DNA from: Candidatus Poriferihabitaceae bacterium
GTDB taxonomy: Bacteria; Pseudomonadota; Gammaproteobacteria; Arenicellales; Poriferihabitantaceae
Direction of reading: 5' to 3'
Length of the DNA stretch: 64,000 bases
Assembly (NCBI GenBank): GCA_965243285.1
Contig: OZ251537.1
Coordinates: forward strand, 570,387 to 634,386
Shown: piece after piece, positions 1 through 64,000 of the stretch
Layout of the letters: each line of letters starts with the position of its first letter
How positions within the stretch are numbered: the first letter of the stretch is position 1
Notes under the pieces: generated by a model
The model's input: only the letters and a program-made list of their open reading frames with translations
The model's database searches: none
Told to the model about the DNA's origin: nothing
Position numbers and translations under genes: made by a program

Positions 1-1
1 C

Positions 2-445
2 GGTTTCATCCACATCATCGGCCGCTTGAAGGAAATCATCGTCACCGCCACCGGCGAGAAGGTGCCGCCGGCGGATATGGAAGCGGCGATATGCGCGCAT
101 CCGTTGTTCGACCAAGCCATGGTGGTCGGCGAAGGGCGGCCGTATTTGGCCGCGTTAATCGTGCTAAACCCGTTCAGCTGGCCGCGCTACGCCGAAAAAA
201 TCGGCTTAGACCCGCATGACGCCGCGGTCCTATCGAGGGCCGAATTGAGGCCATATATACTCGATATAATCGCCACCCAGCTGCGGGATTTTCCTGGCTA
301 TGCGGCAGTGCGGCGGGTGTGTTTGCTCACCGAGCCGTGGAGCGTGGCCTGCGGCGCCATGACGCCGACCTTAAAACTCAAGCGCCCGGCGCTGCGCCGG
401 CGTTTCGAGGCGCAGCTCCGGGCGCTGTACGCCCAACCTCGATGA
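2..445 (+). CDS. AMP-dependent acyl-CoA synthetase/ligase, C-terminal fragment (5' end outside window)
   Basis: Frame is open from the window edge (GFIHIIGRLKEIIVTATGEKVPPADME...). GRLKEII..TGEKV and the ...MTPTLKLKR tail are typical of the C-terminal subdomain of FadD-like ligases. Confidence 0.7.
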   Translation, partial: GFIHIIGRLKEIIVTATGEKVPPADMEAAICAHPLFDQAMVVGEGRPYLAALIVLNPFSWPRYAEKIGLDPHDAAVLSRAELRPYILDIIATQLRDFPGYAAVRRVCLLTEPWSVACGAMTPTLKLKRPALRRRFEAQLRALYAQPR

Positions 446-474
446 CCACCTTAGGCAATAGATTTACGCGATAA

Positions 475-1320
475 ATGTATTCGACCGAGAATCTATCGCC
501 CATGTTTTATCAACCCCAACCCTCGAGTAAACACAACATGTTAAAGACCGGAATTTATGTGGATGCGGAAAACATACGAATGGGCGGCGGCTATCGTATG
601 CGCTACGATGTGCTGTCGGCGCTGGCCAACACCGCCCAATCTTCGTTGTTGCGCGCCAATTGTTATCTGGCGGAAGACAAAGATCGCATCGACAAAGACT
701 ATGACTACCAGCAGCGGGTGTACACCTATCACAGCCAATTGCGCCGCTCTGGTTTCAAGCTCATTAAAAAACGCGTGCGCCGCTCCACCGATGAAGAAGG
801 CAATGTAACCACCAAGGCGAATGCGGATATGGACCTCGCCGTCGATGCCCTGTTGCAAGCCAGCAACCTCGACCGCATCATTTTGCTAACCGGCGATTCG
901 GATTTCGTGCGCCTGGTTATCGCCCTGCAAAACATGGGTTGCCGGGTAGAAGTCATCGGCTTCAACAATGTCAGTAAGAAATTGAAAGAGACCGCGGATT
1001 CCTTCCAATCCGGCTTTATGATTCCCGGTTTGCTGCCCATCGATGTACCGGCCGAAGAACGCGACCAGTGGCAACGCGGCCGAGTGAACCGCTGGGAGGC
1101 CGACAAGGGCTGGGGATTTTTCAGCTATTACAAAATAGTCGACAATCAAATGGTCGAGGACACGGTGTTTTTTCATGTCTCCAAGTCCACCTTAGAATCC
1201 GATCATTACTTCAAGAGCGAAGACCGGGTGTTTGAATTTTTCATCTACGAAGACAAAAAACCAGTCGTCGCCGGGCGTAGGTTTCAAGCCTGCGACATTC
1301 GCCTGCCCAGGTTCAGCTAA
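475..1320 (+). CDS. NYN/LabA-like (PIN-fold) domain protein with C-terminal cold-shock-like domain
   Basis: 281-aa ORF. GIYVDAENI...NADMDLAVD...ILLTGDSDF...VEVIGF fits the NYN acidic-residue pattern. The C-terminal GRVNRWEADKGWGFF...VFFHVS resembles a CSD OB fold. Confidence 0.65.
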   Translation: MYSTENLSPMFYQPQPSSKHNMLKTGIYVDAENIRMGGGYRMRYDVLSALANTAQSSLLRANCYLAEDKDRIDKDYDYQQRVYTYHSQLRRSGFKLIKKRVRRSTDEEGNVTTKANADMDLAVDALLQASNLDRIILLTGDSDFVRLVIALQNMGCRVEVIGFNNVSKKLKETADSFQSGFMIPGLLPIDVPAEERDQWQRGRVNRWEADKGWGFFSYYKIVDNQMVEDTVFFHVSKSTLESDHYFKSEDRVFEFFIYEDKKPVVAGRRFQACDIRLPRFS

Positions 1321-1362
1321 ATCGCCGCGCCGCGGCGGTCAAGCGGCCTAAGTTAAAGCCCG

Positions 1363-2064
1363 ATGGCCACCCTCGCCTTCGATGTATACGGCACTTTAAT
1401 CGACACCGCCGGCGTGCTCGACGCGGTGGAAGAGGTGCTCGGCGATGCGCCCGCGGCGCGCGCTTTCTGCGACGAGTGGCGTCGCAAGCAGCTCGAATAC
1501 ACCTTCCGCTACGGCCTCATGGGGCATTATCAAAACTTCCGCGTGTGCACCCGCCAAGCGCTGGATTATTGTTGCGCCGCGTTGCGCGCCAAGGTGTCGG
1601 TCGCGATGCGCGAACACCTCATGGGGCAATATTTATGCCTGCCGGCGTTCGCCGATGTGCCGGCCGGCTTGGCGCGCCTCAAGACGGACGGGTTTGCCAT
1701 GCACGCGCTATCCAACGGCCTGCCCGGTGATTTGGAAAAACTGCTAACCGGGGCCGGCATCCGCGATTACTTCGCCACCGTGGTCAGCGTCGATGAGGTG
1801 GCAACCTTCAAGCCGGCGCCAGCGGTGTATGCCCACTTCCTCAAGCGCACCAGCGCCACCGCCGCATCCAGCTGGCTGATTTCCAGCAATCCCTTCGACA
1901 TCTGCGGGGCGCGCGCCGCCGGCCTGCGCGCGGTGTGGATGCGTCGCCGCCAGGCGGAGGTGTTCGACCCATGGGAGTTCAGCGCGGATTTCGAGGCCGC
2001 CACTTGCGGCGAACTGGCGCAGCGCCTGCCCGGCCATCTGCGCGGCGATTCGGCTATGGCATAA
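1363..2064 (+). CDS. HAD-superfamily hydrolase, type II haloacid dehalogenase-like
   Basis: N-terminal FDVYGTLID nucleophile motif, followed by ALSNG, FKPAP and SSNPFD motifs in HAD order. Confidence 0.7.
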   Translation: MATLAFDVYGTLIDTAGVLDAVEEVLGDAPAARAFCDEWRRKQLEYTFRYGLMGHYQNFRVCTRQALDYCCAALRAKVSVAMREHLMGQYLCLPAFADVPAGLARLKTDGFAMHALSNGLPGDLEKLLTGAGIRDYFATVVSVDEVATFKPAPAVYAHFLKRTSATAASSWLISSNPFDICGARAAGLRAVWMRRRQAEVFDPWEFSADFEAATCGELAQRLPGHLRGDSAMA

Positions 2065-2132
2065 TCGCGGGCGCGACTTCCCTTATCCGGCGGCTGATTC
2101 GCCGCCCCCATCAAACCTTTTAGGAGATACCC

Positions 2133-2459
2133 ATGAATTTCTTTATTTCAGACGCTTGGGCGCAAAGCGAAGGCCTTTTCGGCGGCGGCCTAATCGGGTT
2201 ATTACCCATGGTGTTGATTTTCGTCATCTTCTATCTGCTGCTCATCCGCCCGCAGCAAAAACGCGCCAAACAACACAAACAAATGGTCGCCGAACTCGCC
2301 AAGGGCGATGAGATCGTCACCAACGGCGGCGCCTTAGGCAAAATCACCGCCGTAGACGACAATTTCGTCACCGTGGAAATCGCCGAGAGCGTGAAAATCA
2401 AAGTCCAACGCAGCGCCGTTGCCCAACTGATGCCCAAGGGGACGATTAAGTCGAAGTAA
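2133..2459 (+). CDS. yajC: preprotein translocase subunit YajC
   Basis: 108 aa. Single TM followed by IRPQQKRAKQHKQM and KGDEIVTNGGALGKI..., the canonical YajC layout. Confidence 0.9.
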   Translation: MNFFISDAWAQSEGLFGGGLIGLLPMVLIFVIFYLLLIRPQQKRAKQHKQMVAELAKGDEIVTNGGALGKITAVDDNFVTVEIAESVKIKVQRSAVAQLMPKGTIKSK

Positions 2460-2483
2460 GCGGCCGCTCGGCCGCATTATTTT
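2460..2483 (+). terminator. candidate rho-independent terminator after yajC
   Basis: GCGGCC-GCTC-GGCCGC hairpin followed by ATTATTTT. Confidence 0.45.
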
Positions 2484-2537
2484 GGGCAAGCCAGACGCTA
2501 CCCGCCCGCTGTTGCAGCACTAACGCCCCCATCCCGC

Positions 2538-3680
2538 ATGCTGATTATTTCCAGGCTGAGGCTGCAAAATTGGCGCAACTTCGAGGAAGTCGATATACGC
2601 CTGCGCGAGCGGGTGTTCATCGTCGGCGCCAACGCATCCGGTAAATCCAACCTACTGGACGCGATACGCTTTCTGCGAGATCTAGCCCGGAACGGCGGCG
2701 GGTTGATTCCCGCCACCCGAAGTCGCGGCGGCCTCAGCAAGGTGCGCTGTTTGGCGGCGCGGCGGAAACCCCATGTCATGTTAGAGGTCGAAATAAGCGA
2801 GAGCGCATCGGCCACCGATGAATGGGTGGAAAAATGGACTTACCACCTTGCGTTTAATCAAACCGGCGGCGGCATTCGCCAAACCAAACCGATTATCCAA
2901 GCGGAGCGCATCACCGCCGCTGGCGATGAGCTGCTTAACACCACGCCCGGCCAATCGCACACCAGCATCGAACAACCAGGCATGTTGAAAAATGGACTGC
3001 TCGAATTACGAGAATTTTTGAGCAGCATCACCTACCAGCATCTGGTGCCGCAGTTGTTGCGTTATCCACACCTTTTTTTGGACGCCAATCAGGGCGAAGA
3101 TCATTTTGGCCGCGCCTTCCTCGAAAGCATCAATCGCATCAACAAAAACACGCGCGCCTCGCATTTAAAAAAAATCCAGGAAGTGCTCGGCAAGTTCATC
3201 CCGATGTTAGACGAGCTAACATTAGGAAAAGATACGCAAGGACAGCCGCACCTGCAGACTCGCTACCGCCACTGGCGGTCGCGAGGCGACTTTCAACATG
3301 AAGATCAATTTTCCGACGGCACCTTGCGCTTGATAGGTTTCATGTGGTCTATCTTAGACGGCAGCCACCCGCTATTGTTGGAGGAGCCGGAATTATCGTT
3401 GCACCCAGCCCTGGTGCGCGCCCTGCCCGAAGCGATAGCAAAACTCCAAAAACGCCAGGATGGCAAGCGGCAAGTTATCCTCACTACGCACAGCCCCGAC
3501 ATGCTCAGCAATCGCGGCATCGCCCTGGAGGAAATCGTATTGCTAAAGACCGGCGAGAGCACCCAAGCAAAGCTAGCCAGTAATGTGAAAGAAGCGCGGG
3601 ATTTGCTGGAAGTCGACGCCACCCCAGCGGAGATAGTGGAGCAACAATTAGATGCTCCACAAAGTTCATCGATCTTTTAA
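2538..3680 (+). CDS. ABC/AAA-type ATPase (RecF/OLD-like, AAA_15/21-like)
   Basis: Walker A GANASGKSN; signature-like FSDGTLRLIG; Walker B LLLEEPELSLHP; H-loop TTHSP. N-terminus MLIISRLRLQNWRNF is typical of SMC/OLD-type ATPases. Confidence 0.75.
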   Translation: MLIISRLRLQNWRNFEEVDIRLRERVFIVGANASGKSNLLDAIRFLRDLARNGGGLIPATRSRGGLSKVRCLAARRKPHVMLEVEISESASATDEWVEKWTYHLAFNQTGGGIRQTKPIIQAERITAAGDELLNTTPGQSHTSIEQPGMLKNGLLELREFLSSITYQHLVPQLLRYPHLFLDANQGEDHFGRAFLESINRINKNTRASHLKKIQEVLGKFIPMLDELTLGKDTQGQPHLQTRYRHWRSRGDFQHEDQFSDGTLRLIGFMWSILDGSHPLLLEEPELSLHPALVRALPEAIAKLQKRQDGKRQVILTTHSPDMLSNRGIALEEIVLLKTGESTQAKLASNVKEARDLLEVDATPAEIVEQQLDAPQSSSIF

Positions 3681-3714
3681 ATAACTTGTTTTAGAATTTT
3701 TTTATAGCTAGCGG

Positions 3715-4314
3715 ATGATGTACTTATGCTTCGTGGAGGATGAATTGCATGAAGCATTAGTGTTGCGGGTATGTGACTATTTAAATCGTCAAGCGCCGAA
3801 AATTTTTATTAAAAAAGGCAAGACCAAACTCATCGACAAAACCCAGGTTCGCAAATTAAATCGCGATAACAACAACCAGCAGTTTTTTATGGTGGTGGAT
3901 CTTGATAATGACTCAGCCTGCGCAGCGGCGGAAAAACGCCGCCTATTAAATGGCGACACGCCATCCCCGGCGCTAAAAATCATCATCGCAGTGCGCGCCG
4001 CCGAAGCATGGCTGTTAGCCGACCGCCATGAATTGGCGACCTATCTCGGCGTCGCGCTAAAACATCTGCCGCAACGCCCGGAAGGCGAAACCAAGCCGAA
4101 AGAGACGCTCATCAATATCGCCAGGAAAAGTCGAAATCGGCATATTAAAACGGCCCTCGTGCCGATAACGGACACCGCCAAACAAGGCCCCGAATACAAC
4201 ACCCAAATCGCCGACTATGTGCGCGACCGCTGGAACCTAGAGGCCGCCAAAAACAACGCCGCTAGTTTGATTTATTTGTGCCGAATATTGACGGAAAACC
4301 TGCCAAAATCGTGA
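3715..4314 (+). CDS. DUF4276-like small protein (possible Toprim-like partner of the upstream ATPase)
   Basis: 199 aa, starting 35 bp after the ATPase stop. N-terminal acidic FVEDELHE, central VVDLDND, and AVRAAEAWLLADRHEL recalled as the DUF4276 pattern. Family assignment is from memory and not verified. Confidence 0.5.
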   Translation: MMYLCFVEDELHEALVLRVCDYLNRQAPKIFIKKGKTKLIDKTQVRKLNRDNNNQQFFMVVDLDNDSACAAAEKRRLLNGDTPSPALKIIIAVRAAEAWLLADRHELATYLGVALKHLPQRPEGETKPKETLINIARKSRNRHIKTALVPITDTAKQGPEYNTQIADYVRDRWNLEAAKNNAASLIYLCRILTENLPKS

Positions 4315-4371
4315 AGCAAGCGCGCTCCGCCAACGCCGTCCAGCGGGGAAATCGTTTATTCCTCGTCTATA

Positions 4372-5454
4372 TTACTTATTAGATTTTCGGCGGTTGCATT
4401 CCTTGCACAGCATTTGGCAATTTTCTTCGCTGGTTTTACCGCCTTCTGACCATGGCGTTACATGGTCGCCTTCCATATTATCTATGACGAACTGTTTTTT
4501 GCATTTTGGGCAATTCCCTTGTTGTTTTTCATACACTTTTTGTTTCATAGAATCGGTAAACGCCCGAAGGGACAGATGTTTTTCATCACGGGTTAAAATA
4601 TACGGATAAATGCCGCTAAGTTTTTTTACATCATCATCGGCGATCAATTTAGCGGTTTCTTTTTCTATCGCCTCTGGATCATGTTTTTTATCATGGCATT
4701 GGCGATATAGCGTTCCCCAATCCACCCCCTTCATGGGCTTTCTATAGGTAGTAAAAATCGCCTCCACCCATTCGATAACATCATTAAAATAGCCCCATAA
4801 TTCCAGGGCATTGTCATCGTGCTGGTGTTCGCCCATATAGGATTCTATTTTCCCATCGGACAGCCATTTGATAGCCGTTTCTAAATATTCTTGGCGAGAT
4901 GCGGCGCCTTTCAAATATTTTCCACCATTATCTTGAGCGGGGCAGTTGCTTTTACTAAAATAGGTTTTCGCATGAGTCACCCAAGAGCCTGAATAAACTG
5001 CATTTCTTAATTCTTGGTTTGTGAGTTCTTCGCCCGCTATATTAATCGTCTTAAACCAATTCAGTTTTTCGCTATCGGTTCCGCTACAAAAATAAACCAT
5101 CAATTTGTAGTTGAGAATTCCGACTTTCTCGTCATTTTGCAGGTTATGAAAACTTCTATCTTCAAAAGAAAATTTACGATTGACATACTGGCAAATCGAA
5201 ATAGTTCGCTGCTGTCCATCAATGATTTCATAATCGCCATCCTCCCGAACCGCCCAATACATAACATTGAGCGGGAAATCATTGATGACGGTGTTTATAA
5301 CAGCGTCTCTTTGTTTGCCGGTATAAATAAATTCGCGTTGATAGGGCGGGCGAATATCTAGCTTGCCACCATACCCGACCACGCCATCATCACCGCTGTC
5401 CTTATATCCGGCAACCAAATCTTTAACCGAAATTGCCTTTAGTTTGATTTTCAT
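4372..5454 (-). CDS. DUF262 (ParB-like/GmrSD N-terminal) + C-terminal HNH nuclease
   Basis: DGQQRTISI motif of DUF262. C-terminal CPKC...GDHVTPWSEGGKTSEENCQMLCKECNRRK is an HNH/zinc-ribbon. Start taken at MKIKLKAISV (5454), which overlaps the upstream MTase stop as ATGA. Confidence 0.8.
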   Translation of the reverse strand: MKIKLKAISVKDLVAGYKDSGDDGVVGYGGKLDIRPPYQREFIYTGKQRDAVINTVINDFPLNVMYWAVREDGDYEIIDGQQRTISICQYVNRKFSFEDRSFHNLQNDEKVGILNYKLMVYFCSGTDSEKLNWFKTINIAGEELTNQELRNAVYSGSWVTHAKTYFSKSNCPAQDNGGKYLKGAASRQEYLETAIKWLSDGKIESYMGEHQHDDNALELWGYFNDVIEWVEAIFTTYRKPMKGVDWGTLYRQCHDKKHDPEAIEKETAKLIADDDVKKLSGIYPYILTRDEKHLSLRAFTDSMKQKVYEKQQGNCPKCKKQFVIDNMEGDHVTPWSEGGKTSEENCQMLCKECNRRKSNK

Positions 5455-5711
5455 AGCATTTTGTTTTTGATGATAATGCGCCTGTATTTTGGCTTGCCAT
5501 TTATATCGGGGCCGCGACCTCGCCATTTAGGATATTCCATCCTATGGTCGTCCATCCCCAAGATATCAAATTGCTCGTGGTTGTATTTATCCATAAAACT
5601 AATGGGCACCCCCATAGCCCCTTTATAGTCCTTAGGGATGTATTCTGTTTTATCGACATTGATAGCGTCGTAGTTGTCATATTTTTGGTATTCCTCTCGA
5701 CTATATTTTCT
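5451..5711 (-). pseudogene. C-terminal fragment of an M.EcoRI-family N6-adenine DNA methyltransferase
   Basis: ...YSREEYQKYDNYDAINVDKTEYIPKDYKGAMGVPISFMDKYNHEQFDILG...KYRRIIIKNKML parallels the M.EcoRI C-terminus (SSYPKYDNYDAINVNKTKDIPLDYNGVMGVPITFLHKFNPEQFELI...YFRILIKNKRLQK). The upstream part is replaced by MITE sequence at 5712. Confidence 0.85.
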
Positions 5712-5912
5712 GGGGGGAGTCAAATCAGGCGGCTTTATCGCCTGATTTGGTGGGGGGCTGTTGATGTTGGTCTTTTTGTTTTTGGCTTTTAAATCTTCAA
5801 CTCATTAGCATTAATGAGGGGCAAGGTAAAAAGCAACAGCCAAGTCAAAAGCGAAAAGCCAAAACCAACCCCAACCCCAAACCCACCGTGCAGATTTAGG
5901 TATATAAATCCC
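5712..5912 (-). mobile_element. MITE half-copy (left arm with left TIR), truncated at an internal hairpin
   Basis: In reverse complement it starts GGGATTTATATACCTAAATCTGCACGGTGGG and ends ...CCTGATTTGACTCCCCCC. The outer flank at 5913-5920 is CTTAATTT when read in element orientation. Confidence 0.85.
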
Positions 5913-5948
5913 AAATTAAGCGTGTTATCCAAAATATTGCTACATTGA

Positions 5949-6215
5949 TTAGGGTTTAGCCATTTCTTTTGTGCCAGTAGGAATGGTGGAATTAAAAGAC
6001 GCAATCATATAACTCATGCTATCTTTTAATTTCACCAACTCGCCGTCGCTGAAAACACCGCCACGATTTATTTTAATGGCTAAATCGGGAAACATGCCCT
6101 TGCTCCTACACGACAGTAAACTGGTTTTATACGGGAATTTTTCAAGATTTTTTAAATCGCCAAAGTGCTTTTTTTGGGCGATTAAATCGGCAAAAAAATG
6201 GTAAATGGAATACAT
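5949..6215 (-). pseudogene. degraded ORF downstream of the PF01555-type MTase (possible cognate endonuclease remnant)
   Basis: About 89-aa ORF starting 12 bp after the MTase stop, AT-rich. It terminates about 35 bp before the MITE. Readable continuations exist only in other frames. The function call is inference from gene position. Confidence 0.3.
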
Positions 6216-6227
6216 GGCAATCAACCC

Positions 6228-7120
6228 TCAAGCGCTAAGAATATCCAGCGGCATGGGCGCGCCCCATATTATTTTTAATCCAGGGGTAAACACATAGTCA
6301 TTATAATAATCGCCAACGCAATCTCCGGCGCAGATATCATGCAGACGCGATTTTATGCACGCTACATTTTTTTTATCCAACTCAATGCCAATGTATTTGC
6401 GCCCGAGTTGTTTGGCTACGGTTAATGTAGTGCCTGTGCCGGCGAATGAATCTAACACTATATTATTATACTTAGATGACGATAAAATAATTCTCAACAG
6501 CAACGCAACTGGCGCCTGTTGTTTGTGAAACCGCGCGCCATCGGTTTGGCGAATGGCCTCTTTGCCGGCGAAAAACCCAGAAGTCAACTCTCTTATATCA
6601 TCCCAAACATCGGTCACGAAAATTCCATTTTCGCGTTTGAATTTATAATTCGCTGGCGGTTCTGGGTTTATTCGCAACCGATTAAAAATATTTGCCTTTG
6701 CGCCCTTGGTTGCATACACGATTACTTGATATTGCTTGCCGAATTTGCACGCCACCGGCACCGCTGAAGTTTTCTTTCGCCAAATAATTAAATTTTGGAA
6801 AGTCCAACCGGTTTCGCGCAATATGGTCATCACAAATTCAGCATTTTTTCGCGCTGCATAAAATAAATCGCGCCACCTGCCGTTGTGCAAGCGTAAATAT
6901 GTTGGCAAACATCCCGCATCATCCGCCCGTATTTTTCATCCTCCATTGCATCGTCATGCTTGGCATATTCCTGGCCTTGATTAAAGGGCGGGTCCATAAA
7001 AGTCAAGCCGATTTGATTGGCCGGCAACTGTTGCAGTCGGTCGCGACAATCGCCCAAATAAATCATGTCGGGGCGGAAGGTATCAAGATTTTTTATATTT
7101 TTCACGGGCCGATTTTTCAT
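6228..7120 (-). pseudogene. DNA methyltransferase (N4/N6, PF01555-like) with a frameshift in a homopolymer
   Basis: N-terminal part MKNRPVKN...LTFMDPPFNQG (motif IV) is in one frame (ends 6830). The rest, ...NAEFVMTILRETGW...LDSFAGTGTTLTVA (motif I), is in another. The frames meet at the T6 run 6844-6849. Confidence 0.75.
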
Positions 7121-7294
7121 GGCGGTTGCTGGAGGTATGTCGGCATGGAAAGCGGCCATACTACCATTAAAACCGCCCGAACGCATAAAACAGACATATA
7201 CAATGTATCCGTAATCATGCATGCGAATGGCGGCCGAATAAACCCGCGCAGCGCATCGATAATGATACCATTGCCGGCGATGGCGACTATAAAA

Positions 7295-8380
7295 ATGATC
7301 CGCGAAACCCGCGAGCTGGCCGAATTCATCGCCGCCGCCACGGCCAGCGGGTGGGCCGCGATGGACACCGAATTTTTGCGCGAGCGCACCTATTCGCCGG
7401 AGTTGTGCCTCATCCAAATCGCCCATGCGGACGCGGCGGCGTGTATCGACCCGCAGGCGGTGGAGGATTTATCGCCGCTCGGCGCGTTGTTGGCCAACCC
7501 CGCCGTGGTCAAAATTTTTCATTCTTGTCGGCAAGATCTCGAGGCCTTGGATACGCGCATGCCGTTGTGCGCCGCGGCGGTGTACGACACCCAGTTGGCG
7601 GCGGCGTTTTGCGGCTACGGCAGCCAAGCGAGCTACGCGGCGCTGGTGGCGGCGGTGTGCGCGGTGCATTTGCCGAAAACCCATACCCGCACCGACTGGA
7701 GTCGCCGCCCGCTATCGGCGGCGCAGTTGCAATACGCTATGGACGATGTCAAATATTTAGCGCCGTTGCGCCGCCACCTCGATGAGCTGCTAGCGCAACA
7801 CGGCCGCCAGCAGTGGCATCGCGATGAATGCGTCGCCGCCGCGCACCCAGCCAACTATCGCCCCGCTGCGGACCCATGGCAACGCTTGAAGGGCCTCGGC
7901 CGCCTCGATACCATGGGCCGCGCTTGCGCCCAGCGGCTAACCGGCTGGCGCGAGCAAAAAGCCCGCGACTGCAACCGACCGCGCGGCTGGATTCTGCCCA
8001 CACCGGCGCTGTTGGCAGTCTGCCGCCAGCGTCCGCGCACCATGGCTATGCTGGCGGAGGTCGACGATCTCAGCCCGGGCATCGTCAAAAACTCGGGGCG
8101 AGACATTTTGAACCTAGTCGAGCGCAGCGCCGCCGATGGTGGCGAAATGCGCGATGATTCCAGCACTCGGCCTGAACCGCTGAGCGCGGAACAACGCCAC
8201 CGCGTGAAAAAAATCATGGACTTGCTGGCGCGCCGGGCGGCGGAGACCGACATCAGCCAAGCGTTATTCGCCAACCGCCGCGAGGTCGAAAACTTCGTGC
8301 GCGGTGATTCCGAGCAGCCATTATTCCACGGCTGGCGCGCCCAACTGGCCGGCGATGAAATTCGCGCCGAGTATTCGTAG
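7295..8380 (+). CDS. rnd: ribonuclease D
   Basis: MIRETRELAEFI...AMDTEFLRERTYSPELCLIQIA (ExoI), HSCRQDLEAL and YAMDDVKYL are DEDDy motifs. Start chosen by alignment logic with E. coli Rnd; the longer ORF upstream overlaps the opposite-strand MTase. Confidence 0.85.
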   Translation: MIRETRELAEFIAAATASGWAAMDTEFLRERTYSPELCLIQIAHADAAACIDPQAVEDLSPLGALLANPAVVKIFHSCRQDLEALDTRMPLCAAAVYDTQLAAAFCGYGSQASYAALVAAVCAVHLPKTHTRTDWSRRPLSAAQLQYAMDDVKYLAPLRRHLDELLAQHGRQQWHRDECVAAAHPANYRPAADPWQRLKGLGRLDTMGRACAQRLTGWREQKARDCNRPRGWILPTPALLAVCRQRPRTMAMLAEVDDLSPGIVKNSGRDILNLVERSAADGGEMRDDSSTRPEPLSAEQRHRVKKIMDLLARRAAETDISQALFANRREVENFVRGDSEQPLFHGWRAQLAGDEIRAEYS

Positions 8381-8640
8381 GCCGGTCGATTATCCACACT
8401 AAGCGGCGGCGTTTTGTCAGTGGCGCCCTCCTTAGCTGGTGAAAATCCACCATCCAATCGGCCACTGAACCCTCGCCGCCCGATACAGCCGCCATCGGCG
8501 TCGATACCTCGTTATCGCATTGATTGAAACCGCGTTGTTTACTAAAATCGGCGGCTTATCGACGCTTAGCCATCGGCGGTTAGCGCATCGGCGCTGGCCA
8601 AAAAATCCCATTCGGTTGGTCTTATGTTTGTTTCAATTTA

Positions 8641-9198
8641 ATGTCAGCGCCCAGCGTCATCATCCTATCCGCGCCTTCCGGAGCCGGCAAAACCAGCCTA
8701 ACGCGAAAATTGGTCGCGCGACGGCCGGATGCGGCGGTGGTGGTTTCCCACACTACCCGCCCGCGGCGCGTTGCCGAAAAAGACGGCGTGGATTATTGCT
8801 TTGTCGACAAAGCGCGCTTCGAAGCGATGATCGCCGAGCGCAGTTTCATCGAATACGCCACCGTGTTCGGTCACTATTACGGCACTTCAGCGCAGGCGAT
8901 AGATGCGCTGATTTCCCGCGGCAAGCATGCTATTTTGGATATCGACTGGCAGGGCGCGCGCGCCGTGCGTCGCCAATATCCCCATGCCCAATCGGTGTTT
9001 GTCATGCCGCCTTCTCTTGGGGTGTTGGAACAACGCCTAAAATCCCGCCGCCAAGACGCCGACGAGGTCATCGCCGGACGCATGCGCGCCGCGCTGGACG
9101 AGATGAACCACCGCAACGAGTATGATCATGTCATCATCAATGATCGATTCGAGCGCGCCCTGGAAAATCTTGAAGCCATCCTGCCGGCGAATGGATGA
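8641..9198 (+). CDS. gmk: guanylate kinase
   Basis: P-loop [11 protein letters not shown], plus HTTRPRR and [12 protein letters not shown] motifs. Confidence 0.9.
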
Positions 9199-9283
9199 TG
9201 GTGCCGATTTATCGATAATGTTTAGCGATAATATTTATCGATGTTTTTTAATGTTTGATAATTTCAATTCCAGGAGAATCAAC

Positions 9284-9745
9284 ATGGCTCGCGTAACCGT
9301 GACTGACTGCTTAGCGCATGTCGACAATCGCTTTCAACTGGTGTTAGTCGCCTCCAAACGGGCGCGGCAACTGATCCTCGGCGCCGAGCCGCTGGTCGAG
9401 AGCAACCGCGATAAACCCACAGTGCTGGCATTGCGTGAAATCGCCGCCGGCCTGGTCGGGCCCTCCATCCTCGATGAGAAACCCATCGTCCCCGAATTGA
9501 GTTTCGACAACGACGAGGAATGGAATGAAAAACTGAATGATGAATTGATCAGTAAATTGAGCGACGAGCTGGAGAATCAACTGGACGACGAGCCGAACGC
9601 CGACGCCGATGCCGACGCCGATGCCGACGCCGATGCCGATGCCGACGCGGAAAGCCACCCGCCGCGCGGCGCATCGCTTGCGGACGATGCCGACCCATCC
9701 ACCGAAACCGCGGCCGCGGGCGAGCCGCCGTTAAGCCGCCGATGA
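9284..9745 (+). CDS. rpoZ: RNA polymerase omega subunit with long acidic C-terminal extension
   Basis: [30 protein letters not shown] is canonical RpoZ. GGAG-containing RBS upstream. gmk-rpoZ-spoT synteny. Confidence 0.9.
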
Positions 9746-9836
9746 AAACATAGCCGGCGCACGCGTCGCCCAAACCCTTGGGCGGCGCGCCCGACGGTTG
9801 GTCGTAGCGGCCGCGGTGGCGGCGCCGCGGGTGCCC

Positions 9837-12062
9837 ATGCAAAAAATCGCCATGCGCGGAATCGCCAGCAGAATCCCCTACCTCAGCCCCAGCCGCCCGG
9901 CGCTTGGCCGCTCTCCCCCTAGCCGAAATCGCATCGGCAAACCGCTGAGCGAACAAGCCGCCATCGACGATCTCATCGGCGAACTGGCGACCTACCTAGA
10001 CGCCGACGCCATCGCCAACATTCGCGAGGCGTGCCAATTCGGCATCGCCGCCCACGCCGGGCAAGTGCGCGAAAGCGGCGAAGCCTACATCCACCACCCG
10101 CTGGAGGTGGCGCGCATTCTCGGGCAAATGCGCGCCGACGGGCGCACCATCATCGCCGCCATTTTGCACGATGTGGTCGAAGACACCGCCATCACCCTGG
10201 CGCAACTGATGGCGCGCTTCGGCGATGATGTCGGCATGTTGGTGGACGGCGTCAGCAAGGTGGACGAGTTGGAACAGGAATCCAAAGCGCATGCCGAGGC
10301 GGCCTCCTTTCGCAAAATGTTCACCGCCATGTCCACCGATTATCGGGTGATTTTCATCAAATTATCCGACCGCCTGCATAACATGCGCACCCTAGGCTCG
10401 CTGCGAGAGGAGAAAAAACACCGCGTCGCCCGCCAAACCTTGGAGATTTACGCGCCCATCGCCGACCGCCTCGGCATGCGCGAATTGGCGCTGGAGTTGG
10501 CTGATTTAAGTCTGTTTAACTTAGACCCAAAACGCTATCGGGCCATCGCCAAAACCCTCAGCGCCAACTCGCGGCGGCGCCAATCCACCCTCGACGAATT
10601 GTGCGTCCACCTGAAACATGCTTTAAGCAAAGCCGGCCTCGAGGCGCGGGTGCATGGCCGCGAAAAAGAGATTTACAGCATTCATCGCAAGATGCGCCAA
10701 CAACACCTAGCGCTCAAAGATCTCCAGGACATCAACGCCATTCGCGTGGTCACCGAAAATCGCCTGCAGTGTTACCAAGCGCTCGGCATCATCCATCAGC
10801 TCTACAAACCGCGCCCGAGCAAATTCAAAGACTATATCGCCATCCCCAAAGCGAACGGTTATCAGTCGTTACATACCGTGGTCATCGATTCCATCGGGCG
10901 GCCGGTGGAGGTGCAAATCCGCAGCGACATGATGGATAAGGTGGCGAAAAACGGCCTCGCCTCGCACATCATGTATGAGATGGCGGCCACCGGCGAACAC
11001 GCCCCGGAGAAGTTAATGCGCACCGCCATCGATAACATTCTCGAATCGGCGCGCAAATCCCAAGACTTCGAGGAGTATTTCGAGAACTTGAAGGCCGAAC
11101 TGTCGCCGGACGCGGCCTATGTTTTCACTCCCAAAGGCGACATCAAGCGCCTGCCATGGGGCGCCACGGTGCTGGATTTCGCCTATGCGGTGCACACCGA
11201 CATCGGCCAGCGCTGCGTGTCGGCGCGCATCGGCCAACACATCGCCGCCGTGCACCAGGTATTAAAAGGCGGCGAGACCATCGAGATAATCACCTCGCGC
11301 ACCCGCCAGCCGCAAAAAAAATGGCTGAAATACGCGGTCACCTCCAAAGCGCGTTCGTCGATTCGCCATTTTCTCAATCAACAAAACGACAAAGAGGCCT
11401 TCACCCTCGGCCGCAAATTGCTAAAACAAGCGCTGCACGCCCAAGGCTACCGCCGCATGCGCATTCCCAGCGCGCATAAATTGGCGCTGCTGAAACATTT
11501 GCGGGTGGATGATTGGCGACCGTTGGTGCGCGACATCGGCTATGGCAAACGCGTGCCGGGGTTGGTGGCCAAGCAACTCATCGCCGAAAATCGCAGCGCC
11601 ACCGAGGCCGTGCCAACGCCGCCGGCGGCCATGATTATCGAAGGCACCGAGCGCCTGATGGTGACTTTCGCGCATTGCTGCCACCCGATTCCCGGCGACA
11701 AAATCACCGGCATCATGTTAAGCGGCCGCGGCCTCACCGTGCATCGCGCGCAATGCGTAAACCGCAAGGAAATCACCCCCCACATGGAAAATTATCATGA
11801 TTTAGCGTGGGCTGAAAACGCCAAAGGAAAATTCCAAGTGATGTTGCAAGCCGACCTCCACAACCGCCCCGGCGCCATCGCATCCATCAGCAGCGTCATC
11901 GCCCAACACAACTCCAACATTTACAACATCCAACTAGGCGAACCGCACCACGACATCATCAGCGTGCGCCTCGCCATCGAAGTGATCCACCGCCCGCACC
12001 TCGCCGCCATCATGCGTCAACTGCGGCATGAAGATTCCGTCATCAAACTGGCGCGTCCATGA
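9837..12062 (+). CDS. spoT: bifunctional (p)ppGpp synthetase/hydrolase
   Basis: HD hydrolase (HHPLEVARIL...HDVVEDT), synthetase (YIAIPKANGYQSLHT), TGS and ACT regions are collinear with E. coli SpoT. Start codon uncertain (ATG at 9837 or 9852; the ORF opens at 9798). Confidence 0.9.
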   Translation: MQKIAMRGIASRIPYLSPSRPALGRSPPSRNRIGKPLSEQAAIDDLIGELATYLDADAIANIREACQFGIAAHAGQVRESGEAYIHHPLEVARILGQMRADGRTIIAAILHDVVEDTAITLAQLMARFGDDVGMLVDGVSKVDELEQESKAHAEAASFRKMFTAMSTDYRVIFIKLSDRLHNMRTLGSLREEKKHRVARQTLEIYAPIADRLGMRELALELADLSLFNLDPKRYRAIAKTLSANSRRRQSTLDELCVHLKHALSKAGLEARVHGREKEIYSIHRKMRQQHLALKDLQDINAIRVVTENRLQCYQALGIIHQLYKPRPSKFKDYIAIPKANGYQSLHTVVIDSIGRPVEVQIRSDMMDKVAKNGLASHIMYEMAATGEHAPEKLMRTAIDNILESARKSQDFEEYFENLKAELSPDAAYVFTPKGDIKRLPWGATVLDFAYAVHTDIGQRCVSARIGQHIAAVHQVLKGGETIEIITSRTRQPQKKWLKYAVTSKARSSIRHFLNQQNDKEAFTLGRKLLKQALHAQGYRRMRIPSAHKLALLKHLRVDDWRPLVRDIGYGKRVPGLVAKQLIAENRSATEAVPTPPAAMIIEGTERLMVTFAHCCHPIPGDKITGIMLSGRGLTVHRAQCVNRKEITPHMENYHDLAWAENAKGKFQVMLQADLHNRPGAIASISSVIAQHNSNIYNIQLGEPHHDIISVRLAIEVIHRPHLAAIMRQLRHEDSVIKLARP

Positions 12063-12088
12063 CGGAAATTATCAATAGGCTAATTAAT

Positions 12089-12831
12089 GGGATTTATATA
12101 TCTAAATCCGCACGGTGGGTTTGCTTTTGATTTTGGCTTTTGCTTTTGCTTTTGCTTTTGGCTTTTGGCTGTTGATCTTCACTCCCCCCGCTTCATCATG
12201 AGGGGGAGTCAAAACTGGCATCTTTTTCGCCAGTTTTGGTGGGGGGTTTTGATCTGGCTTTCGCTTTTGATGTTGATTTTCGCTTTTCGCTTTTGATTTT
12301 GGCTTTTGCTTTTTTGTTTTTGCCTTTAAATCTTCAACTCATTAGACCAAATGAGGGCAAGTAAAAATCAAAAGCGAAGTCAAAAGCGAAGTCAAAAGCG
12401 AAAAGCAACAGTCCCCCCACCAAATCAGGCGATAAGGCCGCCTGATTTGACTCCCCCCAGATGAAGCACGGGGGGGAGTAAAGCGTTAAAAGCCAAAGCC
12501 AAAAGCAAAAGCCAAAGCAAAAGCCAAAGCCAAAAGCAAAAGCAAAAGCCAAAGCAAAAGCAAAATCAAAAGCTAACATCAAAAGCCAAATCAAAAGCTA
12601 ACATCAAAAGCTAACATCAAAAGCACCCCCCACCAAAACTGGCGATGTAGCCGCCAGTTTTGGCTCCCCCCTAAAAAGATAGGGTGGAGCGAAGCCTTAA
12701 CAGCAACAGCAAAAGCAAAAATCAAAATCAAACGCCAAAATCAAAAGCAAAAATCAAACGCAGCCGCCCTAAATCAGTCGCTGACCTCAAAAAAACGCCA
12801 ATCGAACTGCAGATTTAGGTATATAAACCCC
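12089..12831 (+). mobile_element. full-length MITE-like element (743 bp)
   Basis: Left TIR GGGATTTATATATCTAAATCCGCACGGTGGG. Right end ...CCCTAAATCAGTCGCTGACCTCAAAAAAACGCCAATCGAACTGCAGATTTAGGTATATAAACCCC. T-rich GCTTTT arm, central TTAAATCTTCAACTCATTAG module and A-rich AAAAGC arm. No ORF of coding quality. Confidence 0.85.
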
Positions 12832-13109
12832 AAAACAAAAGCCAAAGCCAAAGCCAAAAAGCAAAAGCCAAGTCAAAATCAAAAGGCCCCCCACCAAAAC
12901 TGGCGAAAAAGCCGCCAGTTTTGACTCCCCCCAGATGAAGCACGGGGGGGAGTAAAGCGTTAAAAACCAAAGCCAAAGCCAAAGCCAAAGCCAAAACCAA
13001 AACCAAAGCCAAAACCCAAAGCAAAAATCAAAGCCAAAGCAAAAATCCAAAAAACAAAATCGCCCCCCCAATAGCAACCTACCAATGGGGATTTAGGTAT
13101 ATAACTCCC
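12832..13109 (+). repeat. MITE-related fragment with variant right end, abutting the previous element
   Basis: AAAAGC-type arm plus a hairpin module, ending ...TAGCAACCTACCAATGGGGATTTAGGTATATAACTCCC. No left TIR. Confidence 0.7.
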
Positions 13110-13139
13110 TAAATTTTCATGGCGGTCTTGCATGAATAA

Positions 13140-13634
13140 ATGAATCCGCATCGCATCGACATCCACCTCCCCAGCCAGCGTTTGGAGTTGCGTGCGGTCG
13201 CGCAGCCGGACATACCGTTGCGGGTGTACGCCATCTCCAGCGCCGCCAATGGCTGCGGCGAGATCATGCACAGCGAGCGCACGCCGCGTGGCCGCCACCT
13301 CATTCGCGCCAAAATTGGCGCCGGCGCGCCCTTGGGCAGCGTGTTCGTCGGGCGGCGGCGCAGCGGTGAAATATTCAGCGCGCAAGCCCGCGCCGCGGCC
13401 CCAAACCGTGATTGGATATTGACGCGCATCCTGTGGCTGAGCGGCTGCCAGCCGGGCTTCAATCGCTTAGGCGCGGTGGACACCATGCGCCGCTACATCT
13501 ACCTACACGGCGCCGCGGACGATGTGGAAATGGGGCAAGCCGGCTCGCGTGGCTGCATTCGTATGCGCAATGATGAGATCGCCGAGTTGTTCGATTTAGT
13601 CGACATCGGCACGCCGGTACATATCCATGGTTGA
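13140..13634 (+). CDS. L,D-transpeptidase (YkuD) domain protein
   Basis: C-terminal LHGAAD...GQAGSRGCIRMRNDEIAELF is the YkuD catalytic H...GC(I/V)R motif. Confidence 0.75.
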   Translation: MNPHRIDIHLPSQRLELRAVAQPDIPLRVYAISSAANGCGEIMHSERTPRGRHLIRAKIGAGAPLGSVFVGRRRSGEIFSAQARAAAPNRDWILTRILWLSGCQPGFNRLGAVDTMRRYIYLHGAADDVEMGQAGSRGCIRMRNDEIAELFDLVDIGTPVHIHG

Positions 13635-14727
13635 AATGGCCAGCGCCACTTCCCCTACCGCCGCAACCGTATCGAAGCCGAGCCAACTCCCTCTCGGCCC
13701 GCTGATGGTGGATGTGCGCGGCGCCGAGTTGCGCGCCGAGGAGGCGGATTTTTTGCGCCATCCGGCGGTGGGCGCGGTCATTTTGTTCGCCCGCAACTGC
13801 CATGAGCCGGCGCAGGTGGCAGCCCTGACGCGCGCCATCCATGCCTTGCGCGCGCCGCCGTTGTGGGTGGCGGTGGACCAAGAGGGCGGGCGCGTGCAGC
13901 GCTTGACTAACGGGTTTTATGCCTTGCCGGCCGCGGCCCGCCTCGGCGCGCTATACGACCGCGACCGCGAAATGGGGGTGGCGATGGCGAGTGCCGCCGG
14001 CTGCCTGATGGCGGCGCAAGTGCGCCAAGTGGGGGTGGATTTCAGTTTCGCGCCGGTGTTGGATTGCCAGCGCCCGGGCAGCCAAGTATTGGGCGACCGC
14101 GCCTTTCACGCCCAACCGTCGAGCATCTGCGCCATCGCCGGGGCCTACATCGCCGGCATGCGCCGCGCCGGCATGGCCGCCACCGCCAAACACTTCCCCG
14201 GCCACGGCGGCGTCGAGGCCGACTCTCACACCGAACTGCCGGTGGATTCGCGTCCCTTATCGGCCCTGAAAAAACGCGATTTATGGCCTTTTGCGCAGTT
14301 GGCCGACCAACTCGGCGGCGTGATGACCGCGCATGTGTTGTTTGGCAAAATCCATGCCGATTTACCCACCTACTCGCCCTTTTGGCTGCGCGACATTTTA
14401 CGCACCCGACTCGGCTTCGCCGGCGTCATTTTTAGCGATGACTTGAGCATGAAAGGCGCCGCCGGCCATCTTGCCAACCCGGCCAGCAACCTCGCCGCCG
14501 ACGATGGCAACCTTGGCATCCGCGCCCAACGCGCCTTAGCCGCCGGCTGCGATATGGCGTTGATTTGCAACGCCCCAGAAGCCGCGCGTCGCGCCGCCGA
14601 CCACTTAGGCCAGCAACATCGCCCCGACTCATCCCGCTTAGCCGCCATGCAAGCCCGCGCCGCCGACATACCCACCGCCGAATTAGCCAAAATGGCGACA
14701 GATTTAGACCGCGAATTGCCCGCCTAA
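13627..14727 (+). CDS. nagZ: beta-N-acetylhexosaminidase (GH3)
   Basis: LMVDVRG..L..EEADFLRHP, VDQEGGRVQRL and KHFPGHGGVEADSH motifs of NagZ. Confidence 0.85.
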   Translation: MVEMASATSPTAATVSKPSQLPLGPLMVDVRGAELRAEEADFLRHPAVGAVILFARNCHEPAQVAALTRAIHALRAPPLWVAVDQEGGRVQRLTNGFYALPAAARLGALYDRDREMGVAMASAAGCLMAAQVRQVGVDFSFAPVLDCQRPGSQVLGDRAFHAQPSSICAIAGAYIAGMRRAGMAATAKHFPGHGGVEADSHTELPVDSRPLSALKKRDLWPFAQLADQLGGVMTAHVLFGKIHADLPTYSPFWLRDILRTRLGFAGVIFSDDLSMKGAAGHLANPASNLAADDGNLGIRAQRALAAGCDMALICNAPEAARRAADHLGQQHRPDSSRLAAMQARAADIPTAELAKMATDLDRELPA

Positions 14728-14739
14728 ACCATCCCAAAC

Positions 14740-14850
14740 TCGCTAAACCGACATTTCAGCCAAATTTCAGCCAAATTCGATCAAATTCGACCAAATTTAA
14801 GCGAAATTTACCGAATTTCACCTAAATTCACCGATTTTCCGTCAACTCCA
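14740..14850. repeat. phased A/T-tract array (10-11 bp period)
   Basis: CAGCCAAATTT CAGCCAAATTC GATCAAATTC GACCAAATTTA AGCGAAATTTA CCGAATTTCA CCTAAATTCA CCGATTTT, lying between convergent nagZ and the RND gene. Confidence 0.8.
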
Positions 14851-14867
14851 TCGCCATCCCCGCCACC

Positions 14868-17800
14868 TCACCCCCTTCTCCCCCGCCAAGCCGTACGAAT
14901 GCCCGCGTCGGCATTCTCATACACCAACAACAGCGACGGAATCACAATCAACACCAGCAGCGTGGCGAAGGCCAAGCCGAAGGCGATGGTGGTGGCCATG
15001 GGGATGAGAAATTGCGCCTGCAGCGAGGTTTCGAACAACAGCGGCGACAAGCCGGCGATGGTGGTGAGCGAGGTGAGCAGCACCGCCCGCAGGCGGCGGC
15101 AGGCGGCTTCGATGACGGCTTCGCGCGCCGCCCATCCGCGCCCGCGCAGGCGCTTGTAGAACACCACCAGGATGATGGAATCATTGACCACGATGCCCGA
15201 GAGCGCGAAAAAGCCGAACAGCGACAGCACCGTGACCTCCTGCCCCATCAGCACATGCCCCCACACCGCGCCGACCAAGCCGAACGGGATGACGGCCATC
15301 ACCACCACCGGTAAGCCGTACGAGCCGAACACCCACGCTAATACCAAGTAAATCAGCGCCAACGCCAGCAGCAGCCCGGTCTGCATATCGCCCAAGGTTT
15401 CGGTTTGCTCGGCGGCGCGGCCGCCGAATGAAAATTCCACGCCGTAGCGGTCAGCCAGTTGCGGCAAGATATCGGCCTCGAGGGCGGCGCGGATGCGGCC
15501 GGCGGTAGCGATGGTGTGGTCCACGCTGGCGGTGACGGTGATGCTGAGTTTGCCGTCCACATGCAGAATCGACTCGAAACCGCGCTCGGCGCTTAGGTCG
15601 ACTAAATTGCCTAACGGCGCGGCGTTGCCACCGGGCAGCACGATGGGAACTTGCGCCAAGCCACCCAGGGTGTCGCGCTCGGCCGGCGGCAGCGACACCC
15701 GCACCGTGATATCGCGATAGCCGTCCGACAATTCCAGTGCCTCGTAGCCGGTGTAGGCGGCGCGCAACTGGCGCGACACCTCGTCCACGCTCAGGCCCAG
15801 CGATTCGGCGGTGGGGGTGAGGCGCAGCAGCCATTGTTCGCGGCCATAGGGTGAATCATCGCCGATGCCGTTGACCCCGGGGATGGCCGCCAGCGCCGCC
15901 TGCAGTTGTAGCGCGGCCTTTTTTACCCGGGCGAGGTCGGGGCCGGAGATTTCGAGGTCGATATCCCGCCCCGGCGGGCCGGCTTGGGGTTCTAAGATAG
16001 CCAGGCTCTCGAGGCCCGGCCGCGGCGGCAGTTTGCTTTGCCAGGCGGCAATTAAATCTCGATTGCGGGTGTTTCGTTGGTCGGAATCCACCAACTCGAC
16101 GCGCACCCGGCCGGTGTGTTCGCCGTGGTGATGCAGCAATATCATGGCGATGAATGGTTCGCCGGATTCGGCCTCGATTTCGCCCATGGCGGCGGCCGCT
16201 TGCGCCAAATAATCGGTCACCGTGTCCGGCGGCGTGCCGGCCGCAAAACCGACTTGCGCGTATACCTGATTGCCCTCGCCCAACGGAAAAAAATGGAAGC
16301 CGATGCGCCCGGCTTGCATCCAGCCGAAGGTGAGGATGAGCGCCGCCGCCGCCGCCGCCAAAGTACTCCAGCGATGCCGCACCGCCAGGGTCAGCAGCGG
16401 GCGAAACCACGCCTCGCGAAATTGCGCGAAGGCGGCATCCAAAGCGCGTCGGGCGCGTTTTGGGCGATATTCGCCCAGGCTGCGAAAGGAATGCGTCAGA
16501 TGCCCCGGCAAAATCAAAAAACACTCGACCAGCGAAGCCACAATGATGCAAATCACCACCGTTGGAATCGCCCGCATGATGGTGCCGATGATGCCGCCCA
16601 CCAGCAGCAGCGGCATGAAGGCGGCGATGGTGGTCAGCGACGATGCGCACACCAGTCCGAGCATGCGGCGCGCCGCTTTCTCCGAGGCCGCGCTGGGCGC
16701 GGCGCCGCGTTCGTATTGCGACATGGCTTCCTCGCCCACCACGATGGCGTCGTCTACGATGATGCCGAGCGCCATAATCATGCCGAACAGGCTGATCATG
16801 TTGAGCGAGCCGCCGACCAAATACAGCGCCGCCATGGCGCCCATAAAGGACACCGGAATGCCCACCGCGGTCCACCACGCCACCCGCCCGTTCATAAATA
16901 AAAACAGGATCAACACCACCAACAATAGGCCGCCGAGGCCGTTTTTCAGCAATAGGTCGATGCGCTCGCGCAGCAATTCCCAGCTTTGGTTGTACGGCAA
17001 CAGCGCCACGCCCGGCGGCAAAGTCGGGCGCGTCTCGCGCAGCCAGTCGCTGAAAATAGTGGCGGCCTCGAGGCTGTCGCCGCCGGCGGCGCGGCGCAAC
17101 GACATACGCACTGCCGGGCCGCCGTTATGGGTGATGGTGGGCTGGCCGGTGGCCGCTTTGCGCTCGATGTGGGCGATGGAACCTAAGCTCAGCAGCCGCC
17201 CACCGGAGGCCGCCACCGGCACCGATTCGAACGCCAGCGCGGTTTGCCGGCGCTCGCGAAAACGCAGCTGCCGCGACACTTCGGCCTGCCCGACCACGCC
17301 CACCGGCGCGTCCTTCGACCACGCCGCCACCCGCCGCCCGATAGCGTCCAGCGACAGCCCCAGCCGGCGCAGCTGGTGGGATGGGATTTCGATGGCGATT
17401 TCCTCCTTCGGCAGCCCGGTGATTTGAATCGAGGCGATGCCGCGCGCCAGCAATTCGCGCTCAAAGCGCCGCACTAACGGGCGCAAATCATCGATATCGG
17501 CCGGCCCGGCGACCAGCAAACTGGCGATCTCCTCGTAATTTTGCAGCTGAGCGACGCGCGGCCGTTCGCTGCCCTCGGGCAAACCGCTGGCGGCATCCAC
17601 CTGCGCCTTGACGCGCGCCACCGCCAGTTCGATGTCGGCATCTTCGGCAAATTCTAAGGTGATGCGCGAATTCGCCTCGCTGGAGGTCGAGGTGATGCGT
17701 TTGACCGCATCGATGGCGCGCAAATCTTGCTCCAGCGGGGTGGTGATCAGGGCCTCGATATCGCCGGCGCTGGCGCCGCGCCACAGCGTGGTAACCGACA

Positions 17801-17980
17801 CCCTATCGACGCTAAAACTGGGGAAAAACTGGGTGTTGAGTTGCTTTACGCCCCAAACCCGGCCAGCAGCAACATCGCCATCAATAAATTCGCCGCCACC
17901 GGATGGTTGCAGAAAATGCCGAGCAAGCCGCCTCGGCTGGTGGCGCCGGCCTGGTCTTCGGTCTGGCGTGGCTCGCTCAT
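14868..17980 (-). pseudogene. RND (AcrB/HAE1-like) efflux transporter, N-terminal TM1 in a different frame (frameshift or sequencing error)
   Basis: The 1048-aa ORF has RND 12-TM architecture, but its first ~55 aa are Arg-rich nonsense. The true N-terminus MSEPRQTEDQAGATSRGGLLGIFCNHPVAANLLMAMLLLAGFGA is read from ATG 17980 and hits TAA at 17846-17848. The frames meet at the G-run near 17850-17860. Confidence 0.8.
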
Positions 17981-18213
17981 GGCGTCGTCCGTGGCGCGTC
18001 CATGTCCATGGCATCGCGCGGCGGCGTCATACGACGGTCATCACAACCGAAGCGGTGATGATTAATTAAGGTGCCGATGGTCGACATGTAATAGGTTTAA
18101 TCGAGGTACTGCCGTGGCCGGCAAAACGCCATCGCACGCCCTAAAAGTTGGGCCGGGAATGCCGCGCAAATTGCCGCTCATGCTCATGCGCATGCTGCTC
18201 GCCGACCTCCACA

Positions 18214-19515
18214 TTACCGCGCCACCCGCACTTTCAAGCCGTCCACGGCTTGCGGCAGGCGCGAGTTCAGCACTTGGTCGCCGGCCGCAAAAGCTGCGGC
18301 GGCGATGATCAATTTAGGCGGCCCGGCGCCGTCATGCACCAGCCCCAAGCGGCGCACCTCGATGGCTTGCAAAACGCCATCGCGCACCCGAAAAACTCGG
18401 TCGTTGCCGTATAGCGAATCGGTCGGCAACAGCACCACATTGTCGACCGGCGGCAATTCCAGATGCATCTCCAGCGCCTCGCCCAGCGCCGGCAGCGGCC
18501 CTTGGGCGACGCGGAAAAACCCATCGATGCCGCTTTGCCCGGCCACCACATTGGCCGCCAAACGGTGCAGCGTCAGGGTGATAGCGGCGCCGTTGGCATC
18601 GGCGGCGGCGGTCACCGCCTGGCGCGCATCGACCGCCTGGCGCAAGGCCGGCAGATGCGCGGCCGGCACTTGGGCCCGCACTTCGAGCTGGGAATCATCG
18701 TACATGCGCAGCAGCGGGCTGTTGGGCGCGACGCGATCGCCCTCGGATACCAGCACCTCGAGCACGCGCCCGGTGAATGGCGCCAACACGCGGCTTCGCG
18801 CTTGGGCGCGCTCGGCTTGTTTGAGGGCCGCGGCGGCGCGCTGGCGACGCGCTTGCAATTGGCGGCGGCGGGCGCCGGCCTCGTCGATGGCCAAGCGGCG
18901 TTTGGCTAAATCCAACAGGCGGCGTTGTTCCACCTCGCGGGTTTGGTCTAACGCGGCCTCGCTGCCGGCTTGGGTGCGCGCCAGTTGCTCGGCGCGCTGC
19001 ACGGCGCGGCGCGCCAGGGCGAGCAGGGCTTGCTCCGCCTGCAGCGCGGTTTGGTCGGCTTGTAGTCGAATGTGGTCGCTGTCGATGCGCGCCGCCGCTT
19101 CGGCCAGCTCGCTGCGGCGCTGCAAGACCACCAGCGCCGCATCGGCGTCGTCCAACACCATCATCTCTTGCCCGCGTTGCACGGCGGCGCCTTCGAGGGC
19201 TTTGATGGCGACGACATCGGCCTCGATGCCAGCCGTCAGCACGCTGGTGCGCGGCGATTCCACCTGCCCAAAAACCCGCAGCATGGGCGAGGCGGTGGTC
19301 GGCGACACCACCTGCACCGATACCACCGGCGCCCGGTCTGCGCTCGGCGGCGCCGGCGGCGGCTCGCCGGTGGCCGAAAATAGCGCCACCGCCACCGCGG
19401 CCAGCAACAGAATCAACAGCGGCACGCCGATTTTTCGCAACCACTTTTTGGCGTCGAGCTTGGTTAATCGACTGGTGTTGCGCCAGGATGATTCGGGCAT
19501 GGGTTTTGGCGGCAA
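18214..19515 (-). CDS. efflux membrane-fusion (HlyD/periplasmic adaptor) protein
   Basis: N-terminal TM anchor, long Ala/Arg/Gln coiled coil, then ...VLAPFTGRVLEVLVSEGDRV. Lies directly upstream of the RND pump. Confidence 0.8.
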   Translation of the reverse strand: MPPKPMPESSWRNTSRLTKLDAKKWLRKIGVPLLILLLAAVAVALFSATGEPPPAPPSADRAPVVSVQVVSPTTASPMLRVFGQVESPRTSVLTAGIEADVVAIKALEGAAVQRGQEMMVLDDADAALVVLQRRSELAEAAARIDSDHIRLQADQTALQAEQALLALARRAVQRAEQLARTQAGSEAALDQTREVEQRRLLDLAKRRLAIDEAGARRRQLQARRQRAAAALKQAERAQARSRVLAPFTGRVLEVLVSEGDRVAPNSPLLRMYDDSQLEVRAQVPAAHLPALRQAVDARQAVTAAADANGAAITLTLHRLAANVVAGQSGIDGFFRVAQGPLPALGEALEMHLELPPVDNVVLLPTDSLYGNDRVFRVRDGVLQAIEVRRLGLVHDGAGPPKLIIAAAAFAAGDQVLNSRLPQAVDGLKVRVAR

Positions 19516-19543
19516 TATCCGCGGTGTTTTCTAGCAAAAGTTA

Positions 19544-19590
19544 GGGCGTTATATACCTAAATCCGCACGCGCGGTTTGCTTTATCCGCAT
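19544..19590 (+). repeat. solo MITE left-end remnant
   Basis: GGGCGTTATATACCTAAATCCGCACGCGCGGTTTGCTTT resembles the left TIR plus the start of an arm. No partner end. Confidence 0.55.
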
Positions 19591-19768
19591 CGACTGCCCG
19601 GTCCGCATCACTAAAAATAAAACTTAAAAGATTAACTAAACCACCATGGCAACCCGACGGAAAACACCACCCCATTTAAGCGGATTTAAGCCAGCAACTC
19701 CCCTGAATTAAAGCATGCCAAATTTTTAACCACGCCATTGTTGCATCGACTTATATAACGCAAAAGAA

Positions 19769-19843
19769 TGGATTTATATATCTAAATCAGCCGCTGACCT
19801 CAAAAAAACGCCCATCGAACTGCAGATTTAGGACTATAAATCC
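19769..19843 (+). mobile_element. 75-bp minimal MITE derivative
   Basis: TGGATTTATATATCTAAATC joined directly to AGCCGCTGACCTCAAAAAAACGCCCATCGAACTGCAGATTTAGGACTATAAATCC. Flanked by identical GCAAAAGAA at 19760-19768 and 19844-19852. Confidence 0.8.
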
Positions 19844-20079
19844 GCAAAAGAACATGGTTTTAATCGACCGTGGCGATGCGGTTTTAAGCGGCGCTGCTGG
19901 GCGGTGATGGTTACGCCGGATGAAACGATGCCGATTTTTCGCTTGCCGGCTAGTGCCATGGCGGCCCAATCACATCGACCATCGCCATCATCGCCATTCA
20001 CCAACCCGGCATTTCCTGCGCCATTCGAAGCAGCGGCGGCATTATACAATACGCCGAGCCGCCGCTTAAATATCAGCCC

Positions 20080-20706
20080 ATGCCCGCCGCCGCCATCGAC
20101 CGCTACCTGCAACCCTTCGCTGGCCGTCGGGTTACGTTGCTCGGGCCGATGCTGACCGCGACGCCGCCGCGCCGCGCCCTCGAGGAACCGTTGATTTGGG
20201 TGGATGGCGGCGCCGACTTTTCGGCCGGACACGGCGGTTTGTCGGTGGGCGATGGCGATTCGGCGCGCCGCCCATTGCAACAACGCTTGCCGGCGAACAA
20301 AGATTATTCCGATTTGGCTTATGTGTTGCGGCGCTTGCCGGGGAATTTTCGCGAGGTAGTGTTGCTCGGTTTTCTCGGCGGGCGGCGCGACCATGAGCTC
20401 TTCAATTTCGGCGAAGTGCACCACTTTTTGGCCGCGAAAACGCACACCCAGGCGCGCTTCGAACGCGCCGCTTACGGCTATTCCCAAGGCGAGTGGCGCT
20501 TTTGCGCGCATGGCGTGTTCAGCCTGGCGACCTTTGCGGCGACCACGGCGACGCTGCTCGGGGCGTGCGAATTCCCCTTATCGACGCCCACCGAAATCCG
20601 GCCGCTCACTTCCTTAGGCTTGAGCAATCGCGGCTACGGCGACATCACCTTGCGCGCCCACGGGCCGGTTTTCATCTTCCACCCGAACGGCGCTTCGGCT
20701 GAATAA
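20080..20706 (+). CDS. thiamine pyrophosphokinase-like protein
   Basis: GDGDS, KDYSDL and GGRRDHE motifs in the order seen in TPK enzymes. Confidence 0.55.
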   Translation: MPAAAIDRYLQPFAGRRVTLLGPMLTATPPRRALEEPLIWVDGGADFSAGHGGLSVGDGDSARRPLQQRLPANKDYSDLAYVLRRLPGNFREVVLLGFLGGRRDHELFNFGEVHHFLAAKTHTQARFERAAYGYSQGEWRFCAHGVFSLATFAATTATLLGACEFPLSTPTEIRPLTSLGLSNRGYGDITLRAHGPVFIFHPNGASAE

Positions 20707-20761
20707 TTTGCCCCGCCCTGATTCGCTGCCGCCCTGATTCGCTGCCGTCTTGATTCGCGCC

Positions 20762-21652
20762 ATGCCCGATTTATTCGACTTCGCCGCCCCATCCAATCAC
20801 TTTGCGGTGCTGGGCAATCCGGTTGCGCACAGCCAATCGCCGCGCATCCACCAATTATTCGCCCAGCAGTTCGCCCTCGACCTCGACTATCGCCGCATCC
20901 AAGTCGATGTCGGCGGTTTTGCCCAGGCGGTCAGCCACTTTGCCGCCCACGGCGGCGCCGGGCTGAATATAACCCTGCCGTTCAAGGTGGAGGCGTGGCG
21001 GTTGTGCCGTCAGCCAGGCAACCAGATGAGCGACCGGGCCGGCCGCGCCGAGGCCGTCAATACATTGCGGTTCGCGCCCGACCAGAGCGTGTTCGGCGAC
21101 AACACCGATGGCATCGGCATGCGCCGCGACCTCGAAAACAACCTCGGCCTCGCCATCGCCGGCAAGCATGTGCTGCTGTTAGGCGCTGGCGGGGCGGCGC
21201 GTGGCGTGCTCGGGCCCTTGGCGCAGCGCCGCCCGGCCAGCCTGCGCATCGCCAATCGCACCGCCGATAAAGCGCAGGCGCTGGCGGCGCGCTTCAGCCT
21301 CGCCGGCGAACACGGCGACTCCCAGCCGGTGCGCGGCTACGGCTACCAGCGGCTCGCCGATGCGGCGCCCGACTGGCCGGCTTTTGACCTCGTCATCAAC
21401 GCCTCGGCCGCCAGTTTGGCCGGTGAACTGCCGGATTTGGGCGCCCTGCGCCTGGCCGCCGATAGCCTCGCCTATGATTTGATGTACGCCGCCGAGCCCA
21501 CCGTATTCATGCGCTGGGGGCAAGCCCATGGCGCGCGTTTGGTCAGCGACGGGCTGGGCATGTTAGTGGAGCAAGCGGCCGAGTCATTTAATCTATGGCA
21601 TGACCGACGCCCGGATTCGGCCGCGGTGATTCGCGCCTTGCGGGGCGTTTGA
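20762..21652 (+). CDS. aroE: shikimate dehydrogenase
   Basis: FAVLGNPVAHSQSPRIH, NITLPFK, NTDGIG and GAGGAARG motifs. Confidence 0.85.
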   Translation: MPDLFDFAAPSNHFAVLGNPVAHSQSPRIHQLFAQQFALDLDYRRIQVDVGGFAQAVSHFAAHGGAGLNITLPFKVEAWRLCRQPGNQMSDRAGRAEAVNTLRFAPDQSVFGDNTDGIGMRRDLENNLGLAIAGKHVLLLGAGGAARGVLGPLAQRRPASLRIANRTADKAQALAARFSLAGEHGDSQPVRGYGYQRLADAAPDWPAFDLVINASAASLAGELPDLGALRLAADSLAYDLMYAAEPTVFMRWGQAHGARLVSDGLGMLVEQAAESFNLWHDRRPDSAAVIRALRGV

Positions 21653-21706
21653 AATCCTGCCGGCATCGAAATCCCCCCTTATATCCTTCGAAAATTCGCG
21701 CAGCCC

Positions 21707-22678
21707 ATGTCGATTTCCTCGCCGACTTCCCGGCCGACCGCCCCATCGCGCCCGCGCGCCTTGGGCCGCCCGCTGCCGGGCAACGCCCTGGTCATCGCGA
21801 TTTCATCGCGCGCCTTGTTCGCCCTCGAAGACAGCCATGCGGTGTTCGAGAAACAAGGGCTGGCGGCGTACGCCCGCTATCAAATCGAGCATGAAAACGA
21901 ACCTTTGGCGGAAGGCGTGGCGTTTTCCATGGTCAAGAAATTTCTCGCCCTCAACGACGACCATCGGCAAGCGGTGGAGGTGGTGCTGATCTCGAAAAAC
22001 AGCGCCGACACCGGCCTGCGGGTGTTCAATTCCATCGCCCATTACGGCTTGAATATCAGCCGCGCCGCGTTCACCGGCGGCCAATCGCCCTACCCCTACG
22101 CGCGCCCCTTCGGCGCCGATTTATTTTTGTCCGCCGACCAGCAGGATGTGGCGCGCGCTTTGGAATCCGGCATCGCCGCCGCCACCATCTTGCCGTCGCG
22201 GGTGGACGCCGCCGCCTCGCCGCAGCTGAAAATCGCCTTCGACGGCGACGCGGTGCTGTTTTCCGATGAGGCCGAGCAAGTTTTTCAGCGCCACGGTCTG
22301 CAAGCCTTCTCCGACACCGAAAAAAACGCCGCCGAGCGCCCGCTGTCCAGCGGCCCGTTCAAAAATGTACTCAACGCCTTGCACCTCATCCAGCAAAACT
22401 ACGCCGCCGAAGAATCCCCGCTTCGAACCGCCTTGATCACCGCCCGCTCGGCCCCGGCGCACGAACGCGTCATCAAAACCCTACGCGCCTGGGATATCCG
22501 CATCGACGAAAGCTACTTCTTAGGCGGCATGGACAAAGGCGAATTCCTACGTGCCTTCGGCGCCGACATTTATTTCGACGACCACCGCGGCCACTGCGAC
22601 TCAGCCCGCCAACATGTACCCACCGCCCATGTCCCGCACGGCATCGTCAATGAAAAAGATTCCGCCGACAAGGTCTAA
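21707..22678 (+). CDS. 5'-nucleotidase-like HAD-type protein
   Basis: Recalled similarity to the bacterial 5'-nucleotidase family (IAISSRALF..., KIAFDGDAVLFSDEAE DxD-type motif). Not verified by search. Confidence 0.5.
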   Translation: MSISSPTSRPTAPSRPRALGRPLPGNALVIAISSRALFALEDSHAVFEKQGLAAYARYQIEHENEPLAEGVAFSMVKKFLALNDDHRQAVEVVLISKNSADTGLRVFNSIAHYGLNISRAAFTGGQSPYPYARPFGADLFLSADQQDVARALESGIAAATILPSRVDAAASPQLKIAFDGDAVLFSDEAEQVFQRHGLQAFSDTEKNAAERPLSSGPFKNVLNALHLIQQNYAAEESPLRTALITARSAPAHERVIKTLRAWDIRIDESYFLGGMDKGEFLRAFGADIYFDDHRGHCDSARQHVPTAHVPHGIVNEKDSADKV

Positions 22679-22752
22679 AATATTGGGTATAATCGCGCCA
22701 TCGACGATATGCTGATTGCATCCAATTCAACCAAAACATCGAGACCACCGCC

Positions 22753-23488
22753 ATGACATCGCAAAACCAAAACCTCAGAAAAGCGAAAAAAGCCAAAAGT
22801 GATGAGTTTTATACTCAACTCGCTGATATTTAAAAAGAATTAAATCACTATGAAAGTCACTTTGCCGGCAAGGTGGTGTATTGCAATTGCGACGACCCCG
22901 CGCGAGTAAATTTTTTCATTATTTTTCATACAACTTTGAACATTTGAAACTTAAAAAACTGGTTACGACCTGCTATAAAAGCCAACATCGTGATTTATTA
23001 AGTAAGCATGATTCAGAAAAAGCAATTTACTTGCACTATGATGGATTTAAGAAAGGGGAAGTGGTGCCAGACCCAGAGGATATTGGCATAAACCATTTGG
23101 AAAGCGACGGCGACTTCCGCAGTGATGAATGTATCGAGTTGTTAAAACAAGTCGATATTGTGGTTACTAACCCGCCGTTTTCACTGTTCCGCGAATATGT
23201 CGCCCAGCTGATTGAACATAATAAAAAATTTCTAATTATAGGAAATATGAATGCTGTAACCTATAAGGAAATTTTTAATTTAATTAAACAAAATAAATGC
23301 TGGTTCGGGCCGAGTATCCACAGTGGGGATAGAGAATTTGGAGTTCCCAATGAGTACCCGCTAAACGCCGCCAATAGTAGGGTTGATGATAATGGCAACA
23401 AATACATTAGAGTCAAAGGAGTTCGTTGGTTTACAAATTTAGACTATAAAGAGCGCCACGAAAATTTATTCCTTTATAAAAAAAGTAA
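22753..23488 (+). pseudogene. N-terminal ~245 codons of an M.EcoRI-family N6-adenine DNA methyltransferase (nonsense + frameshift + truncation)
   Basis: MTSQNQNLRKAKKAKSDEFYTQLADI-TAA(22831)-KELNHYESHFAGKVVYCNCDDPARVNFF, frame change in the T6 run 22911-22916, then HYFSYNFEHLKLKKLVTTCY...DIVVTNPPFSLFREY...WFTNLD...LFLYKK. Collinear with M.EcoRI (AKKSKSDEFYTQ..VVYCNCDDPRVSNFFKYFAVNF..GLKKLIASCY..IVVTNPPFSLFREY). Fused to MITE sequence at 23489. Confidence 0.85.
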
Positions 23489-23617
23489 GGGGGAGTAAAA
23501 CGTTAAAAGCAAAAGCAAAAGCCCAAAAGCAAAAACAAAAATCAACCGCAACCCCCTAACTCAGCCGCTGACCTCAAAAACCGCCAATCTAACTGCAGAT
23601 TTAGGTATATAAATCCC
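23489..23617 (+). mobile_element. MITE half-copy (right arm with right TIR)
   Basis: Starts GGGGGAGTAAAACGTTAAAAGC and ends ...CTCAGCCGCTGACCTCAAAAACCGCCAATCTAACTGCAGATTTAGGTATATAAATCCC. The outer flank at 23618-23625 is CTTAATTT. Confidence 0.85.
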
Positions 23618-23817
23618 CTTAATTTCATTGTGCCGTTGCACATCTGATGCAGATGAGGAACTTATTTATGAAAAAGCACGGTTAATTTTTGATAACAATC
23701 ATTTTGCCGAGATAAAAAAACTTAAAATAAAACATCATTTTAACGGCTGGTTTTGTGTCTTCCAAGTCGGTCTATGAACAACCCGCTCATCCATCCACCC
23801 GACCAGGCTATAAAAAC

Positions 23818-24369
23818 ATGACCGATATAAGAATCGCGCTGCGCTGGTTGCTGGCCTTGTGCTTGTTTCGGGCAAAACCTCAAGACGCGCCGGCGGCGGC
23901 GGCGTGGTTGGCGGCCGGAGTGGCGGTGTCGTGGCTGGGGTTTGCGGTAGGTGATGCGTTGTTGTCCAGCGCTATGAATGTGGTGGTGCTGGCGACGGCG
24001 CAGACCGCATTGCTGGGCGGCGGGTGGTGGGTGGTGTTGGCGCTGTCTAAAAAAGGTACGCGCTGGCTGCAGTCGGCGACGGCGTTATTCGGGGCGTGCG
24101 CGTTGACGCATGTTTTTGCGGTGCCGGTGATTGAGTGGATTTCGCGCAGCGCGCAGCCGCTGGAGCTGTTATCCGCCGGGGTGTTGTTGTTGGCGGTGCG
24201 ATTGTGGTTTTTCGCCATCATCGTGCATATTATGAAAGATACTTTGGAAATTTCCACCGGGCGCGCCATCGTAACCGCGCTGGCGTTGCATCTTTTTATC
24301 GGCTTGGCGCTGCTTTCTGTGTTCATCAACCCGGGGGACATCAGCCCGGGGGACATCAGCGGCGGTTGA
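23818..24369 (+). CDS. hypothetical multi-pass membrane protein
   Basis: About 183 aa from MTDIRIAL with 4-5 hydrophobic helices and a C-terminal NPGDISPGDISGG duplication. No recognisable family. Confidence 0.45.
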   Translation: MTDIRIALRWLLALCLFRAKPQDAPAAAAWLAAGVAVSWLGFAVGDALLSSAMNVVVLATAQTALLGGGWWVVLALSKKGTRWLQSATALFGACALTHVFAVPVIEWISRSAQPLELLSAGVLLLAVRLWFFAIIVHIMKDTLEISTGRAIVTALALHLFIGLALLSVFINPGDISPGDISGG

Positions 24370-24545
24370 TTTGGCTGTTGCTGTTAAGGCTTTGCTCCAC
24401 CCTATCTTTTTAGGGGGGAGCCAAAACTGGCGGCTTCATCGCCAGTTTTGGTGGGGGGTGCTTTTGATTTAGCTTTTGATTTGGCTTTTGATTTAGCTTT
24501 TGGCTTTCGCTTTCGCTTTTGACTTTTCGCTTTTGATTTAAAATG
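24370..24545. repeat. TIR-less cluster of MITE-type modules (hairpin + GCTTTT arm)
   Basis: GCTCCACCCTATCTTTTTAGGGGGGAGCCAAAACTGGCGGCTTCATCGCCAGTTTTGGTGGGGGG followed by GCTTTTGATTT-type repeats. Confidence 0.75.
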
Positions 24546-24568
24546 TTTTGCCAGGGCTATTTTGGGCT

Positions 24569-25390
24569 TCAATCGTTGTCGTGTAGCCCGGCGCCGGCGC
24601 CGCTTAGGCGGGATTCTGCGCTTGCTTCCACATAGGTCAGATGAGCGTATTGCTCCAAGCGCCGCCACACATCGGCCTCGACGCCGATGGCGTGCTGCGC
24701 GCCGGCTGATTCCGACCTCGCGCCTGTTTTCGCGGCAACATTGGCGGCCGCGCCGGCGGCGCCGGCATGTTGCCAACAGCGCATGCCCACCGCGGTTTCG
24801 ATGTTCACATCGCGGCGCGCGCCGTGTATTTGCGCGCCGCCGCCGCGGTAATGCACGCGCACCCGCGGCCAAGCGAGCGTTAACTCGAGGTCTTCGCTAG
24901 CTGCGGCCAGACCGACAAACCCCGCCACCAGCAAGGGATAGGCGATTTCGCCGATTTCAGCGAGTTCGACGCCAGATTCGGTGCCAGGGTCGATGCCAGA
25001 TTCGGTGGGATGGTCGATGCCAGATTCGGTGCCATGGTCGGTGCCATGGTCGGTGCCAGGACCAGTGAAATGGTCGACGGCGCCATCTACATCGGGCCGC
25101 GCCAGGCAGTCGCTCAATGCGGCTCCTACCGCCAGCGGGTTGGTCACGCCGCCGCGGCCGCGCCACACCCCGCGCCACTGCGCCGGGGCGGTGGCCACAT
25201 AGCCGCGCTCGCGGTACTCATCCAGCCAATTCACCAGCGCCGCGGCGCCGTCCAAGCCATGGTCGCACAGCCACCGCACCGCGTATCCGGCGTCATCCGC
25301 CAGCCCCCAGGGCAGCCCGGCGCCGCGCGTCGCCTTGCGCGCCGTGTGCTGAATTTGGTTGCGCGAACAGGGTATGGATGGGGTGGTCAT
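24569..25390 (-). CDS. DUF3726-like protein with internal 12-nt tandem repeat
   Basis: The N-terminus ...ARKATRGAGLPWGLADDAGYAVRWLCDHGLDG matches my recollection of the DUF3726 N-terminal motif (unverified). Central GTDHGTDHGTESGIDHPTESGIDPGTESG repeat. Confidence 0.5.
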   Translation of the reverse strand: MTTPSIPCSRNQIQHTARKATRGAGLPWGLADDAGYAVRWLCDHGLDGAAALVNWLDEYRERGYVATAPAQWRGVWRGRGGVTNPLAVGAALSDCLARPDVDGAVDHFTGPGTDHGTDHGTESGIDHPTESGIDPGTESGVELAEIGEIAYPLLVAGFVGLAAASEDLELTLAWPRVRVHYRGGGAQIHGARRDVNIETAVGMRCWQHAGAAGAAANVAAKTGARSESAGAQHAIGVEADVWRRLEQYAHLTYVEASAESRLSGAGAGLHDND

Positions 25391-25401
25391 GGCGGCTCAT
25401 G

Positions 25402-25935
25402 TTAAAGAAAAAGCGAAAAGCAACAGCAAAATCGACATTAAAAGCAACATCAAAATCAACAACCAAAGCGAAGTCTAAAGCGAAATCTAAAGCTAAGTCT
25501 AAAGCGAAATCTAAAGCTAAGTCAAAAGCGAAAAGCAACAGCCCCCCACCAAATCAGCCCGAGTCTATCGGCTCGGGCTGATTTGACTCCCCCCAGATGA
25601 AGCGGGGGAGTAAAACAAAAGCCAAAGCCAAAAGCGAAAAGAAAAATTAAAAGCAACAGCAACAGCAACATCAACATCAAAAGCAACCCCTCCCCACCAA
25701 AACTGGCTAAAAGACGCCAGTTTTGACTCCCCGCCCAGCGGGGAGTCAAGAAAAAGCCCAAAAGCGAAAATCAAAATCAAAAACGAAAGCACCCCCCACC
25801 AAAACTGGCGATGAAACCGCCAGTTTTGGCTCCCCCCTAAAAAGATAGGGTGGAACAAAGCCTTGAACAGCCACAGCAAAAGCGAAAGCAAAAGCCAAAA
25901 ACCAAAATCAACAGCCAAAGCAAAAAACCAAAATC
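25402..25935. repeat. cluster of MITE-type modules (several hairpins, AAAAGC arms), no TIR
   Basis: At least three G6/C6-flanked hairpins (25545-25590, 25677-25725, 25793-25835) embedded in AAAAGC-type microsatellite. Confidence 0.75.
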
Positions 25936-25939
25936 AAAG

Positions 25940-26045
25940 GCCACCAAATTTACTGCCCATCGGCCCGAATCCGACTCGAATCCGGCCAAATTCCCCCGAA
26001 TCCGGCCTGAATCCACCCAAATCCACCCAAATCTGCCTAACTCCG
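25940..26045. repeat. phased A/T-tract array
   Basis: CCGAATCCGACTCGAATCCGGCCAAATTCCCCCGAATCCGGCCTGAATCCACCCAAATCCACCCAAATCTGCC. Confidence 0.65.
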
Positions 26046-26054
26046 TGGCCGTAT

Positions 26055-27767
26055 TTAGCTGACCTCCGCCAGTGGGGGATAAATCCAGTCGTCGGCCGGC
26101 ATGGTGGCGAGTTCGTCGGGGAATGGGGCCTGCTGATACATGGTGATGCGGACCCAGCGGTCGGATTTTGGGTCGAATTGGGTGGCGCCGAAAAAGGCCA
26201 ATTTGCAGCGCAGCAAGTCCACCGGCCGCAGTTGAGCGGAAATCAGGTTGTCGCGGATTTCGGCGTAGGGCAGGCGCGCCGCCAGTTGGGCGCGGCGTAC
26301 GGCGTGGCGGTGGCATGGATGGGCGAGCAGGAATTCGGCCACCGATTGCGCCGCCGGGCAGGCCGCTAAGGCTTCCGCCAGGGCGACTACATCGCGGGCG
26401 AAGGCGAGCGGCAATTCTTGCTCGGCGCCGGGCTCGGCGAAACGCTCGCCGAGGCGCGGTTCGAGTTTTTCCTCCGACACATACCAAAAACGCGCGCACT
26501 GCGCCGCCTCCGCGAAATCCACGCCGCGCGCCCAGCGGTAGTCGGCCTCGATGGCGCGCCGCAACTCGCCCACGCGTTGCGCGCCGCGAATGCGCCAGTG
26601 GCGGCTCTCGTCCACCGCCATGGCGTCGGCGAGGTCATCCACCAAATCACCGTGCGGCTCCAACGCCAAGGTCACCACCATTTCTTGGCCTTCCAGCGAC
26701 AGCGCGGATTCCGACCAGCGCAGCAGCTCATCCCATGGCGCGCGGCGCCGCAAGGCTTGCGCCTGCACGCGGCCTTGCAGTTGCGCCAGGTCGATTTTCA
26801 ATTCCTCGATTCGCTGCTGTTGGATGCGGTCGGCGGTGCGCCACCGGCTCACGGCGTGTTGCGCGCGCGCCAAAAATTCACCGAACTGGCGGCGGCTTTG
26901 CGCGCTGCTAGCGGCCTGTGCGCGCACCCGCGCTAACGCCGTCTCGCGCGCGTGCATCCAGCGATGCAGCAGCGCCGGGTGGTGCACTAAAAACGGCGCC
27001 ATGCCGAGCCCGGTGGCGTTGCCCACGCCCAGTCGCCGCGCCAGGCCGCGCTGCAGTTTTACCGCGCGCTCGGGGGCGGCGAGTTGCGCCAGATGCTCGA
27101 CTATATCGAGGGTAAACCAGCGAATCAGCCATACCGTGAGCAATTCGACGCGAAACGGGGCGCTGAATTCGGCGCGCTCGGCGATGCGCTCGCGGTCGCT
27201 CAGCCCGAATTTGCCGTTGCCGTATACCGCCGTGGTGCGCATCAGATAGCCGCTGGCATCCAGCCGCTGGCGACACGGCTGACGGCCGCTGGCGAGTTGC
27301 GCGACCACATAATCGAACAGCCGCACGCTGCGGTTGGCGCGCGATAAAACCAACTCGGTGGGGTGATATTGGCCGCCCTCTTGGCGCGGCACATGCCGAC
27401 CTAAACGGGTGATTTCATCCGCGTCGGGAATGCCGTCGTAGAGCGCGAAGGTGGCGTCCCAGGCTTGCGCGATGACGCGGTCGGAGCGCTGCTCGGGCGG
27501 CAAATCATGCGCAAAACACAGCAGCGTATAGCAGCGCCGCGGGCCATGGGCGCGATACTGGGCGAGCCCGGCGCCGCGCCCATCTACCTGCCAGGCGACG
27601 CGCTCGAAGCGCCAGTGCTCGTGCTTGACGGCGCGCATCAGGGCGCGCATAAAACTCAAGCGGGTTTGATGGAAGCAGCCCATGCGCGCCAGCCGCATCA
27701 CCTGACTCGGCGGGCGCAGCGCCAGGGCGGGCGGATTCATCGGCGCCGCGGGCTTGAAATCCGGCAT
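26055..27767 (-). CDS. conserved-looking hypothetical protein (570 aa), function unknown
   Basis: Long ORF with normal amino-acid composition for this GC content. The opposite or overlapping ORFs are Arg/Pro-rich shadows. No motif I can assign. Confidence 0.6.
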   Translation of the reverse strand: MPDFKPAAPMNPPALALRPPSQVMRLARMGCFHQTRLSFMRALMRAVKHEHWRFERVAWQVDGRGAGLAQYRAHGPRRCYTLLCFAHDLPPEQRSDRVIAQAWDATFALYDGIPDADEITRLGRHVPRQEGGQYHPTELVLSRANRSVRLFDYVVAQLASGRQPCRQRLDASGYLMRTTAVYGNGKFGLSDRERIAERAEFSAPFRVELLTVWLIRWFTLDIVEHLAQLAAPERAVKLQRGLARRLGVGNATGLGMAPFLVHHPALLHRWMHARETALARVRAQAASSAQSRRQFGEFLARAQHAVSRWRTADRIQQQRIEELKIDLAQLQGRVQAQALRRRAPWDELLRWSESALSLEGQEMVVTLALEPHGDLVDDLADAMAVDESRHWRIRGAQRVGELRRAIEADYRWARGVDFAEAAQCARFWYVSEEKLEPRLGERFAEPGAEQELPLAFARDVVALAEALAACPAAQSVAEFLLAHPCHRHAVRRAQLAARLPYAEIRDNLISAQLRPVDLLRCKLAFFGATQFDPKSDRWVRITMYQQAPFPDELATMPADDWIYPPLAEVS

Positions 27768-27844
27768 CGGCTAACGAGCATGAGGAAATGATTCCATGCC
27801 GATTAACCGAATCGGCGCGGTGCGAGGGGGGCGCGAAGATGACG

Positions 27845-28168
<324 letters not shown>

Positions 28169-28306
28169 TTTCGCCTTTGAGTCTTCACTCCCCCCCTGCT
28201 TTTTTCGAGGGGGAGTGAAACGTTAAAAGCCAAAGCCAAAGCCAACATCACCCCCACCGAGTAGCAACCTCTGCTGGGGATTTAGGTATAGGCCTGCCAA
28301 ATTAAA

Positions 28307-28665
28307 AGTGGGAGCCGGCCGATAAGCCGGGTTCTGTCGAGGACAGTCATTCATCTGCGGCATTCGTCGCCGAATGCCTCGAGCGACCTACCCGGACCCG
28401 TAGACGAGGGCGGCGCCGTGGGTCCCTATTCGGTCTTGCTCCAGGCGGGGTTTGCCATGCCGCCGCTGTTGCCAGCGACGCGGTGCGCTCTTACCGCACC
28501 ATTTCACCCTTACCCCCACCTTGTCGACTCGGGGCGGTATATTTTCTGTGGCACTTTCCGTCGGCTCGCGCCGCCCAGGAATTACCTGGCACCTTGCCCA
28601 ATGGAGCCCGGACTTTCCTCCTCGTTAGGCGTGGCCTAACGAAGCGACTGCCTGGCCGACTCCCG
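28307..28665 (-). ncRNA. rnpB: RNase P RNA, bacterial type A
   Basis: The reverse complement contains GGAGGAAAGTCCGGGCTCCATTGGGCAAGGTGCCAGGTAA, ...GGGTAAGGGTGAAATGGTGCGGTAAGAGCGCACC, ...ACAGAACCCGGCTTATCGGCCGGCTCCC. It is collinear with E. coli M1 RNA, including P1 pairing of GGGAGTCGGCC with GGCCGGCTCCC. Confidence 0.92.
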
Positions 28666-28703
28666 CGCCGAGCATACCACACCGCCGCGGCATCGATTAA
28701 GCC

Positions 28704-28733
28704 AAAAAAAAGGGCGATCGGTGAAGATCGCCC
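28704..28733 (-). terminator. rho-independent terminator downstream of the DUF1127 gene
   Basis: On the minus strand: GGGCGATC-TTCACC-GATCGCCC followed by T8. Confidence 0.6.
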
Positions 28734-28844
28734 GAAACACCAACGGAGGAATAAACTGGTAAATCCTGACTGAATAACCTGCTTGAGCGCTCCCTTTTTG
28801 GATAAAATCAGGCAATCAACAAACGGGCTTCAGCCGGCGGCTGG

Positions 28845-29174
28845 TCACGCCGCCTGCTTGATTTGCGCGCTGATTTGCGTGTTGATTTGCGACTCGGCCG
28901 AGCGAGAAAAACGCTCGATATGCATGCGGCGAACCGGCGCGCGTTGGCCGCCGCTGGCGACCACTTCGGAGATTTGGCTGCGTTCGATGCCGATGTCGCG
29001 CAACAACGCATCCGGCATGCTGTGCAATTCGCGCATCGCGGCGCTGCGGCTGCGCCAGCCTTTGACCGCCGCCACGACTTTGGAAAGCATGGTCGGGCGA
29101 AACAGGCCGTGCAAGATATTGCTATTGCCGGCGTAGAGGCTATCGATACGGCTGGCGTAGGTTTGTGTGTTCAT
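28845..29174 (-). CDS. DUF1127 domain protein
   Basis: W..RSAAMRELHSMPDALLRDIGIERSQI matches the DUF1127 pattern (L..L.D..L.DIGI.R..I). Confidence 0.65.
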   Translation of the reverse strand: MNTQTYASRIDSLYAGNSNILHGLFRPTMLSKVVAAVKGWRSRSAAMRELHSMPDALLRDIGIERSQISEVVASGGQRAPVRRMHIERFSRSAESQINTQISAQIKQAA

Positions 29175-29462
29175 GGTCGGTTACCCTCTATTTAATGGAT
29201 CATTGCGATCGCCAAAATTGCTGTGGCGTCCGTTAAGAGTGAGACGCCGCCGGATTGAGTCAAACGATGGCCTGACTATTTTTTCGCCACCGATACATCA
29301 CTTGCATTTCATCGACTTGAATCTCATCGACTTGAATCGCGTCGAATGGGGGTTGGTCAAATGAATTTATCGATGGCGGGTAAAATTAATCATGCTCATG
29401 AGTGACCGATGCCAATTTAGGGGCTATGGCGCTTGAAAACAAACGATTTATATTCATAATAA

Positions 29463-29482
29463 CTATGAGCTATTGGTCATAG
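29463..29482. promoter_or_regulatory. candidate LysR-type operator (palindrome) in the divergent promoter region
   Basis: CTATGA-N8-TCATAG (contains a T-N11-A core) about 60 bp upstream of the LysR-family gene. Inference only. Confidence 0.3.
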
Positions 29483-29540
29483 ATTAAAATCGCGGCGCGC
29501 TGCCAACGCCCGCCCCGCCGCGCCCGACCAGCCCGCCGCC

Positions 29541-30494
29541 ATGAGCATACGCTTCCCGCCCATTTCCGCCTTGCGCGCCCTCGAGGCGGCGGCGCGGCAC
29601 TTGAGTTTCAGCCGCGCCGCCGAGGAGTTGTTCGTGACCCAGAGCGCCATCAGCCATCAGGTCAAGCGCGCCGAGGAGTTATGGGGGCTGAAGTTGTTCG
29701 AGCAGCGCGGTCGCCGCGTGGCGCTCACCGAAGCCGGGCATGCGTTAGCGCCGGTGATTCGCGATTTCATCCGCCGCATCACCCTCACGTTGGAAGACCT
29801 CAACGAAAAAAACACCGCCACGGCGCTGCGCGTCACCTTGTTGCAATCCTTCGCCTTCAAATGGCTGGTGCATCGCCTCGGCCACTTCAACCAAGATTAC
29901 CCGGACATCGCGGTGTGGATTTCCACCTCGGACGACTTGGTGGATTTCGACGCCAAAAACGCCGATGTGGGCATTCGCTTAGGCTATGGCGGATGGAGCA
30001 ATCTGCACGAGGAATTGCTGCTCACCGAGTATGTTTTTCCGGTGTGCAGTCCAGCATTTTTGCGCAGCCACCCCATGCCGAGCAGCCCGGTCGGGCTGCT
30101 CAAATTGCCGCTGTTGCGCCGCAGCGCGGTGGACATCTGCCCGCGCTGGCGGGATTGGTTTCGCGATGCTGGCGTGACCGTGGCGCGCATGCCGGCCGGC
30201 GGCCAGTTTCCGCAGACCAGCCTGGCGGTGCAGGCCGCCATCGACGACCAAGGCGTAGCCCTGGCGCGCAGCGCGCATGTGTTAGACGACCTAAACGCCG
30301 GGCGGTTGACGCGCCTATTCCCGCAAGTATTGAGCCGCTCCAGCGTGTCGTATTATTTTGTATGCGTGCCGGGGCGGGAAAGCGAGCCGCAAATCGCCGC
30401 CTTCCACGAATGGCTACTGCGCGAGGCGAAAAAATCCCAACGCGAATTCGACCACATGGCGCACACCGCCGAGGCTCCGCTGCTGGCTATTTGA
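29541..30494 (+). CDS. LysR-family transcriptional regulator (GcvA/AmpR-like)
   Basis: N-terminal wHTH LRALEAAARHLSFSRAAEELFVTQSAISHQVKRAEE..G..LF.R followed by a LysR substrate domain. Confidence 0.85.
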   Translation: MSIRFPPISALRALEAAARHLSFSRAAEELFVTQSAISHQVKRAEELWGLKLFEQRGRRVALTEAGHALAPVIRDFIRRITLTLEDLNEKNTATALRVTLLQSFAFKWLVHRLGHFNQDYPDIAVWISTSDDLVDFDAKNADVGIRLGYGGWSNLHEELLLTEYVFPVCSPAFLRSHPMPSSPVGLLKLPLLRRSAVDICPRWRDWFRDAGVTVARMPAGGQFPQTSLAVQAAIDDQGVALARSAHVLDDLNAGRLTRLFPQVLSRSSVSYYFVCVPGRESEPQIAAFHEWLLREAKKSQREFDHMAHTAEAPLLAI

Positions 30495-30599
30495 GGAGTG
30501 CTTTATCCCTAAATCCGCATGTTGGAATGAGTTGAAGATTTAAAGGCAACAGCAAAAAGACCAACAGCAACAGCCCCCCACCCAAAACTGGCGAATGTC

Positions 30600-30725
30600 G
30601 TGGCGGATGGCGCGAGATTCAGCGAAATTTCCCCGCGATTCAGGCGGATTTTAGGTGGATTCCCTCAAATTCCACCGGATTCAGGCGGATTCAGCCAGAT
30701 TCACCGCCCAATTTCGCCGATTTCA
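30600..30725. repeat. phased A/T-tract array overlapping the 3' end of wrbA
   Basis: GCGAGATTCAGCGAAATTTCCCCGCGATTCAGGCGGATTTTAGGTGGATTCCCTCAAATTCCACCGGATTCAGGCGGATTCAGCCAGATTCACCGCCCAATTTCGCCGATTTC. Confidence 0.7.
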
Positions 30726-31308
30726 ACGCCACGGCGCATGTGGCGACGCGTCGACCTAAAATTTCGGCGCTGGCGATTTCGTCGGCGCTGATGGGGCGAT
30801 GGGCGCCGCTGCCGGCCACATGGCTGGCGCCGTACGGCGTGCCGCCGGTGGTGGTCTGACCGATGGGGGAGGCGTAAAACGGGATGCCGACTAGCACCAT
30901 GCCGTGGTGGATGAGCGGCAGCATCATCGCCAGCAGGGTGCTTTCTTGCCCGCCGTGCAGGCTGCCGCTGGAGGTGAATACGCCGCCCGGTTTGCCGTCC
31001 AACGCGCCGGATAACCACAGCGCCGTGCTTTGCTCGAAAAAATGCTTGAGCGCCGCCGCCGCCGTGCCGAACCGCGTCGGGCTGCCGAGAATCAAGCCAT
31101 CGCAGGCGGCCAAATCGTCCAGCGTGGCATAGACATCGCCCCGCGGCGGGATGGGCGGCGCGGTGGCTTCGCAGGTGGTCGACACCGCCGGCACGGTGCG
31201 CACCACCGCCTCGCACTGCGCGACGCCCTCCACCCCAGCGGCGATGTGTCGCGCCAACTGCGCCACCGCGCCGTGGCGGCTGTAATACAAAATCAGCAGT
31301 TTTGCCAC
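30691..31308 (-). CDS. wrbA: NAD(P)H:quinone oxidoreductase, WrbA-type flavodoxin-like
   Basis: From GTG: VAKLLILYYSRHGAVAQLARHIAAG... parallels E. coli WrbA MAKVLVLYYSMYGHIE... Also GSPTRFG and GGQESTLL motifs. Confidence 0.8.
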   Translation of the reverse strand: MAKLLILYYSRHGAVAQLARHIAAGVEGVAQCEAVVRTVPAVSTTCEATAPPIPPRGDVYATLDDLAACDGLILGSPTRFGTAAAALKHFFEQSTALWLSGALDGKPGGVFTSSGSLHGGQESTLLAMMLPLIHHGMVLVGIPFYASPIGQTTTGGTPYGASHVAGSGAHRPISADEIASAEILGRRVATCAVALKSAKLGGESG

Positions 31309-31409
31309 AAGGGATTTTGTCGGGCTATTAAATTCCAAAATCAACAGCGAAAATCAACAGCGAAGTCAAAAGCAAAATCAAAATTAACAGCCCCCACCAA
31401 CCCTCCCCC

Positions 31410-32354
31410 TCAGGTAAGCAAAAACTCCATCAGCGCTTTTTGGGCGTGTAGGCGATTTTCGGCTTGCTCCCACACTACGCTGTGCTCGCCGTCGATGACT
31501 TCGGCGCTGACTTCATAGCCGCGATAGGCTGGCAGGCAGTGCATGAACAAGGCGCCGCTGGTGGCGCGTGACATCATGGCTTGGTCTACGCAAAAGCCGG
31601 CAAAATCGGCCTCGCGGCGCTTTTTTTCATCCTCTTGACCCATGCTTATCCAGGCATCGGTGACCACTAAATCAGCGCCTTGGACGGCCGCCGCCGGGTC
31701 GGTGCCAATCTCTACGCAGTGCGCGCATTGGCGAGATAAATCGGCCTGCGGCGCATACCCTTTGGGGGTGGCGATGGCGAGGTCGAAATCCAACTGGCGG
31801 GCCGCGTTCATCCACGAATGGCACACATTATTGCCATCGCCTATCCACGCCACGCGCCGCCCGCGTAAATCACCGCGACGCTCGTGGTAGGTTTGAATAT
31901 CAGCCAACAACTGGCACGGATGGTTGAAATCGGACAGCCCGTTTATCACCGGCACGGTGGCGTATTTCGCCATGCGCTCGACGCGCTCGTGCGGCCCGGT
32001 GCGCATGATGATGAGGCGCGCCATGCGCGATAGCACGCGCGCCGTGTCTTCCACCGGCTCGCCGCGCCCGAGGTGGGAATCCGCGGCCTCCAAAAAGACC
32101 GCGCCGCCGCCCATTTGCGTCACCCCGGCGGCGAAGGATACCCGCGTGCGGGTGGATGATTTCTCGAACACCAAGGCCGCGCTTTGGTTGCGCAACAAAC
32201 CCGCCACGCTGCGCGGCGACGGCGTCTCGCCCTTGGATTTGGCCTTCGATTTGCTGTTGGATTTCGCCTTCAGCTCGGTGGCGCGCGCGACCATGCGCCG
32301 CAACTCGTCCGGCAGCACATCCATCAGCGATAAAAAGTGGCGAAGTGGCGTCAT
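31410..32354 (-). CDS. argF: ornithine carbamoyltransferase
   Basis: FEKSSTRTRVSF, DFNHPCQLLAD and FMHCLPAYRG motifs. Confidence 0.85.
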   Translation of the reverse strand: MTPLRHFLSLMDVLPDELRRMVARATELKAKSNSKSKAKSKGETPSPRSVAGLLRNQSAALVFEKSSTRTRVSFAAGVTQMGGGAVFLEAADSHLGRGEPVEDTARVLSRMARLIIMRTGPHERVERMAKYATVPVINGLSDFNHPCQLLADIQTYHERRGDLRGRRVAWIGDGNNVCHSWMNAARQLDFDLAIATPKGYAPQADLSRQCAHCVEIGTDPAAAVQGADLVVTDAWISMGQEDEKKRREADFAGFCVDQAMMSRATSGALFMHCLPAYRGYEVSAEVIDGEHSVVWEQAENRLHAQKALMEFLLT

Positions 32355-32583
32355 TAATGTCCTCCTGCGTGGATTATAGCCCAGCGGCCGCCAAACCTAG
32401 CTCGGCGCGTTATCGCCCAGCCCGAGAGCCGCGCCAGATGAGCCGACCGCTTCCCATAAAACTGCGCTAATGATACCCTCTTGGGCGCGCCGTGGGGCAT
32501 TTGCCGATGCTGCCGCCGCCACCGCCGTCGCCGCCGGCCCCTTAGCGCGGCTCGCTCGCTTAAAACTGCCCCGCCTGCCCGTT

Positions 32584-33801
<1,218 letters not shown>

Positions 33802-33992
33802 AGTGTGGAATTAGGGTTTTTGGCCGCCGGGCGGGGTTTCATTGACGGCGAAAGGCGCGAGTTTTGGTCGCCGCCCGGGCAAATTCACCCTTGTTTCTTT
33901 GCCCATTTTTAATACGCCGAGCAGTGCGGGCGGGATTTAACTAGGCAATTCCCTTAAAATCCCCAACCTATCTTAACGCCGCGCTTAATCCA

Positions 33993-34484
33993 GTGAAAAA
34001 AACCAACCTGGCGCTGCTTGTCATCGGCGGTTTTGTGCTGATGGCGGCATTAATTTACTATCTGGCGCGCCCGCAGCCGGCCGCCCAAGTCGCGTTTGTC
34101 GGTCAACATGCGGTGCGATTATTGCCCGAGCAGGCCTTGGTTGTCGCCCAAGGCGCGGTGGTGTACGCCCAACATTGCGCCGCCTGTCATGGCGCTGACC
34201 TGCGCGGCCAACCGAATTGGCGCGCTCGCTCCGCCGACGGCAGATTGCCGGCGCCACCGCATGACGAAAGCGGCCACACCTGGCACCACTCGGATTCCAA
34301 CCTGTTCAACCTCACCAAATACGGCATCGAAGCCATGCTCGGCAAACAATACCCCAACAACATGCCGGCCTATGCAAACCGGCTCACCGATGCGGACATC
34401 ATCGCCGCGCTGTCCTTCATCAAAAGCCAGTGGCCGGACCACATTAAACGCCAGCACGCGCAAATAAATGCGGCCGAAAAATAA
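33993..34484 (+). CDS. membrane-anchored c-type cytochrome
   Basis: N-terminal TM/signal anchor, a single CAACHG heme site and a distal NMPAY Met region. Confidence 0.7.
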   Translation: MKKTNLALLVIGGFVLMAALIYYLARPQPAAQVAFVGQHAVRLLPEQALVVAQGAVVYAQHCAACHGADLRGQPNWRARSADGRLPAPPHDESGHTWHHSDSNLFNLTKYGIEAMLGKQYPNNMPAYANRLTDADIIAALSFIKSQWPDHIKRQHAQINAAEK

Positions 34485-34489
34485 CTCAT

Positions 34490-35030
34490 AACCTGATTTG
34501 GGATTTTGATTTTCGATTGTCGTTTTGGCCTTTAAATTTTCACCCCATCAGCCACAAAAGATGAGTTAAAAGATACAACATCAACATCAACATCAACATC
34601 AACATCAACATCAACATCAACATCAACATCAACAGAAAAATCAAAGTCAAAGCAACATCAAAAGCGAACAGCAACAGCAACAGCGGAAATCAAAAGCGAA
34701 AAGTAACAGCCACAACCACAGCGGAAATCAAACGCACCCCCCACCAAAACTGGCGATGAAACCGCCAGTTTTGGCTCCCCCCTAAAAAGATAGGGTGGAG
34801 CAAAGCCTTAACAGCAAAATCAAAAGCCAAAGCGAAATCAATAGCCAGATCAAAGCCCCCCCACCAAAGCAGCTCACGCCGGTCGGCGCGGCTCTGCTTT
34901 GACTCCCTCATGATGTACGCGGGGGGAGTGAAGATTAAAAGCCAAAGCCAAAGCCAACGCGAAAAGCAACATCAAAAGCCAAGAACCAAGCTAAACCCAA
35001 ACCGCAAACCCTAAAATCAAAAACCAAAAA
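34490..35030. repeat. cluster of MITE-type modules, including a (CAACAT)~10 microsatellite at 34576-34634
   Basis: Central-module variant TTTAAATTTTCACCCCATCAGCC, a CAACAT array, two hairpin modules (34737-34785, 34850-34900) and AAAAGC arms. No TIR seen. Confidence 0.75.
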
Positions 35031-35051
35031 CAACGGCCGCCGCTCTCCGTC

Positions 35052-35756
35052 GTGGTGCCGTTGTATAACGAGGGCGGGCGCGCCATCTCGGTGGCGACGC
35101 ATGTATTGCGGCTGCCGAATGTGGCCGAAGCGGTGTTAGTCGATGCCAGCGATGACCCGGCCTCGCGCGCCATCATCGCGCGTTTGCGGCGGCGCTTGCG
35201 CGCCCACCCCCGCCTGCGCGTGCTTACCAGCGCGGCCATCGGGCGCGGCTGCCAAATGAATGTGGGCGCCGCGCACTGCGCCGGCGCGCGCTTATTATTC
35301 TTGCACTGCGACACCCGCCTGCCCGCAGACGCCGCGGCGCGCGTGGCCCAAGCCTTATCCGCCGGCGCCGATTGGGGCTGGTTCGAAGTGCGGCTGGAGG
35401 CGCGCGGTGCGGCCTATCGCATCATCGAGCGCATGGTAAACCTGCGCACCCGCGCCAGCGGCATCGCCAGCGGCGACCAAGCCATGTTCATGCGGCGCTC
35501 GGTTTTCGCGGCCCACGGCGGCTTTGCCGACCTCGCCCTGATGGAAGACCTCGACCTATCGCGGCGCCTAAAACGCCGCAGCCGCCCGGCCCGCATCACC
35601 ACCCCAGCGCGCACTTCAGCCCGCCGCTGGCAACAACACGGCGTACTACGCACCGTGCTCCTGATGTGGAATCTGCGCGCGCAGTATTATCTCGGCGCCG
35701 ACCCGGCGCGCCTCGCCGCCCGCTACCGCCAGACGCGCCGTGGCGATGCAGGATGA
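35052..35756 (+). CDS. family-2 glycosyltransferase (TIGR04283-like)
   Basis: (LSV)VVPLYNE...VLVDASDD start typical of GT2. Paired with a DUF2064 gene downstream. The only available start is GTG at the very edge of the repeat cluster. Confidence 0.6.
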   Translation: MVPLYNEGGRAISVATHVLRLPNVAEAVLVDASDDPASRAIIARLRRRLRAHPRLRVLTSAAIGRGCQMNVGAAHCAGARLLFLHCDTRLPADAAARVAQALSAGADWGWFEVRLEARGAAYRIIERMVNLRTRASGIASGDQAMFMRRSVFAAHGGFADLALMEDLDLSRRLKRRSRPARITTPARTSARRWQQHGVLRTVLLMWNLRAQYYLGADPARLAARYRQTRRGDAG

Positions 35757-35934
35757 ATGGCGGCGGCGAGCGGCGAATGCCTAGCAATCGCCCCGGCGGT
35801 CAATCCATGCGAGTGAATCAGCCATAAACCGCGCCCTGACAGCAAAACTCAGCCGGCCTCGACCCCCGCTACCGCCAAGCGCGCTGTGGCGATGCGAGGT
35901 GAATGGCAGCGCGAGCGGCGAATGCCTAGCAATC

Positions 35935-36035
35935 GCCCGGCGAGCCAGGAATTTGGGCTGAATTCGGGCGAAACTAGTCTGAATCCAGGTGAATTCCAGT
36001 GAATTCCAGTGAATTCCGGCAAATCCAGACCGAAT
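35935..36035. repeat. phased A/T-tract array with three GAATTCCAGT-type units
   Basis: GGAATTTGGGCTGAATTCGGGCGAAACTAGTCTGAATCCAGGTGAATTCCAGTGAATTCCAGTGAATTCCGGCAAATCCAGACCGAATCTGCG, upstream of the DUF2064 gene. Confidence 0.7.
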
Positions 36036-36061
36036 CTGCGACATTTTGCCATCCCGCCCCC

Positions 36062-36721
36062 ATGCCCGCCGACTCCGCATCCACCGCCCGCATTCCCTTG
36101 TGTTTGATGGCGAAAGCGCCAGTCGCCGGCGCAGTGAAAACCCGCATGGCGCCGCCGCTCAGCCCGGCGCAGGCGGCGCAACTGGCGGCGCAAATGCTGC
36201 GCCAAACGGTGCGCGCCGCGTGTCGCCACTGGCCGGGCGAGGTGATGTTGTGGGTATCGCCGCGCCCCGACCACCCGCTCTTCGTCCAACTCGCGGCGCG
36301 CTGGCGGCTGACCGTCGTCACCCAAACCGATGGCGATTTGGGGACGCGCATGGCGCACGCATTGCGCGGTGCCATGGCGCGCCGCGGTGCCGACGCGGCC
36401 GCGGTGATGGGCTGCGACACGCCGCATTGCCCGCCGGCCACCTTCGCCGCGGCGCACGCCATGCTGGCGCGCCGCGAGTGCCCGGTCGGCCCCGCGGCCG
36501 ATGGCGGCTTCTACCTATTAGGCCTGCAGCGCGGCGACCCCATGCCGTTCGCCAACATCGATTGGCTCGCCGAGCAAACCCTGCCCGCAGTGCGCGCCCA
36601 CGCCCGCGACCTCACCCTGTCGCTGCGCGATTTGCCGCCGCTACGCGACATCGACCGCTACTGCGACCTCGAATACCTCGCCACCATCGAGCCGGCCTAT
36701 CGCGCCTTCGTCGCCACCTAA
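36062..36721 (+). CDS. DUF2064 (TIGR04282-like) glycosyltransferase-associated protein
   Basis: CLMAKAPVAGAVKTRMAPPLSP... fits the DUF2064 N-terminal pattern (aK.P.pG.vKTRl). Adjacent to the GT2 gene. Confidence 0.6.
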   Translation: MPADSASTARIPLCLMAKAPVAGAVKTRMAPPLSPAQAAQLAAQMLRQTVRAACRHWPGEVMLWVSPRPDHPLFVQLAARWRLTVVTQTDGDLGTRMAHALRGAMARRGADAAAVMGCDTPHCPPATFAAAHAMLARRECPVGPAADGGFYLLGLQRGDPMPFANIDWLAEQTLPAVRAHARDLTLSLRDLPPLRDIDRYCDLEYLATIEPAYRAFVAT

Positions 36722-36759
36722 TCATCGGCTATGATTCCAGTCACCCGATTTGGATGCGG

Positions 36760-37200
<441 letters not shown>

Positions 37201-37229
37201 AGACCGCCACCTCCCTAAAAACACCTACC

Positions 37230-38216
37230 ATGACATCCGCTCGGCGTAAATTCGCGCACTTTGCCAAACCGGCCATACCGCGCTTCCAAGCGGCCTTCCT
37301 CGGGCCGCGGTTTTGGGCGACTTGGGGGCTGATGTTGATATTGCGCATCACCATGCATCTGCCGCGGCGGTGGGTGATGGCGGCCGGCGGGGCGTTAGGC
37401 GACCATTTGCGGCGCCGCAATCACAAGCGGCGGCGCATCGCCGAGATTAATTTGGCGATGTGTTTTCCCGAGCGCAGTGCGGCGCGGCGGCAGCGCATGC
37501 TGAGGTCGCATTTCCGCCAACACGGCCGCGGGCTGCTCGACATGGGGCTGGCGCTGTGGGCCTCGCAAGCGCGCATCGACCGCCTGTGCCGGCTGTGCCA
37601 CGCGCAGCGGCTACGCGAGGTGCCGCCGCAAACCCCCATCATCATCCTCGCCTATCACCTCACCACGCTGGACATCAGCGGCCGCATCCTCGCCGGGCGG
37701 CGCGATTTTGTCTCCATGATGAAGCGCGACCGCAACCCGCTGCTGAATTGGCTGTTGTGGCGGGGGCGCAGCAAAAAAGTCCAACTAAAAATGGTGATGC
37801 GCGACCAGGGCCTGCGCCCGCTGTTGCGGCGGATGAAAGCCGGCGACTCGTGCATGTTTATTCCGGATGAGGATTTCGGGCAAAAAAAACGCGCCGTATT
37901 CACGCCATTTTTCGGCGTGCAAACCTCCACATTAACCGTGGTCGCCCGCTTGGCGCAGCTCAGCGGCGCCCGCGTGATGCCCTGCGCCGCCTTCTTGGAG
38001 CCGCGCACCGGCCATTATGAAATGATTCTCGGCCAGCCGCTGCAGAATTTCCCCAGCGCCGACCCCGGCGCCGACGCGGCGGCTATAAACCGCGCCATGG
38101 AAACTTTGATTCGCCACGCCCCGGAACATTACATGTGGACTTTTCGCTGGTTCAAAACCCGTCCCGACGGGCAACCCAACCCGTATAAATCCCGCGCCGG
38201 TCGTCACCACCCGTGA
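37230..38216 (+). CDS. lpxL: lipid A biosynthesis (lauroyl/myristoyl) acyltransferase
   Basis: N-terminal F..P.FWATW TM region, HX4D-type AYHLTTLD and FIPDEDFG (PDQD-like) motifs of the LpxL/HtrB family. Confidence 0.75.
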   Translation: MTSARRKFAHFAKPAIPRFQAAFLGPRFWATWGLMLILRITMHLPRRWVMAAGGALGDHLRRRNHKRRRIAEINLAMCFPERSAARRQRMLRSHFRQHGRGLLDMGLALWASQARIDRLCRLCHAQRLREVPPQTPIIILAYHLTTLDISGRILAGRRDFVSMMKRDRNPLLNWLLWRGRSKKVQLKMVMRDQGLRPLLRRMKAGDSCMFIPDEDFGQKKRAVFTPFFGVQTSTLTVVARLAQLSGARVMPCAAFLEPRTGHYEMILGQPLQNFPSADPGADAAAINRAMETLIRHAPEHYMWTFRWFKTRPDGQPNPYKSRAGRHHP

Positions 38217-38331
38217 AGTATGCCGGCCAACGAGCCGGCTAGTCGGCAAAACGTCATTTAGACTCCCGCCAATCCCGGCTCACCCAGCGACGCTAAAACG
38301 AATCAGCACCGCATTCATTGGAAATTTATTA

Positions 38332-39249
38332 GTGTCAAACCAAACCCAGCATGTCGATGGCCACGCCATCAAAACGGACGCTGCCGCTTATCGACAACAA
38401 CTCGCTATCGGTAATGCGCCCACATGCGAGAGCAAAACATCGCATATTAATTGTTTGACGGCTAAGCAATGGCTTAAAAGTCAACTAGGTGTATGGCAAT
38501 TCACCTATGAAAAAAGGGACATAAGAAAAAAAGACTTGCACCCCGCCACCTTCCCTATCGGCATGGCCAAAAAAATCATAGCGTTATTTACTCATCAAGG
38601 CGAGTTGGTTTTAGATCCATTCGTGGGTAGCGGTACCACTTTGGTGGCGGCGCAAGATTTGAATCGAAACGCACTCGGTTTTGATTTACAAGAAACCTAT
38701 ATCGATTTGTGCGAGCAACGCCTTGCCAGTGAAAACTTATTTAATAAATCAATGCAAATCGCCATTCAAGATGATGCGATTGGCATCCCCGCTTATTTAA
38801 GTGAAGGCGCGGCGAGTTTGATTTGGACTTCGCCACCGTATGCCAACATGCTCAACAGAAAACGCACCAATAAATCCCGCCGCGACAGAAAAAACGAGCA
38901 ATATTTGCAGGTCGAGCAATACTCTCAAGACCCGCGGGATTTAGGCACCATGGAACTGCCCGAATACACTGCAGCGATGGGCGATATTTACGAATCCCTG
39001 CTGCCGTTGCTCAAACCAAAAGGCCATTGCGTGATAAATGTTCCCGATATGTGGTGGGATAATCAACGCATAACTTTGCATGTTTCGTTGATTCAAGAAT
39101 TGCGAAACCGTGGCTATGAATTTCGTAACACCATCATTTGGGACCGCACCAACATCGTTAACAAAGTGGGAATTTTCGGCTGGCCGAGCAATTACATCAC
39201 TCTGGGAACCACCTTCGAATACCTACTGGATTTTTGGAAGCCGGCATAA
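38332..39249 (+). CDS. DNA methyltransferase, PF01555-type with motif I before motif IV (SPPY; possibly N4-cytosine)
   Basis: LDPFVGSGTTLVAA (FxGxG) precedes LIWTSPPYANM. AT-rich island. The gene downstream is a BcnI/MvaI-family endonuclease, whose known partners are m4C MTases. Confidence 0.8.
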   Translation: MSNQTQHVDGHAIKTDAAAYRQQLAIGNAPTCESKTSHINCLTAKQWLKSQLGVWQFTYEKRDIRKKDLHPATFPIGMAKKIIALFTHQGELVLDPFVGSGTTLVAAQDLNRNALGFDLQETYIDLCEQRLASENLFNKSMQIAIQDDAIGIPAYLSEGAASLIWTSPPYANMLNRKRTNKSRRDRKNEQYLQVEQYSQDPRDLGTMELPEYTAAMGDIYESLLPLLKPKGHCVINVPDMWWDNQRITLHVSLIQELRNRGYEFRNTIIWDRTNIVNKVGIFGWPSNYITLGTTFEYLLDFWKPA

Positions 39250-39254
39250 AACGG

Positions 39255-40034
39255 ATGAAAATTTATACCAAAGCGGAACTGATTTCCGACCTGAAGAACA
39301 TCCGCGAACGCGGCTGGATAGCCAGCACCAGGCCAGGCAATGCCGACAGCGTCGGCAACACCCTCGAAGACTTGCTCGGACTAGCAGAAAACAATTTACC
39401 CATCCCTAACGCCGGGGAGTGGGAGTTGAAGGGTCAAAGAAAAAACACTACTTCGTTGCTTACGCTTTTTCACATGGAACCTTCGCTGCGAGCTATACGG
39501 TTTGTCCCACAAGTGTTTTTGCCTAATTATGGTTGGCCGCATAAAGAGGCCGGGCGAAAATATCCTGCTACCGAAATGAGTTTTCGCCAGACCATTCACG
39601 GCACCAGAAGTGAGCGTGGATTCAAGCTTGTTGCGGCTAGAAAAAGTAAAAAAATTCTCGTCTCCTTTGATGCCGAATCCGTGCACGACAAGCATGCGCA
39701 GTGGCTCGATTCAGTCGACCGCAAGGTTGGGGTTGATGAGATAAACCCGCAACCCTAGTGGGGATTTGACGATCTTTTTTATAAAGCGGGCACTAAATTA
39801 TTGCGTTGCTTTTATTTGCAGGCTAAAGTCAAGCAAATTCGCGGCAAAACCCATTTTCGCTATGACGACATAACCATTCTTCAAGATTTTTCTATGGATA
39901 ACTTGGTCGCTGCGTTGGAAAATGGCGAGATGTTGATTGATTTTGATGCGCGAACTGGGCATAACCATGGCACTAAATTTCGTTTGCGACAGAACTCGTT
40001 ACCGGCGTTGTATTTCAGCGTTGATAAGATTTAA
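39255..40034 (+). pseudogene. BcnI/MvaI-family type II restriction endonuclease with an in-frame TAG at 39756-39758
   Basis: MKIYTKAELISDLKNIRERGW...GEWELKGQRKNTTSLLTLFHMEP parallels R.BcnI (MKIWSKEEVVNKLHEIKNKGY...GEFELKGMRNRKAKSNLTLFHKKP). The same frame continues after the TAG (WGFDDLF...GHNHGTKFRLRQNSLPALY versus GPHDRGPHLRIPISKLDKLY). Confidence 0.8.
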
Positions 40035-40202
40035 CGGGCCGGGATTTATTGCTTGGATTGGCATTAATTCGGCGTTGGTGTGGCGAGTTTTTATGGCGGT
40101 GATGGCGGATTCGAAGCCACCGCTAAACTCCACCCGTCAATGCCACTTAAAGTGTCATCCCAAATTCCTCAAATTCACTCACTTCAATATAGGAATATCG
40201 TT

Positions 40203-42713
40203 ATGAAATCCGAGGCTAAAGTGGTTGTTATCGGCGGCGGCGTGGTTGGCGTTAGTACGCTTTATCATCTGGCTAAAAAGGGCTGGAGCGATGTGGCGTT
40301 GGTGGAGCGGCGGGAGTTGACCTCCGGCTCTACCTGGCACGCTGCTGGCTTGTTGCCGCTGTTTAATATGAGTTATTCGGTGGGCAAGTTGCACCAATAT
40401 TCGGTGGATTTTTATCAGGCGTTGGAGCGCGAGACCGGGCTGTCGGTGGGCTTTAGCCAGGTCAGCAATATCCGCCTGGCGTGCACTGAAGAGCGCATGG
40501 ATGAATATCGCTATTACGCCGGGGTGGGCAAAACCGTGGGCGTGGACATCAAATTCCTAAGCCCCGATGAGGTCGGGGAAATCTGGCCGATGTGCAACAC
40601 CGCCGGCTTGCTCGGCGCCATTCAGCACCCTCAAGACGGCTACATTCAGCCCAATGATTTGACCACCGCACTGGCCAAAGGGGCGCGTAATTTAGGCGCG
40701 CAAATTTATCGCCACACCACCGTCACCGCCATCGAACGCCGCGCCGATGGCTGGCTGGTGCGCACCGATAAGGGCGACATAGCGTGCCAGCATGTGGTCT
40801 CGGCCAGCGGCAATTTCGCCCGCCAAACCGGCGCCATGGTGGGGTTGGATGTGCCGGTGATTCCGGTGCAACATCAATACATCGTCACCGAGCCGCACCC
40901 GGAGATTTTGGCGCGTCGCGCCAAAGGTTTGCCCGAGCAGGGCGTATTGCGCGAATCCGACGCTGGCTATTATCTGCGCGAAGAGGCCGGCGGCATGATT
41001 CTCGGCATCTATGAGCGCGGCGCGCCGTGTTGTTATGTGGATGGGCCGGCGGTTGATTGCGAAAATGAACTTTTCCCCGACGAATTAGAGCGCCTCGAGC
41101 CGCATATCAAGGCCTGCATCAAGCGCGTGCCGGCGTTCGGTGAGGTCGGCATGAAGCAAATCTACAACGGCGCGATTGCTTATACCCCGGATGGCAATCC
41201 CATCGTCGGTCCGGCCTGGGGATTGCCGAATTTTTGGCTCAACGAAGGGCATAGTTTTGGCATCACCGCCGCCGGCGGCGCCGGCTGGCAGTTGGCGGAG
41301 TGGATGGTAAGCGGCGAGCCGACGGTGGACATGATGGGCGTGGATCCGCGCCGTTTCGGGCCCTACGCCGGGCGTGGTTACTTGCGCGAAAAAAATGAGG
41401 AAGCCTATCGCAATGTGTTCACCAATCACTTTCCGGACGAAGAACGCGCCGGCGCCACGCCGCTGAAAACCTCGCCGTGCTATGACCGCATGCGCGATTT
41501 GGGCGCGGTGTTCGGGCATTTATACGGCTGGGAGCGGCCGAATTGGTTTGCCCCGCCCGAGTATGAATTGCCGGCGAGTGAAATCGGCAGCGGCGAGGTT
41601 TTGCTCAACACCAACACCTCGCCGCCATTGGCGGATGGGCGCGTGGTCGAGCGCTATTCCTTCCGCCGCTCGAATTATTTCCCCTTTGTCGGCGCCGAAT
41701 GTTTGCATGTGCGCGACCATGTCGGATTGTTGGATATGTCGGCCTTTTCCAAATTTTTGGTGCGTGGCGATGGCGCCGGGCAGTGGTTGGAAGCGCTATT
41801 TTGCAATCGCATCCCCAAAACCATCGGCCGCGTCGGGCTGTGCCATATGCTGGCCAAAAATGGCGGCGTGCGCGCCGAATTCACGGTGTGCAAAGTGGGC
41901 GAAAATCACTATTATCTGGTCTCGGCCGGCGCCATGGAGCGCCATGATTGGGATTGCTTGGGCAAAAATCTGCCGGCCGATGGCAGCGTGCGCATCAGCA
42001 ACATCACCACCCAAAACGGCGTGTTGGTGCTGGCCGGGCCACAATCGCGCGCGTTGCTGCAAAAACTCACCGATACGGATTTGAGCGGCGACAATTTCAA
42101 GTGGCTAACGGCGCAAACCATCAACCTCGGGGCCGCCACGGCGCGCGCCTTGCGGGTCAATTTTGTCGGCGAACTGGGCTTTGAGTTACACCACCCCATC
42201 GAGATGCAGAATTACATTTTCGATCAATTAATGGCCGCCGGGGCGGAATTCGACCTCAAACCGTTCGGCATTCGCGCCATGGATTCCATGCGCTTGGAAA
42301 AATCCTACCGCCTCATCGCGCGCGAGATGTCCATCGAATACGCGGCGCTGGAATCCGGCTTAGAGCGCTTTGTGCGCCTCGATAAAGAGACCGACTTCAT
42401 CGGCAAAACCGCCTTGCTGGCGTGGCAAAAACGCGGCTTCGAAAACGCCTTCGTCACCTTAGCGGTGCACGATGTGACCGATGCCGATGCGCGCGGCTCC
42501 GAAGCGCTGTACCAAAACGGCGCATTGGTCGGGCGCGCCACCTCCGGCGGCTATGGTTTTCGCGTGCAAAAATCCATGGCCTTAGGTTTGGTGAAAACCG
42601 AGTTGGCGAAAATCGGCACCGAACTGGAGATCGAAATCCTCGGCAAAACCTATCCGGCCACGGTTATCGAGGAATCGCCCTACGACTCAGGCAATCGCGC
42701 GCTGCGGGCCTAA
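40203..42713 (+). CDS. dimethylglycine/sarcosine dehydrogenase-like FAD oxidoreductase fused to a GcvT aminomethyltransferase domain
   Basis: KVVVIGGGVVGVSTLYHLAK dinucleotide fold. 836 aa with a C-terminal folate-binding GcvT-like region. Confidence 0.8.
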   Translation: MKSEAKVVVIGGGVVGVSTLYHLAKKGWSDVALVERRELTSGSTWHAAGLLPLFNMSYSVGKLHQYSVDFYQALERETGLSVGFSQVSNIRLACTEERMDEYRYYAGVGKTVGVDIKFLSPDEVGEIWPMCNTAGLLGAIQHPQDGYIQPNDLTTALAKGARNLGAQIYRHTTVTAIERRADGWLVRTDKGDIACQHVVSASGNFARQTGAMVGLDVPVIPVQHQYIVTEPHPEILARRAKGLPEQGVLRESDAGYYLREEAGGMILGIYERGAPCCYVDGPAVDCENELFPDELERLEPHIKACIKRVPAFGEVGMKQIYNGAIAYTPDGNPIVGPAWGLPNFWLNEGHSFGITAAGGAGWQLAEWMVSGEPTVDMMGVDPRRFGPYAGRGYLREKNEEAYRNVFTNHFPDEERAGATPLKTSPCYDRMRDLGAVFGHLYGWERPNWFAPPEYELPASEIGSGEVLLNTNTSPPLADGRVVERYSFRRSNYFPFVGAECLHVRDHVGLLDMSAFSKFLVRGDGAGQWLEALFCNRIPKTIGRVGLCHMLAKNGGVRAEFTVCKVGENHYYLVSAGAMERHDWDCLGKNLPADGSVRISNITTQNGVLVLAGPQSRALLQKLTDTDLSGDNFKWLTAQTINLGAATARALRVNFVGELGFELHHPIEMQNYIFDQLMAAGAEFDLKPFGIRAMDSMRLEKSYRLIAREMSIEYAALESGLERFVRLDKETDFIGKTALLAWQKRGFENAFVTLAVHDVTDADARGSEALYQNGALVGRATSGGYGFRVQKSMALGLVKTELAKIGTELEIEILGKTYPATVIEESPYDSGNRALRA

Positions 42714-42714
42714 T

Positions 42715-42800
42715 TTTTAGCGGTGAAAATGGCGTTTTTCGCGGAATCAGCGAGATTTACGGCGAATCGGCGGAATTTATGGAGAACTCGCCAGCCTTAA
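42715..42800. repeat. short phased A/T-tract array between convergent genes
   Basis: TTTTTAGCGGTGAAAATGGCGTTTTTCGCGGAATCAGCGAGATTTACGGCGAATCGGCGGAATTTATGG. Confidence 0.6.
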
Positions 42801-42810
42801 TCCGTCACCC

Positions 42811-43434
42811 CTAAACCGCCACCACTTCGGCCCCCAACGCATCGGCGTCGCGTTGCTGATGGGTGGCGGTCAGCACGGTGAGGGCGTGGCTTTTTTGCAG
42901 CGCCAAAATCAGCGCCAGGATGTCAGCGCGTAGGGCTTCGTCCAGCCCATTGAATGGCTCATCCAACAGCAGCAGCGGTCGCTCGCCGCTCATGCAGCGC
43001 GCCATGCAACGCGCCAGCGCCACGCGTTGTTGTTGGCCGCCGGACAGGCTGTACGGCTTGCGGTGCGCGAATTTTGTTAGCGCAACCCATTCCAGCGCCT
43101 CGTCGATGACGGCCTTTTGCGCCGCCGAGAGGCGCAGCCCGGGGTGTAAGCCGATGGCGATGTTGTGGCGCGCGCTGAGGTGCGGGAATAAGTTGTGCGC
43201 CTGCAATAAATAAGTGAGCGGTCGCTCGGCCGGCTTTAAGCTAAGCAAACTGCGCCCACCGAATCTCACCTCGCCGCTGTGTGGCTGCAAAAAACCGGCG
43301 ATGAGGTTGAGCACGGTGGATTTGCCGGCCCCGCTCGACCCCATCAGCGCCGCCGAGCCGCCAGCGGCGAGCGTGAAATGGGCGCGGATTATCGCCTCGG
43401 GATAATCAAACCGCAGGTGGTGGATTTCAAGCAT
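42811..43434 (-). CDS. thiQ: thiamine ABC transporter ATP-binding protein
   Basis: MLEIHHLRF...GSSGAGKSTVLNLIAGFLQP...LSGGQQQRVALARC...LLLDEPF is collinear with E. coli ThiQ. Confidence 0.85.
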   Translation of the reverse strand: MLEIHHLRFDYPEAIIRAHFTLAAGGSAALMGSSGAGKSTVLNLIAGFLQPHSGEVRFGGRSLLSLKPAERPLTYLLQAHNLFPHLSARHNIAIGLHPGLRLSAAQKAVIDEALEWVALTKFAHRKPYSLSGGQQQRVALARCMARCMSGERPLLLLDEPFNGLDEALRADILALILALQKSHALTVLTATHQQRDADALGAEVVAV

Positions 43435-45061
43435 GGCGGTGGCTGGAGCGCGGCTTAATGCCGCTCTCCGAGGGCGATTTTGCCGCCGAATCCCGGCCGC
43501 CGAGTCGCTCGATAAACCAAAACAGGGCAAAGCACAGCAGGCATAGCGCCACTGCCGTCACCGCCGCTTGTTCGAGCCGATAACCGCCGAGCAAGCGGTG
43601 CGTAAGCAGCGGCAAGGTGGTGAGATTGTCGGTGCCAAATAGCGCGATCACGCCCATGTCGCCGGCCGATAAAGTGGTGGCGATGGCCAGCGCGTAGGTG
43701 ATGGGCTGGCGCAGCGCCGGCCACAGAATGCGCCGCCATCGATTCCAGCCGCTGATGCCGAGGGCGGCGCATAGATCATCGTAGCGGGCGCGTTGGGCGC
43801 GCAACGCCGGCACCACGATGCGGATGCCGAACGCCAAGGCGAGCAGCGCGTTTAGCAAGATAACCAGCAGCGGGCCGAGGGATAAGGCATCGCCATGCTC
43901 GACTGTGTTGCGAAAAAACACGAACAAACCGGTGCCGAGGGTGATCGGCGGCGCCATTAAAGTGAGCGCGCCGATAATTTCCACGCCGCCGGCCGCTCGC
44001 CGCCAGCCGCTGCGCTGCACGGTGACGATGGCATCGGCGACGGCTACCGCCGCAACGCAAGACAGCGCCCCGGCGCACAGCGCGATGAACAGCGTCTGGC
44101 GCGTCGCCCGCCAGAAATCAGCCGCCATGAGAATCGACCAGCCGCTCGGCGCCAGCGCCTTGCCTAACGCCGCCGCCAGCGGCGACAGCAGAAAAATCGC
44201 CGCCACTGTGATGACGGCGGCGTCGATGAATTTCGGTCGGCGGGCGGTGGAATCCGGGCGCTCGAGGCCGGCAAAATCACCGGCGCGCAAGGGAAAAACC
44301 CCGCCGCCGGCGAAAAACGCCACGCCTAAGGAGGCGCAAATGGCGAGTTGAATCAACGCCAGCGCCGCGGCTTTATTTAAGTCGAAATCGAAGCGCACCG
44401 CTTGGTAGATGGCCACTTCCAAGGTGGTGGATTTCGGCCCGCCGCCCAAAGTCAGCACGATAGCGAAGGAGGTGAAGCACAGCAAAAAAATCATGCCGCA
44501 CACGGCGGGCATCAAACCACGCAGCAGCGGCCATTCGATGCGCCAAAAAATATGTCGCGGCGCTAAGCCGTACAGCGCCGCCAGATTCCAACTGTGCTGC
44601 GGCAGCGTGAGCAATCCGTTGAGAAAAATGCGCGTCGCCAGCGGCAGATTAAAAAACACATGGGCGAGCAAAATACCGCCGAGCCCGTATAGATAATCGA
44701 GGCGCCCGGCCCCGAGCCCCTCTAACGCCTGATTGACCCAGCCGCGCCGCCCATGCACCGCCACCATGCCTAATACCACCACCATGCTGGGGATGATTAG
44801 CGAAATGCTGCTGATGCGGATGAGCAACCGCCGCCCAAAAAATCGCCCGCGCCGCGCCAACGCACGCGCCAACGGCACCGCCAGCACCACGCTCAATAGC
44901 GTAGACAGCCCGGCCTGCCACAAAGTGAAGCCGATAATCGCCCGCGTACGCGGGTTTTTCAGCGCGGCTAATACATCGACCTGCCCCGCCTCGGCCAGCA
45001 GCCCGGCAAAGGCGCCCACCATAATCAGCGCTACCGCCGCGACCACGATTAATCCGAGCAT
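43427..45061 (-). CDS. thiP: thiamine ABC transporter permease (two-domain)
   Basis: 544 aa, 12-TM duplicated permease. Overlaps thiQ by 8 nt as in thiBPQ operons. Confidence 0.8.
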   Translation of the reverse strand: MLGLIVVAAVALIMVGAFAGLLAEAGQVDVLAALKNPRTRAIIGFTLWQAGLSTLLSVVLAVPLARALARRGRFFGRRLLIRISSISLIIPSMVVVLGMVAVHGRRGWVNQALEGLGAGRLDYLYGLGGILLAHVFFNLPLATRIFLNGLLTLPQHSWNLAALYGLAPRHIFWRIEWPLLRGLMPAVCGMIFLLCFTSFAIVLTLGGGPKSTTLEVAIYQAVRFDFDLNKAAALALIQLAICASLGVAFFAGGGVFPLRAGDFAGLERPDSTARRPKFIDAAVITVAAIFLLSPLAAALGKALAPSGWSILMAADFWRATRQTLFIALCAGALSCVAAVAVADAIVTVQRSGWRRAAGGVEIIGALTLMAPPITLGTGLFVFFRNTVEHGDALSLGPLLVILLNALLALAFGIRIVVPALRAQRARYDDLCAALGISGWNRWRRILWPALRQPITYALAIATTLSAGDMGVIALFGTDNLTTLPLLTHRLLGGYRLEQAAVTAVALCLLCFALFWFIERLGGRDSAAKSPSESGIKPRSSHRHA

Positions 45062-45525
45062 GGGGGTGATGGATAGGAAGGTGGGGGTTGCCGGGTGGCT
45101 TTGATTTGCTTTTGCTGTTGCTTTTGCTTTTGCTTTTGCTTTTGGGCTTTTTCTTACTCCCCGCTGGGCGGGGAGTCAAATCAGGCGGCTCTATCGCCTG
45201 ATTTGGTGGGGAGGGGTGGCTCTTGATGTTGCTTTTGATGTGGCTTTTGATGTGGCTTTTGATGTGGCTTTTGATGTGGCTCTTGATGTTGCTTTTGATG
45301 TGGCTCTTGATGTTGCTTTTGATGTGGCTTTTGATGTGGCTTTTGATGTGGCTTTTGATGTGGCTTTTGATGTGGCTTTGGCTTTTTGCCTTTAGTCTTC
45401 ACTCCCCCCGCTTCATCATGAGGGGGAGTCAAAACTGGCGTCTTTTTGCCAGTTTTGGTGGGGGGGTTTGAGCTGGCTTTGAGCTTTTGATTTTGGCTTT
45501 TGATGTTGCCGCCCCCCATCATGCG
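45062..45525. repeat. cluster of MITE-type modules, including a 12-bp tandem array (TGATGTGGCTTT)~13 at 45225-45375
   Basis: GCTTTT arms and two hairpin modules (45175-45215 CAAATCAGGCG type; 45420-45460 CAAAACTGGCG type). Abuts the thiP start codon. Confidence 0.8.
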
Positions 45526-45533
45526 TCAAGCCC

Positions 45534-45562
45534 AAAAAAAGCGGCGACTGGATGGTCACCGC
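45534..45562 (-). terminator. rho-independent terminator after the Type ISP gene
   Basis: Minus strand: GCGGTGAC-CATCCA-GTCGCCGC followed by T7. Confidence 0.6.
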
Positions 45563-45586
45563 TTGATGTTGTGAAGGTGGGGTGGT

Positions 45587-48500
45587 TTATTTTTCGATGG
45601 CGGCCGGGCGATTGGTGATGGTAGGTTCAGCGGCGAGGAGTTTTCGCCACTCAGCAGTTTTGGCGGGGTCCACGCCCAAACATTTGGCGGCGGCATGGTC
45701 TAATATTTTGCGCGCCGGGTCAGTGTGACATTGGGATATGCGTTCGAGGGGAGTGTCTTTGGTTTTCTCGAAGGCTTTGAGAAGGGGGGATAAATCTAGT
45801 GCCGGGTCGGGCAAGCGTATGGTTTTTAGATGCTCATATTCATATGCAGGCAAATCCAATCGGCCTGAACGACGATTTAACATTTGGATAATGCCAAATG
45901 TTGAGTTCATAAAGACCGCATAGGCTTTGGCTGTGTTTTTATCTTTGGCTTTAATCGGGCGAAATACAGTTCCTATTGCCGGGGTTTCACTATAAACAGC
46001 CATTAATCGGCTAGTGGTTGTTCTTAATAAGCACCCAATAAGAAAATGCGATGCTTTTTTTTGTGTTCTTTTAGCTTGCCTTTCTGATCCAGTCTTGGGC
46101 GTAACTTTGGTTTCTGGTTGACTATTGATGGTTAGCATAACGTTCGTTTTAATGGTGCAAAACGCATTGCCGTTTTCGCTTGGTTTTTTGTTAAAAAATT
46201 CATGTGTATCAGCGGTGCGAAATTGCATCTCAAAAGAATCGCCAGCGCTCGAACAATTCGGCAAAGTATTCATGTCCTCGGCGATATGGGCAAGGGCGGG
46301 ATTAAACCATTGTACCGGTGACCAATTGCCGTCTTTCACTCTTTCGGCTGGCCATAAGGTTCGAGTAAATGATTCGCTTGGCTTGCCGGACTGGATGGCG
46401 GCGATTAATTCAAATGCAGATAAGACCTCGGTGGGGTATTTTGCTAACTGAATAAATCGTGTTGGTTTAGGAGTACCAAGTCCGCGACGGCCAATAATCA
46501 TAGATGTGAAAATGCTATCAGCCCCGTTTGCAAAGTTTTTATGATATTTGTCATGCGAAGTGAGCACTATATCAATATGGAAATGTTTAGCCAGGTATTG
46601 GCGTTGCCCACGGGCATTTTCAGCAGTGCAAACCGTGGTAGGAACGATCATGCCAAATACGCCTTTAGTTTTATTAATCAGCCGGTGGACTACTGGAATG
46701 AAATACGGTTGAATACTTCCTTCGGCGAGTGCATGTGCAGAATCTGCTTCGTTATCAATCAAATGCTGACGAAGTTGTGTCAAGCGTTCACGCATGCTTT
46801 TTACGGTGGCATCATTAAAATGAGTATTTTGCTCCGTGGTTTTTGTAAACGGCGGATTGAAAATCATCGCATCTAAATTTTGCGGCGGGCGGAATTCTTT
46901 GCGGCGGCGCTCGGCGTCGGCGCCATAAATCACCTCGTCATCCAAATCGGCGATGCATACTTGCACGGATTCTTCCCCGGCCTTGCCCAATAATATTTCC
47001 AATGCGCCATGGCGTACATCCTCTGGTTTGTCGCCGGCGGTATTGCGCAATGGCCCGTGTTGCAGGGTATACAGATTCATGCCGCGATAATCGGTGTTGG
47101 GGGCGCCGATGGTTAAATTGCAAGCCGCCAATTGAATCGCCTGTAGGTTGATGTCGAAGCCGTGAATAACATTCTCCACCAAATGTTTGTGCAGGTGTTC
47201 TTGCTGGGCATCGGAGAGACCTTGCGCTGCGGCCGCTTTATCTTTGATGGCTTTCAGTGCCGCCATCAGCAAGGTGCCGGTGCCGCAGGCCGGGTCGGCG
47301 ATTTTTAATTTCTGCACTGCTTTTTTATCCGACCAATCTACGAAGGAATCGTCAAACGCCAAGCCCGCCAACAAATAGGCTGACCGGTTTTTGGTGTAAT
47401 AGGCACCAGAACTTTTGGCGGAACCCAAGATTAGGTGATACAGGTGGCCAGCGTGGTCGAAGCCCAGATCATTCAGGCGCTCGGCCTTGGTCATGGCGCA
47501 CATCGCCAACAATTTAATGGCGGTACGACATTTCTTGAGACCGATAAATTTTTGCATCAAGGCGGTGGCATCTTGAAAAATTGGGCGGTAATCCTTTTCC
47601 AAAATGGTAAGCCATGCGGCATAAAAGGCGGTCGCAGTCTCCGCGTCGCGCTTCGCATCTTCTAAGTTGGTGAGGCCATATAAATTGCCGGTGGAATCTA
47701 AACGCTTATGCATGATGCAGGCGTTGACGATGAGCAGGGCGGCGGTGGTGCAACTCTCGGTGGCATTATCCAGCGGCGTGCCGATGGTCTCGGCGATGCG
47801 GTGGGCTACGCCGGCTTCTTTGAACATGGTAGCGGCTTTTTCCACCTCAGAAGCAATTTCATCGGCCACAGTTTCACCGGGGTTGTCCTTGATGCCGACA
47901 TTTTTTGCCATCTGTGCGGATAGGGCGTTTTTGGCTTGCTCGGTCAGCATGGGGATGTTATCCGGCGTAACCGGGCCCGATGTGGGCGGTGCTTTTTTAG
48001 TGCCATCGGGCTCATCCAGCACTTCACCCATCACCACATGTAACTTGGTGTCAAAACTGCCATCATGCGAACGCATGGCATTGAGTATCACGCCCAAGGA
48101 TTCAAAACGAGAGTTATTTTTCTGCAAAGTGGTCAACAAGTTCTCGCCCGGCGCCATGATCACCGGGGCGATGACATAGCCGAATTTTTTATGCGGGTTT
48201 TTGCGGTCGATGCGCATGGCACGGCCGACTGCTTGCACAGTATCCACCTTGCTTTGGCGTGGGTCCAAAAAGGCGATGGCGTTTAGCGCCGGCACATCGA
48301 TGCCTTCGGTGAATAGTCTGGCATTGCTGATGAGGCGTGGCTGCACATCATCGGCGTCTCGCAACCAATCCAAACCGGTGCGGCGCTGGGCGGCGTTATA
48401 GGTGCCGTCTAAATGCTTGGCATCGATGTCCAGCACCGAACGGTCATCGCTTTTTTGCGCCACCCATTTTTTAATGCCGGGGCTATTCACCGCTTTGGTC

Positions 48501-50023
48501 AGCCATTTAGAGCGGCGGATATTATTAGCAAACACGATGGTGCGGGCGATGGAATCCGGATGATCATCGCCTTTTATAAAGCCATTGATAGCCATGGCGA
48601 TAGCGCCTAAGGCGAGCACCGATTGCGCATCGGCTTCTTCACCGACGCCATCTTTATCGTCATTTAATTCGAGCAATTGATCGATTAATTCGGCGCTGAT
48701 AATTGACTCGGTCAAGCCTAAGGCGATGACACGGTAATCGCACAAAATGTCCGCTTCCACGGCTTGTTTGAAAGTGATATTGGCGAAGGTTTCGCCGTAA
48801 AAAATCTCGTCGTTCATCTCCACCAGTTGCTGATTTTCATCGGCGGCGATGTTTTTCTTAACCTTGCTTTCGCCATAAATTCGCGGCGTGGCCGTCATGT
48901 ACAGACGGTAGTCGGCACGCAGTTGGGCGGCGTCATGGATGGTTTTGAATCCCTCATAGGTGAAGTCACTTTCGTCGTCTTTTTTCTTCAATAGGCCGGC
49001 GGTGCGATGGGCTTCATCGACGATGGCTAAATCAAATTTCGGCGCTTGATGCTTATGTTGGGCCTCGATTAATTTCGGCAGGGATTGATAGGTGCAGAAA
49101 GTTACCTGGGCCTCATCGGCTCGGATGGGGCTGTTTAGGTAGGCGGCGATTTTTTTCGGCTCGGTAGTCACGCGGCCGGCGATTTCATTGGGCTGGATTT
49201 CTTCATTGTCGCCGGCGGTTTCGTCCGAGCAGATGACCAAGGTGCGCAAGCGACGAAGGCTTTGTTCCCGCCATTCGCGGCGGGCTTGGGCCACCAAAGC
49301 GATGGACGGTGCGATGAATAAGATATTGGCGGCGGTGTTTTCATCGGCCGGCGGAATCTGCTCGGCGATGCGCAAGGCGGTGAAGGTTTTGCCGGTGCCG
49401 CAAGCCATGATTAAGGTACCGCGACGGTCGCCATGTTTGCCGGGTTCGGCATTTTTCAAACCGTTTGCTACGGTATTTATGGCCGGCTTTTGTAATTTTA
49501 GGGGTTCATGGATTTTTCGAGGTTCGATGGTGAGTACGGTGTCGCTGTAATTGCGCATGTCGATGACTTTCACATCGTCAAAACCGGCATCTGTGGTGAC
49601 TGCATTGATAGAGAATCCGAGGGCGCCGAATACCAGCCATTTTTCTGCTATATCGGCCTGTTTGGCGGCGCCGATGAAGGTGGAAATGTCCTTCCATGTG
49701 ATATTTCGGGTAGTCCAAAATTTGCATTGAATGGCGATTTGGTAGCCATCCTCATGGGTGGCGATTAAATCCACGCCGATGTCGGTGCTACGGGGGCTTT
49801 TTACGCTGGTGATTCCCAGGTCACTAATCAACGGCAATGCCCATTGGGTTAATTGCTCAAACTTCTTGCCTTTCTCCACATTGGCATCAGAAATTTGGGC
49901 GAATTCATCCAACTTTTCACCAACGGTTTTACCGTCAAAATCATGCAATTGCAGGTGTTTTTCATACTCGGCGGCGGTGAATCCAGGGAGAAATTCCGAC
50001 TGCTTATGGGTTTTATTTGACAT
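45587..50023 (-). CDS. Type ISP-like single-polypeptide restriction-modification enzyme (Mrr-like nuclease + SF2 helicase + N6-adenine MTase + TRD)
   Basis: N-terminal PD-(D/E)xK-like DIGVDLIA...IAIQCKF. Helicase motifs MACGTGKTFT, VDEAHR, TATPR and QAVGRAMR. MTase motifs DPACGTGTLL and IFNPPFTK. 1478 aa, comparable with LlaGI/LlaBIII architecture. AT-richer than the flanks. Confidence 0.8.
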   Translation of the reverse strand: MSNKTHKQSEFLPGFTAAEYEKHLQLHDFDGKTVGEKLDEFAQISDANVEKGKKFEQLTQWALPLISDLGITSVKSPRSTDIGVDLIATHEDGYQIAIQCKFWTTRNITWKDISTFIGAAKQADIAEKWLVFGALGFSINAVTTDAGFDDVKVIDMRNYSDTVLTIEPRKIHEPLKLQKPAINTVANGLKNAEPGKHGDRRGTLIMACGTGKTFTALRIAEQIPPADENTAANILFIAPSIALVAQARREWREQSLRRLRTLVICSDETAGDNEEIQPNEIAGRVTTEPKKIAAYLNSPIRADEAQVTFCTYQSLPKLIEAQHKHQAPKFDLAIVDEAHRTAGLLKKKDDESDFTYEGFKTIHDAAQLRADYRLYMTATPRIYGESKVKKNIAADENQQLVEMNDEIFYGETFANITFKQAVEADILCDYRVIALGLTESIISAELIDQLLELNDDKDGVGEEADAQSVLALGAIAMAINGFIKGDDHPDSIARTIVFANNIRRSKWLTKAVNSPGIKKWVAQKSDDRSVLDIDAKHLDGTYNAAQRRTGLDWLRDADDVQPRLISNARLFTEGIDVPALNAIAFLDPRQSKVDTVQAVGRAMRIDRKNPHKKFGYVIAPVIMAPGENLLTTLQKNNSRFESLGVILNAMRSHDGSFDTKLHVVMGEVLDEPDGTKKAPPTSGPVTPDNIPMLTEQAKNALSAQMAKNVGIKDNPGETVADEIASEVEKAATMFKEAGVAHRIAETIGTPLDNATESCTTAALLIVNACIMHKRLDSTGNLYGLTNLEDAKRDAETATAFYAAWLTILEKDYRPIFQDATALMQKFIGLKKCRTAIKLLAMCAMTKAERLNDLGFDHAGHLYHLILGSAKSSGAYYTKNRSAYLLAGLAFDDSFVDWSDKKAVQKLKIADPACGTGTLLMAALKAIKDKAAAAQGLSDAQQEHLHKHLVENVIHGFDINLQAIQLAACNLTIGAPNTDYRGMNLYTLQHGPLRNTAGDKPEDVRHGALEILLGKAGEESVQVCIADLDDEVIYGADAERRRKEFRPPQNLDAMIFNPPFTKTTEQNTHFNDATVKSMRERLTQLRQHLIDNEADSAHALAEGSIQPYFIPVVHRLINKTKGVFGMIVPTTVCTAENARGQRQYLAKHFHIDIVLTSHDKYHKNFANGADSIFTSMIIGRRGLGTPKPTRFIQLAKYPTEVLSAFELIAAIQSGKPSESFTRTLWPAERVKDGNWSPVQWFNPALAHIAEDMNTLPNCSSAGDSFEMQFRTADTHEFFNKKPSENGNAFCTIKTNVMLTINSQPETKVTPKTGSERQAKRTQKKASHFLIGCLLRTTTSRLMAVYSETPAIGTVFRPIKAKDKNTAKAYAVFMNSTFGIIQMLNRRSGRLDLPAYEYEHLKTIRLPDPALDLSPLLKAFEKTKDTPLERISQCHTDPARKILDHAAAKCLGVDPAKTAEWRKLLAAEPTITNRPAAIEK

Positions 50024-50025
50024 GG

Positions 50026-50085
50026 GTGGATTTTAGTGGGGTGGATTTTAGTGGGGTGAATTTTAGTGGGGTGAATTTGACTGCG
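50026..50085. repeat. tandem 17-bp units (GGGTGRATTTTAGTGGG) upstream of the Type ISP gene
   Basis: GGGTGGATTTTAGTGGGGTGGATTTTAGTGGGGTGAATTTTAGTGGGGTGAATTTGACTG. Confidence 0.8.
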
Positions 50086-50202
50086 GGGGCGGGAATATAA
50101 AACCCACCCGCTTGTTCGTGTGCATCAGGTGGCAAAAAAGGGTGGCAAAAAAATCAACATCAACAAAAAATAAAACATCACCCAAAATAAAGTGAGAACA
50201 TC

Positions 50203-51228
50203 TCATTCACTCAAGGCGCGGCTGAATTCATCTACCCAAGCGGTTTTGTTGGCGGCGATGCGTTGCGGGTCGAGGTGCAAGGTGATGGCCGGCTGGACTA
50301 GCCTGGCGAAGGCTGGCGGCAGGCCGGCGGTCGGGGTGACCGCCGGGTACATCCAATTACCGGTGGGGATGGCGGATTGGAAGGCGTCGGTGGTGATGAA
50401 ATCCATAAAGCGCTGCGCCAGCGCTGGCTGCCGGGCGGCGGCGAGTTGCGCCGCTACTTCGATTTGCAGGCCGTGGCCATCGCCAAAGGCGGCGGCGGCG
50501 TAGCGGTCATCACCCTCGACCATGCGGTGGTAGGCCGGCGAGGTGGTGTAACTCAACACCATATCGGCTTCGCGGTCCAAAAATAAGCCGTACGCCTCGG
50601 CCCAACTGCGGGTGACGGTGATGATTTTGCCGGACAGCCGCCGCCAGGCATCGCCGGCGGCGGCGCCGTACAGCGCCTTGACCCACAGCAGCAGGCCGAT
50701 GCCGGGAGTCGAGCTGCGCGGGTCTTGGATGACGATTTTCAGCGAATCGTCGGCCGCTAATAATTCGTCAAAACTGGTCGGCGGCATCGGCAGATCATCG
50801 CGCCGATAAATGAAGGCGAAATAGCCGTAGTCGAACGGCAAAAACATCGGGTCGCGCCAGAGCACCGGCAAATCGAGGGCCTCCAGCGAGACATTGTGAG
50901 GTTTTAGCAAGCCGGTGGCGCGCGCTTCGACCAGCAGGCTGTGGTCTAAGCCGAGCACCACATCGGCGCGCGAGCCGGCGCCTTCCAACTGCACTCGGCT
51001 GAGAATGCCGGTGGAACTGTCCACCGCCACATAGTTTATTTCGCACGCGCATTGCGCCTCGAACGCGGCTTTGATTTTCGGCCCCGGGCCCCATTTGGAG
51101 GCGAAGGAATCATAGGTGTAGATGTTCAAAACCGGCCCCTCGGCGCGCCCGGCGCCGGCCCAGCAACAGCCGGCCAACAACACGCCGGCGCAACACACCG
51201 CACAAAAAAAACATCGTCGATTGCGCAT
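50203..51228 (-). CDS. thiB: thiamine ABC transporter periplasmic binding protein
   Basis: PVLNIYTYDSFASKWGPGPKIKAAFEAQC.C...FLPFDYGYFAFIY...QDPRSSTPGIGLLLW...LSYTTSPAYH...IPTGNWMYP is near-collinear with E. coli TbpA. Confidence 0.9.
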   Translation of the reverse strand: MRNRRCFFCAVCCAGVLLAGCCWAGAGRAEGPVLNIYTYDSFASKWGPGPKIKAAFEAQCACEINYVAVDSSTGILSRVQLEGAGSRADVVLGLDHSLLVEARATGLLKPHNVSLEALDLPVLWRDPMFLPFDYGYFAFIYRRDDLPMPPTSFDELLAADDSLKIVIQDPRSSTPGIGLLLWVKALYGAAAGDAWRRLSGKIITVTRSWAEAYGLFLDREADMVLSYTTSPAYHRMVEGDDRYAAAAFGDGHGLQIEVAAQLAAARQPALAQRFMDFITTDAFQSAIPTGNWMYPAVTPTAGLPPAFARLVQPAITLHLDPQRIAANKTAWVDEFSRALSE

Positions 51229-51813
51229 GATTCGGAGGGAGAGATGGGGCAGTTGTGGCCGAATGCAGAGCCGCTATTGCCCTCGGTTGCCGCCTGCCGC
51301 TGGGCTTTAATCGGTCCAGTCCGCTTGCCGGGCGGCCTCCAATTCCACCGCGCCGGTCGACCACTTCCAGCGCGGTTTGACCATGCTCGCAGTCCAACCA
51401 TTCGCCCCGCATCAGGTCAGCGGGCAACGCCAGCGGGGCGTCGCATACCGGGCAATTTCGCAGCGGCGGCTTATTCGAGCGGCGGCTTATTCGGTTGTGT
51501 GCTCATGGCAAGATGAATCCGAAGCCTGAATATCTCGTCTGCGATGGCGGCGGGCATCAAGAATGTATCGCTGGTTGCCGCCGGCAAACCGGCGCCCGCC
51601 AAACGCCCGATTCCACAAATGCGGCGCGCAGGTCAATAACGGGCGATAATTCTACCTTGATTTTCCGCCGTGCCAGACGATGTTGTTGGCGTGGTTGCCC
51701 AAGCGGCGTCCCCCTATCATCCGCCAAGGCCGGGGTTTCGCTTAAAATCAGCGCCCTTGGCGCCATTTCCGCACCGCCTTAAACCGCCCGCAGGCATTTC
51801 CAGCCCCACCGCT

Positions 51814-53451
51814 ATGACCATGCCCATCAGCGTCGCCGAACTCGCCCGCAGTCTCAGTCGTTGCGGCATCCATGGGGCGGTGGAAATACTCCACAACCCC
51901 AGCTATGACACCTTGCGCGATGAAGAAACCCGCGCCGATTTGACTGGCTTCGAGCGCGGCCGCATAACCGCCAGCGGCGCCGTGGCGGTGGATACCGGGG
52001 TGTTCACCGGGCGCTCGCCCAAGGATAAATACATCGTGCGCGACGACCTTACCCGCGATACTTTGTGGTGGGCTGAACAAGGGCAAAACGACAACAAGCC
52101 GCTCAGCGCCGGCCATTGGAATCACTTAAAAAAATTGGCGGCGGCGCAGCTGAGCGGCAAGCGCTTGTTCGTGGTGGATGCCTTTTGCGGCGCCGATGCC
52201 GGCACCCGTTTGGGCGTGCGTTTCATCATGGAGGTGGCGTGGCAGGCGCACTTCGTAACCAACATGTTCATCCGCCCGAGCGCGGCCGAGCTGGCGGATT
52301 TCACGCCGGATTTCACGGTGCTAAACAGCGCCCGCGCCGTCAACCCGCAATGGCGCGATATGGGGCTGAACTCCGAGAACTTCATCGCCTTTAATCTGAC
52401 CGAAAAAATGCAGTTGATCGGCGGCAGTTGGTATGGCGGCGAGATGAAAAAGGGCCTGTTTTCAGTGATGAATTACCGGCTGCCGCAACGCGGCATCGCC
52501 TCCATGCATTGCGCCGCCAATATCGGCGCGGCGGGCGATGTGGCGATCTTTTTCGGCTTGTCCGGCACCGGCAAAACCACCCTTTCCACCGACCCGCGCC
52601 GCCGCCTTATCGGCGATGACGAGCACGGCTGGGACGAGCGCGGCGTGTTCAATTTCGAGGGCGGCTGCTACGCCAAGACCATCCGCCTAGAGGCCGCCGC
52701 CGAGCCCGACATCCACCACGCCATCCGCCGCGATGCCCTGCTCGAGAATGTGGTGCTGGGCGCCGACGGCGAAGTGGATTACGCGGATGGCTCGAAAACC
52801 GAAAACACCCGCGTCTCGTACCCGCTGCATCACATCGACAATATCGTCACGCCCATCTCGCGCGGCGGTCATGCCAAGCGGGTGATTTTCCTCTCGGCCG
52901 ACGCTTTCGGCGTGTTGCCGCCGGTGTCGCGCTTAGATGCGGCGCAGACTCAATACCATTTTTTATCCGGCTTCACCGCCAAACTGGCCGGCACCGAACG
53001 CGGCGTACAGCAGCCGACGCCGACTTTTTCGGCCTGTTTCGGGGCCGCTTTTTTGAGCCTGCACCCGCTCCAATACGGCGCCGTGCTGGCGCAAAAAATG
53101 CAAGCCGCCGGGGCGCGCGCCTATCTGGTCAACACCGGCTGGAACGGCCGCGGGGCGCGCATTCGCCTCCAAGACAGCCGCGCTATCGTCAATGCCATCC
53201 TCGCCGGCGAGTTCGAACGCGCCGCCACTGACACCCTTCCCATATTCCATCTGCAAATCCCTCGCGCCTTGCCGGGCGTGGAATCGGCCCTCTTAGACCC
53301 GCGCAACAGTTACCCCGAGGCGGCGCAATGGCAGATTAAAGCGGAGCATTTGGCGGCTTTGTTCATCGACAATTTCAAACAATACCAAGACCATGAAGCG
53401 GCCCGGCGACTCACCGCCGCCGGACCGGTGTTGCCGCCGCAACGGGCTTAA
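51814..53451 (+). CDS. pckA: phosphoenolpyruvate carboxykinase (ATP)
   Basis: [24 protein letters not shown] and IGDDEHGW motifs. Start at MTMPISV by comparison with known PckA length. Confidence 0.9.
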
Positions 53452-53754
53452 AACCGCGCCGCCCAGCCGCATTCTGCCGCCAAACTTGCCGCCAAACTTG
53501 CCGCCAAACCACCCGCCGCTCGGTCGCCGCTGGCCATATCGGCCGCCGGGCCGCATCGGCGACGGTGGCTCGGGGTTTGACATGACGGCTGGGGTTGTAT
53601 TAAATTCGGCTACCGTTACTGAAATCCCCGGCCAATTTGCTTTTGCTTTAGGCGACTTTTGGTAGACATTCGCCAAAACAATCGTCAAATACAGTCGTCA
53701 CTAGGGCCGGCGGCTTCACCCCCCCCTTTGCACTCCCCAACCGAGCATCGACCC

Positions 53755-56700
53755 ATGAAAAAATCACCCATAGCCACTCGCCAGCCCCACTGGTTGTTGC
53801 AAATCGCCTTAGGCGTATTGATTTTTGGCGGCTCCATCAGTACCACAACGGCGAGCATAACCATCAACATAACCGATGGTATCGCCCCCACTTTGGAGGT
53901 TGATCCGCCGGTCATCGATTTCAACGCCGAAACCATCACCTTTGATTTTGATGAGGTGATCGATGTATCTGAAATCGATACCAGTAATTATATGGATGGG
54001 CCTCGCACGCGTTTTCATATGGGTATTGTTGACCGTAGACAAGTAGACGCAGTGTCGCTGGACGGCGCCCTGCTGACCAGCGTCGATTCAGACATAGTAG
54101 TCATGTCGATAAGCAGATCTCTAAAGCAGAGGGCGCTGCGGATACTTGACCGCACCTCTGCCGTCTACATAGATGTCTCTAACACCGCCATACAAGACCT
54201 CGCCGGCAACCACTTCGCCGGGCTGGATATTGTCCAATTAACTGTCGTCGAAGACACCACAGCGCCTACCCTAAGGGACACGGCGCCGGCTTTTAACCTC
54301 AGCACCGGGGTTATCACCTTTAATTTTGATGATTTCCTTGAGTTCGGCAGTTTCCGCAGTATCGGCCTCTCCAAAATCACCATCACCGACAACAATGGCG
54401 AAAACGGCGTATCACTTACCGGCGCCGCCATCGTGCCTCTGAACGACTCTGAAACCTTCGTAGTAACTCTGACTGAAGAACAACGGCAGCAAGCCATCCG
54501 GCTCCAATACGGGGCGAATACCCCGATTCGAGTGGATATTGCTGCAGACGCATTTTTCGATTTAAGCGGCAACGGCAACGCCAGCGTGGTTGGTTTAGCG
54601 TTTACGCTCACCCGGGACGACCCTTTTCATTTTCTGCCCGCCCATGATGACATTGGCATTCCATTGAACGAGTTTTTTACGACCACTTTGCCGGCCATCG
54701 TCACCACCAATGCCGACCCGAGTGCCTTCACATACCGCCTCGATGGCGACTTGCCCCCCGGGATGAGTTTCGTTGCCGACACCCGAATTTTAAGCGGCAC
54801 GCCAACTCAATCAGTGGTTGATGTCGCATTGTCATACGTCGCCACGGTCGGCACGGTAACACGCGGTGCCGAGTTGTTCCTCCTCTCCGTAGGCTCAGAC
54901 CTTGTCCTTATTGATAATCCGGGCGACATGACTTTTGCAGTGGGGCAGGCGGTAGACATGACATTGCCGAAGGCGAGTGGTGGTTATGGCGACATCGTCT
55001 ACCGCCTCACCGATAATAATGGCGACGCTTTTGCCAGCGATACGGTGCCGGGCTTGATGTTTGCCTCCACCGACGATGGCGGTGTTTTAAGCGGCACGCC
55101 GAGCCTGAGCGCCGCCGGCGTGCATACGCTCACCTACAACGCCACGGATGAGCGCACCCCGGTCAATGCATCGCCGCCTTCTTTCACCGTGACCATCACA
55201 CTGCCGGAGTTCACCACCACCCCCCCGAGCGGCAACCTCATCTATAGGGTGGGCGAACCATACGATGCCGTGCCTTTGCCGGATGCGACCCAAGGCGCCG
55301 GGTCGATCATCGGTTACACCTTGATTTGGGATTGCACTATATTGAACGGTGCCACGCTGACCCTTGAGCAATGCGGCCGCATCAAAGACATGGTCGGGAT
55401 AGATGATGAGTCTTCATCGACCCCCCAATCCCTAAACGCCATCACCTCAACGCATTGGGCTGCCCTCGCCGCCGCCGTGCCGAATTTTAATGCGATGTTG
55501 CCGTTGAGTTTTCCGCTGGTCTACACCGCCACCGATAATTTCGGCAATACCGCAGTCGGCAATTTCAATATCGTCATCACCATACTGCCGGCGCCGGTGT
55601 TTGCCACCACCCCGACCGCCCGTACCTATCGGGTGAACCTCCCATCCCCCGCCATGCCTTTGCAGCAGGTGGTCAGCGATTCCCCCAATCTCAGTTACGC
55701 CTTGGCTTGGGATTGCGGTCTAGTGGACAACACCACGCTGGCGGATACGCCATGCGACGCCATCAAAACCATGTTGGGGCTGGTTGATTCGGCTTCATCG
55801 ACCGCCATCACCCTACCGGCGATAACCCAAACGCAGTGGGATACCTTCGCTGTCGCCGTGTCGGATTTTAATGCGCTGCCGCTGAGTTTTTCGCTGGTCT
55901 ACACGGCGGACGATAACACCGGCAACGACCCGGCCATGGTCTCGTACGCCATCACCATCACACTGCCGGCGCCGGAGTTCGACAGCACTGCCTTCGAAGA
56001 CCTCGTCTATACGGTGGGCCAGCCAGCCGAGGCCACGCCGTTGCAAGCGGCGGACAGCCTGGCTGAATCGCTCACTTACGCCCTGCTGACTTGGGATTGC
56101 GGTCTATTGGACAACACCACCACGCTGCCGGATACGCCATGCAACGCCATCAAAACCCTATTAGGGCTGGATGGAATGGATGTAATGGATTCACCGACCC
56201 CCATCACCCTACCGGCGATAACCCAAATGCAGTGGGATGACCTCGCTGACGTGCCGGATTTTAATACGCTGCTGCCGCTGAGTTTTTCGCTGACCTACAC
56301 GGCGGACGATAATATCTCCGTCAACGGCCCGACCACGGTTTCTTTCACCATCACCATCAGGGCATCCTCCACCTTCGCCGAGACCAACGAAGTGATTTTG
56401 CCGGAGGTCATGCGGGCGATTACCAACAGCGCCACGGCCGCCATCACCGACCGCATCGGGCAGGCTGCTGGGCGAGCCGCTGGGCCGGCCGGCGGTTCGG
56501 GCGCCAGTTTCAGCCTGGCTGGGCATGACAATATCGCCAGCCTATTGGCCGGGCGTGGCGAGGAGATGACAGCCGATGACTTCGATGCCAAAAAACTGCT
56601 GGCCGGGGCCCAATTCGCCATACCGCTCAAGGGCGTGGGCGGTGACGGCGGGGTTGTCCCCGGCTCGGCGGTGTTCTGGGCCAGCGGCGAATACTCGGCG

Positions 56701-57744
56701 TTAGACGGCGAGGATGATGCGGTGGATTGGGATGGCGATTTGCTCGGCTTTCAGGTCGGCGTCGATGCCAAAGTGCGGCAAAATCTGTTGCTCGGGCTGT
56801 CCATATCCCGCTTGGCGAGCGATTTGGAATATGAAACACCCGTAGCCGGCGGCGATTATGAAATCGACATGACCAGCGTGCATCCGTACCTCGCCTGGCG
56901 CGCCGGGGCGCTGGATTTATGGGCCTCGGTGGGCCTCGGCGAGGGTGATTTACGCATCAAACCCGCCGTCGGCGTGGCCCAATCCGCCGACCTCAACATG
57001 ACTTCCCTAAACGGCGGTTTGAGCGGCTCGGTGTGGCAACAAAGCGCCGCCGACATGCGATTCAAGGGCGAACTCGGGGTAAGCGAACTGAAAACCGACG
57101 CCGCCGGCAATATGGATGACACCTCCGTCACCACCACCCGCATTCGCGTCGCCTTGGAAGCCAGCCTGCCCCGCCGGTTGGCCAGCGGCGCCTCATTAGC
57201 GCCGTCTATGCAAGTCGGCTTGCGCCATGACGGCGGCGACGGCAACACCGGCGGCGGCGTCGAGGTCGGCGGCGTTTTGCGCTACCACAATCCGGCTACC
57301 AACTTCACCGCCGAAGGGCGAGTTCGCGCCCTGCTCGCCCACAGCGCCGAGCAAGAAGAATGGGGCTTGCAAGGCACTGTGATATTAGGCGCCGGCGCCG
57401 ACGGGCAAGGTTTGTCGCTGAACTTAACCCCCAGCTACGGCGACGCCGCCAGCGCCCAGCAGCAGTTATGGCATGACGGCGTGGCCAGCGCCACCACCGC
57501 CGCTGCCGACAAAACCGCCGACTACAGCGCCACCCTAAACAGCCGAGTAGGGTACGGCGTAGCTTTGCGCGACGGCTCATTATTAGAGCCATACAGCGCG
57601 TTGACTTTGGGCGCCGCCGACACCTACCGCATCGGCATGCGCTGGAAAAGCAGCCAAAACCTCACCCTGAATTTACTCGGCGAACGCCACCAGACCGCCA
57701 CCGCCAACAACGCCATCATCCTAAAAGGCGCAATGCAGTTTTAG
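53755..57744 (+). CDS. autotransporter outer-membrane protein with repetitive passenger domain
   Basis: Signal peptide MKKSPIATRQPHWLLQIALGVLIFGGSISTTTA. Passenger with Ig/cadherin-like LPPGMSF...LSGTPT segments and three ~125-aa tandem repeats. C-terminal beta-barrel region ending ...LKGAMQF. Confidence 0.8.
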   Translation: MKKSPIATRQPHWLLQIALGVLIFGGSISTTTASITINITDGIAPTLEVDPPVIDFNAETITFDFDEVIDVSEIDTSNYMDGPRTRFHMGIVDRRQVDAVSLDGALLTSVDSDIVVMSISRSLKQRALRILDRTSAVYIDVSNTAIQDLAGNHFAGLDIVQLTVVEDTTAPTLRDTAPAFNLSTGVITFNFDDFLEFGSFRSIGLSKITITDNNGENGVSLTGAAIVPLNDSETFVVTLTEEQRQQAIRLQYGANTPIRVDIAADAFFDLSGNGNASVVGLAFTLTRDDPFHFLPAHDDIGIPLNEFFTTTLPAIVTTNADPSAFTYRLDGDLPPGMSFVADTRILSGTPTQSVVDVALSYVATVGTVTRGAELFLLSVGSDLVLIDNPGDMTFAVGQAVDMTLPKASGGYGDIVYRLTDNNGDAFASDTVPGLMFASTDDGGVLSGTPSLSAAGVHTLTYNATDERTPVNASPPSFTVTITLPEFTTTPPSGNLIYRVGEPYDAVPLPDATQGAGSIIGYTLIWDCTILNGATLTLEQCGRIKDMVGIDDESSSTPQSLNAITSTHWAALAAAVPNFNAMLPLSFPLVYTATDNFGNTAVGNFNIVITILPAPVFATTPTARTYRVNLPSPAMPLQQVVSDSPNLSYALAWDCGLVDNTTLADTPCDAIKTMLGLVDSASSTAITLPAITQTQWDTFAVAVSDFNALPLSFSLVYTADDNTGNDPAMVSYAITITLPAPEFDSTAFEDLVYTVGQPAEATPLQAADSLAESLTYALLTWDCGLLDNTTTLPDTPCNAIKTLLGLDGMDVMDSPTPITLPAITQMQWDDLADVPDFNTLLPLSFSLTYTADDNISVNGPTTVSFTITIRASSTFAETNEVILPEVMRAITNSATAAITDRIGQAAGRAAGPAGGSGASFSLAGHDNIASLLAGRGEEMTADDFDAKKLLAGAQFAIPLKGVGGDGGVVPGSAVFWASGEYSALDGEDDAVDWDGDLLGFQVGVDAKVRQNLLLGLSISRLASDLEYETPVAGGDYEIDMTSVHPYLAWRAGALDLWASVGLGEGDLRIKPAVGVAQSADLNMTSLNGGLSGSVWQQSAADMRFKGELGVSELKTDAAGNMDDTSVTTTRIRVALEASLPRRLASGASLAPSMQVGLRHDGGDGNTGGGVEVGGVLRYHNPATNFTAEGRVRALLAHSAEQEEWGLQGTVILGAGADGQGLSLNLTPSYGDAASAQQQLWHDGVASATTAAADKTADYSATLNSRVGYGVALRDGSLLEPYSALTLGAADTYRIGMRWKSSQNLTLNLLGERHQTATANNAIILKGAMQF

Positions 57745-57796
57745 CGAGGGCAGTTTTGGCGAGGCGACATTCAGCCGACCGAAAAGCAACCGTTAC

Positions 57797-57828
57797 GGGC
57801 GACTCAGCCATGAGTCGCCCTTTTTTAT
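57797..57828 (+). terminator. rho-independent terminator of the autotransporter gene
   Basis: GGGCGACTC-AGCCAT-GAGTCGCCC followed by TTTTTTAT. Confidence 0.75.
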
Positions 57829-58043
57829 GGGATTTATATATCTAAATCTACACGGTGGCTTTGGCTTTGACTTTTCGCCTTTTTAGTCTTTAGTCTTTAG
57901 TCTTTGCTCACCCCATCAGCCACAAAGAGAGTTAAGAGATACAACATCAACAGAAAAATCAAAGTCAAACCCATCTCCCCCTAAATCAGCCGCTGACCTC
58001 AAAAAAACGCCAATCGAACTGCAGATTTAAGTATATAAATCCC
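57829..58043 (+). mobile_element. complete MITE copy (215 bp)
   Basis: Left TIR GGGATTTATATATCTAAATCTACACGGTGG. Right end ...CTGACCTCAAAAAAACGCCAATCGAACTGCAGATTTAAGTATATAAATCCC. Flanks TTTTTTAT / TTTTTTAG. Confidence 0.9.
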
Positions 58044-58075
58044 TTTTTTAGGGGAATGGCCGACCTAAATCCCCT

Positions 58076-58939
58076 TTATTTCAACGCCGCCAGACAGGCT
58101 ACCCAGGCCGGGTCGTTGTAGCCGAGGCGGGTTAATTCATAGCGGGTTTGGCGTTTTTCCTCGATGCACCAGAACACGCGAATGTCGGCGAAGCCGGCTT
58201 CGCGCAATAGGTCGATGATTTCGGGCATAGACCAGATGCGCCAGCGGTATTCGAAGGCGCCGCGCAACTGCGAGCCATCGGGGAAGCGAAAGTGCAGGGC
58301 GAGGTCGGCGCTGTTATCCACCGGGCAGAGGCCGGTTTGGTGGCAGATGAGGTCGAAATCGCCGCAGTCGGTGATTTGCTCTTGTTCAGAAAAAGCCTCG
58401 CCGCCGCCGTGTACATCCAACGCCAGCACGCCGCCGGCGGCGAGGTCGTCGCGGGCGCCGCGGAAGTACGCCAGCAGCGTCTCGCGCTCGCGGAAAATCC
58501 AATAAGAGAAGTTGAAGGCGCAGCGAATGTCCGGCGCGATGGCGCTGCTCTCGCGGGCGTCGGCTAAGCGCAACATAGCGCGCCGCCGGCGGCTGTTGCG
58601 GCCGGCGGCGGACGGAAAATGATTTTCTTGCGCCCAGCGCAAGGTTGCGCTGTCGATGTCGCAGCCTTCGCCGGTGTACCTCGGGCCTTGTTCCAGCCAG
58701 GCGCGCAAGGTGGCGGCGCTGCCGCAAAAATCCTCGCGCAAGCGCCGCGCCTTCTTGCCGCGGGCTTGCCGATAGATTTGCTGCAGTAACTCCACATCGA
58801 CATGCGGCGATTGCACGCTGAGCTCATACAGCCGATGCTTGTCGGCGGACTCGGCCAAGGTCGGGGCGCGAGGCCGGTTTCGCTTCCCGCGCGTGGTCGA
58901 TTTCAGCGCGGTCGATTTTGCGGATGATTGGCGCGCCAT
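58076..58939 (-). CDS. class I SAM-dependent methyltransferase (substrate unknown)
   Basis: 287 aa with an LREDFCGSA motif-I-like segment and the typical Rossmann MTase spacing. No finer assignment possible. Confidence 0.55.
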   Translation of the reverse strand: MARQSSAKSTALKSTTRGKRNRPRAPTLAESADKHRLYELSVQSPHVDVELLQQIYRQARGKKARRLREDFCGSAATLRAWLEQGPRYTGEGCDIDSATLRWAQENHFPSAAGRNSRRRRAMLRLADARESSAIAPDIRCAFNFSYWIFRERETLLAYFRGARDDLAAGGVLALDVHGGGEAFSEQEQITDCGDFDLICHQTGLCPVDNSADLALHFRFPDGSQLRGAFEYRWRIWSMPEIIDLLREAGFADIRVFWCIEEKRQTRYELTRLGYNDPAWVACLAALK

Positions 58940-58995
58940 GTTTGCGGGGCGGAAAAGGCGGGGATAGGGCGGCGGGGAATTGCTATGATGGCGAA

Positions 58996-59802
58996 ATGAA
59001 GGCCGCCGCCACCGCTTCGCCGCGCCCTGTGGCGGCGGAATTTAACACAGATAGACTCGCGCCAGGTTGCGCGCAACTCGGCATTGTCTTATCCGCCGCC
59101 CAGCACGCGCAGTTGCGGCGGCACTTGCAACTGCTGGCGAAATGGAATCGCGGCTTGAATTTGACCGCCATCCACAAAGCAGACGACATGGTGACCCGGC
59201 ATGTACTCGATTGCCTCGCCATCGCGCCTTTTGTGCGCGGCCAGGCGCTGCTCGATATCGGCAGCGGCGGCGGCTTTCCCGGCCTGCCCTTAGCCATCGC
59301 CAAGCCCGAATTGCGCGTCACTTTGCTCGATAGCCGCGGCAAGCGCGTCGAATTTTTGCGCCATGTTTGCGCCGACTTGGGGTTGAGCAACGCCGCTGTC
59401 GTGCACCGGCGGGTTGAGGATTACAGGCCGGCGCGAAAATTTGATACCCTGGCGGCGCGCGCCTTCGCGCCCCTGGCCGATGCGGTGGCCGCCTGCGCCG
59501 GGCTGCACCGCCGCGACGGTCGATTGCTGGCGATGAAGGGCAAAATGCCCGAGGCCGAAATTGCCGCTCTGCAGGCGCGGCGCGGCGGAAATGCCCCAGC
59601 CATCGCGGCCGGCGCGCTTAGCAAAACCGATGCCGCTGGCGGCGGCAAACTCGCTGCCGTCAAATTCAATCGCCTCGCCTCCAAAAGTCTCGCATCCAAA
59701 AGTCCCGCATCCAAAAACATCGCCTTCAAAAGCCTAACCACGGAGCGGCTGGATGTTCCCTTTCTAGCGGCGCAGCGCCACCTGACCATCGTCCAATTTT
59801 AA
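58996..59802 (+). CDS. rsmG: 16S rRNA (guanine527-N7)-methyltransferase with a ~45-aa internal insertion
   Basis: LLAKWNRGLNLTAI...RHVLDCL...LLDIGSGGGFPGLPLAI...LLDSRGKRVEFL...LAMKG.MPEAEI...ERLDVPFLAAQRHLTIV is collinear with E. coli RsmG. rsmG-parA-parB synteny. Confidence 0.85.
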   Translation: MKAAATASPRPVAAEFNTDRLAPGCAQLGIVLSAAQHAQLRRHLQLLAKWNRGLNLTAIHKADDMVTRHVLDCLAIAPFVRGQALLDIGSGGGFPGLPLAIAKPELRVTLLDSRGKRVEFLRHVCADLGLSNAAVVHRRVEDYRPARKFDTLAARAFAPLADAVAACAGLHRRDGRLLAMKGKMPEAEIAALQARRGGNAPAIAAGALSKTDAAGGGKLAAVKFNRLASKSLASKSPASKNIAFKSLTTERLDVPFLAAQRHLTIVQF

Positions 59803-59820
59803 CCCAGGATTTAAGCATCG

Positions 59821-60588
59821 ATGACGCGGGTAATCGCCATCACCAATCAAAAAGGCGGGGTCGGCAAAACCACCACCGCCATCAACCTGTGCGCATCCTT
59901 GCACTGCGCCGGGCAGCGCGCCTTGTTGGTGGATATGGACCCGCAGGGCAACGCCACGGTGGGCAGCGGCGTGACCATGCGCGAGGCGGAATTGGGCGCC
60001 TATGAGGTGTTGCTGGGGGCAGGGGCGATGGGCGATGCCATTATGCCCACCGTCGGCGGCTATGAATTGCTGCCGGCGCACCCCGACCTGGCCGGCGCGC
60101 AAGTGGAGATGGCGGAATTGCCGCACCGCGATTTTCGCCTGGCGCGCGCCCTGGATGATGTTTGCAGTCGCTATGATTTAATCATCATCGATTGCCCGCC
60201 GGCGCTGAATGTATTGACCGTAAACGCGCTGACCGCGGCGGCCGAAGTGTTGATTCCGGTGCAATGCGAGTATTATGCCCTCGAAGGCTTGACCAGTTTG
60301 ATGGAGACCATCGCCCTGGTGCGCGGCGGCTTGAATCCGGCGTTGCGGGTGCTGGGGTTGGTGCGCACCATGTTCGATGCCCGCAATTCGTTGTCGTCGG
60401 AAGTCTCGGCGCAGTTGCAGGCGCACTTCGCAAGCCAGCTGTTTCGCACCGTCATCCCGCGCAATGTACGCCTGGCCGAGGCCCCCAGCCATGGCCTGCC
60501 GGTGTTGCAATACGACCGCGGTTGCGGCGGTGCCCAAGCCTATGTGGCGTTGGCCAGCGAAGTGCTGCGCCGCCGCGGCGCCGATTAG
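59821..60588 (+). CDS. parA: chromosome partitioning ATPase ParA/Soj
   Basis: Deviant Walker A NQKGGVGKTTTAINL. Confidence 0.9.
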   Translation: MTRVIAITNQKGGVGKTTTAINLCASLHCAGQRALLVDMDPQGNATVGSGVTMREAELGAYEVLLGAGAMGDAIMPTVGGYELLPAHPDLAGAQVEMAELPHRDFRLARALDDVCSRYDLIIIDCPPALNVLTVNALTAAAEVLIPVQCEYYALEGLTSLMETIALVRGGLNPALRVLGLVRTMFDARNSLSSEVSAQLQAHFASQLFRTVIPRNVRLAEAPSHGLPVLQYDRGCGGAQAYVALASEVLRRRGAD

Positions 60589-60635
60589 CCTATCCGCCGG
60601 TTTAAGCCCCCAAACTCAGCCCCCCCAAACCCGCC

Positions 60636-61514
60636 ATGGCGAGAAAGAAAAAGGCGCGGCTTGGGCGCGGCTTGGGCGCCCTGCTGGGCGAGGTTCAGCA
60701 CGGCGTCGCGGCGACCGCGGCGTCGACGGCCGGCGGCTTGCGGCAGCTGCCCATCGAGCATTTGCGGCGCGGCAAGTATCAACCACGCCGCACCATGGCG
60801 CAGCCAGCCCTCGAGGAATTGGCCGAATCCATCCGCGTGGAGGGCGTCATTCAGCCCTTGTTAGTGCGGGAAATCGAGCCTGGTTGTTTCGAGATAATCG
60901 CCGGCGAGCGGCGCTGGCGGGGCGCCCAGTTGGCCGGCTTGGCGACCGTGCCGGCGGTGGTCAGGGAAGTGAGCGACCAAAGCGCCATGGCGGTGGCGTT
61001 GATAGAAAACATCCAGCGCGAAGACCTAAACGCCCTCGAAGAGGCCGGCGGCTTTGCGCGCTTGCTGGACGAATTCGGCTTGACTCACCAGCAAATCGCC
61101 GATGCCGTGGGCCGCTCGCGCGCCGCCATCAGCAACATTTTGCGCCTGCTGGGCTTGCACGCCGCCGTAAAAAAACTTCTCGAGGCCGGGAAAATCGACA
61201 TGGGACACGCCCGCGCGTTGCTCGCCCTGCCCACCTCGCGCCAGCCCGAAGCCGCGGCCCAAGTGGTCGCCGCCGGCATGACGGTGCGCGCCGCCGAGCA
61301 ACTAGTGAAGCGCATGCAGGCCGCCGCCGCCGGCGCCGACGACAAGCGCCAGGTCGCAGCCGAAAACAACCCCGATGTACTGCGCTTCGAAGAAGACCTA
61401 TCCACCCGCCTCGGCGCCCGAGTATCCATCCAACACGGCGCCAAAAAAGGCAAAGTGGTCATCCACTATCACTCCTTGGACGAACTGGACGGCATTATCG
61501 CGCGGATTAAATAA
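60636..61514 (+). CDS. parB: chromosome partitioning protein ParB/Spo0J
   Basis: ParB box GERRWRGAQLAG and IENIQREDLN; HTH THQQIADAVGRSRAAISNILRLL. Confidence 0.9.
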   Translation: MARKKKARLGRGLGALLGEVQHGVAATAASTAGGLRQLPIEHLRRGKYQPRRTMAQPALEELAESIRVEGVIQPLLVREIEPGCFEIIAGERRWRGAQLAGLATVPAVVREVSDQSAMAVALIENIQREDLNALEEAGGFARLLDEFGLTHQQIADAVGRSRAAISNILRLLGLHAAVKKLLEAGKIDMGHARALLALPTSRQPEAAAQVVAAGMTVRAAEQLVKRMQAAAAGADDKRQVAAENNPDVLRFEEDLSTRLGARVSIQHGAKKGKVVIHYHSLDELDGIIARIK

Positions 61515-61515
61515 A

Positions 61516-61722
61516 GGGATTTATATATCTAAATCTGCACGGTGGGGTTGATTTTTGCTGTTGCTTTTACTGTTAATGCTTTGCTCCCCCAGATGAAGCG
61601 GGGGGGAGTAAAACGTTAAAAGCCAAAGCCAAAGCAAAAGCAAAAGCCAAACGCAACCCCTAAATCAGCCGCTGACCTCAAAAAAACACCAATCGAACTG
61701 CAGCTTTAGGTATATAAACCCC
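61516..61722 (+). mobile_element. complete MITE copy (207 bp) inserted at the parB stop codon
   Basis: Left TIR GGGATTTATATATCTAAATCTGCACGGTGGGG. Right end ...CTGACCTCAAAAAAACACCAATCGAACTGCAGCTTTAGGTATATAAACCCC. Exact 8-bp TSD TAAATAAA at 61508-61515 and 61723-61730. Confidence 0.9.
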
Positions 61723-61814
61723 TAAATAAACATCTCTATTAGCGATAACGGTGGCATGGTTAGAATCAACCGCATTATCCATGCTTAATTAATATTTTTC
61801 GAGGCCTATAACAG

Positions 61815-62456
61815 ATGCAAAAATCTCCACAGGAAACCCCAAATTCTAGTTATAAAATTTATAACGCCAAGGTGCTAAAAAAAACAAAACATAGCGTCCT
61901 TGATGGGTTTTTTCCGCCACTGCCGGACGAAAAATATTCGATAATATACGCCGACCCGCCGTGGCATTATAACGGCAAAGTACAATTCGATAAATCGGGT
62001 AACAGTGATTGTAATAAAGACTGGCAAAAAGACGTTTTTGTCAGCGCCGCATCGTTCAAATATCCAACCATTAAAACCAAAGAATTGATAACTTTGGATT
62101 TAGAAAAAATTGCCGAAAAAAATTCGCTATTGTTTATGTGGACAACCAATCCGCATTTGCAACAAGCCATAAATCTCGGCTCCGCGTGGGGGTTTGAATA
62201 TAAAACTGTGGCTTTTGTATGGAACAAAATGGCGCACAACCCCGGGCAATACACACTTTCATACTGTGAGCTATGCCTGCTTTTTAAAAAAGGAAAAATA
62301 CCGACCCCAAGAGGCACCAGAAATATAAAACAACTACTCAATATCGCGCGCTCAGCATTTGTCGCCAATGCATCGCTTTCATCTTGCCAAAGATCACGCT
62401 TCCTTAATTCGTTGGTGCCCATGCTTGAAAGTGCTATCTGTAGATTATTAAATAAG
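61815..62456 (+). pseudogene. MT-A70-family (DPPW) N6-adenine DNA methyltransferase, 3' end interrupted by a MITE
   Basis: IIYADPPWHY motif IV, then FMWTTNPHL and GFEYKTVAFVWNK. AT-rich. After ...RGTRNIKQLL I cannot find the expected HS.KP/ELFAR motifs in any frame, and the ORF runs into MITE sequence at 62457. Confidence 0.65.
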
Positions 62457-62940
62457 GGGAGTTATATACCTAAATCTGCAGTTCGATTGGCGTTTTTTTG
62501 AGGTCAGCGACTGATTTAGGGGGCTACTTTTGCTTTTGGCTTTTGGCTTTTGGCTTTGGCTTTTGGCTTTGGCTTTTAACTTTTTACTCCCCCCCGTGCT
62601 TCATCTGGGGGGAGTCAAATCAGGCGGCTTTATCGCCTGATTTGGTGGGGGGCTGTTGATGTTGGTCTTTTTGTTTTTGCCTTTAAATCTTCAACCCATC
62701 AGCCCAAATGAGGAATGAGGTAAAAACCAACAGCCAAGTCAACAGCCAAATCAATAGCCAAATCAATAGCAACAGCCAAATCAAAAGCCAACATCAAAAG
62801 CCAACATCAAAAGCAACCTCTCCCCACCAAAACTGGCGATGAAGCCCGCCAGTTTTTGACTTATCCCGCATTAAAACCGGGGGAGTAAAGCGTAACAGCC
62901 AAAATCAAACCCACCGTGCAGATTTAGGTATATAACTCCC
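62457..62940 (-). mobile_element. complete MITE copy (484 bp), reverse orientation
   Basis: Starts GGGAGTTATATACCTAAATCTGCAGTTCGATTGGCGTTTTTTTGAGGTCAGCGACTGATTTAGGG (right end, reverse complement) and ends CCCACCGTGCAGATTTAGGTATATAACTCCC (left end, reverse complement). Exact TSD TAAATAAG at 62449-62456 and 62941-62948. Confidence 0.9.
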
Positions 62941-63034
62941 TAAATAAGAATACGGAGTTTATGTTTTTTACAAAAAACGATGGCAAAAGTCAAATGCGCG
63001 CCAAGTGTCCACCGCATATCGATAAATTTAAACC

Positions 63035-63631
63035 ATGAGCGCTTTTTATGCCGGTTTCTCGCTGGGGCTCTCTTTGATTAGCGCCATCGGCGCGCAAAAT
63101 GCCTTTGTGTTGAAACAAGGGTTGCTCAAGCAGCATTTACTCGCGGTGGCGTTGCTGTGCGCATGCTCAGATGCAGTGCTGATCGCCGCCGGCGTATTTG
63201 GTTTCGACATTTTGACCACGCGTTTGCCGGGGTTTGCGGATATCGCGCGCTATGGCGGGGCGGTGTTTCTGCTTATTTACGGCGCGCGTCATTTTTACGC
63301 CGCCTGGCGCGCCACATCGCGGCCAACCATGGCCCGCGGCGAGTCTTCCTTAGGCGTGACCATAGCCGCCTGCGCGGCGTTGACCTGGCTAAATCCGCAT
63401 GTCTATTTGGACACCGTGGTGCTGCTCGGCTCGGTATCGACCCAATATCCAGACGGCAAAATGGCCTTTGCCGGCGGCGCTAGCGTCGGTTCGTTCGCGT
63501 TTTTTTTCAGCCTCGCCTATGGCGCTCGGGTATTGGCGCCGATTTTCCAAAGCGCGCGCGCCTGGCGTCTGCTGGATGTTTTTATCGGCCTGGTGATGTG
63601 GACGATAGCCGCCAGCCTGCTGCTCAGTTGA
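63035..63631 (+). CDS. argO: LysE/ArgO-family amino-acid exporter
   Basis: 198 aa, 6 TM. N-terminal GFSLGLSLISAIGAQNAFVLKQG is typical of ArgO/LysE. Confidence 0.8.
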   Translation: MSAFYAGFSLGLSLISAIGAQNAFVLKQGLLKQHLLAVALLCACSDAVLIAAGVFGFDILTTRLPGFADIARYGGAVFLLIYGARHFYAAWRATSRPTMARGESSLGVTIAACAALTWLNPHVYLDTVVLLGSVSTQYPDGKMAFAGGASVGSFAFFFSLAYGARVLAPIFQSARAWRLLDVFIGLVMWTIAASLLLS

Positions 63632-64000
63632 TGGCGCCGCCGACATTAAAACAACTGACGCTACGCGTGCTGGCGCGACAGCTGATTATCGCCGCCGTGC
63701 TGCTGGGGCTGTCGGCATTGGCCACCGCGCTGGGGGCGGACGCGGAATCGGCGCGCGGGCTGGGGCGCGCTAAATCCCTGGCCTTCGGCGCCGCGCTCGG
63801 CCTGGCGGCCACCGCCATCACCGCGCGCAGCGTGCTAAAATCTTGTCGCGCCGTTTTCCAGCGCCCGCAGTGGGGCGCCGGGGTCGGTATGGCGCCGCTT
63901 TATGCTGGGCTGGCGCTTAAATTGATGGCGGTCGCCGGCGGCGTGTTGTTCGGCGCGCTCCATCTGCGGCTCGCCCTGCCCTATGTTATAATCGGTTATC
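63631..64000 (+). CDS. small membrane protein, possibly ATP synthase protein I (3' end outside window)
   Basis: ATG overlaps the argO stop (TGATG). The frame is open to the window end (MAPPTLKQLTLRVLARQLIIAAVLLGLSAL...). Hydrophobic AtpI-like profile and position after parAB. It is absent from the ORF track because there is no stop within the window. Confidence 0.4.
   Translation, partial: MAPPTLKQLTLRVLARQLIIAAVLLGLSALATALGADAESARGLGRAKSLAFGAALGLAATAITARSVLKSCRAVFQRPQWGAGVGMAPLYAGLALKLMAVAGGVLFGALHLRLALPYVIIGY

What the first reader, a model, noticed from the sequence alone, without database searches (positions are those of the whole stretch)
45062..50202. 5.1 kb carrying a Type ISP-like R-M enzyme plus a repeat cluster is inserted between thiB and thiP
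thiB (50203-51228), thiP (43427-45061) and thiQ (42811-43434) are collinear with E. coli thiBPQ, where thiB and thiP are adjacent. Here they are separated by a 1478-aa Mrr-nuclease/SF2-helicase/gamma-MTase/TRD fusion in the same orientation, with its own terminator (45534-45562), and 460 bp of MITE-type modules that abut the thiP ATG. The insert is visibly AT-richer than the thi genes. This is the only apparently intact restriction function in the window. Its terminator should be polar on thiPQ unless the repeat cluster supplies a promoter. I could not find a convincing TPP riboswitch upstream of thiB by eye.
Basis: partly seen in the sequence, partly recalled or inferred. Interest (0 to 1): 0.6.

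Follow-up and report, generated by a model that had tools for sequence, protein, structure and literature searches.

The report
Foreign restriction enzyme gene splits thiBPQ
A single horizontally acquired gene for a large one-protein restriction-modification enzyme sits between two genes of a thiamine-import operon that are adjacent in every relative examined, which is a clear but fairly ordinary case of defence-gene acquisition.

Summary
thiB, a 1478-aa ORF, thiP and thiQ lie on the minus strand at the stated coordinates. thiB and thiP are 5141 bp apart. In 78 related loci the gap is 8-209 bp (median 23), and none of 82 related loci carries the big gene. The ORF has GC3 of 0.56, against 0.71-0.80 for its neighbours.

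The ORF is intact. All nuclease, helicase and methyltransferase catalytic motifs are present. Its N-terminal half (Mrr nuclease plus SF2 motor) is clearly homologous to the Type ISP enzymes LlaBIII and LlaGI. Its C-terminal half (helical linker, gamma-methyltransferase, TRD) lacks the two Pfam Type ISP signature domains and resembles BpuSI and PglX by fold. I call it a Type ISP-like variant from a large uncharacterised clade.

The repeat cluster was probably not imported with the gene. It consists of two copies of a 75-nt double-hairpin module plus tandem arrays, and the module occurs 15 times in this window.

A strong terminator follows the gene. No promoter for thiPQ could be shown.

The TPP riboswitch found upstream of thiB in eight relatives is deleted here, next to a decayed lysW-like gene. 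A second full-length restriction-like gene lies at 4372-5526.

The parts
50203..51228 (-). thiB, the thiamine ABC transporter substrate-binding protein (341 aa), upstream flank of the insertion
   Evidence: TIGR01276 372 bits, above the cutoff of 317. 60-75% identical to ThiB of sponge-associated gammaproteobacterial MAGs.
50024..50202 (-). 179-bp AT-rich spacer (GC 0.43) between the thiB stop and the R-M start. It holds a 15-mer repeated 3.7 times (50024-50078) abutting the ATG, plus short 13-mer and 17-mer repeats. No terminator and no double-hairpin module were detected here.
45587..50023 (-). Intact 1478-aa single-chain restriction-modification ORF with Type ISP-like architecture
   Evidence: Full-length homologues of 1440-1500 aa exist, and all catalytic motifs are invariant across the alignment.
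49529..49927 (-). Mrr-family nuclease domain (about residues 33-165). E56, D81, D85, Q99 and K101 align with LlaGI E38, D74, D78, Q92 and K94.
   Evidence: Pfam Mrr_cat_2, alignment to LlaBIII, invariant columns, LlaGI mutagenesis (PMC2790908)
48044..49507 (-). SF2 helicase-like ATPase motor (about residues 173-660) with GTGKT 209-213, DEAH 336-339, TATP 377-380 and QAVGRAMR 597-604
   Evidence: ResIII and Helicase_C. LlaBIII 4xqk E 6.5e-81 for the single sequence and 4e-151 for the profile, covering residues 7-702.
47384..48043 (-). All-alpha linker (about residues 661-880) in the position of the Type ISP coupler, with no detectable similarity to it
   Evidence: AF2 models. No Pfam ISP_coupler hit. 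hhalign gives no alignment here. Foldseek best E is 1.0, and 5ffj scores E 2.7.
46484..47383 (-). Gamma-class N6-adenine methyltransferase domain (about residues 881-1180), with motif I DPACGTG 910-916 and motif IV NPPF 1056-1059
   Evidence: N6_Mtase and Eco57I, invariant columns, fold matches to BpuSI, PglX and CamA
45590..46483 (-). C-terminal target-recognition region (about residues 1181-1478). It is the most AT-rich segment (GC3 0.43) and the least conserved against the two paralogues.
   Evidence: No Type_ISP_C hit.
45532..45564 (-). Intrinsic terminator 23 nt after the R-M stop codon: 10-bp stem, 6-nt loop, then seven T
45392..45466 (-). Double-hairpin dispersed-repeat module, copy 1 (hairpin A CCACCAAAACTGGC..GCCAGTTTTG, hairpin B ACTCCCCC..GGGGGGAGT)
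   Evidence: nhmmer E 6e-20
45216..45379 (-). Tandem array of a 12-mer (CACATCAAAAGC on the gene strand) repeated 13.7 times. The 113-aa ORF 45181-45522 is most likely only a read-through of this array.
45151..45214 (-). Double-hairpin dispersed-repeat module, copy 2
   Evidence: nhmmer E 1e-15
45105..45144 (-). Hexamer array (AAAGCA on the gene strand) repeated 6.7 times, ending 43 nt upstream of the thiP ATG
43427..45061 (-). thiP permease (544 aa), downstream flank of the insertion. Its N-terminus aligns with relatives.
42811..43434 (-). thiQ ATP-binding subunit (207 aa), overlapping the thiP stop by 8 nt
51229..51560 (-). Remodelled thiB upstream region. It holds a decayed lysW-type zinc-ribbon gene (16-nt tandem duplication at 51457-51493, a further frameshift, and one Cys ligand changed to Gly). 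Only about 75 nt remain where relatives carry a TPP riboswitch.

Best explanation
A single foreign gene encoding a complete one-polypeptide restriction-modification enzyme was acquired horizontally. It now sits in the thiB-thiP intergenic spacer of a sponge-symbiont-like gammaproteobacterium, in the same orientation as the operon. No mobility genes or junction repeats are detectable.

The enzyme is an intact Type ISP-like protein. Its N-terminal Mrr nuclease and SF2 translocase are homologous to those of LlaGI and LlaBIII. They are joined through an unrelated helical linker to a gamma-class adenine methyltransferase and a TRD of the BpuSI/PglX structural type.

By inference from the characterised Type ISP enzymes, it should:
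- recognise an asymmetric site and methylate one adenine on one strand;
- on unmodified DNA, hydrolyse ATP and translocate away from the site;
- cut when two enzymes converge.

The 460-bp repeat cluster between the gene and thiP is built from the host genome's own high-copy intergenic repeats, so it was probably not imported with the gene.

The strong terminator after the R-M gene probably reduces read-through into thiPQ. How thiPQ is now transcribed is unknown.
For: Shown:
- The thiB-thiP gap is 5141 bp here, against 8-209 bp (median 23) in 78 loci. No R-M hit occurs in any of 80 loci.
- The two closest ThiB relatives in a 5.8-billion-protein database (74% identity) have thiB, thiP and thiQ contiguous. 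The flanking synteny of pckA and lysW-like on one side and the gcvT-like gene on the other is conserved.
- GC3 is 0.558, against 0.71-0.80 for 11 housekeeping genes. This low value is shared with the other defence genes in the window.
- The ORF is full length relative to its homologues, and the Mrr, Walker A, DEAH, motif VI, motif I and NPPF residues are invariant.
- LlaBIII matches at E 6.5e-81 (single sequence) and 4e-151 (profile).
- The nuclease residues are the ones whose mutation kills LlaGI cleavage.
- The C-terminal model (pLDDT 85) best matches BpuSI, PglX, CamA and M.BseCI.
- The repeat modules occur 15 times in the window, all in intergenic regions.
- The terminator is supported.
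- Homologues in other metagenome contigs are likewise embedded co-directionally among metabolic genes, without mobility genes.

Inferred: the enzymatic mechanism, from PMC3553950, PMC4666363 and PMC3874165.
Against: - No relative closer than about 75% ThiB identity was available, so the empty site is known only at family level and the exact insert boundaries cannot be drawn.
- No scars of integration were found: no direct repeats, inverted repeats, att site, integrase or transposase.
- The coupler and TRD that define canonical Type ISP enzymes are not detectable. Transfer of the LlaGI mechanism, especially motor-to-MTase coupling, is therefore an extrapolation.
- Activity, recognition site and expression are untested.
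Confidence: 0.78

Rival explanations
1. The gene between thiB and thiP is ancestral to this lineage and was lost from all sampled relatives.
For: No species- or genus-level relative was available for comparison. The closest ThiB is 75% identical.
Against: 82 loci spanning the nearest family through to Enterobacteriaceae all lack it. GC3 is about 0.2 below that of the flanking genes. Homologues sit in unrelated contexts elsewhere.
Confidence: 0.03
2. The repeat cluster and the R-M gene form one mobile unit, for example a MITE- or REP-bounded cassette, that transposed into the operon.
For: Repeat modules directly follow the gene. Another low-GC defence island in the window ends exactly inside hairpin B of a module at 5698-5758.
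Against: Modules lie on one side only, and nhmmer finds none in 50024-50202. There are no flanking direct or inverted repeats. The same modules occupy many intergenic regions unrelated to foreign DNA. The homologue in L082 has no such repeats.
Confidence: 0.07
3. The ORF is intact but is no longer a working restriction enzyme. It could be methyltransferase-only, or a silenced remnant that is tolerated because thiBPQ is itself decaying.
For: The locus shows decay nearby: the lysW-like gene is a pseudogene and the TPP riboswitch is deleted. A Type II REase elsewhere in the window is frameshifted. No recognisable promoter or Shine-Dalgarno sequence precedes the ATG.
Against: There are no frameshifts or stops across 4.4 kb. 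Every catalytic residue checked is conserved. thiB, thiP and thiQ are full length.
Confidence: 0.1
4. The junctions are an assembly artefact, a chimeric join in a metagenome-assembled genome.
For: The source appears to be a metagenome-derived 2.79-Mb contig. Repeat arrays flank the gene.
Against: Both flanks continue the same operon in the correct order and orientation. The identical protein is recorded in both NCBI and ENA on that contig. Two joins that restore thiB...thiPQ collinearity would be an unlikely coincidence.
Confidence: 0.02

Closest known systems
[quoted passage not shown]
   Same: It is a single polypeptide with the same domain order: Mrr-type nuclease with D..D..QxK, then SF2 motor, then helical linker, then gamma N6-adenine MTase, then C-terminal TRD. 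The N-terminal 700 residues are clearly homologous (profile E 4e-151). The essential LlaGI nuclease residues are conserved. Overall length is similar (1478 aa against 1570-1578 aa).
   Different: The linker, MTase and TRD are not detectably related beyond generic MTase motifs. There is no Pfam ISP_coupler or Type_ISP_C hit, whereas a canonical protein hits both. hhalign aligns only the MTase core, at 31% probability. Plasmid-borne proteins that PGAP names Type ISP align only to residues 33-750. The gene is chromosomal and sits inside an operon rather than on a plasmid.
Type IIG/IIL enzymes and BREX PglX (BpuSI 3s1s, PglX/BrxX 8c45 and 9ewz, DrdV 7lo5)
   Same: The MTase plus TRD half of the model finds these as its best structural matches (Foldseek E 2.5e-15 to 1e-9). 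Weak sequence hits go to the Eco57I, MmeI_Mtase and PglX models.
   Different: Those proteins have no SF2 translocase fused to an Mrr nuclease. Type IIG enzymes cut at a fixed distance without ATP, and PglX needs the other BREX proteins.
R-M genes as mobile units inserted into operon-like clusters (Furuta, Abe and Kobayashi 2010, PMC2853133)
   Same: An R-M system lies between otherwise adjacent co-directional genes, at a translation stop/start boundary that leaves both neighbours intact, with no mobility gene.
   Different: The best-documented class there has a long target duplication. None is present here.
REP/BIME-type extragenic palindromic repeats
   Same: The 75-nt modules are imperfect palindromes. 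They are strictly intergenic, high in copy number, clustered, found in both orientations and fall into subfamilies.
   Different: They are always combined with A/C-rich hexamer to 12-mer tandem arrays. The sequence family was not found in 80 related loci or in JGI metagenomes. Association with a RAYT transposase was not tested.

Membership tests
Type ISP R-M enzyme | One polypeptide with the order Mrr-like nuclease, DNA translocase, gamma-MTase, C-terminal TRD (Loenen et al. 2013, PMC3874165) | tested here: met
   Pfam domain order and AF2 secondary structure of residues 690-1478
Type ISP R-M enzyme | Mrr-type nuclease motif (PD-QxK) with the residues essential in LlaGI (D74, D78, K94; E38 and Q92 contribute) | tested here: met
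   D81, D85, K101, E56 and Q99 align and are invariant in 23 homologues. Mutagenesis data from PMC2790908.
Type ISP R-M enzyme | SF2 helicase-like ATPase homologous to that of LlaGI/LlaBIII, with intact motifs I, II, III and VI | tested here: met
   4xqk E 6.5e-81 and 4e-151 for the profile. GTGKT, DEAH, TATP and QxxGRxxR are invariant.
Type ISP R-M enzyme | ISP coupler domain (Pfam PF22240) between motor and MTase | tested here: not met
   No hit at E<=0.01, whereas a canonical Type ISP protein scores 4e-49. None appears in the precomputed lists of 120 homologues. hhalign gives no alignment. Foldseek with the linker model gives no match better than E 1. An all-alpha segment of similar size does occupy the position.
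Type ISP R-M enzyme | Type ISP C-terminal specificity domain (Pfam PF18135) | tested here: not met
   No hit, whereas the canonical protein scores 1.6e-45. No hhalign alignment beyond the MTase core. The TRD fold resembles BpuSI and PglX instead.
Type ISP R-M enzyme | Gamma-class N6-adenine MTase with motif I before motif IV (NPPY/F) and the TRD C-terminal | tested here: met
   DPACGTG 910-916 and NPPF 1056-1059 are invariant. N6_Mtase and Eco57I hits.
Type ISP R-M enzyme | Asymmetric recognition site, methylation of one strand only | not testable with these tools
   Needs methylome data or biochemistry
Type ISP R-M enzyme | ATP-driven translocation, with cleavage on convergence of two enzymes from head-to-head sites | not testable with these tools
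   Known for LlaGI and LlaBIII (PMC3553950, PMC4666363) and only inferred here
thiBPQ thiamine ABC importer operon | ThiB, ThiP and ThiQ equivalogs | tested here: met
   ThiB 372 bits, above the cutoff of 317. ThiP 394.2 against a cutoff of 395.1. ThiQ 206 against a cutoff of 245, but it is the best hit, and the synteny and gene lengths match relatives.
thiBPQ thiamine ABC importer operon | thiB and thiP adjacent | tested here: not met
   5141 bp here, against 8-209 bp in 78 loci
thiBPQ thiamine ABC importer operon | TPP riboswitch (RF00059) in the thiB leader | tested here: not met
   Absent from the window. Present at 54-69 bits in L001, L002, L004, L005, L007, L008, L083 and L084. Also absent in L003.
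MITE | Terminal inverted repeats and a target-site duplication bounding a short non-autonomous element | tested here: not met
   No such repeats bound the cluster or the 5.1-kb insert. The units are 75-nt double hairpins followed by tandem arrays.
REP/BIME-like extragenic repeats | Short imperfect palindromes, strictly extragenic, many copies, clustered in either orientation | tested here: met
   15 copies at E<=1e-12 in 64 kb, all between long ORFs and on both strands. The hairpins are stable (z -7.7).
REP/BIME-like extragenic repeats | Associated RAYT (REP-associated tyrosine transposase) in the genome | not tested
   Only 64 kb of the genome is available
R-M insertion with long target duplication (Furuta 2010) | Direct repeats derived from the target flanking the R-M gene | tested here: not met
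   Best flank-to-flank matches are 8-14 nt, at chance level

The most novel reading that the evidence does not exclude
In this symbiont lineage, defence genes may be acquired routinely by insertion into housekeeping operons, at or beside arrays of the lineage-specific double-hairpin repeats and without conventional mobile-element genes. The host operon may then be rewired around the guest.

Under this reading, the R-M gene here is read from the thiB promoter. Loss of the TPP riboswitch would keep the enzyme expressed whatever the thiamine status. The repeat array after the terminator would restart thiPQ transcription.

Hints in favour:
- no terminator lies between thiB and the R-M gene;
- the riboswitch is deleted;
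- a module is truncated exactly at the edge of another defence island;
- R-M homologues are embedded in metabolic operons in L081 and L082.

Against this reading, L003 also lacks the riboswitch and has no insert.
Probability: 0.12. Interest if true: 0.55.

Novelty: new variant of a known kind. Interest (0 to 1): 0.3.

Why it matters
The finding is modest. It is a cleanly documented example of a complete defence system, carried in a single gene, lodged inside a vitamin-uptake operon of a sponge-symbiont-like bacterium. R-M systems are already known to be enriched in that niche (PMC5649159, PMC5099237; titles and abstracts only).

Two points could repay follow-up:
1. The enzyme belongs to a very large, unnamed and uncharacterised clade: more than 7900 database proteins at E<=1e-10 among 8000 candidates scored. 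The clade couples the Type ISP nuclease-motor to a different linker, MTase and TRD. It therefore tests whether the translocation-collision mechanism depends on the canonical coupler. Three paralogues appear to share one genome, which would allow specificity to be mapped from one methylome.
2. The locus is a natural experiment on how an operon copes with a terminator-bearing insertion and with loss of its riboswitch.

Tried and rejected
- I looked up the source contig for the exact protein and its paralogues. None is on record, so the genome-wide context and the other two copies could not be read.
- I searched for closer relatives of ThiB among 5.8 billion proteins. Nothing exceeds 75% identity, so no species-level empty site is available.
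- I scanned JGI metagenomes for the repeat module with two patterns. One gave no hit and the other gave one chance hit.
- I looked for target duplications or inverted repeats at the insert ends. None rose above chance.
- I looked for a degenerate module in the thiB-side spacer, where TTGACTGCGGGGGCGGG looked suggestive by eye. nhmmer does not support it.
- The promoter scan on the gene strand of 45062-45586 and 50024-50202 found nothing. The TTGACT inside each module has no convincing -10 partner by eye.
- Foldseek with the isolated linker model found no significant match.
- L009 and L020 lack thiP after thiB. In L009, thiB is followed by opposite-strand ORFs with no R-M hit, and that genome has a second ThiB. 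L020 was not examined further.
Full report
**1. What is in the sequence**

On the minus strand lie thiB at 50203-51228, a 1478-aa ORF at 45587-50023, thiP at 43427-45061 and thiQ at 42811-43434 (ATG start).
- NCBIfam places ThiB above the equivalog cutoff (TIGR01276, 372 bits against 317).
- ThiP scores 394.2 against a cutoff of 395.1, and ThiQ scores 206 against 245. ThiP and ThiQ models are nevertheless their best matches.
- pckA lies divergently upstream at 51670-53451.
- A gcvT/sarcosine-oxidase-like gene lies convergently downstream at 40080-42713.

GC falls from about 0.62-0.66 in the thi genes to 0.42-0.55 across 45000-50250. The big ORF has GC3 of 0.558, against 0.71-0.80 for eleven housekeeping genes in the window.

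**2. Is it an insertion?**

A ThiB-based scan of one genome per GTDB species returned 80 loci. The nearest are 'Candidatus Poriferihabitaceae' and other sponge-associated gammaproteobacterial MAGs, at 55-72% identity.
- tblastn with the window's proteins shows thiP directly after thiB in 78 of the 80 loci. No locus has a hit to the big ORF.
- The projected gap from thiB stop to thiP start is 8-209 nt (median 23), against 5141 nt here.
- L009 and L020 are the two exceptions. In L009, thiB is followed by opposite-strand ORFs with no R-M hit, and that genome has a second ThiB. L020 was not examined further.
- A search of 5.8 billion proteins found no ThiB closer than 75% identity.
- Two of the closest ThiB hits (74% identity) have thiB, thiP and thiQ contiguous. 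One also has pckA upstream, and both have the gcvT-like gene nearby downstream.

The flanking synteny is therefore conserved, and the gene is an addition in this lineage. Its ends carry no target duplication, inverted repeat, integrase or transposase.

R-M systems inserted into operon-like clusters at stop/start boundaries have been described before (PMC2853133).

**3. What the gene encodes**

Pfam gives Mrr_cat_2 (78-144), ResIII/DEAD (173-381), Helicase_C (493-605) and N6_Mtase/Eco57I (866-1153).

Against PDB sequences, the protein matches LlaBIII (4xqk, E 6.5e-81) and LlaGI (5ffj, E 3e-78). The match covers only residues 77-661. A 23-sequence profile extends it to positions 7-702 at E 4e-151, and no further.

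In that alignment, D81, D85, Q99 and K101 correspond to LlaGI D74, D78, Q92 and K94. E56 is assigned to LlaGI E38 by motif position (an invariant F-E pair), because it lies upstream of the aligned stretch. In LlaGI, D74A, D78A and K94A abolish cleavage, while E38A and Q92A reduce it (PMC2790908).

The following are invariant across 23 homologues:
- the nuclease residues above;
- GTGKT (209-213), DEAH (336-339), TATP (377-380) and QxxGRxxR (597-604);
- MTase motif I DPxCGTG (910-916) and motif IV NPPF (1056-1059).

The ORF is full length relative to homologues of 1440-1500 aa.

**4. How 'Type ISP' is it?**

The domain order fits the published definition (PMC3874165). The C-terminal half does not behave like a canonical Type ISP protein.
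- A plasmid protein that PGAP names 'type ISP restriction/modification enzyme' (Komagataeibacter, L086) hits Pfam ISP_coupler (4e-49) and Type_ISP_C (1.6e-45).
- The window protein hits neither. Neither domain appears in the precomputed lists of its 120 best homologues.
- All 520 plasmid matches cover only about residues 33-750, at 32-35% identity.
- PADLOC's fused REase-MTase models also match only residues 33-662.
- Profile-profile comparison of C-terminal halves aligns only the MTase catalytic core, at 31% probability.
- An AF2 model of residues 690-1478 (pLDDT 84.9) shows an all-alpha segment, a Rossmann-type MTase and a beta-rich TRD.
- The best Foldseek matches for that model are BpuSI, PglX/BrxX, CamA, M.BseCI and DrdV. 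4xqk and 5ffj are not in the top 50.
- The isolated linker model has no significant PDB match. 5ffj scores E 2.7.
- The Type ISP literature itself relates the LlaGI MTase-TRD to BpuSI (PMC4872093). The general class is therefore the same.

I conclude that this is a Type ISP-like variant. It combines a homologous nuclease-motor with a non-canonical linker, MTase and TRD module.

The clade is large: 7920 proteins at E<=1e-10 among the 8000 candidates scored. Source names are only generic.

**5. Paralogues and context elsewhere**

Two further family members are recorded on a contig of the same length, 2,793,270 bp, as the exact protein. They are P0002 (1555 aa) and P0122 (1515 aa). Each is 64-66% identical to this protein, and they are 90% identical to each other.

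The TRD segment is the least conserved against these paralogues and the most AT-rich, with GC3 of 0.43 against 0.62 in the motor. This would be consistent with exchange of the specificity module, which is an inference.

In two other metagenome contigs, homologues are also embedded co-directionally among housekeeping genes.
- L082 has one inside a fatty-acid/CoA metabolic cluster that also contains a separate Type II R-M pair.
- L081 has one just upstream of cox genes.

**6. The repeat cluster**

The 525-bp spacer between the R-M stop and the thiP ATG folds into five strong hairpins (z = -7.7). They are the terminator and two copies of a double-hairpin module. A 12-mer array repeated 13.7 times and a hexamer array repeated 6.7 times lie between and after the modules.

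An HMM of the module finds 15 copies at E<=1e-12 in the 64-kb window. All are intergenic, they lie on both strands, and they fall into at least four loop subfamilies. Copies with a full 3' flank run into A/C-rich tandem arrays.
- None lies in the thiB-side spacer.
- None occurs in the 80 related loci.
- Two JGI metagenome scans found no true copy.
- Two copies occur in L081, which carries a close relative (at least 90% identity) of paralogue P0122.

The cluster is therefore the host lineage's own REP-like repeat. It is unlikely to have been imported with the gene, and it does not meet MITE criteria.

**7. Consequences for the operon**

The terminator at 45539-45564 has a 10-bp stem and seven T, and it is the only canonical one in the spacer. 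The module hairpins are followed by A-rich sequence on the gene strand.

The consensus scan finds no promoter-like site on the gene strand in either spacer, and no terminator between thiB and the R-M gene. Co-transcription of the R-M gene with thiB is therefore plausible. Polarity on thiPQ is plausible but unproven.

**8. The thiB leader**

Eight relatives carry a TPP riboswitch (54-69 bits) just upstream of thiB. The window has none at any threshold.

The closest relatives also have a 60-aa lysW-type zinc-ribbon gene between pckA and the riboswitch. In the window this gene is decayed in three ways:
- a 16-nt tandem duplication (51457-51493) shifts the frame into a stop;
- a second indel shifts the frame after 'LEVV';
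- one zinc-ligand Cys has become Gly.

Only about 75 nt separate the remnant from the thiB ATG, which is too short for the aptamer.

L003 also lacks the riboswitch and has no insert. The two events are therefore not necessarily linked.

**9. Verdict**

Three corrections apply:
- the repeats are native to the host genome;
- the C-terminal half is not canonical Type ISP;
- the gene is not the only intact restriction-like gene in the window (4372-5526).

The mechanism is inferred from LlaGI and LlaBIII: asymmetric-site binding, one-strand methylation, ATP-driven translocation and cleavage on collision. It has not been shown for this protein.

This is a defence-gene acquisition of a familiar kind that involves an uncharacterised variant of a known enzyme class. 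Interest is low to moderate.

Noticed in passing
window 51229-51560 (-): A lysW-type zinc-ribbon gene is intact (60 aa, PF21344) upstream of thiB in the closest relatives. Here it is a pseudogene, with a 16-nt tandem duplication, a further frameshift and one Cys changed to Gly. The TPP riboswitch that follows it in relatives is deleted.
   Followed up: yes
window 5698-5758, 12173-12962, 24384-24460, 25541-25864, 34736-34939, 45151-45466, 62577-62895: A lineage-specific 75-nt double-hairpin module, combined with A/C-rich hexamer to 12-mer tandem arrays, occurs 15 times in 64 kb. All copies are intergenic and they form at least four loop subfamilies. It is absent from 80 related loci and from JGI metagenomes, and two copies occur in L081. 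If the density is uniform, the 2.8-Mb genome would hold several hundred copies.
   Followed up: partly
window 5698-5758: One module copy is cut off exactly inside hairpin B, where a low-GC defence island begins (model positions 4-66 of 80). This hints that the hairpins may be breakpoints for foreign DNA.
   Followed up: partly
window 2538-5526: A low-GC island carries a PADLOC HEC-01A/HEC-01B pair (2538-3680 and 3715-4314, plus strand). It also carries a full-length GmrSD_N plus HNH protein that matches PADLOC REase_II PDLC03418 at 1e-132 (4372-5526, minus strand). No adjacent methyltransferase was seen.
   Followed up: partly
window 38332-40034 (+): A Type II N6/N4 methyltransferase (38332-39249, GC3 0.51) is followed by a Type II REase that matches PADLOC PDLC03524. 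The REase is split into two ORFs (39234-39758 and 39801-40034), so it is probably frameshifted and inactive.
   Followed up: partly
proteins P0002 and P0122 (outside the window): Two more Type ISP-like paralogues (1555 and 1515 aa) are recorded on a contig of the same length as the source of this window. They are 90% identical to each other and 64-66% identical to the window protein. Their loci could not be fetched.
   Followed up: partly
window 45590-46483 (-): The TRD-coding segment has GC3 of 0.43, against 0.62-0.63 in the motor and linker. It is also the least conserved segment against the paralogues. This compositional mosaic would be consistent with exchange of the specificity module.
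   Followed up: partly
L082 10001-17316; L081 780-4856: Homologues of the enzyme in other metagenome contigs are also wedged co-directionally into housekeeping clusters. L082 has a second, Type II R-M pair two genes further on in the same metabolic cluster. The L081 copy appears N-terminally disrupted.
   Followed up: partly
window 45181-45522 (-): This 113-aa ORF most likely only translates the 12-mer tandem array. It has no Pfam hit and is probably not a gene.
   Followed up: yes
window 28075-28663: The RNase P RNA gene (RF00010, 330 bits, 28307-28663, minus strand) is directly flanked by a TTGCTG array repeated 15.8 times and by a hairpin-B-only repeat copy.
   Followed up: no
L003 (JAHRAW010000070.1): This relative also has no TPP riboswitch hit upstream of thiB, although its thiBPQ is uninterrupted. 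Riboswitch loss is therefore not confined to the genome with the insertion.
   Followed up: partly

Follow-up and report, generated by a model that had tools for sequence, protein, structure and literature searches.

A probable lineage-specific MITE family with hexamer-array interiors in a 64-kb stretch of a Candidatus Poriferihabitaceae genome

Repeat copies and clusters in the window

The stretch of 64,000 nucleotides analysed here (the window) carries intergenic repeats that fill ~4.8 kb of its length (7.5%) and are found at ~16 loci in 64 kb (Table 1). The cleanest copy lies at the end of parB (60636-61514), which terminates in ...ATT AAA TAA, and it is bounded on both sides by the same 8-mer, the left one of which contains the parB stop codon. 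The coordinates and sequence of this copy check out as they had been given in a sequence-only reading of the same DNA. Its interior is composed of a T-rich hexamer arm, a CTCCCCC/GGGGGGGAG hairpin and an A-rich arm, and its two TIRs, GGGATTTATATATCTAAATCTGCA and GGGGTTTATATACCTAAAGCTGCA (the latter as the reverse complement), are identical at 21 of 24 positions. The fullest modular arrangement is that of the 484-bp copy, in which a B end, a T-rich arm with P1 and P2 hairpins, a centre of the form TTTAAATCTTCAACCCATCAG...AATGAG, an A-rich arm and an A end follow one another. The smallest copy, which measures 76 bp rather than the 75 bp first reported, includes within its right TIR the stop codon of an ORF on the minus strand (19834-20511). 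The 743-bp copy is sited between spoT and ykuD, a position at which relatives have a gene for a 158-aa phosphatase.

Table 1. Repeat copies, solo ends and module clusters in the window, with the 8-mers that flank them.
Feature	Positions	Strand	Flanking 8-mers (positions; match)	Details
Split copy, A-end half	5709-5912	-	Outer AAATTAAG (5913-5920)	TIR 5889-5912; P1 hairpin, left half, at the inner edge
743-bp copy, A-to-B	12089-12831	+	TAATTAAT / AAAACAAA (no matching duplication)	
A-rich arm adjoining the 743-bp copy	12832-13109	-	TAAATTTT	Third end type: TIR GGGAGTTATATACCTAAATCCCCA, then TTGGTAGGTTGCTATTGGGGGGG
Solo A-like end	19544-19567	+		GGGCGTTATATACCTAAATCCGCA; partnerless
76-bp mini-element	19769-19844	.	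CAAAAGAA / CAAAAGAA (19761-19768, 19845-19852; 8/8)	Essentially a B end plus a second, closing TIR
Split copy, B-end half	23489-23617	-	Outer CTTAATTT (23618-23625)	TIR 23594-23617; P1 hairpin, right half, at the inner edge
Split pair	Ends 5912 and 23617		CTTAATTT / reverse complement of CTTAATTT (8/8)	
End-less cluster	24366-24542	.		T-rich arm; module 94-96% identical to modules of TIR-bearing copies
End-less cluster	25409-25945	.		A-rich arm
Decayed copy	28070-28306	.		Borderline degenerate end 28276-28290; adjoins RNase P RNA on the 3' side
Decayed copy	30495-30594	+		Degenerate A end 30495-30525, above shuffle threshold; stops mid-P2 hairpin
Short end-less A-rich array	31337-31383	.		
End-less cluster	34522-35029	.		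Centre module and A-rich arm
End-less cluster	36759-37209	.		Possible decayed A end at ~37186-37215, not above shuffle threshold
End-less cluster	45093-45509	.		T-rich arm with 12-nt array; adjoins a Type IIG restriction-modification gene
Complete 215-bp copy	57829-58043	+	TTTTTTAT / TTTTTTAG (57821-57828, 58044-58051; 7/8)	Between convergent gene ends
Left target duplication	61508-61515	.	TAAATAAA	parB stop codon (61512-61514) inside
Complete 207-bp copy, A-to-B	61516-61722	+	TAAATAAA / TAAATAAA (8/8)	A-end TIR 61516-61539; B end 61658-61722
Right target duplication	61723-61730	.	TAAATAAA	
Complete 484-bp copy, B-to-A on the + strand	62457-62940	-	TAAATAAG / TAAATAAG (62449-62456, 62941-62948; 8/8)	

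One further copy is split. In-silico inversion of 5709-23488 joins its halves into an element flanked by the duplication CTTAATTT; an EcoRI-type methylase is rebuilt along with it, in which the PF13651 match extends over positions 43-345 of 345 (360 bits), compared with 43-251 (267 bits) for the methylase fragment alone. The suggestion that these halves belong together had been made from the letters alone, and the restoration of a methylase ORF by the one inversion that also restores an element with its duplication provides independent evidence for it. The split copy is thus proven to be a single element divided by inversion of 5709-23488.

Eight clusters had initially been described as devoid of TIRs. 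In six of them no end is detectable, whereas 30495-30525 is a detectable degenerate end and 28276-28290 is borderline, and the inclusion of all eight in the same mobile family is only partly backed. Two of the six, those at 24366-24542 and 25409-25945, form an inverted repeat that brackets a gene at 24569-25390. Just past the short A-rich array lies a C5ACC...CTCCCCC remnant (31384-31408), which is without the P2 hairpin.

Ends, target duplications and interiors

The 24-bp TIR, GGGATTTATATAYCTAAATCTGCA, has 14 matches in the 64-kb window at three or fewer mismatches, against 0 expected, the chance level being that of 100 dinucleotide-preserving shuffles, none of which yielded a match. The TIR is itself an internal palindrome (GGATTTA-TATAYC-TAAATCC), and an extra, third copy of the 7-mer is found inside the B end, 53-59 nt from the end. 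Comparison of the ends bears out the earlier distinction of two types, namely an A end, in which the TIR is followed by CGGTGGGTTTG, and a B end, in which it is followed by GTTCGATTGGCGTTTTTTTGAGGTCAGCGGCTGATTTAGGG; the conserved lengths of the two types are 35 and 65 nt, and the end profiles have E-values of 1e-5 to 1e-22.

Target duplications of 8 bp are present at five independent sites, as had been claimed, with the qualification that four are perfect (8/8) and the fifth, around the 215-bp copy at 57829-58043, matches at 7/8; they are absent from the 743-bp copy and from three solo ends. The duplications are all AT-rich (6-8 A/T per 8-mer) in a window with an A+T content of 42.5%, of which 8-mers with at least seven A/T make up just 4%. 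The targets are often TAAATAA-like stop-codon regions at the 3' ends of genes. Stop codons and terminator U-tracts had both been proposed as targets: the former are upheld, as by the parB stop within a duplicate, and the latter are not, since terminator-like sites around the elements are no commoner than in shuffles. Outward promoter or terminator function was also considered for the elements and was dropped, such sites not rising above shuffles.

The interiors are variable-length snap-backs built from GCTTTT/AAAAGC-type hexamer arrays and G6/C6-flanked hairpins, within elements that range in size from 76 to 743 bp. Folded as single-stranded DNA, the 207-bp copy has a z of -5.6 and the 484-bp copy a z of -10.9, which shows that the snap-back potential claimed beforehand is real. 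Pairing is 97.5% kept among the P2 hairpins (n=14), with compensatory changes at two pairs, and both the inversion breakpoint and the cluster edges are located in hairpin loops. A module map made by fuzzy regular expressions missed many copies and was set aside.

The coding capacity of the elements is confined to repeat-derived, low-complexity ORFs of <100 aa, and a protein search with one of 96 aa returned no homologues. No Rfam family matches the elements, RNase P RNA being the only known RNA family in the window, and no transposase family was detected when those ORFs of the window that reach 90 aa, do not overlap one another and lie away from the repeat clusters were scanned against Pfam. 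Each of the features for which the repeats had been called MITE-like (conserved TIRs, 8-bp AT-rich duplications, small size, lack of coding sequence, many copies and no nearby transposase) has in this way been verified.

Distribution and comparison with known systems

The syntenic gmk-rpoZ-spoT-ykuD-nagZ-acrB loci of two relatives are compact and contain neither TIR nor module; the repeats are therefore additions in the present lineage. With a SpoT identity of 64%, this comparison shows lineage-specific gain rather than recent movement. The source is an isolated gammaproteobacterium that has no close relative, and the window proteins that were looked up are all in singleton clusters (9/9). When 185,579 species-representative genomes, among which the source genome is not included, were scanned strictly for the TIR, a single match emerged, in the MAG UBA6724 (contig DKIG01000027.1). 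This TIR departs from the consensus at one position, in the same way as that of window copy 12089, and borders an unrelated interior; purD is immediately upstream of it, and the contig breaks off 171 bp beyond it without reaching a gene. A contig break near the TIR fits the assembly behaviour of a repeated IS and is what such an IS would produce. A 40-aa query made by joining the two short ORF ends beside this TIR had no word in common with any of the proteins searched.

Elsewhere, a strict TIR scan of JGI metagenomes produced no match, a loose scan of IMG/VR produced 21 matches that were all chance or coding, none with a partner end, and the B end, when searched by BLAST in 72,556 plasmids, had chance matches of 19-30 nt only. 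The P2 hairpin module had 16 matches in metagenomes, all of them generic terminator hairpins without C6 flanks. The TIR core sequences are also absent from searchable full-text papers and, taken with the Rfam result and the one MAG among 185,579 genomes, these searches leave the description of the family as undescribed uncontradicted.

Several known systems invite comparison. The Correia elements of Neisseria (CREE/NEMIS) are a very abundant MITE family with TIRs of ~25 bp, snap-back potential and sites at gene ends. They have been reviewed (PMC3184786), and they have in common with the present family the snap-back potential, the gene-end sites and the occurrence of several size and end variants; however, they duplicate TA, have a fixed size of ~100-155 bp and lack hexamer arrays, whereas the present elements have an 8-bp duplication, hexamer arrays and a TIR unlike the 26-bp Correia TIR, and so do not belong to that family. 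BrickBuilt, a MITE of Porphyromonas gingivalis, is a strictly intergenic, species-specific element comprising a variable-length tandem array, leader and tail units and inverted-repeat ends (PMC4596501). The tandem-repeat interior of variable length is a shared property, but the BrickBuilt repeat is a 23-nt unit in a single orientation, in contrast to the 6/12-nt units in two complementary arms seen here, and the ends differ. BrickBuilt is present in 19 copies per genome; the local density here is much higher, as judged from one window only. REP/BIME sequences lie between genes and are mosaics in which G+C-rich hairpins alternate in orientation and keep their arms complementary (PMC2817692), and the present family likewise forms intergenic hairpin mosaics interspersed with short motifs. 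REPs are nonetheless without TIRs or duplications and are linked to a Y1 (RAYT) gene, whereas the TIR-bearing copies described here have both TIRs and duplications in a window with no Y1 transposase, and these copies are accordingly not REP/BIME members.

Origin of the family and its significance

The repeats very probably constitute a lineage-specific MITE family that is moved in trans by a DDE transposase with 8-bp staggered cuts. MITEs are a kind of element that is already well known, and it is the family itself that is new, not the kind of system. The transposase in question, of the DDE type and either lost by now or encoded elsewhere, would bind the repeated 7-mer in the ends, bring both ends together and integrate them at AT-rich sites that it cuts with an 8-bp stagger; the spread in element size would then arise from slippage of the hexamer arrays together with gain and loss of palindromic modules, and the palindromes may serve afterwards as breakpoints of deletions and inversions. 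No autonomous element with these TIRs was found in the 64-kb window.

IS1595 is the leading candidate for the enzyme family, as a lead only, and the family stays unassigned. For the ISNwi1 group the end consensus is probably ggnnatTAT, which the GGGnnTTAT of the TIR would fit. The IS1595-family elements ISApl4 and ISEc69 (IS1016 group) generate 8-bp AT-rich duplications, for example TTAATAAA and AAATTTAA for ISApl4, and the IS1595 family, together with the MITEs derived from it, thus resembles the present one in the length of its duplications and in a strong AT-rich target preference (PMC12561309, PMC7835479), as well as in ends that start GG(G) and in the intergenic position of most insertions. 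The published IS1595 TIRs, by contrast, are 14-19 bp long (GGGGCTGT...) and unrelated to the 24-bp palindromic TIR beyond the leading Gs, and the TIR published for the IS1016 group, GGGGCTGTACTAGA, is not matched by the present one. Nor could any transposase of the window with the DDE (DDE_Tnp_IS1595) or N-terminal zinc-ribbon domain of the IS1595 family be connected with the ends described here. IS1 was also tried as a parent: aligned locally, the B end and the IRL of IS1A match best over 13 nt (GTTTTTTTGAGGT) at the same distance from the tip, the TIR itself being unaligned, and as 9 of 500 shuffles score as well (p ~0.02) the resemblance was judged insufficient.

The six end-less clusters have modules that match MITE interiors at 94-96% identity, for which point-mutational decay on its own is not a sufficient explanation, and they speak for an unlikely alternative, in which the hairpin and hexamer modules form a separate REP/BIME- or REPIN-like system, spread or homogenised without TIRs, for example by an HUH/RAYT-type enzyme that acts on hairpins or by gene conversion, and the MITE either captured such modules or inserted among them. 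The well-kept pairing and compensatory changes of the 14 P2 hairpins point in the same direction, as do the cluster edges and inversion breakpoint in hairpin loops and the A-rich arrays, which are AT-rich targets themselves (the one at 12832 has a B end directly next to it). However, three copies with intact duplications hold the modules inside their TIRs, and the modules therefore move as part of the MITE; moreover, Pfam scans of the window detected no encoded Y1/RAYT transposase, a GTAG-type REP signature is missing, the compensatory changes may represent one event that separated two subfamilies, and the module with C6 flanks was not found in metagenomes and so has no independent distribution. 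There is a similarly small chance that two interlocked non-autonomous elements are present, the second being made up of the hairpins and hexamer arrays and spreading or being homogenised by way of the hairpins without need of the TIRs, with hairpins cut in their loops by a structure-specific or HUH-type nuclease. If true, this would explain the end-less clusters with their near-identity to MITE interiors, and also the hairpin-loop breakpoints, including that of the 17.8-kb inversion which split the restriction-modification methylase.

The copies at 61.5 and 62.5 kb could, in principle, bracket a single composite transposon (61516-62940) as its two arms, with a low-GC methylase segment as cargo, and MITE-bracketed composites are known (PMC3934969). 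The two copies are inverted with their A ends outermost, their outer flanks TAAATAAA and TAAATAAG match at 7/8, and the 718-bp segment between them has 40% G+C and carries a truncated Type II/MT-A70 methylase. This is nevertheless quite improbable, given that each copy is flanked by a perfect duplication of its own, as would result from two separate insertions into TAAATAAR sites, that the copies differ greatly in length (207 vs 484 bp) and in interior, and that a similar duplication elsewhere in the window (CTTAATTT, complement AAATTAAG) points to target preference. It is hardly credible that the repeats are immobile, i.e., intergenic sequences with a structural or regulatory role (as terminators, small-RNA genes or protein-binding arrays) that recombination has multiplied. 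Their intergenic positions near gene ends and their strong folding would suit such a role, but the conserved TIRs and the exact 8-bp duplications at five sites (one 7/8) argue against it, as do the lack of excess promoter- or terminator-like sites, the lack of an Rfam match and the absence of the repeats from the syntenic loci of relatives.

As a MITE family, the repeats leave the mechanistic knowledge of such elements unchanged. A census of 183,232 prokaryotic genomes, which used stricter MITE definitions than the present count, put the highest values at 123 conserved MITEs per Mb and 1.23% of a genome (PMC11602168); should the rest of the genome resemble the window, few known bacteria would be as laden with MITEs as this organism. 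The elements have also left their mark on neighbouring genes: some sit on stop codons, one cluster holds the place of a gene that relatives have kept, and another element marks the 17.8-kb inversion that interrupted the methylase partner of a neighbouring Type II restriction gene (4372-5526). The presence of the same TIR in an unrelated MAG points to an uncatalogued insertion sequence, and the family can supply strain markers and lends itself to the study of how microsatellites grow within a bacterial transposon.

Termini, targets and internal modules

The segment 61508-61730 consists of TAAATAAA, a 207-bp element (61516-61722) whose two ends are 21/24 complementary, and a second TAAATAAA, as a sequence-only reading had proposed. 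The consensus of the 24-bp terminal inverted repeat (TIR), GGGATTTATATAYCTAAATCTGCA, matched at 14 places in the 64-kb window with three or fewer mismatches; 100 dinucleotide-preserving shuffles contained no match. Read inward, the matches fall into the two end types already distinguished in that reading, the A end (n = 5, TIR then CGGTGGGTTTG) and the B end (n = 6, TIR then GTTCGATTGGCGTTTTTTTGAGGTCAGCGGCTGATTTAGGG), together with three variants, including a third type at 13086-13109. Reverse-strand self-matches reveal that the TIR is a palindrome in itself (GGATTTA-TATAYC-TAAATCC), and in the B end the 7-mer recurs a third time (TGATTTA) 53-59 nt from the tip; the 76-bp element is in essence a B end with a second TIR as its other boundary.

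The duplications contain 6-8 A/T per 8 bp in a window of 42.5% A+T, where only 4% of 8-mers contain at least seven A/T, and the proposed preference for AT-rich targets is thereby upheld. Several target sites approximate YTTATTTA/TAAATAAR, which resembles stop-codon-rich gene ends, hence the insertions on or beside stop codons (parB; ORF 19834-20511). parB (60636-61514; Pfam ParB_N, HTH_ParB, ParB_C) ends ATT AAA TAA with its stop codon inside the left TAAATAAA, again as previously read, and ParB is unaltered by the insertion because an identical TAA was already the stop beforehand. Around the elements, sites resembling promoters or terminators occur no more often than in shuffled sequence, so that the suggested targeting of terminator U-tracts was not borne out and a promoter or terminator role was dropped. 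The flanks of the 743-bp copy (12089-12831) are unrelated to each other.

The interior is modular, and the T-rich arm, centre, A-rich arm and C6-flanked hairpin previously described were all identified. Relative to shuffles, single-stranded DNA folding gave z = -5.6 for the 207-bp copy and z = -10.9 for the 484-bp copy. P2 hairpins number 14 in the window and form two subfamilies distinguished by compensatory changes at two base pairs, 97.5% of cells being paired; as these changes may represent one event, they demonstrate that the arms stay complementary and not repeated selection.

Elements, interior modules and low-GC defence genes of the window
Feature	Position	Size	Description
Element	61516-61722	207 bp	flanks TAAATAAA / TAAATAAA
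Element	62457-62940	484 bp	opposite orientation; flanks TAAATAAG / TAAATAAG
Element	57829-58043	215 bp	flanks TTTTTTAT / TTTTTTAG
Element	19769-19844	76 bp	flanks CAAAAGAA / CAAAAGAA
Module, T-rich			hexamer arrays, GCTTTT type, often 12-nt super-period
Module, P1			hairpin CTCCCCCC-loop-GGGGGGAG
Module, P2			C6-flanked hairpin, CCAAA(TCA/ACT)GGCG-7 nt-CGCC(TGA/AGT)TTTGG
Module, centre			TTTAAATCTTCAACTCATTAG...AATGAG
Module, A-rich arm			complementary to T-rich arm
HEC-01A/B candidate pair	2538-4314		E = 3e-119 and 4e-44
Type II methylase + MvaI/BcnI-type nuclease	38332-39758
Type IIG restriction-methylase	45587-50023	1478 aa
Methylase	6228-6908		N-terminally truncated

A split copy and a 17.8-kb inversion

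One copy, read earlier as split, lies in an A-end half (5709-5912) and a B-end half (23489-23617), with its A end (5889-5912) and B end (23594-23617) on the same strand. Its outer flanks, AAATTAAG and CTTAATTT, are mutual reverse complements, and each of its inner edges is one half of a P1 hairpin, the break following CTCCCCCCAGA and preceding GGGGGAG. The low-GC ORF adjoining the B half (22881-23498) matches EcoRI_methylase at positions 43-251 of 345 (267 bits). When the reverse complement of the DNA from 5707 downward is attached to 22881-23487, a single open frame results that matches PF13651 in one stretch, positions 43-345 of 345 (360 bits, E = 1.6e-107); adding the upstream frame, which contains an in-frame stop, extends the match to 1-345 (442 bits). 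Undoing one inversion, 5709-23488, with breakpoints 5707/5709 and 23487/23489, restores both an element of ~340 bp with a perfect duplication and the EcoRI-type adenine methylase gene now divided between 22881-23487(+) and about 5450-5707(-); the split copy is proven to be the product of an inversion. The breakpoints lie in the MITE hairpin loop and at methylase codon about 203 and have no repeat in common; the inversion is an illegitimate joining at a palindrome, neither homologous recombination nor a transposase reaction at the element ends.

Immediately downstream of the disrupted methylase is a Type II restriction enzyme gene that appears to be full-length (4372-5526, minus strand; PADLOC PDLC03418 positions 1-372 of 372; Pfam GmrSD_N, HNH). 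Pairing an intact nuclease with a broken methylase would be harmful except where the nuclease has lost activity or its site has some other protection. Low-GC defence genes are abundant in the window, and most adjoin MITE clusters.

Clusters without ends

Self-BLAST of the window found 6,153 bp to be repeated, 1,368 bp of this being three unrelated repeats; the MITE family accounts for about 4.8 kb (7.5% of the window) at ~16 loci. In eight module clusters good ends are missing. Of these, two yielded an end to profile and Smith-Waterman searches, a degenerate A end above the shuffle threshold at 30495-30525 and a borderline end at 28276-28290; the remaining six yielded none, so the earlier figure of about eight TIR-less clusters holds for these six.

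Modules of the end-less clusters remain 94-96% identical to those within TIR-bearing copies, so the absence of ends is not accounted for by simple mutational decay of old copies. It is possible that the clusters were truncated at palindromes, in keeping with two further cluster edges where a P2 hairpin is halved or deleted (30594; 31384-31408), that gene conversion homogenized interiors but not edges, or that the modules have an independent mode of spread. In three copies with intact duplications the modules lie inside the TIRs, and modules therefore certainly move as part of the MITE. The cluster end at 30575-30594 stops right after the left half of P2 (CCCCCCACCCAAAACTGGCG) and is followed by unique DNA, and at 31384-31408 the C5ACC...CTCCCCC frame is kept and the hairpin is gone; palindromes appear to be recurrent breakpoints. 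At 61508-62948, TAAATAA(A/G) occurs at 4/4 flanks of two neighbouring elements separated by 718 bp (40% G+C) with a truncated MT-A70/Type II methylase (PDLC03262 positions 5-139 of 204), an arrangement that could reflect target preference or could be a composite transposon.

A DUF3726 gene of native G+C content (24569-25390) is bracketed by a T-rich arm (24366-24542) and an A-rich arm (25409-25945), which make an inverted repeat of 97 nt with 94% complementarity and have no TIRs at their outer edges. The coding region of this gene includes a 12-nt tandem repeat unrelated to the family (24966-25079; TCGATGCCAGATTCGGTG-like, 7 units, 12-nt spacing), and the autotransporter gene 53659-57744 (1361 aa; He_PIG, Autotransporter domains) has an internal repeat of ~1 kb (55306-56359). 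The sole Rfam match in the window, with none in the MITE elements, is bacterial class A RNase P RNA (28307-28663, minus strand, 330 bits), whose 3' end is abutted by a decayed MITE copy (28070-28306).

Lineage, transposition and significance

The source is one contig of 2,793,270 bp. Nine of the window's proteins were checked for clustering at 90% identity, and each stands alone in its cluster; the closest SpoT relatives share 64% identity. In two such relatives, the syntenic gmk-rpoZ-spoT-(phosphatase)-ykuD-nagZ-acrB block is compact and contains neither TIR nor module. Between spoT and ykuD they carry a 158-aa low-molecular-weight phosphatase gene (L040 12170-12695; L041 12245-12746), where the window has the 1-kb cluster 12089-13109; this gene is absent from 12063-13139, its interval being occupied by 1 kb of MITE modules. 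The repeats have been shown to be a gain specific to this lineage. Among 185,579 representative genomes, the strict TIR matched once, in MAG UBA6724 (about 53% G+C), as GGGATTTATATACCTAAATCCGCA, which has one mismatch to the consensus and is identical to the variant of window copy 12089. It is situated about 45 nt downstream of purD (DKIG01000027.1, locus L001, 5646-5840) and is followed by unrelated, unique AT-rich DNA until the contig ends 171 bp on, a pattern that suggests a multi-copy insertion sequence breaking the assembly; this TIR probably terminates the autonomous insertion sequence or else a different derivative. The family was not found in JGI metagenomes, IMG/VR, plasmids or the searchable literature.

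What is established is a multi-copy, non-coding family with TIRs and AT-rich duplications of 8 bp, gained in this lineage; on every testable criterion it is a MITE. Pfam scans covering window ORFs of 90 aa or more that do not overlap and lie outside the repeat clusters identified housekeeping and restriction-modification/defence genes and no transposase family, in agreement with the sequence-only reading. The family is very probably moved by a DDE transposase which, provided in trans, would bind the repeated GGATTTA/TAAATCC 7-mers, pair two MITE ends and insert them across a staggered cut of 8 bp; the size range and rearrangements would then arise from slippage in the arrays and from unstable palindromes. 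Assignment of this enzyme to the IS1595 family is tentative. ISApl4 and ISEc69 of that family produce the same type of duplication as the window MITE, 8-bp AT-rich repeats, e.g., TTAATAAA (PMC12561309, PMC7835479). The published TIR of the IS1016 group does not align to the window TIR. The GGGnnTTAT of the window TIR may fit the ISNwi1-group end pattern in ISfinder. ISL3, ISKra4/ISMich2, IS256 and IS6 also generate 8-bp duplications, and a link to IS1 was rejected because the B end resembles IS1 IRL over 13 nt, a match that is not significant.

Known repeat classes were likewise discounted, since Correia elements duplicate TA, versus 8 bp here, and REP/BIME sequences have no TIRs or duplications, both of which the TIR-bearing copies possess. 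BrickBuilt of P. gingivalis similarly contains a tandem array inside a MITE (PMC4596501). The local density here is above the highest MITE share, 1.23% of a genome, that a large census reports (PMC11602168), a comparison of one window with whole genomes under differing definitions. Unless the end-less modules are a second system, the family is mechanistically ordinary, and it is useful in annotating this genome.
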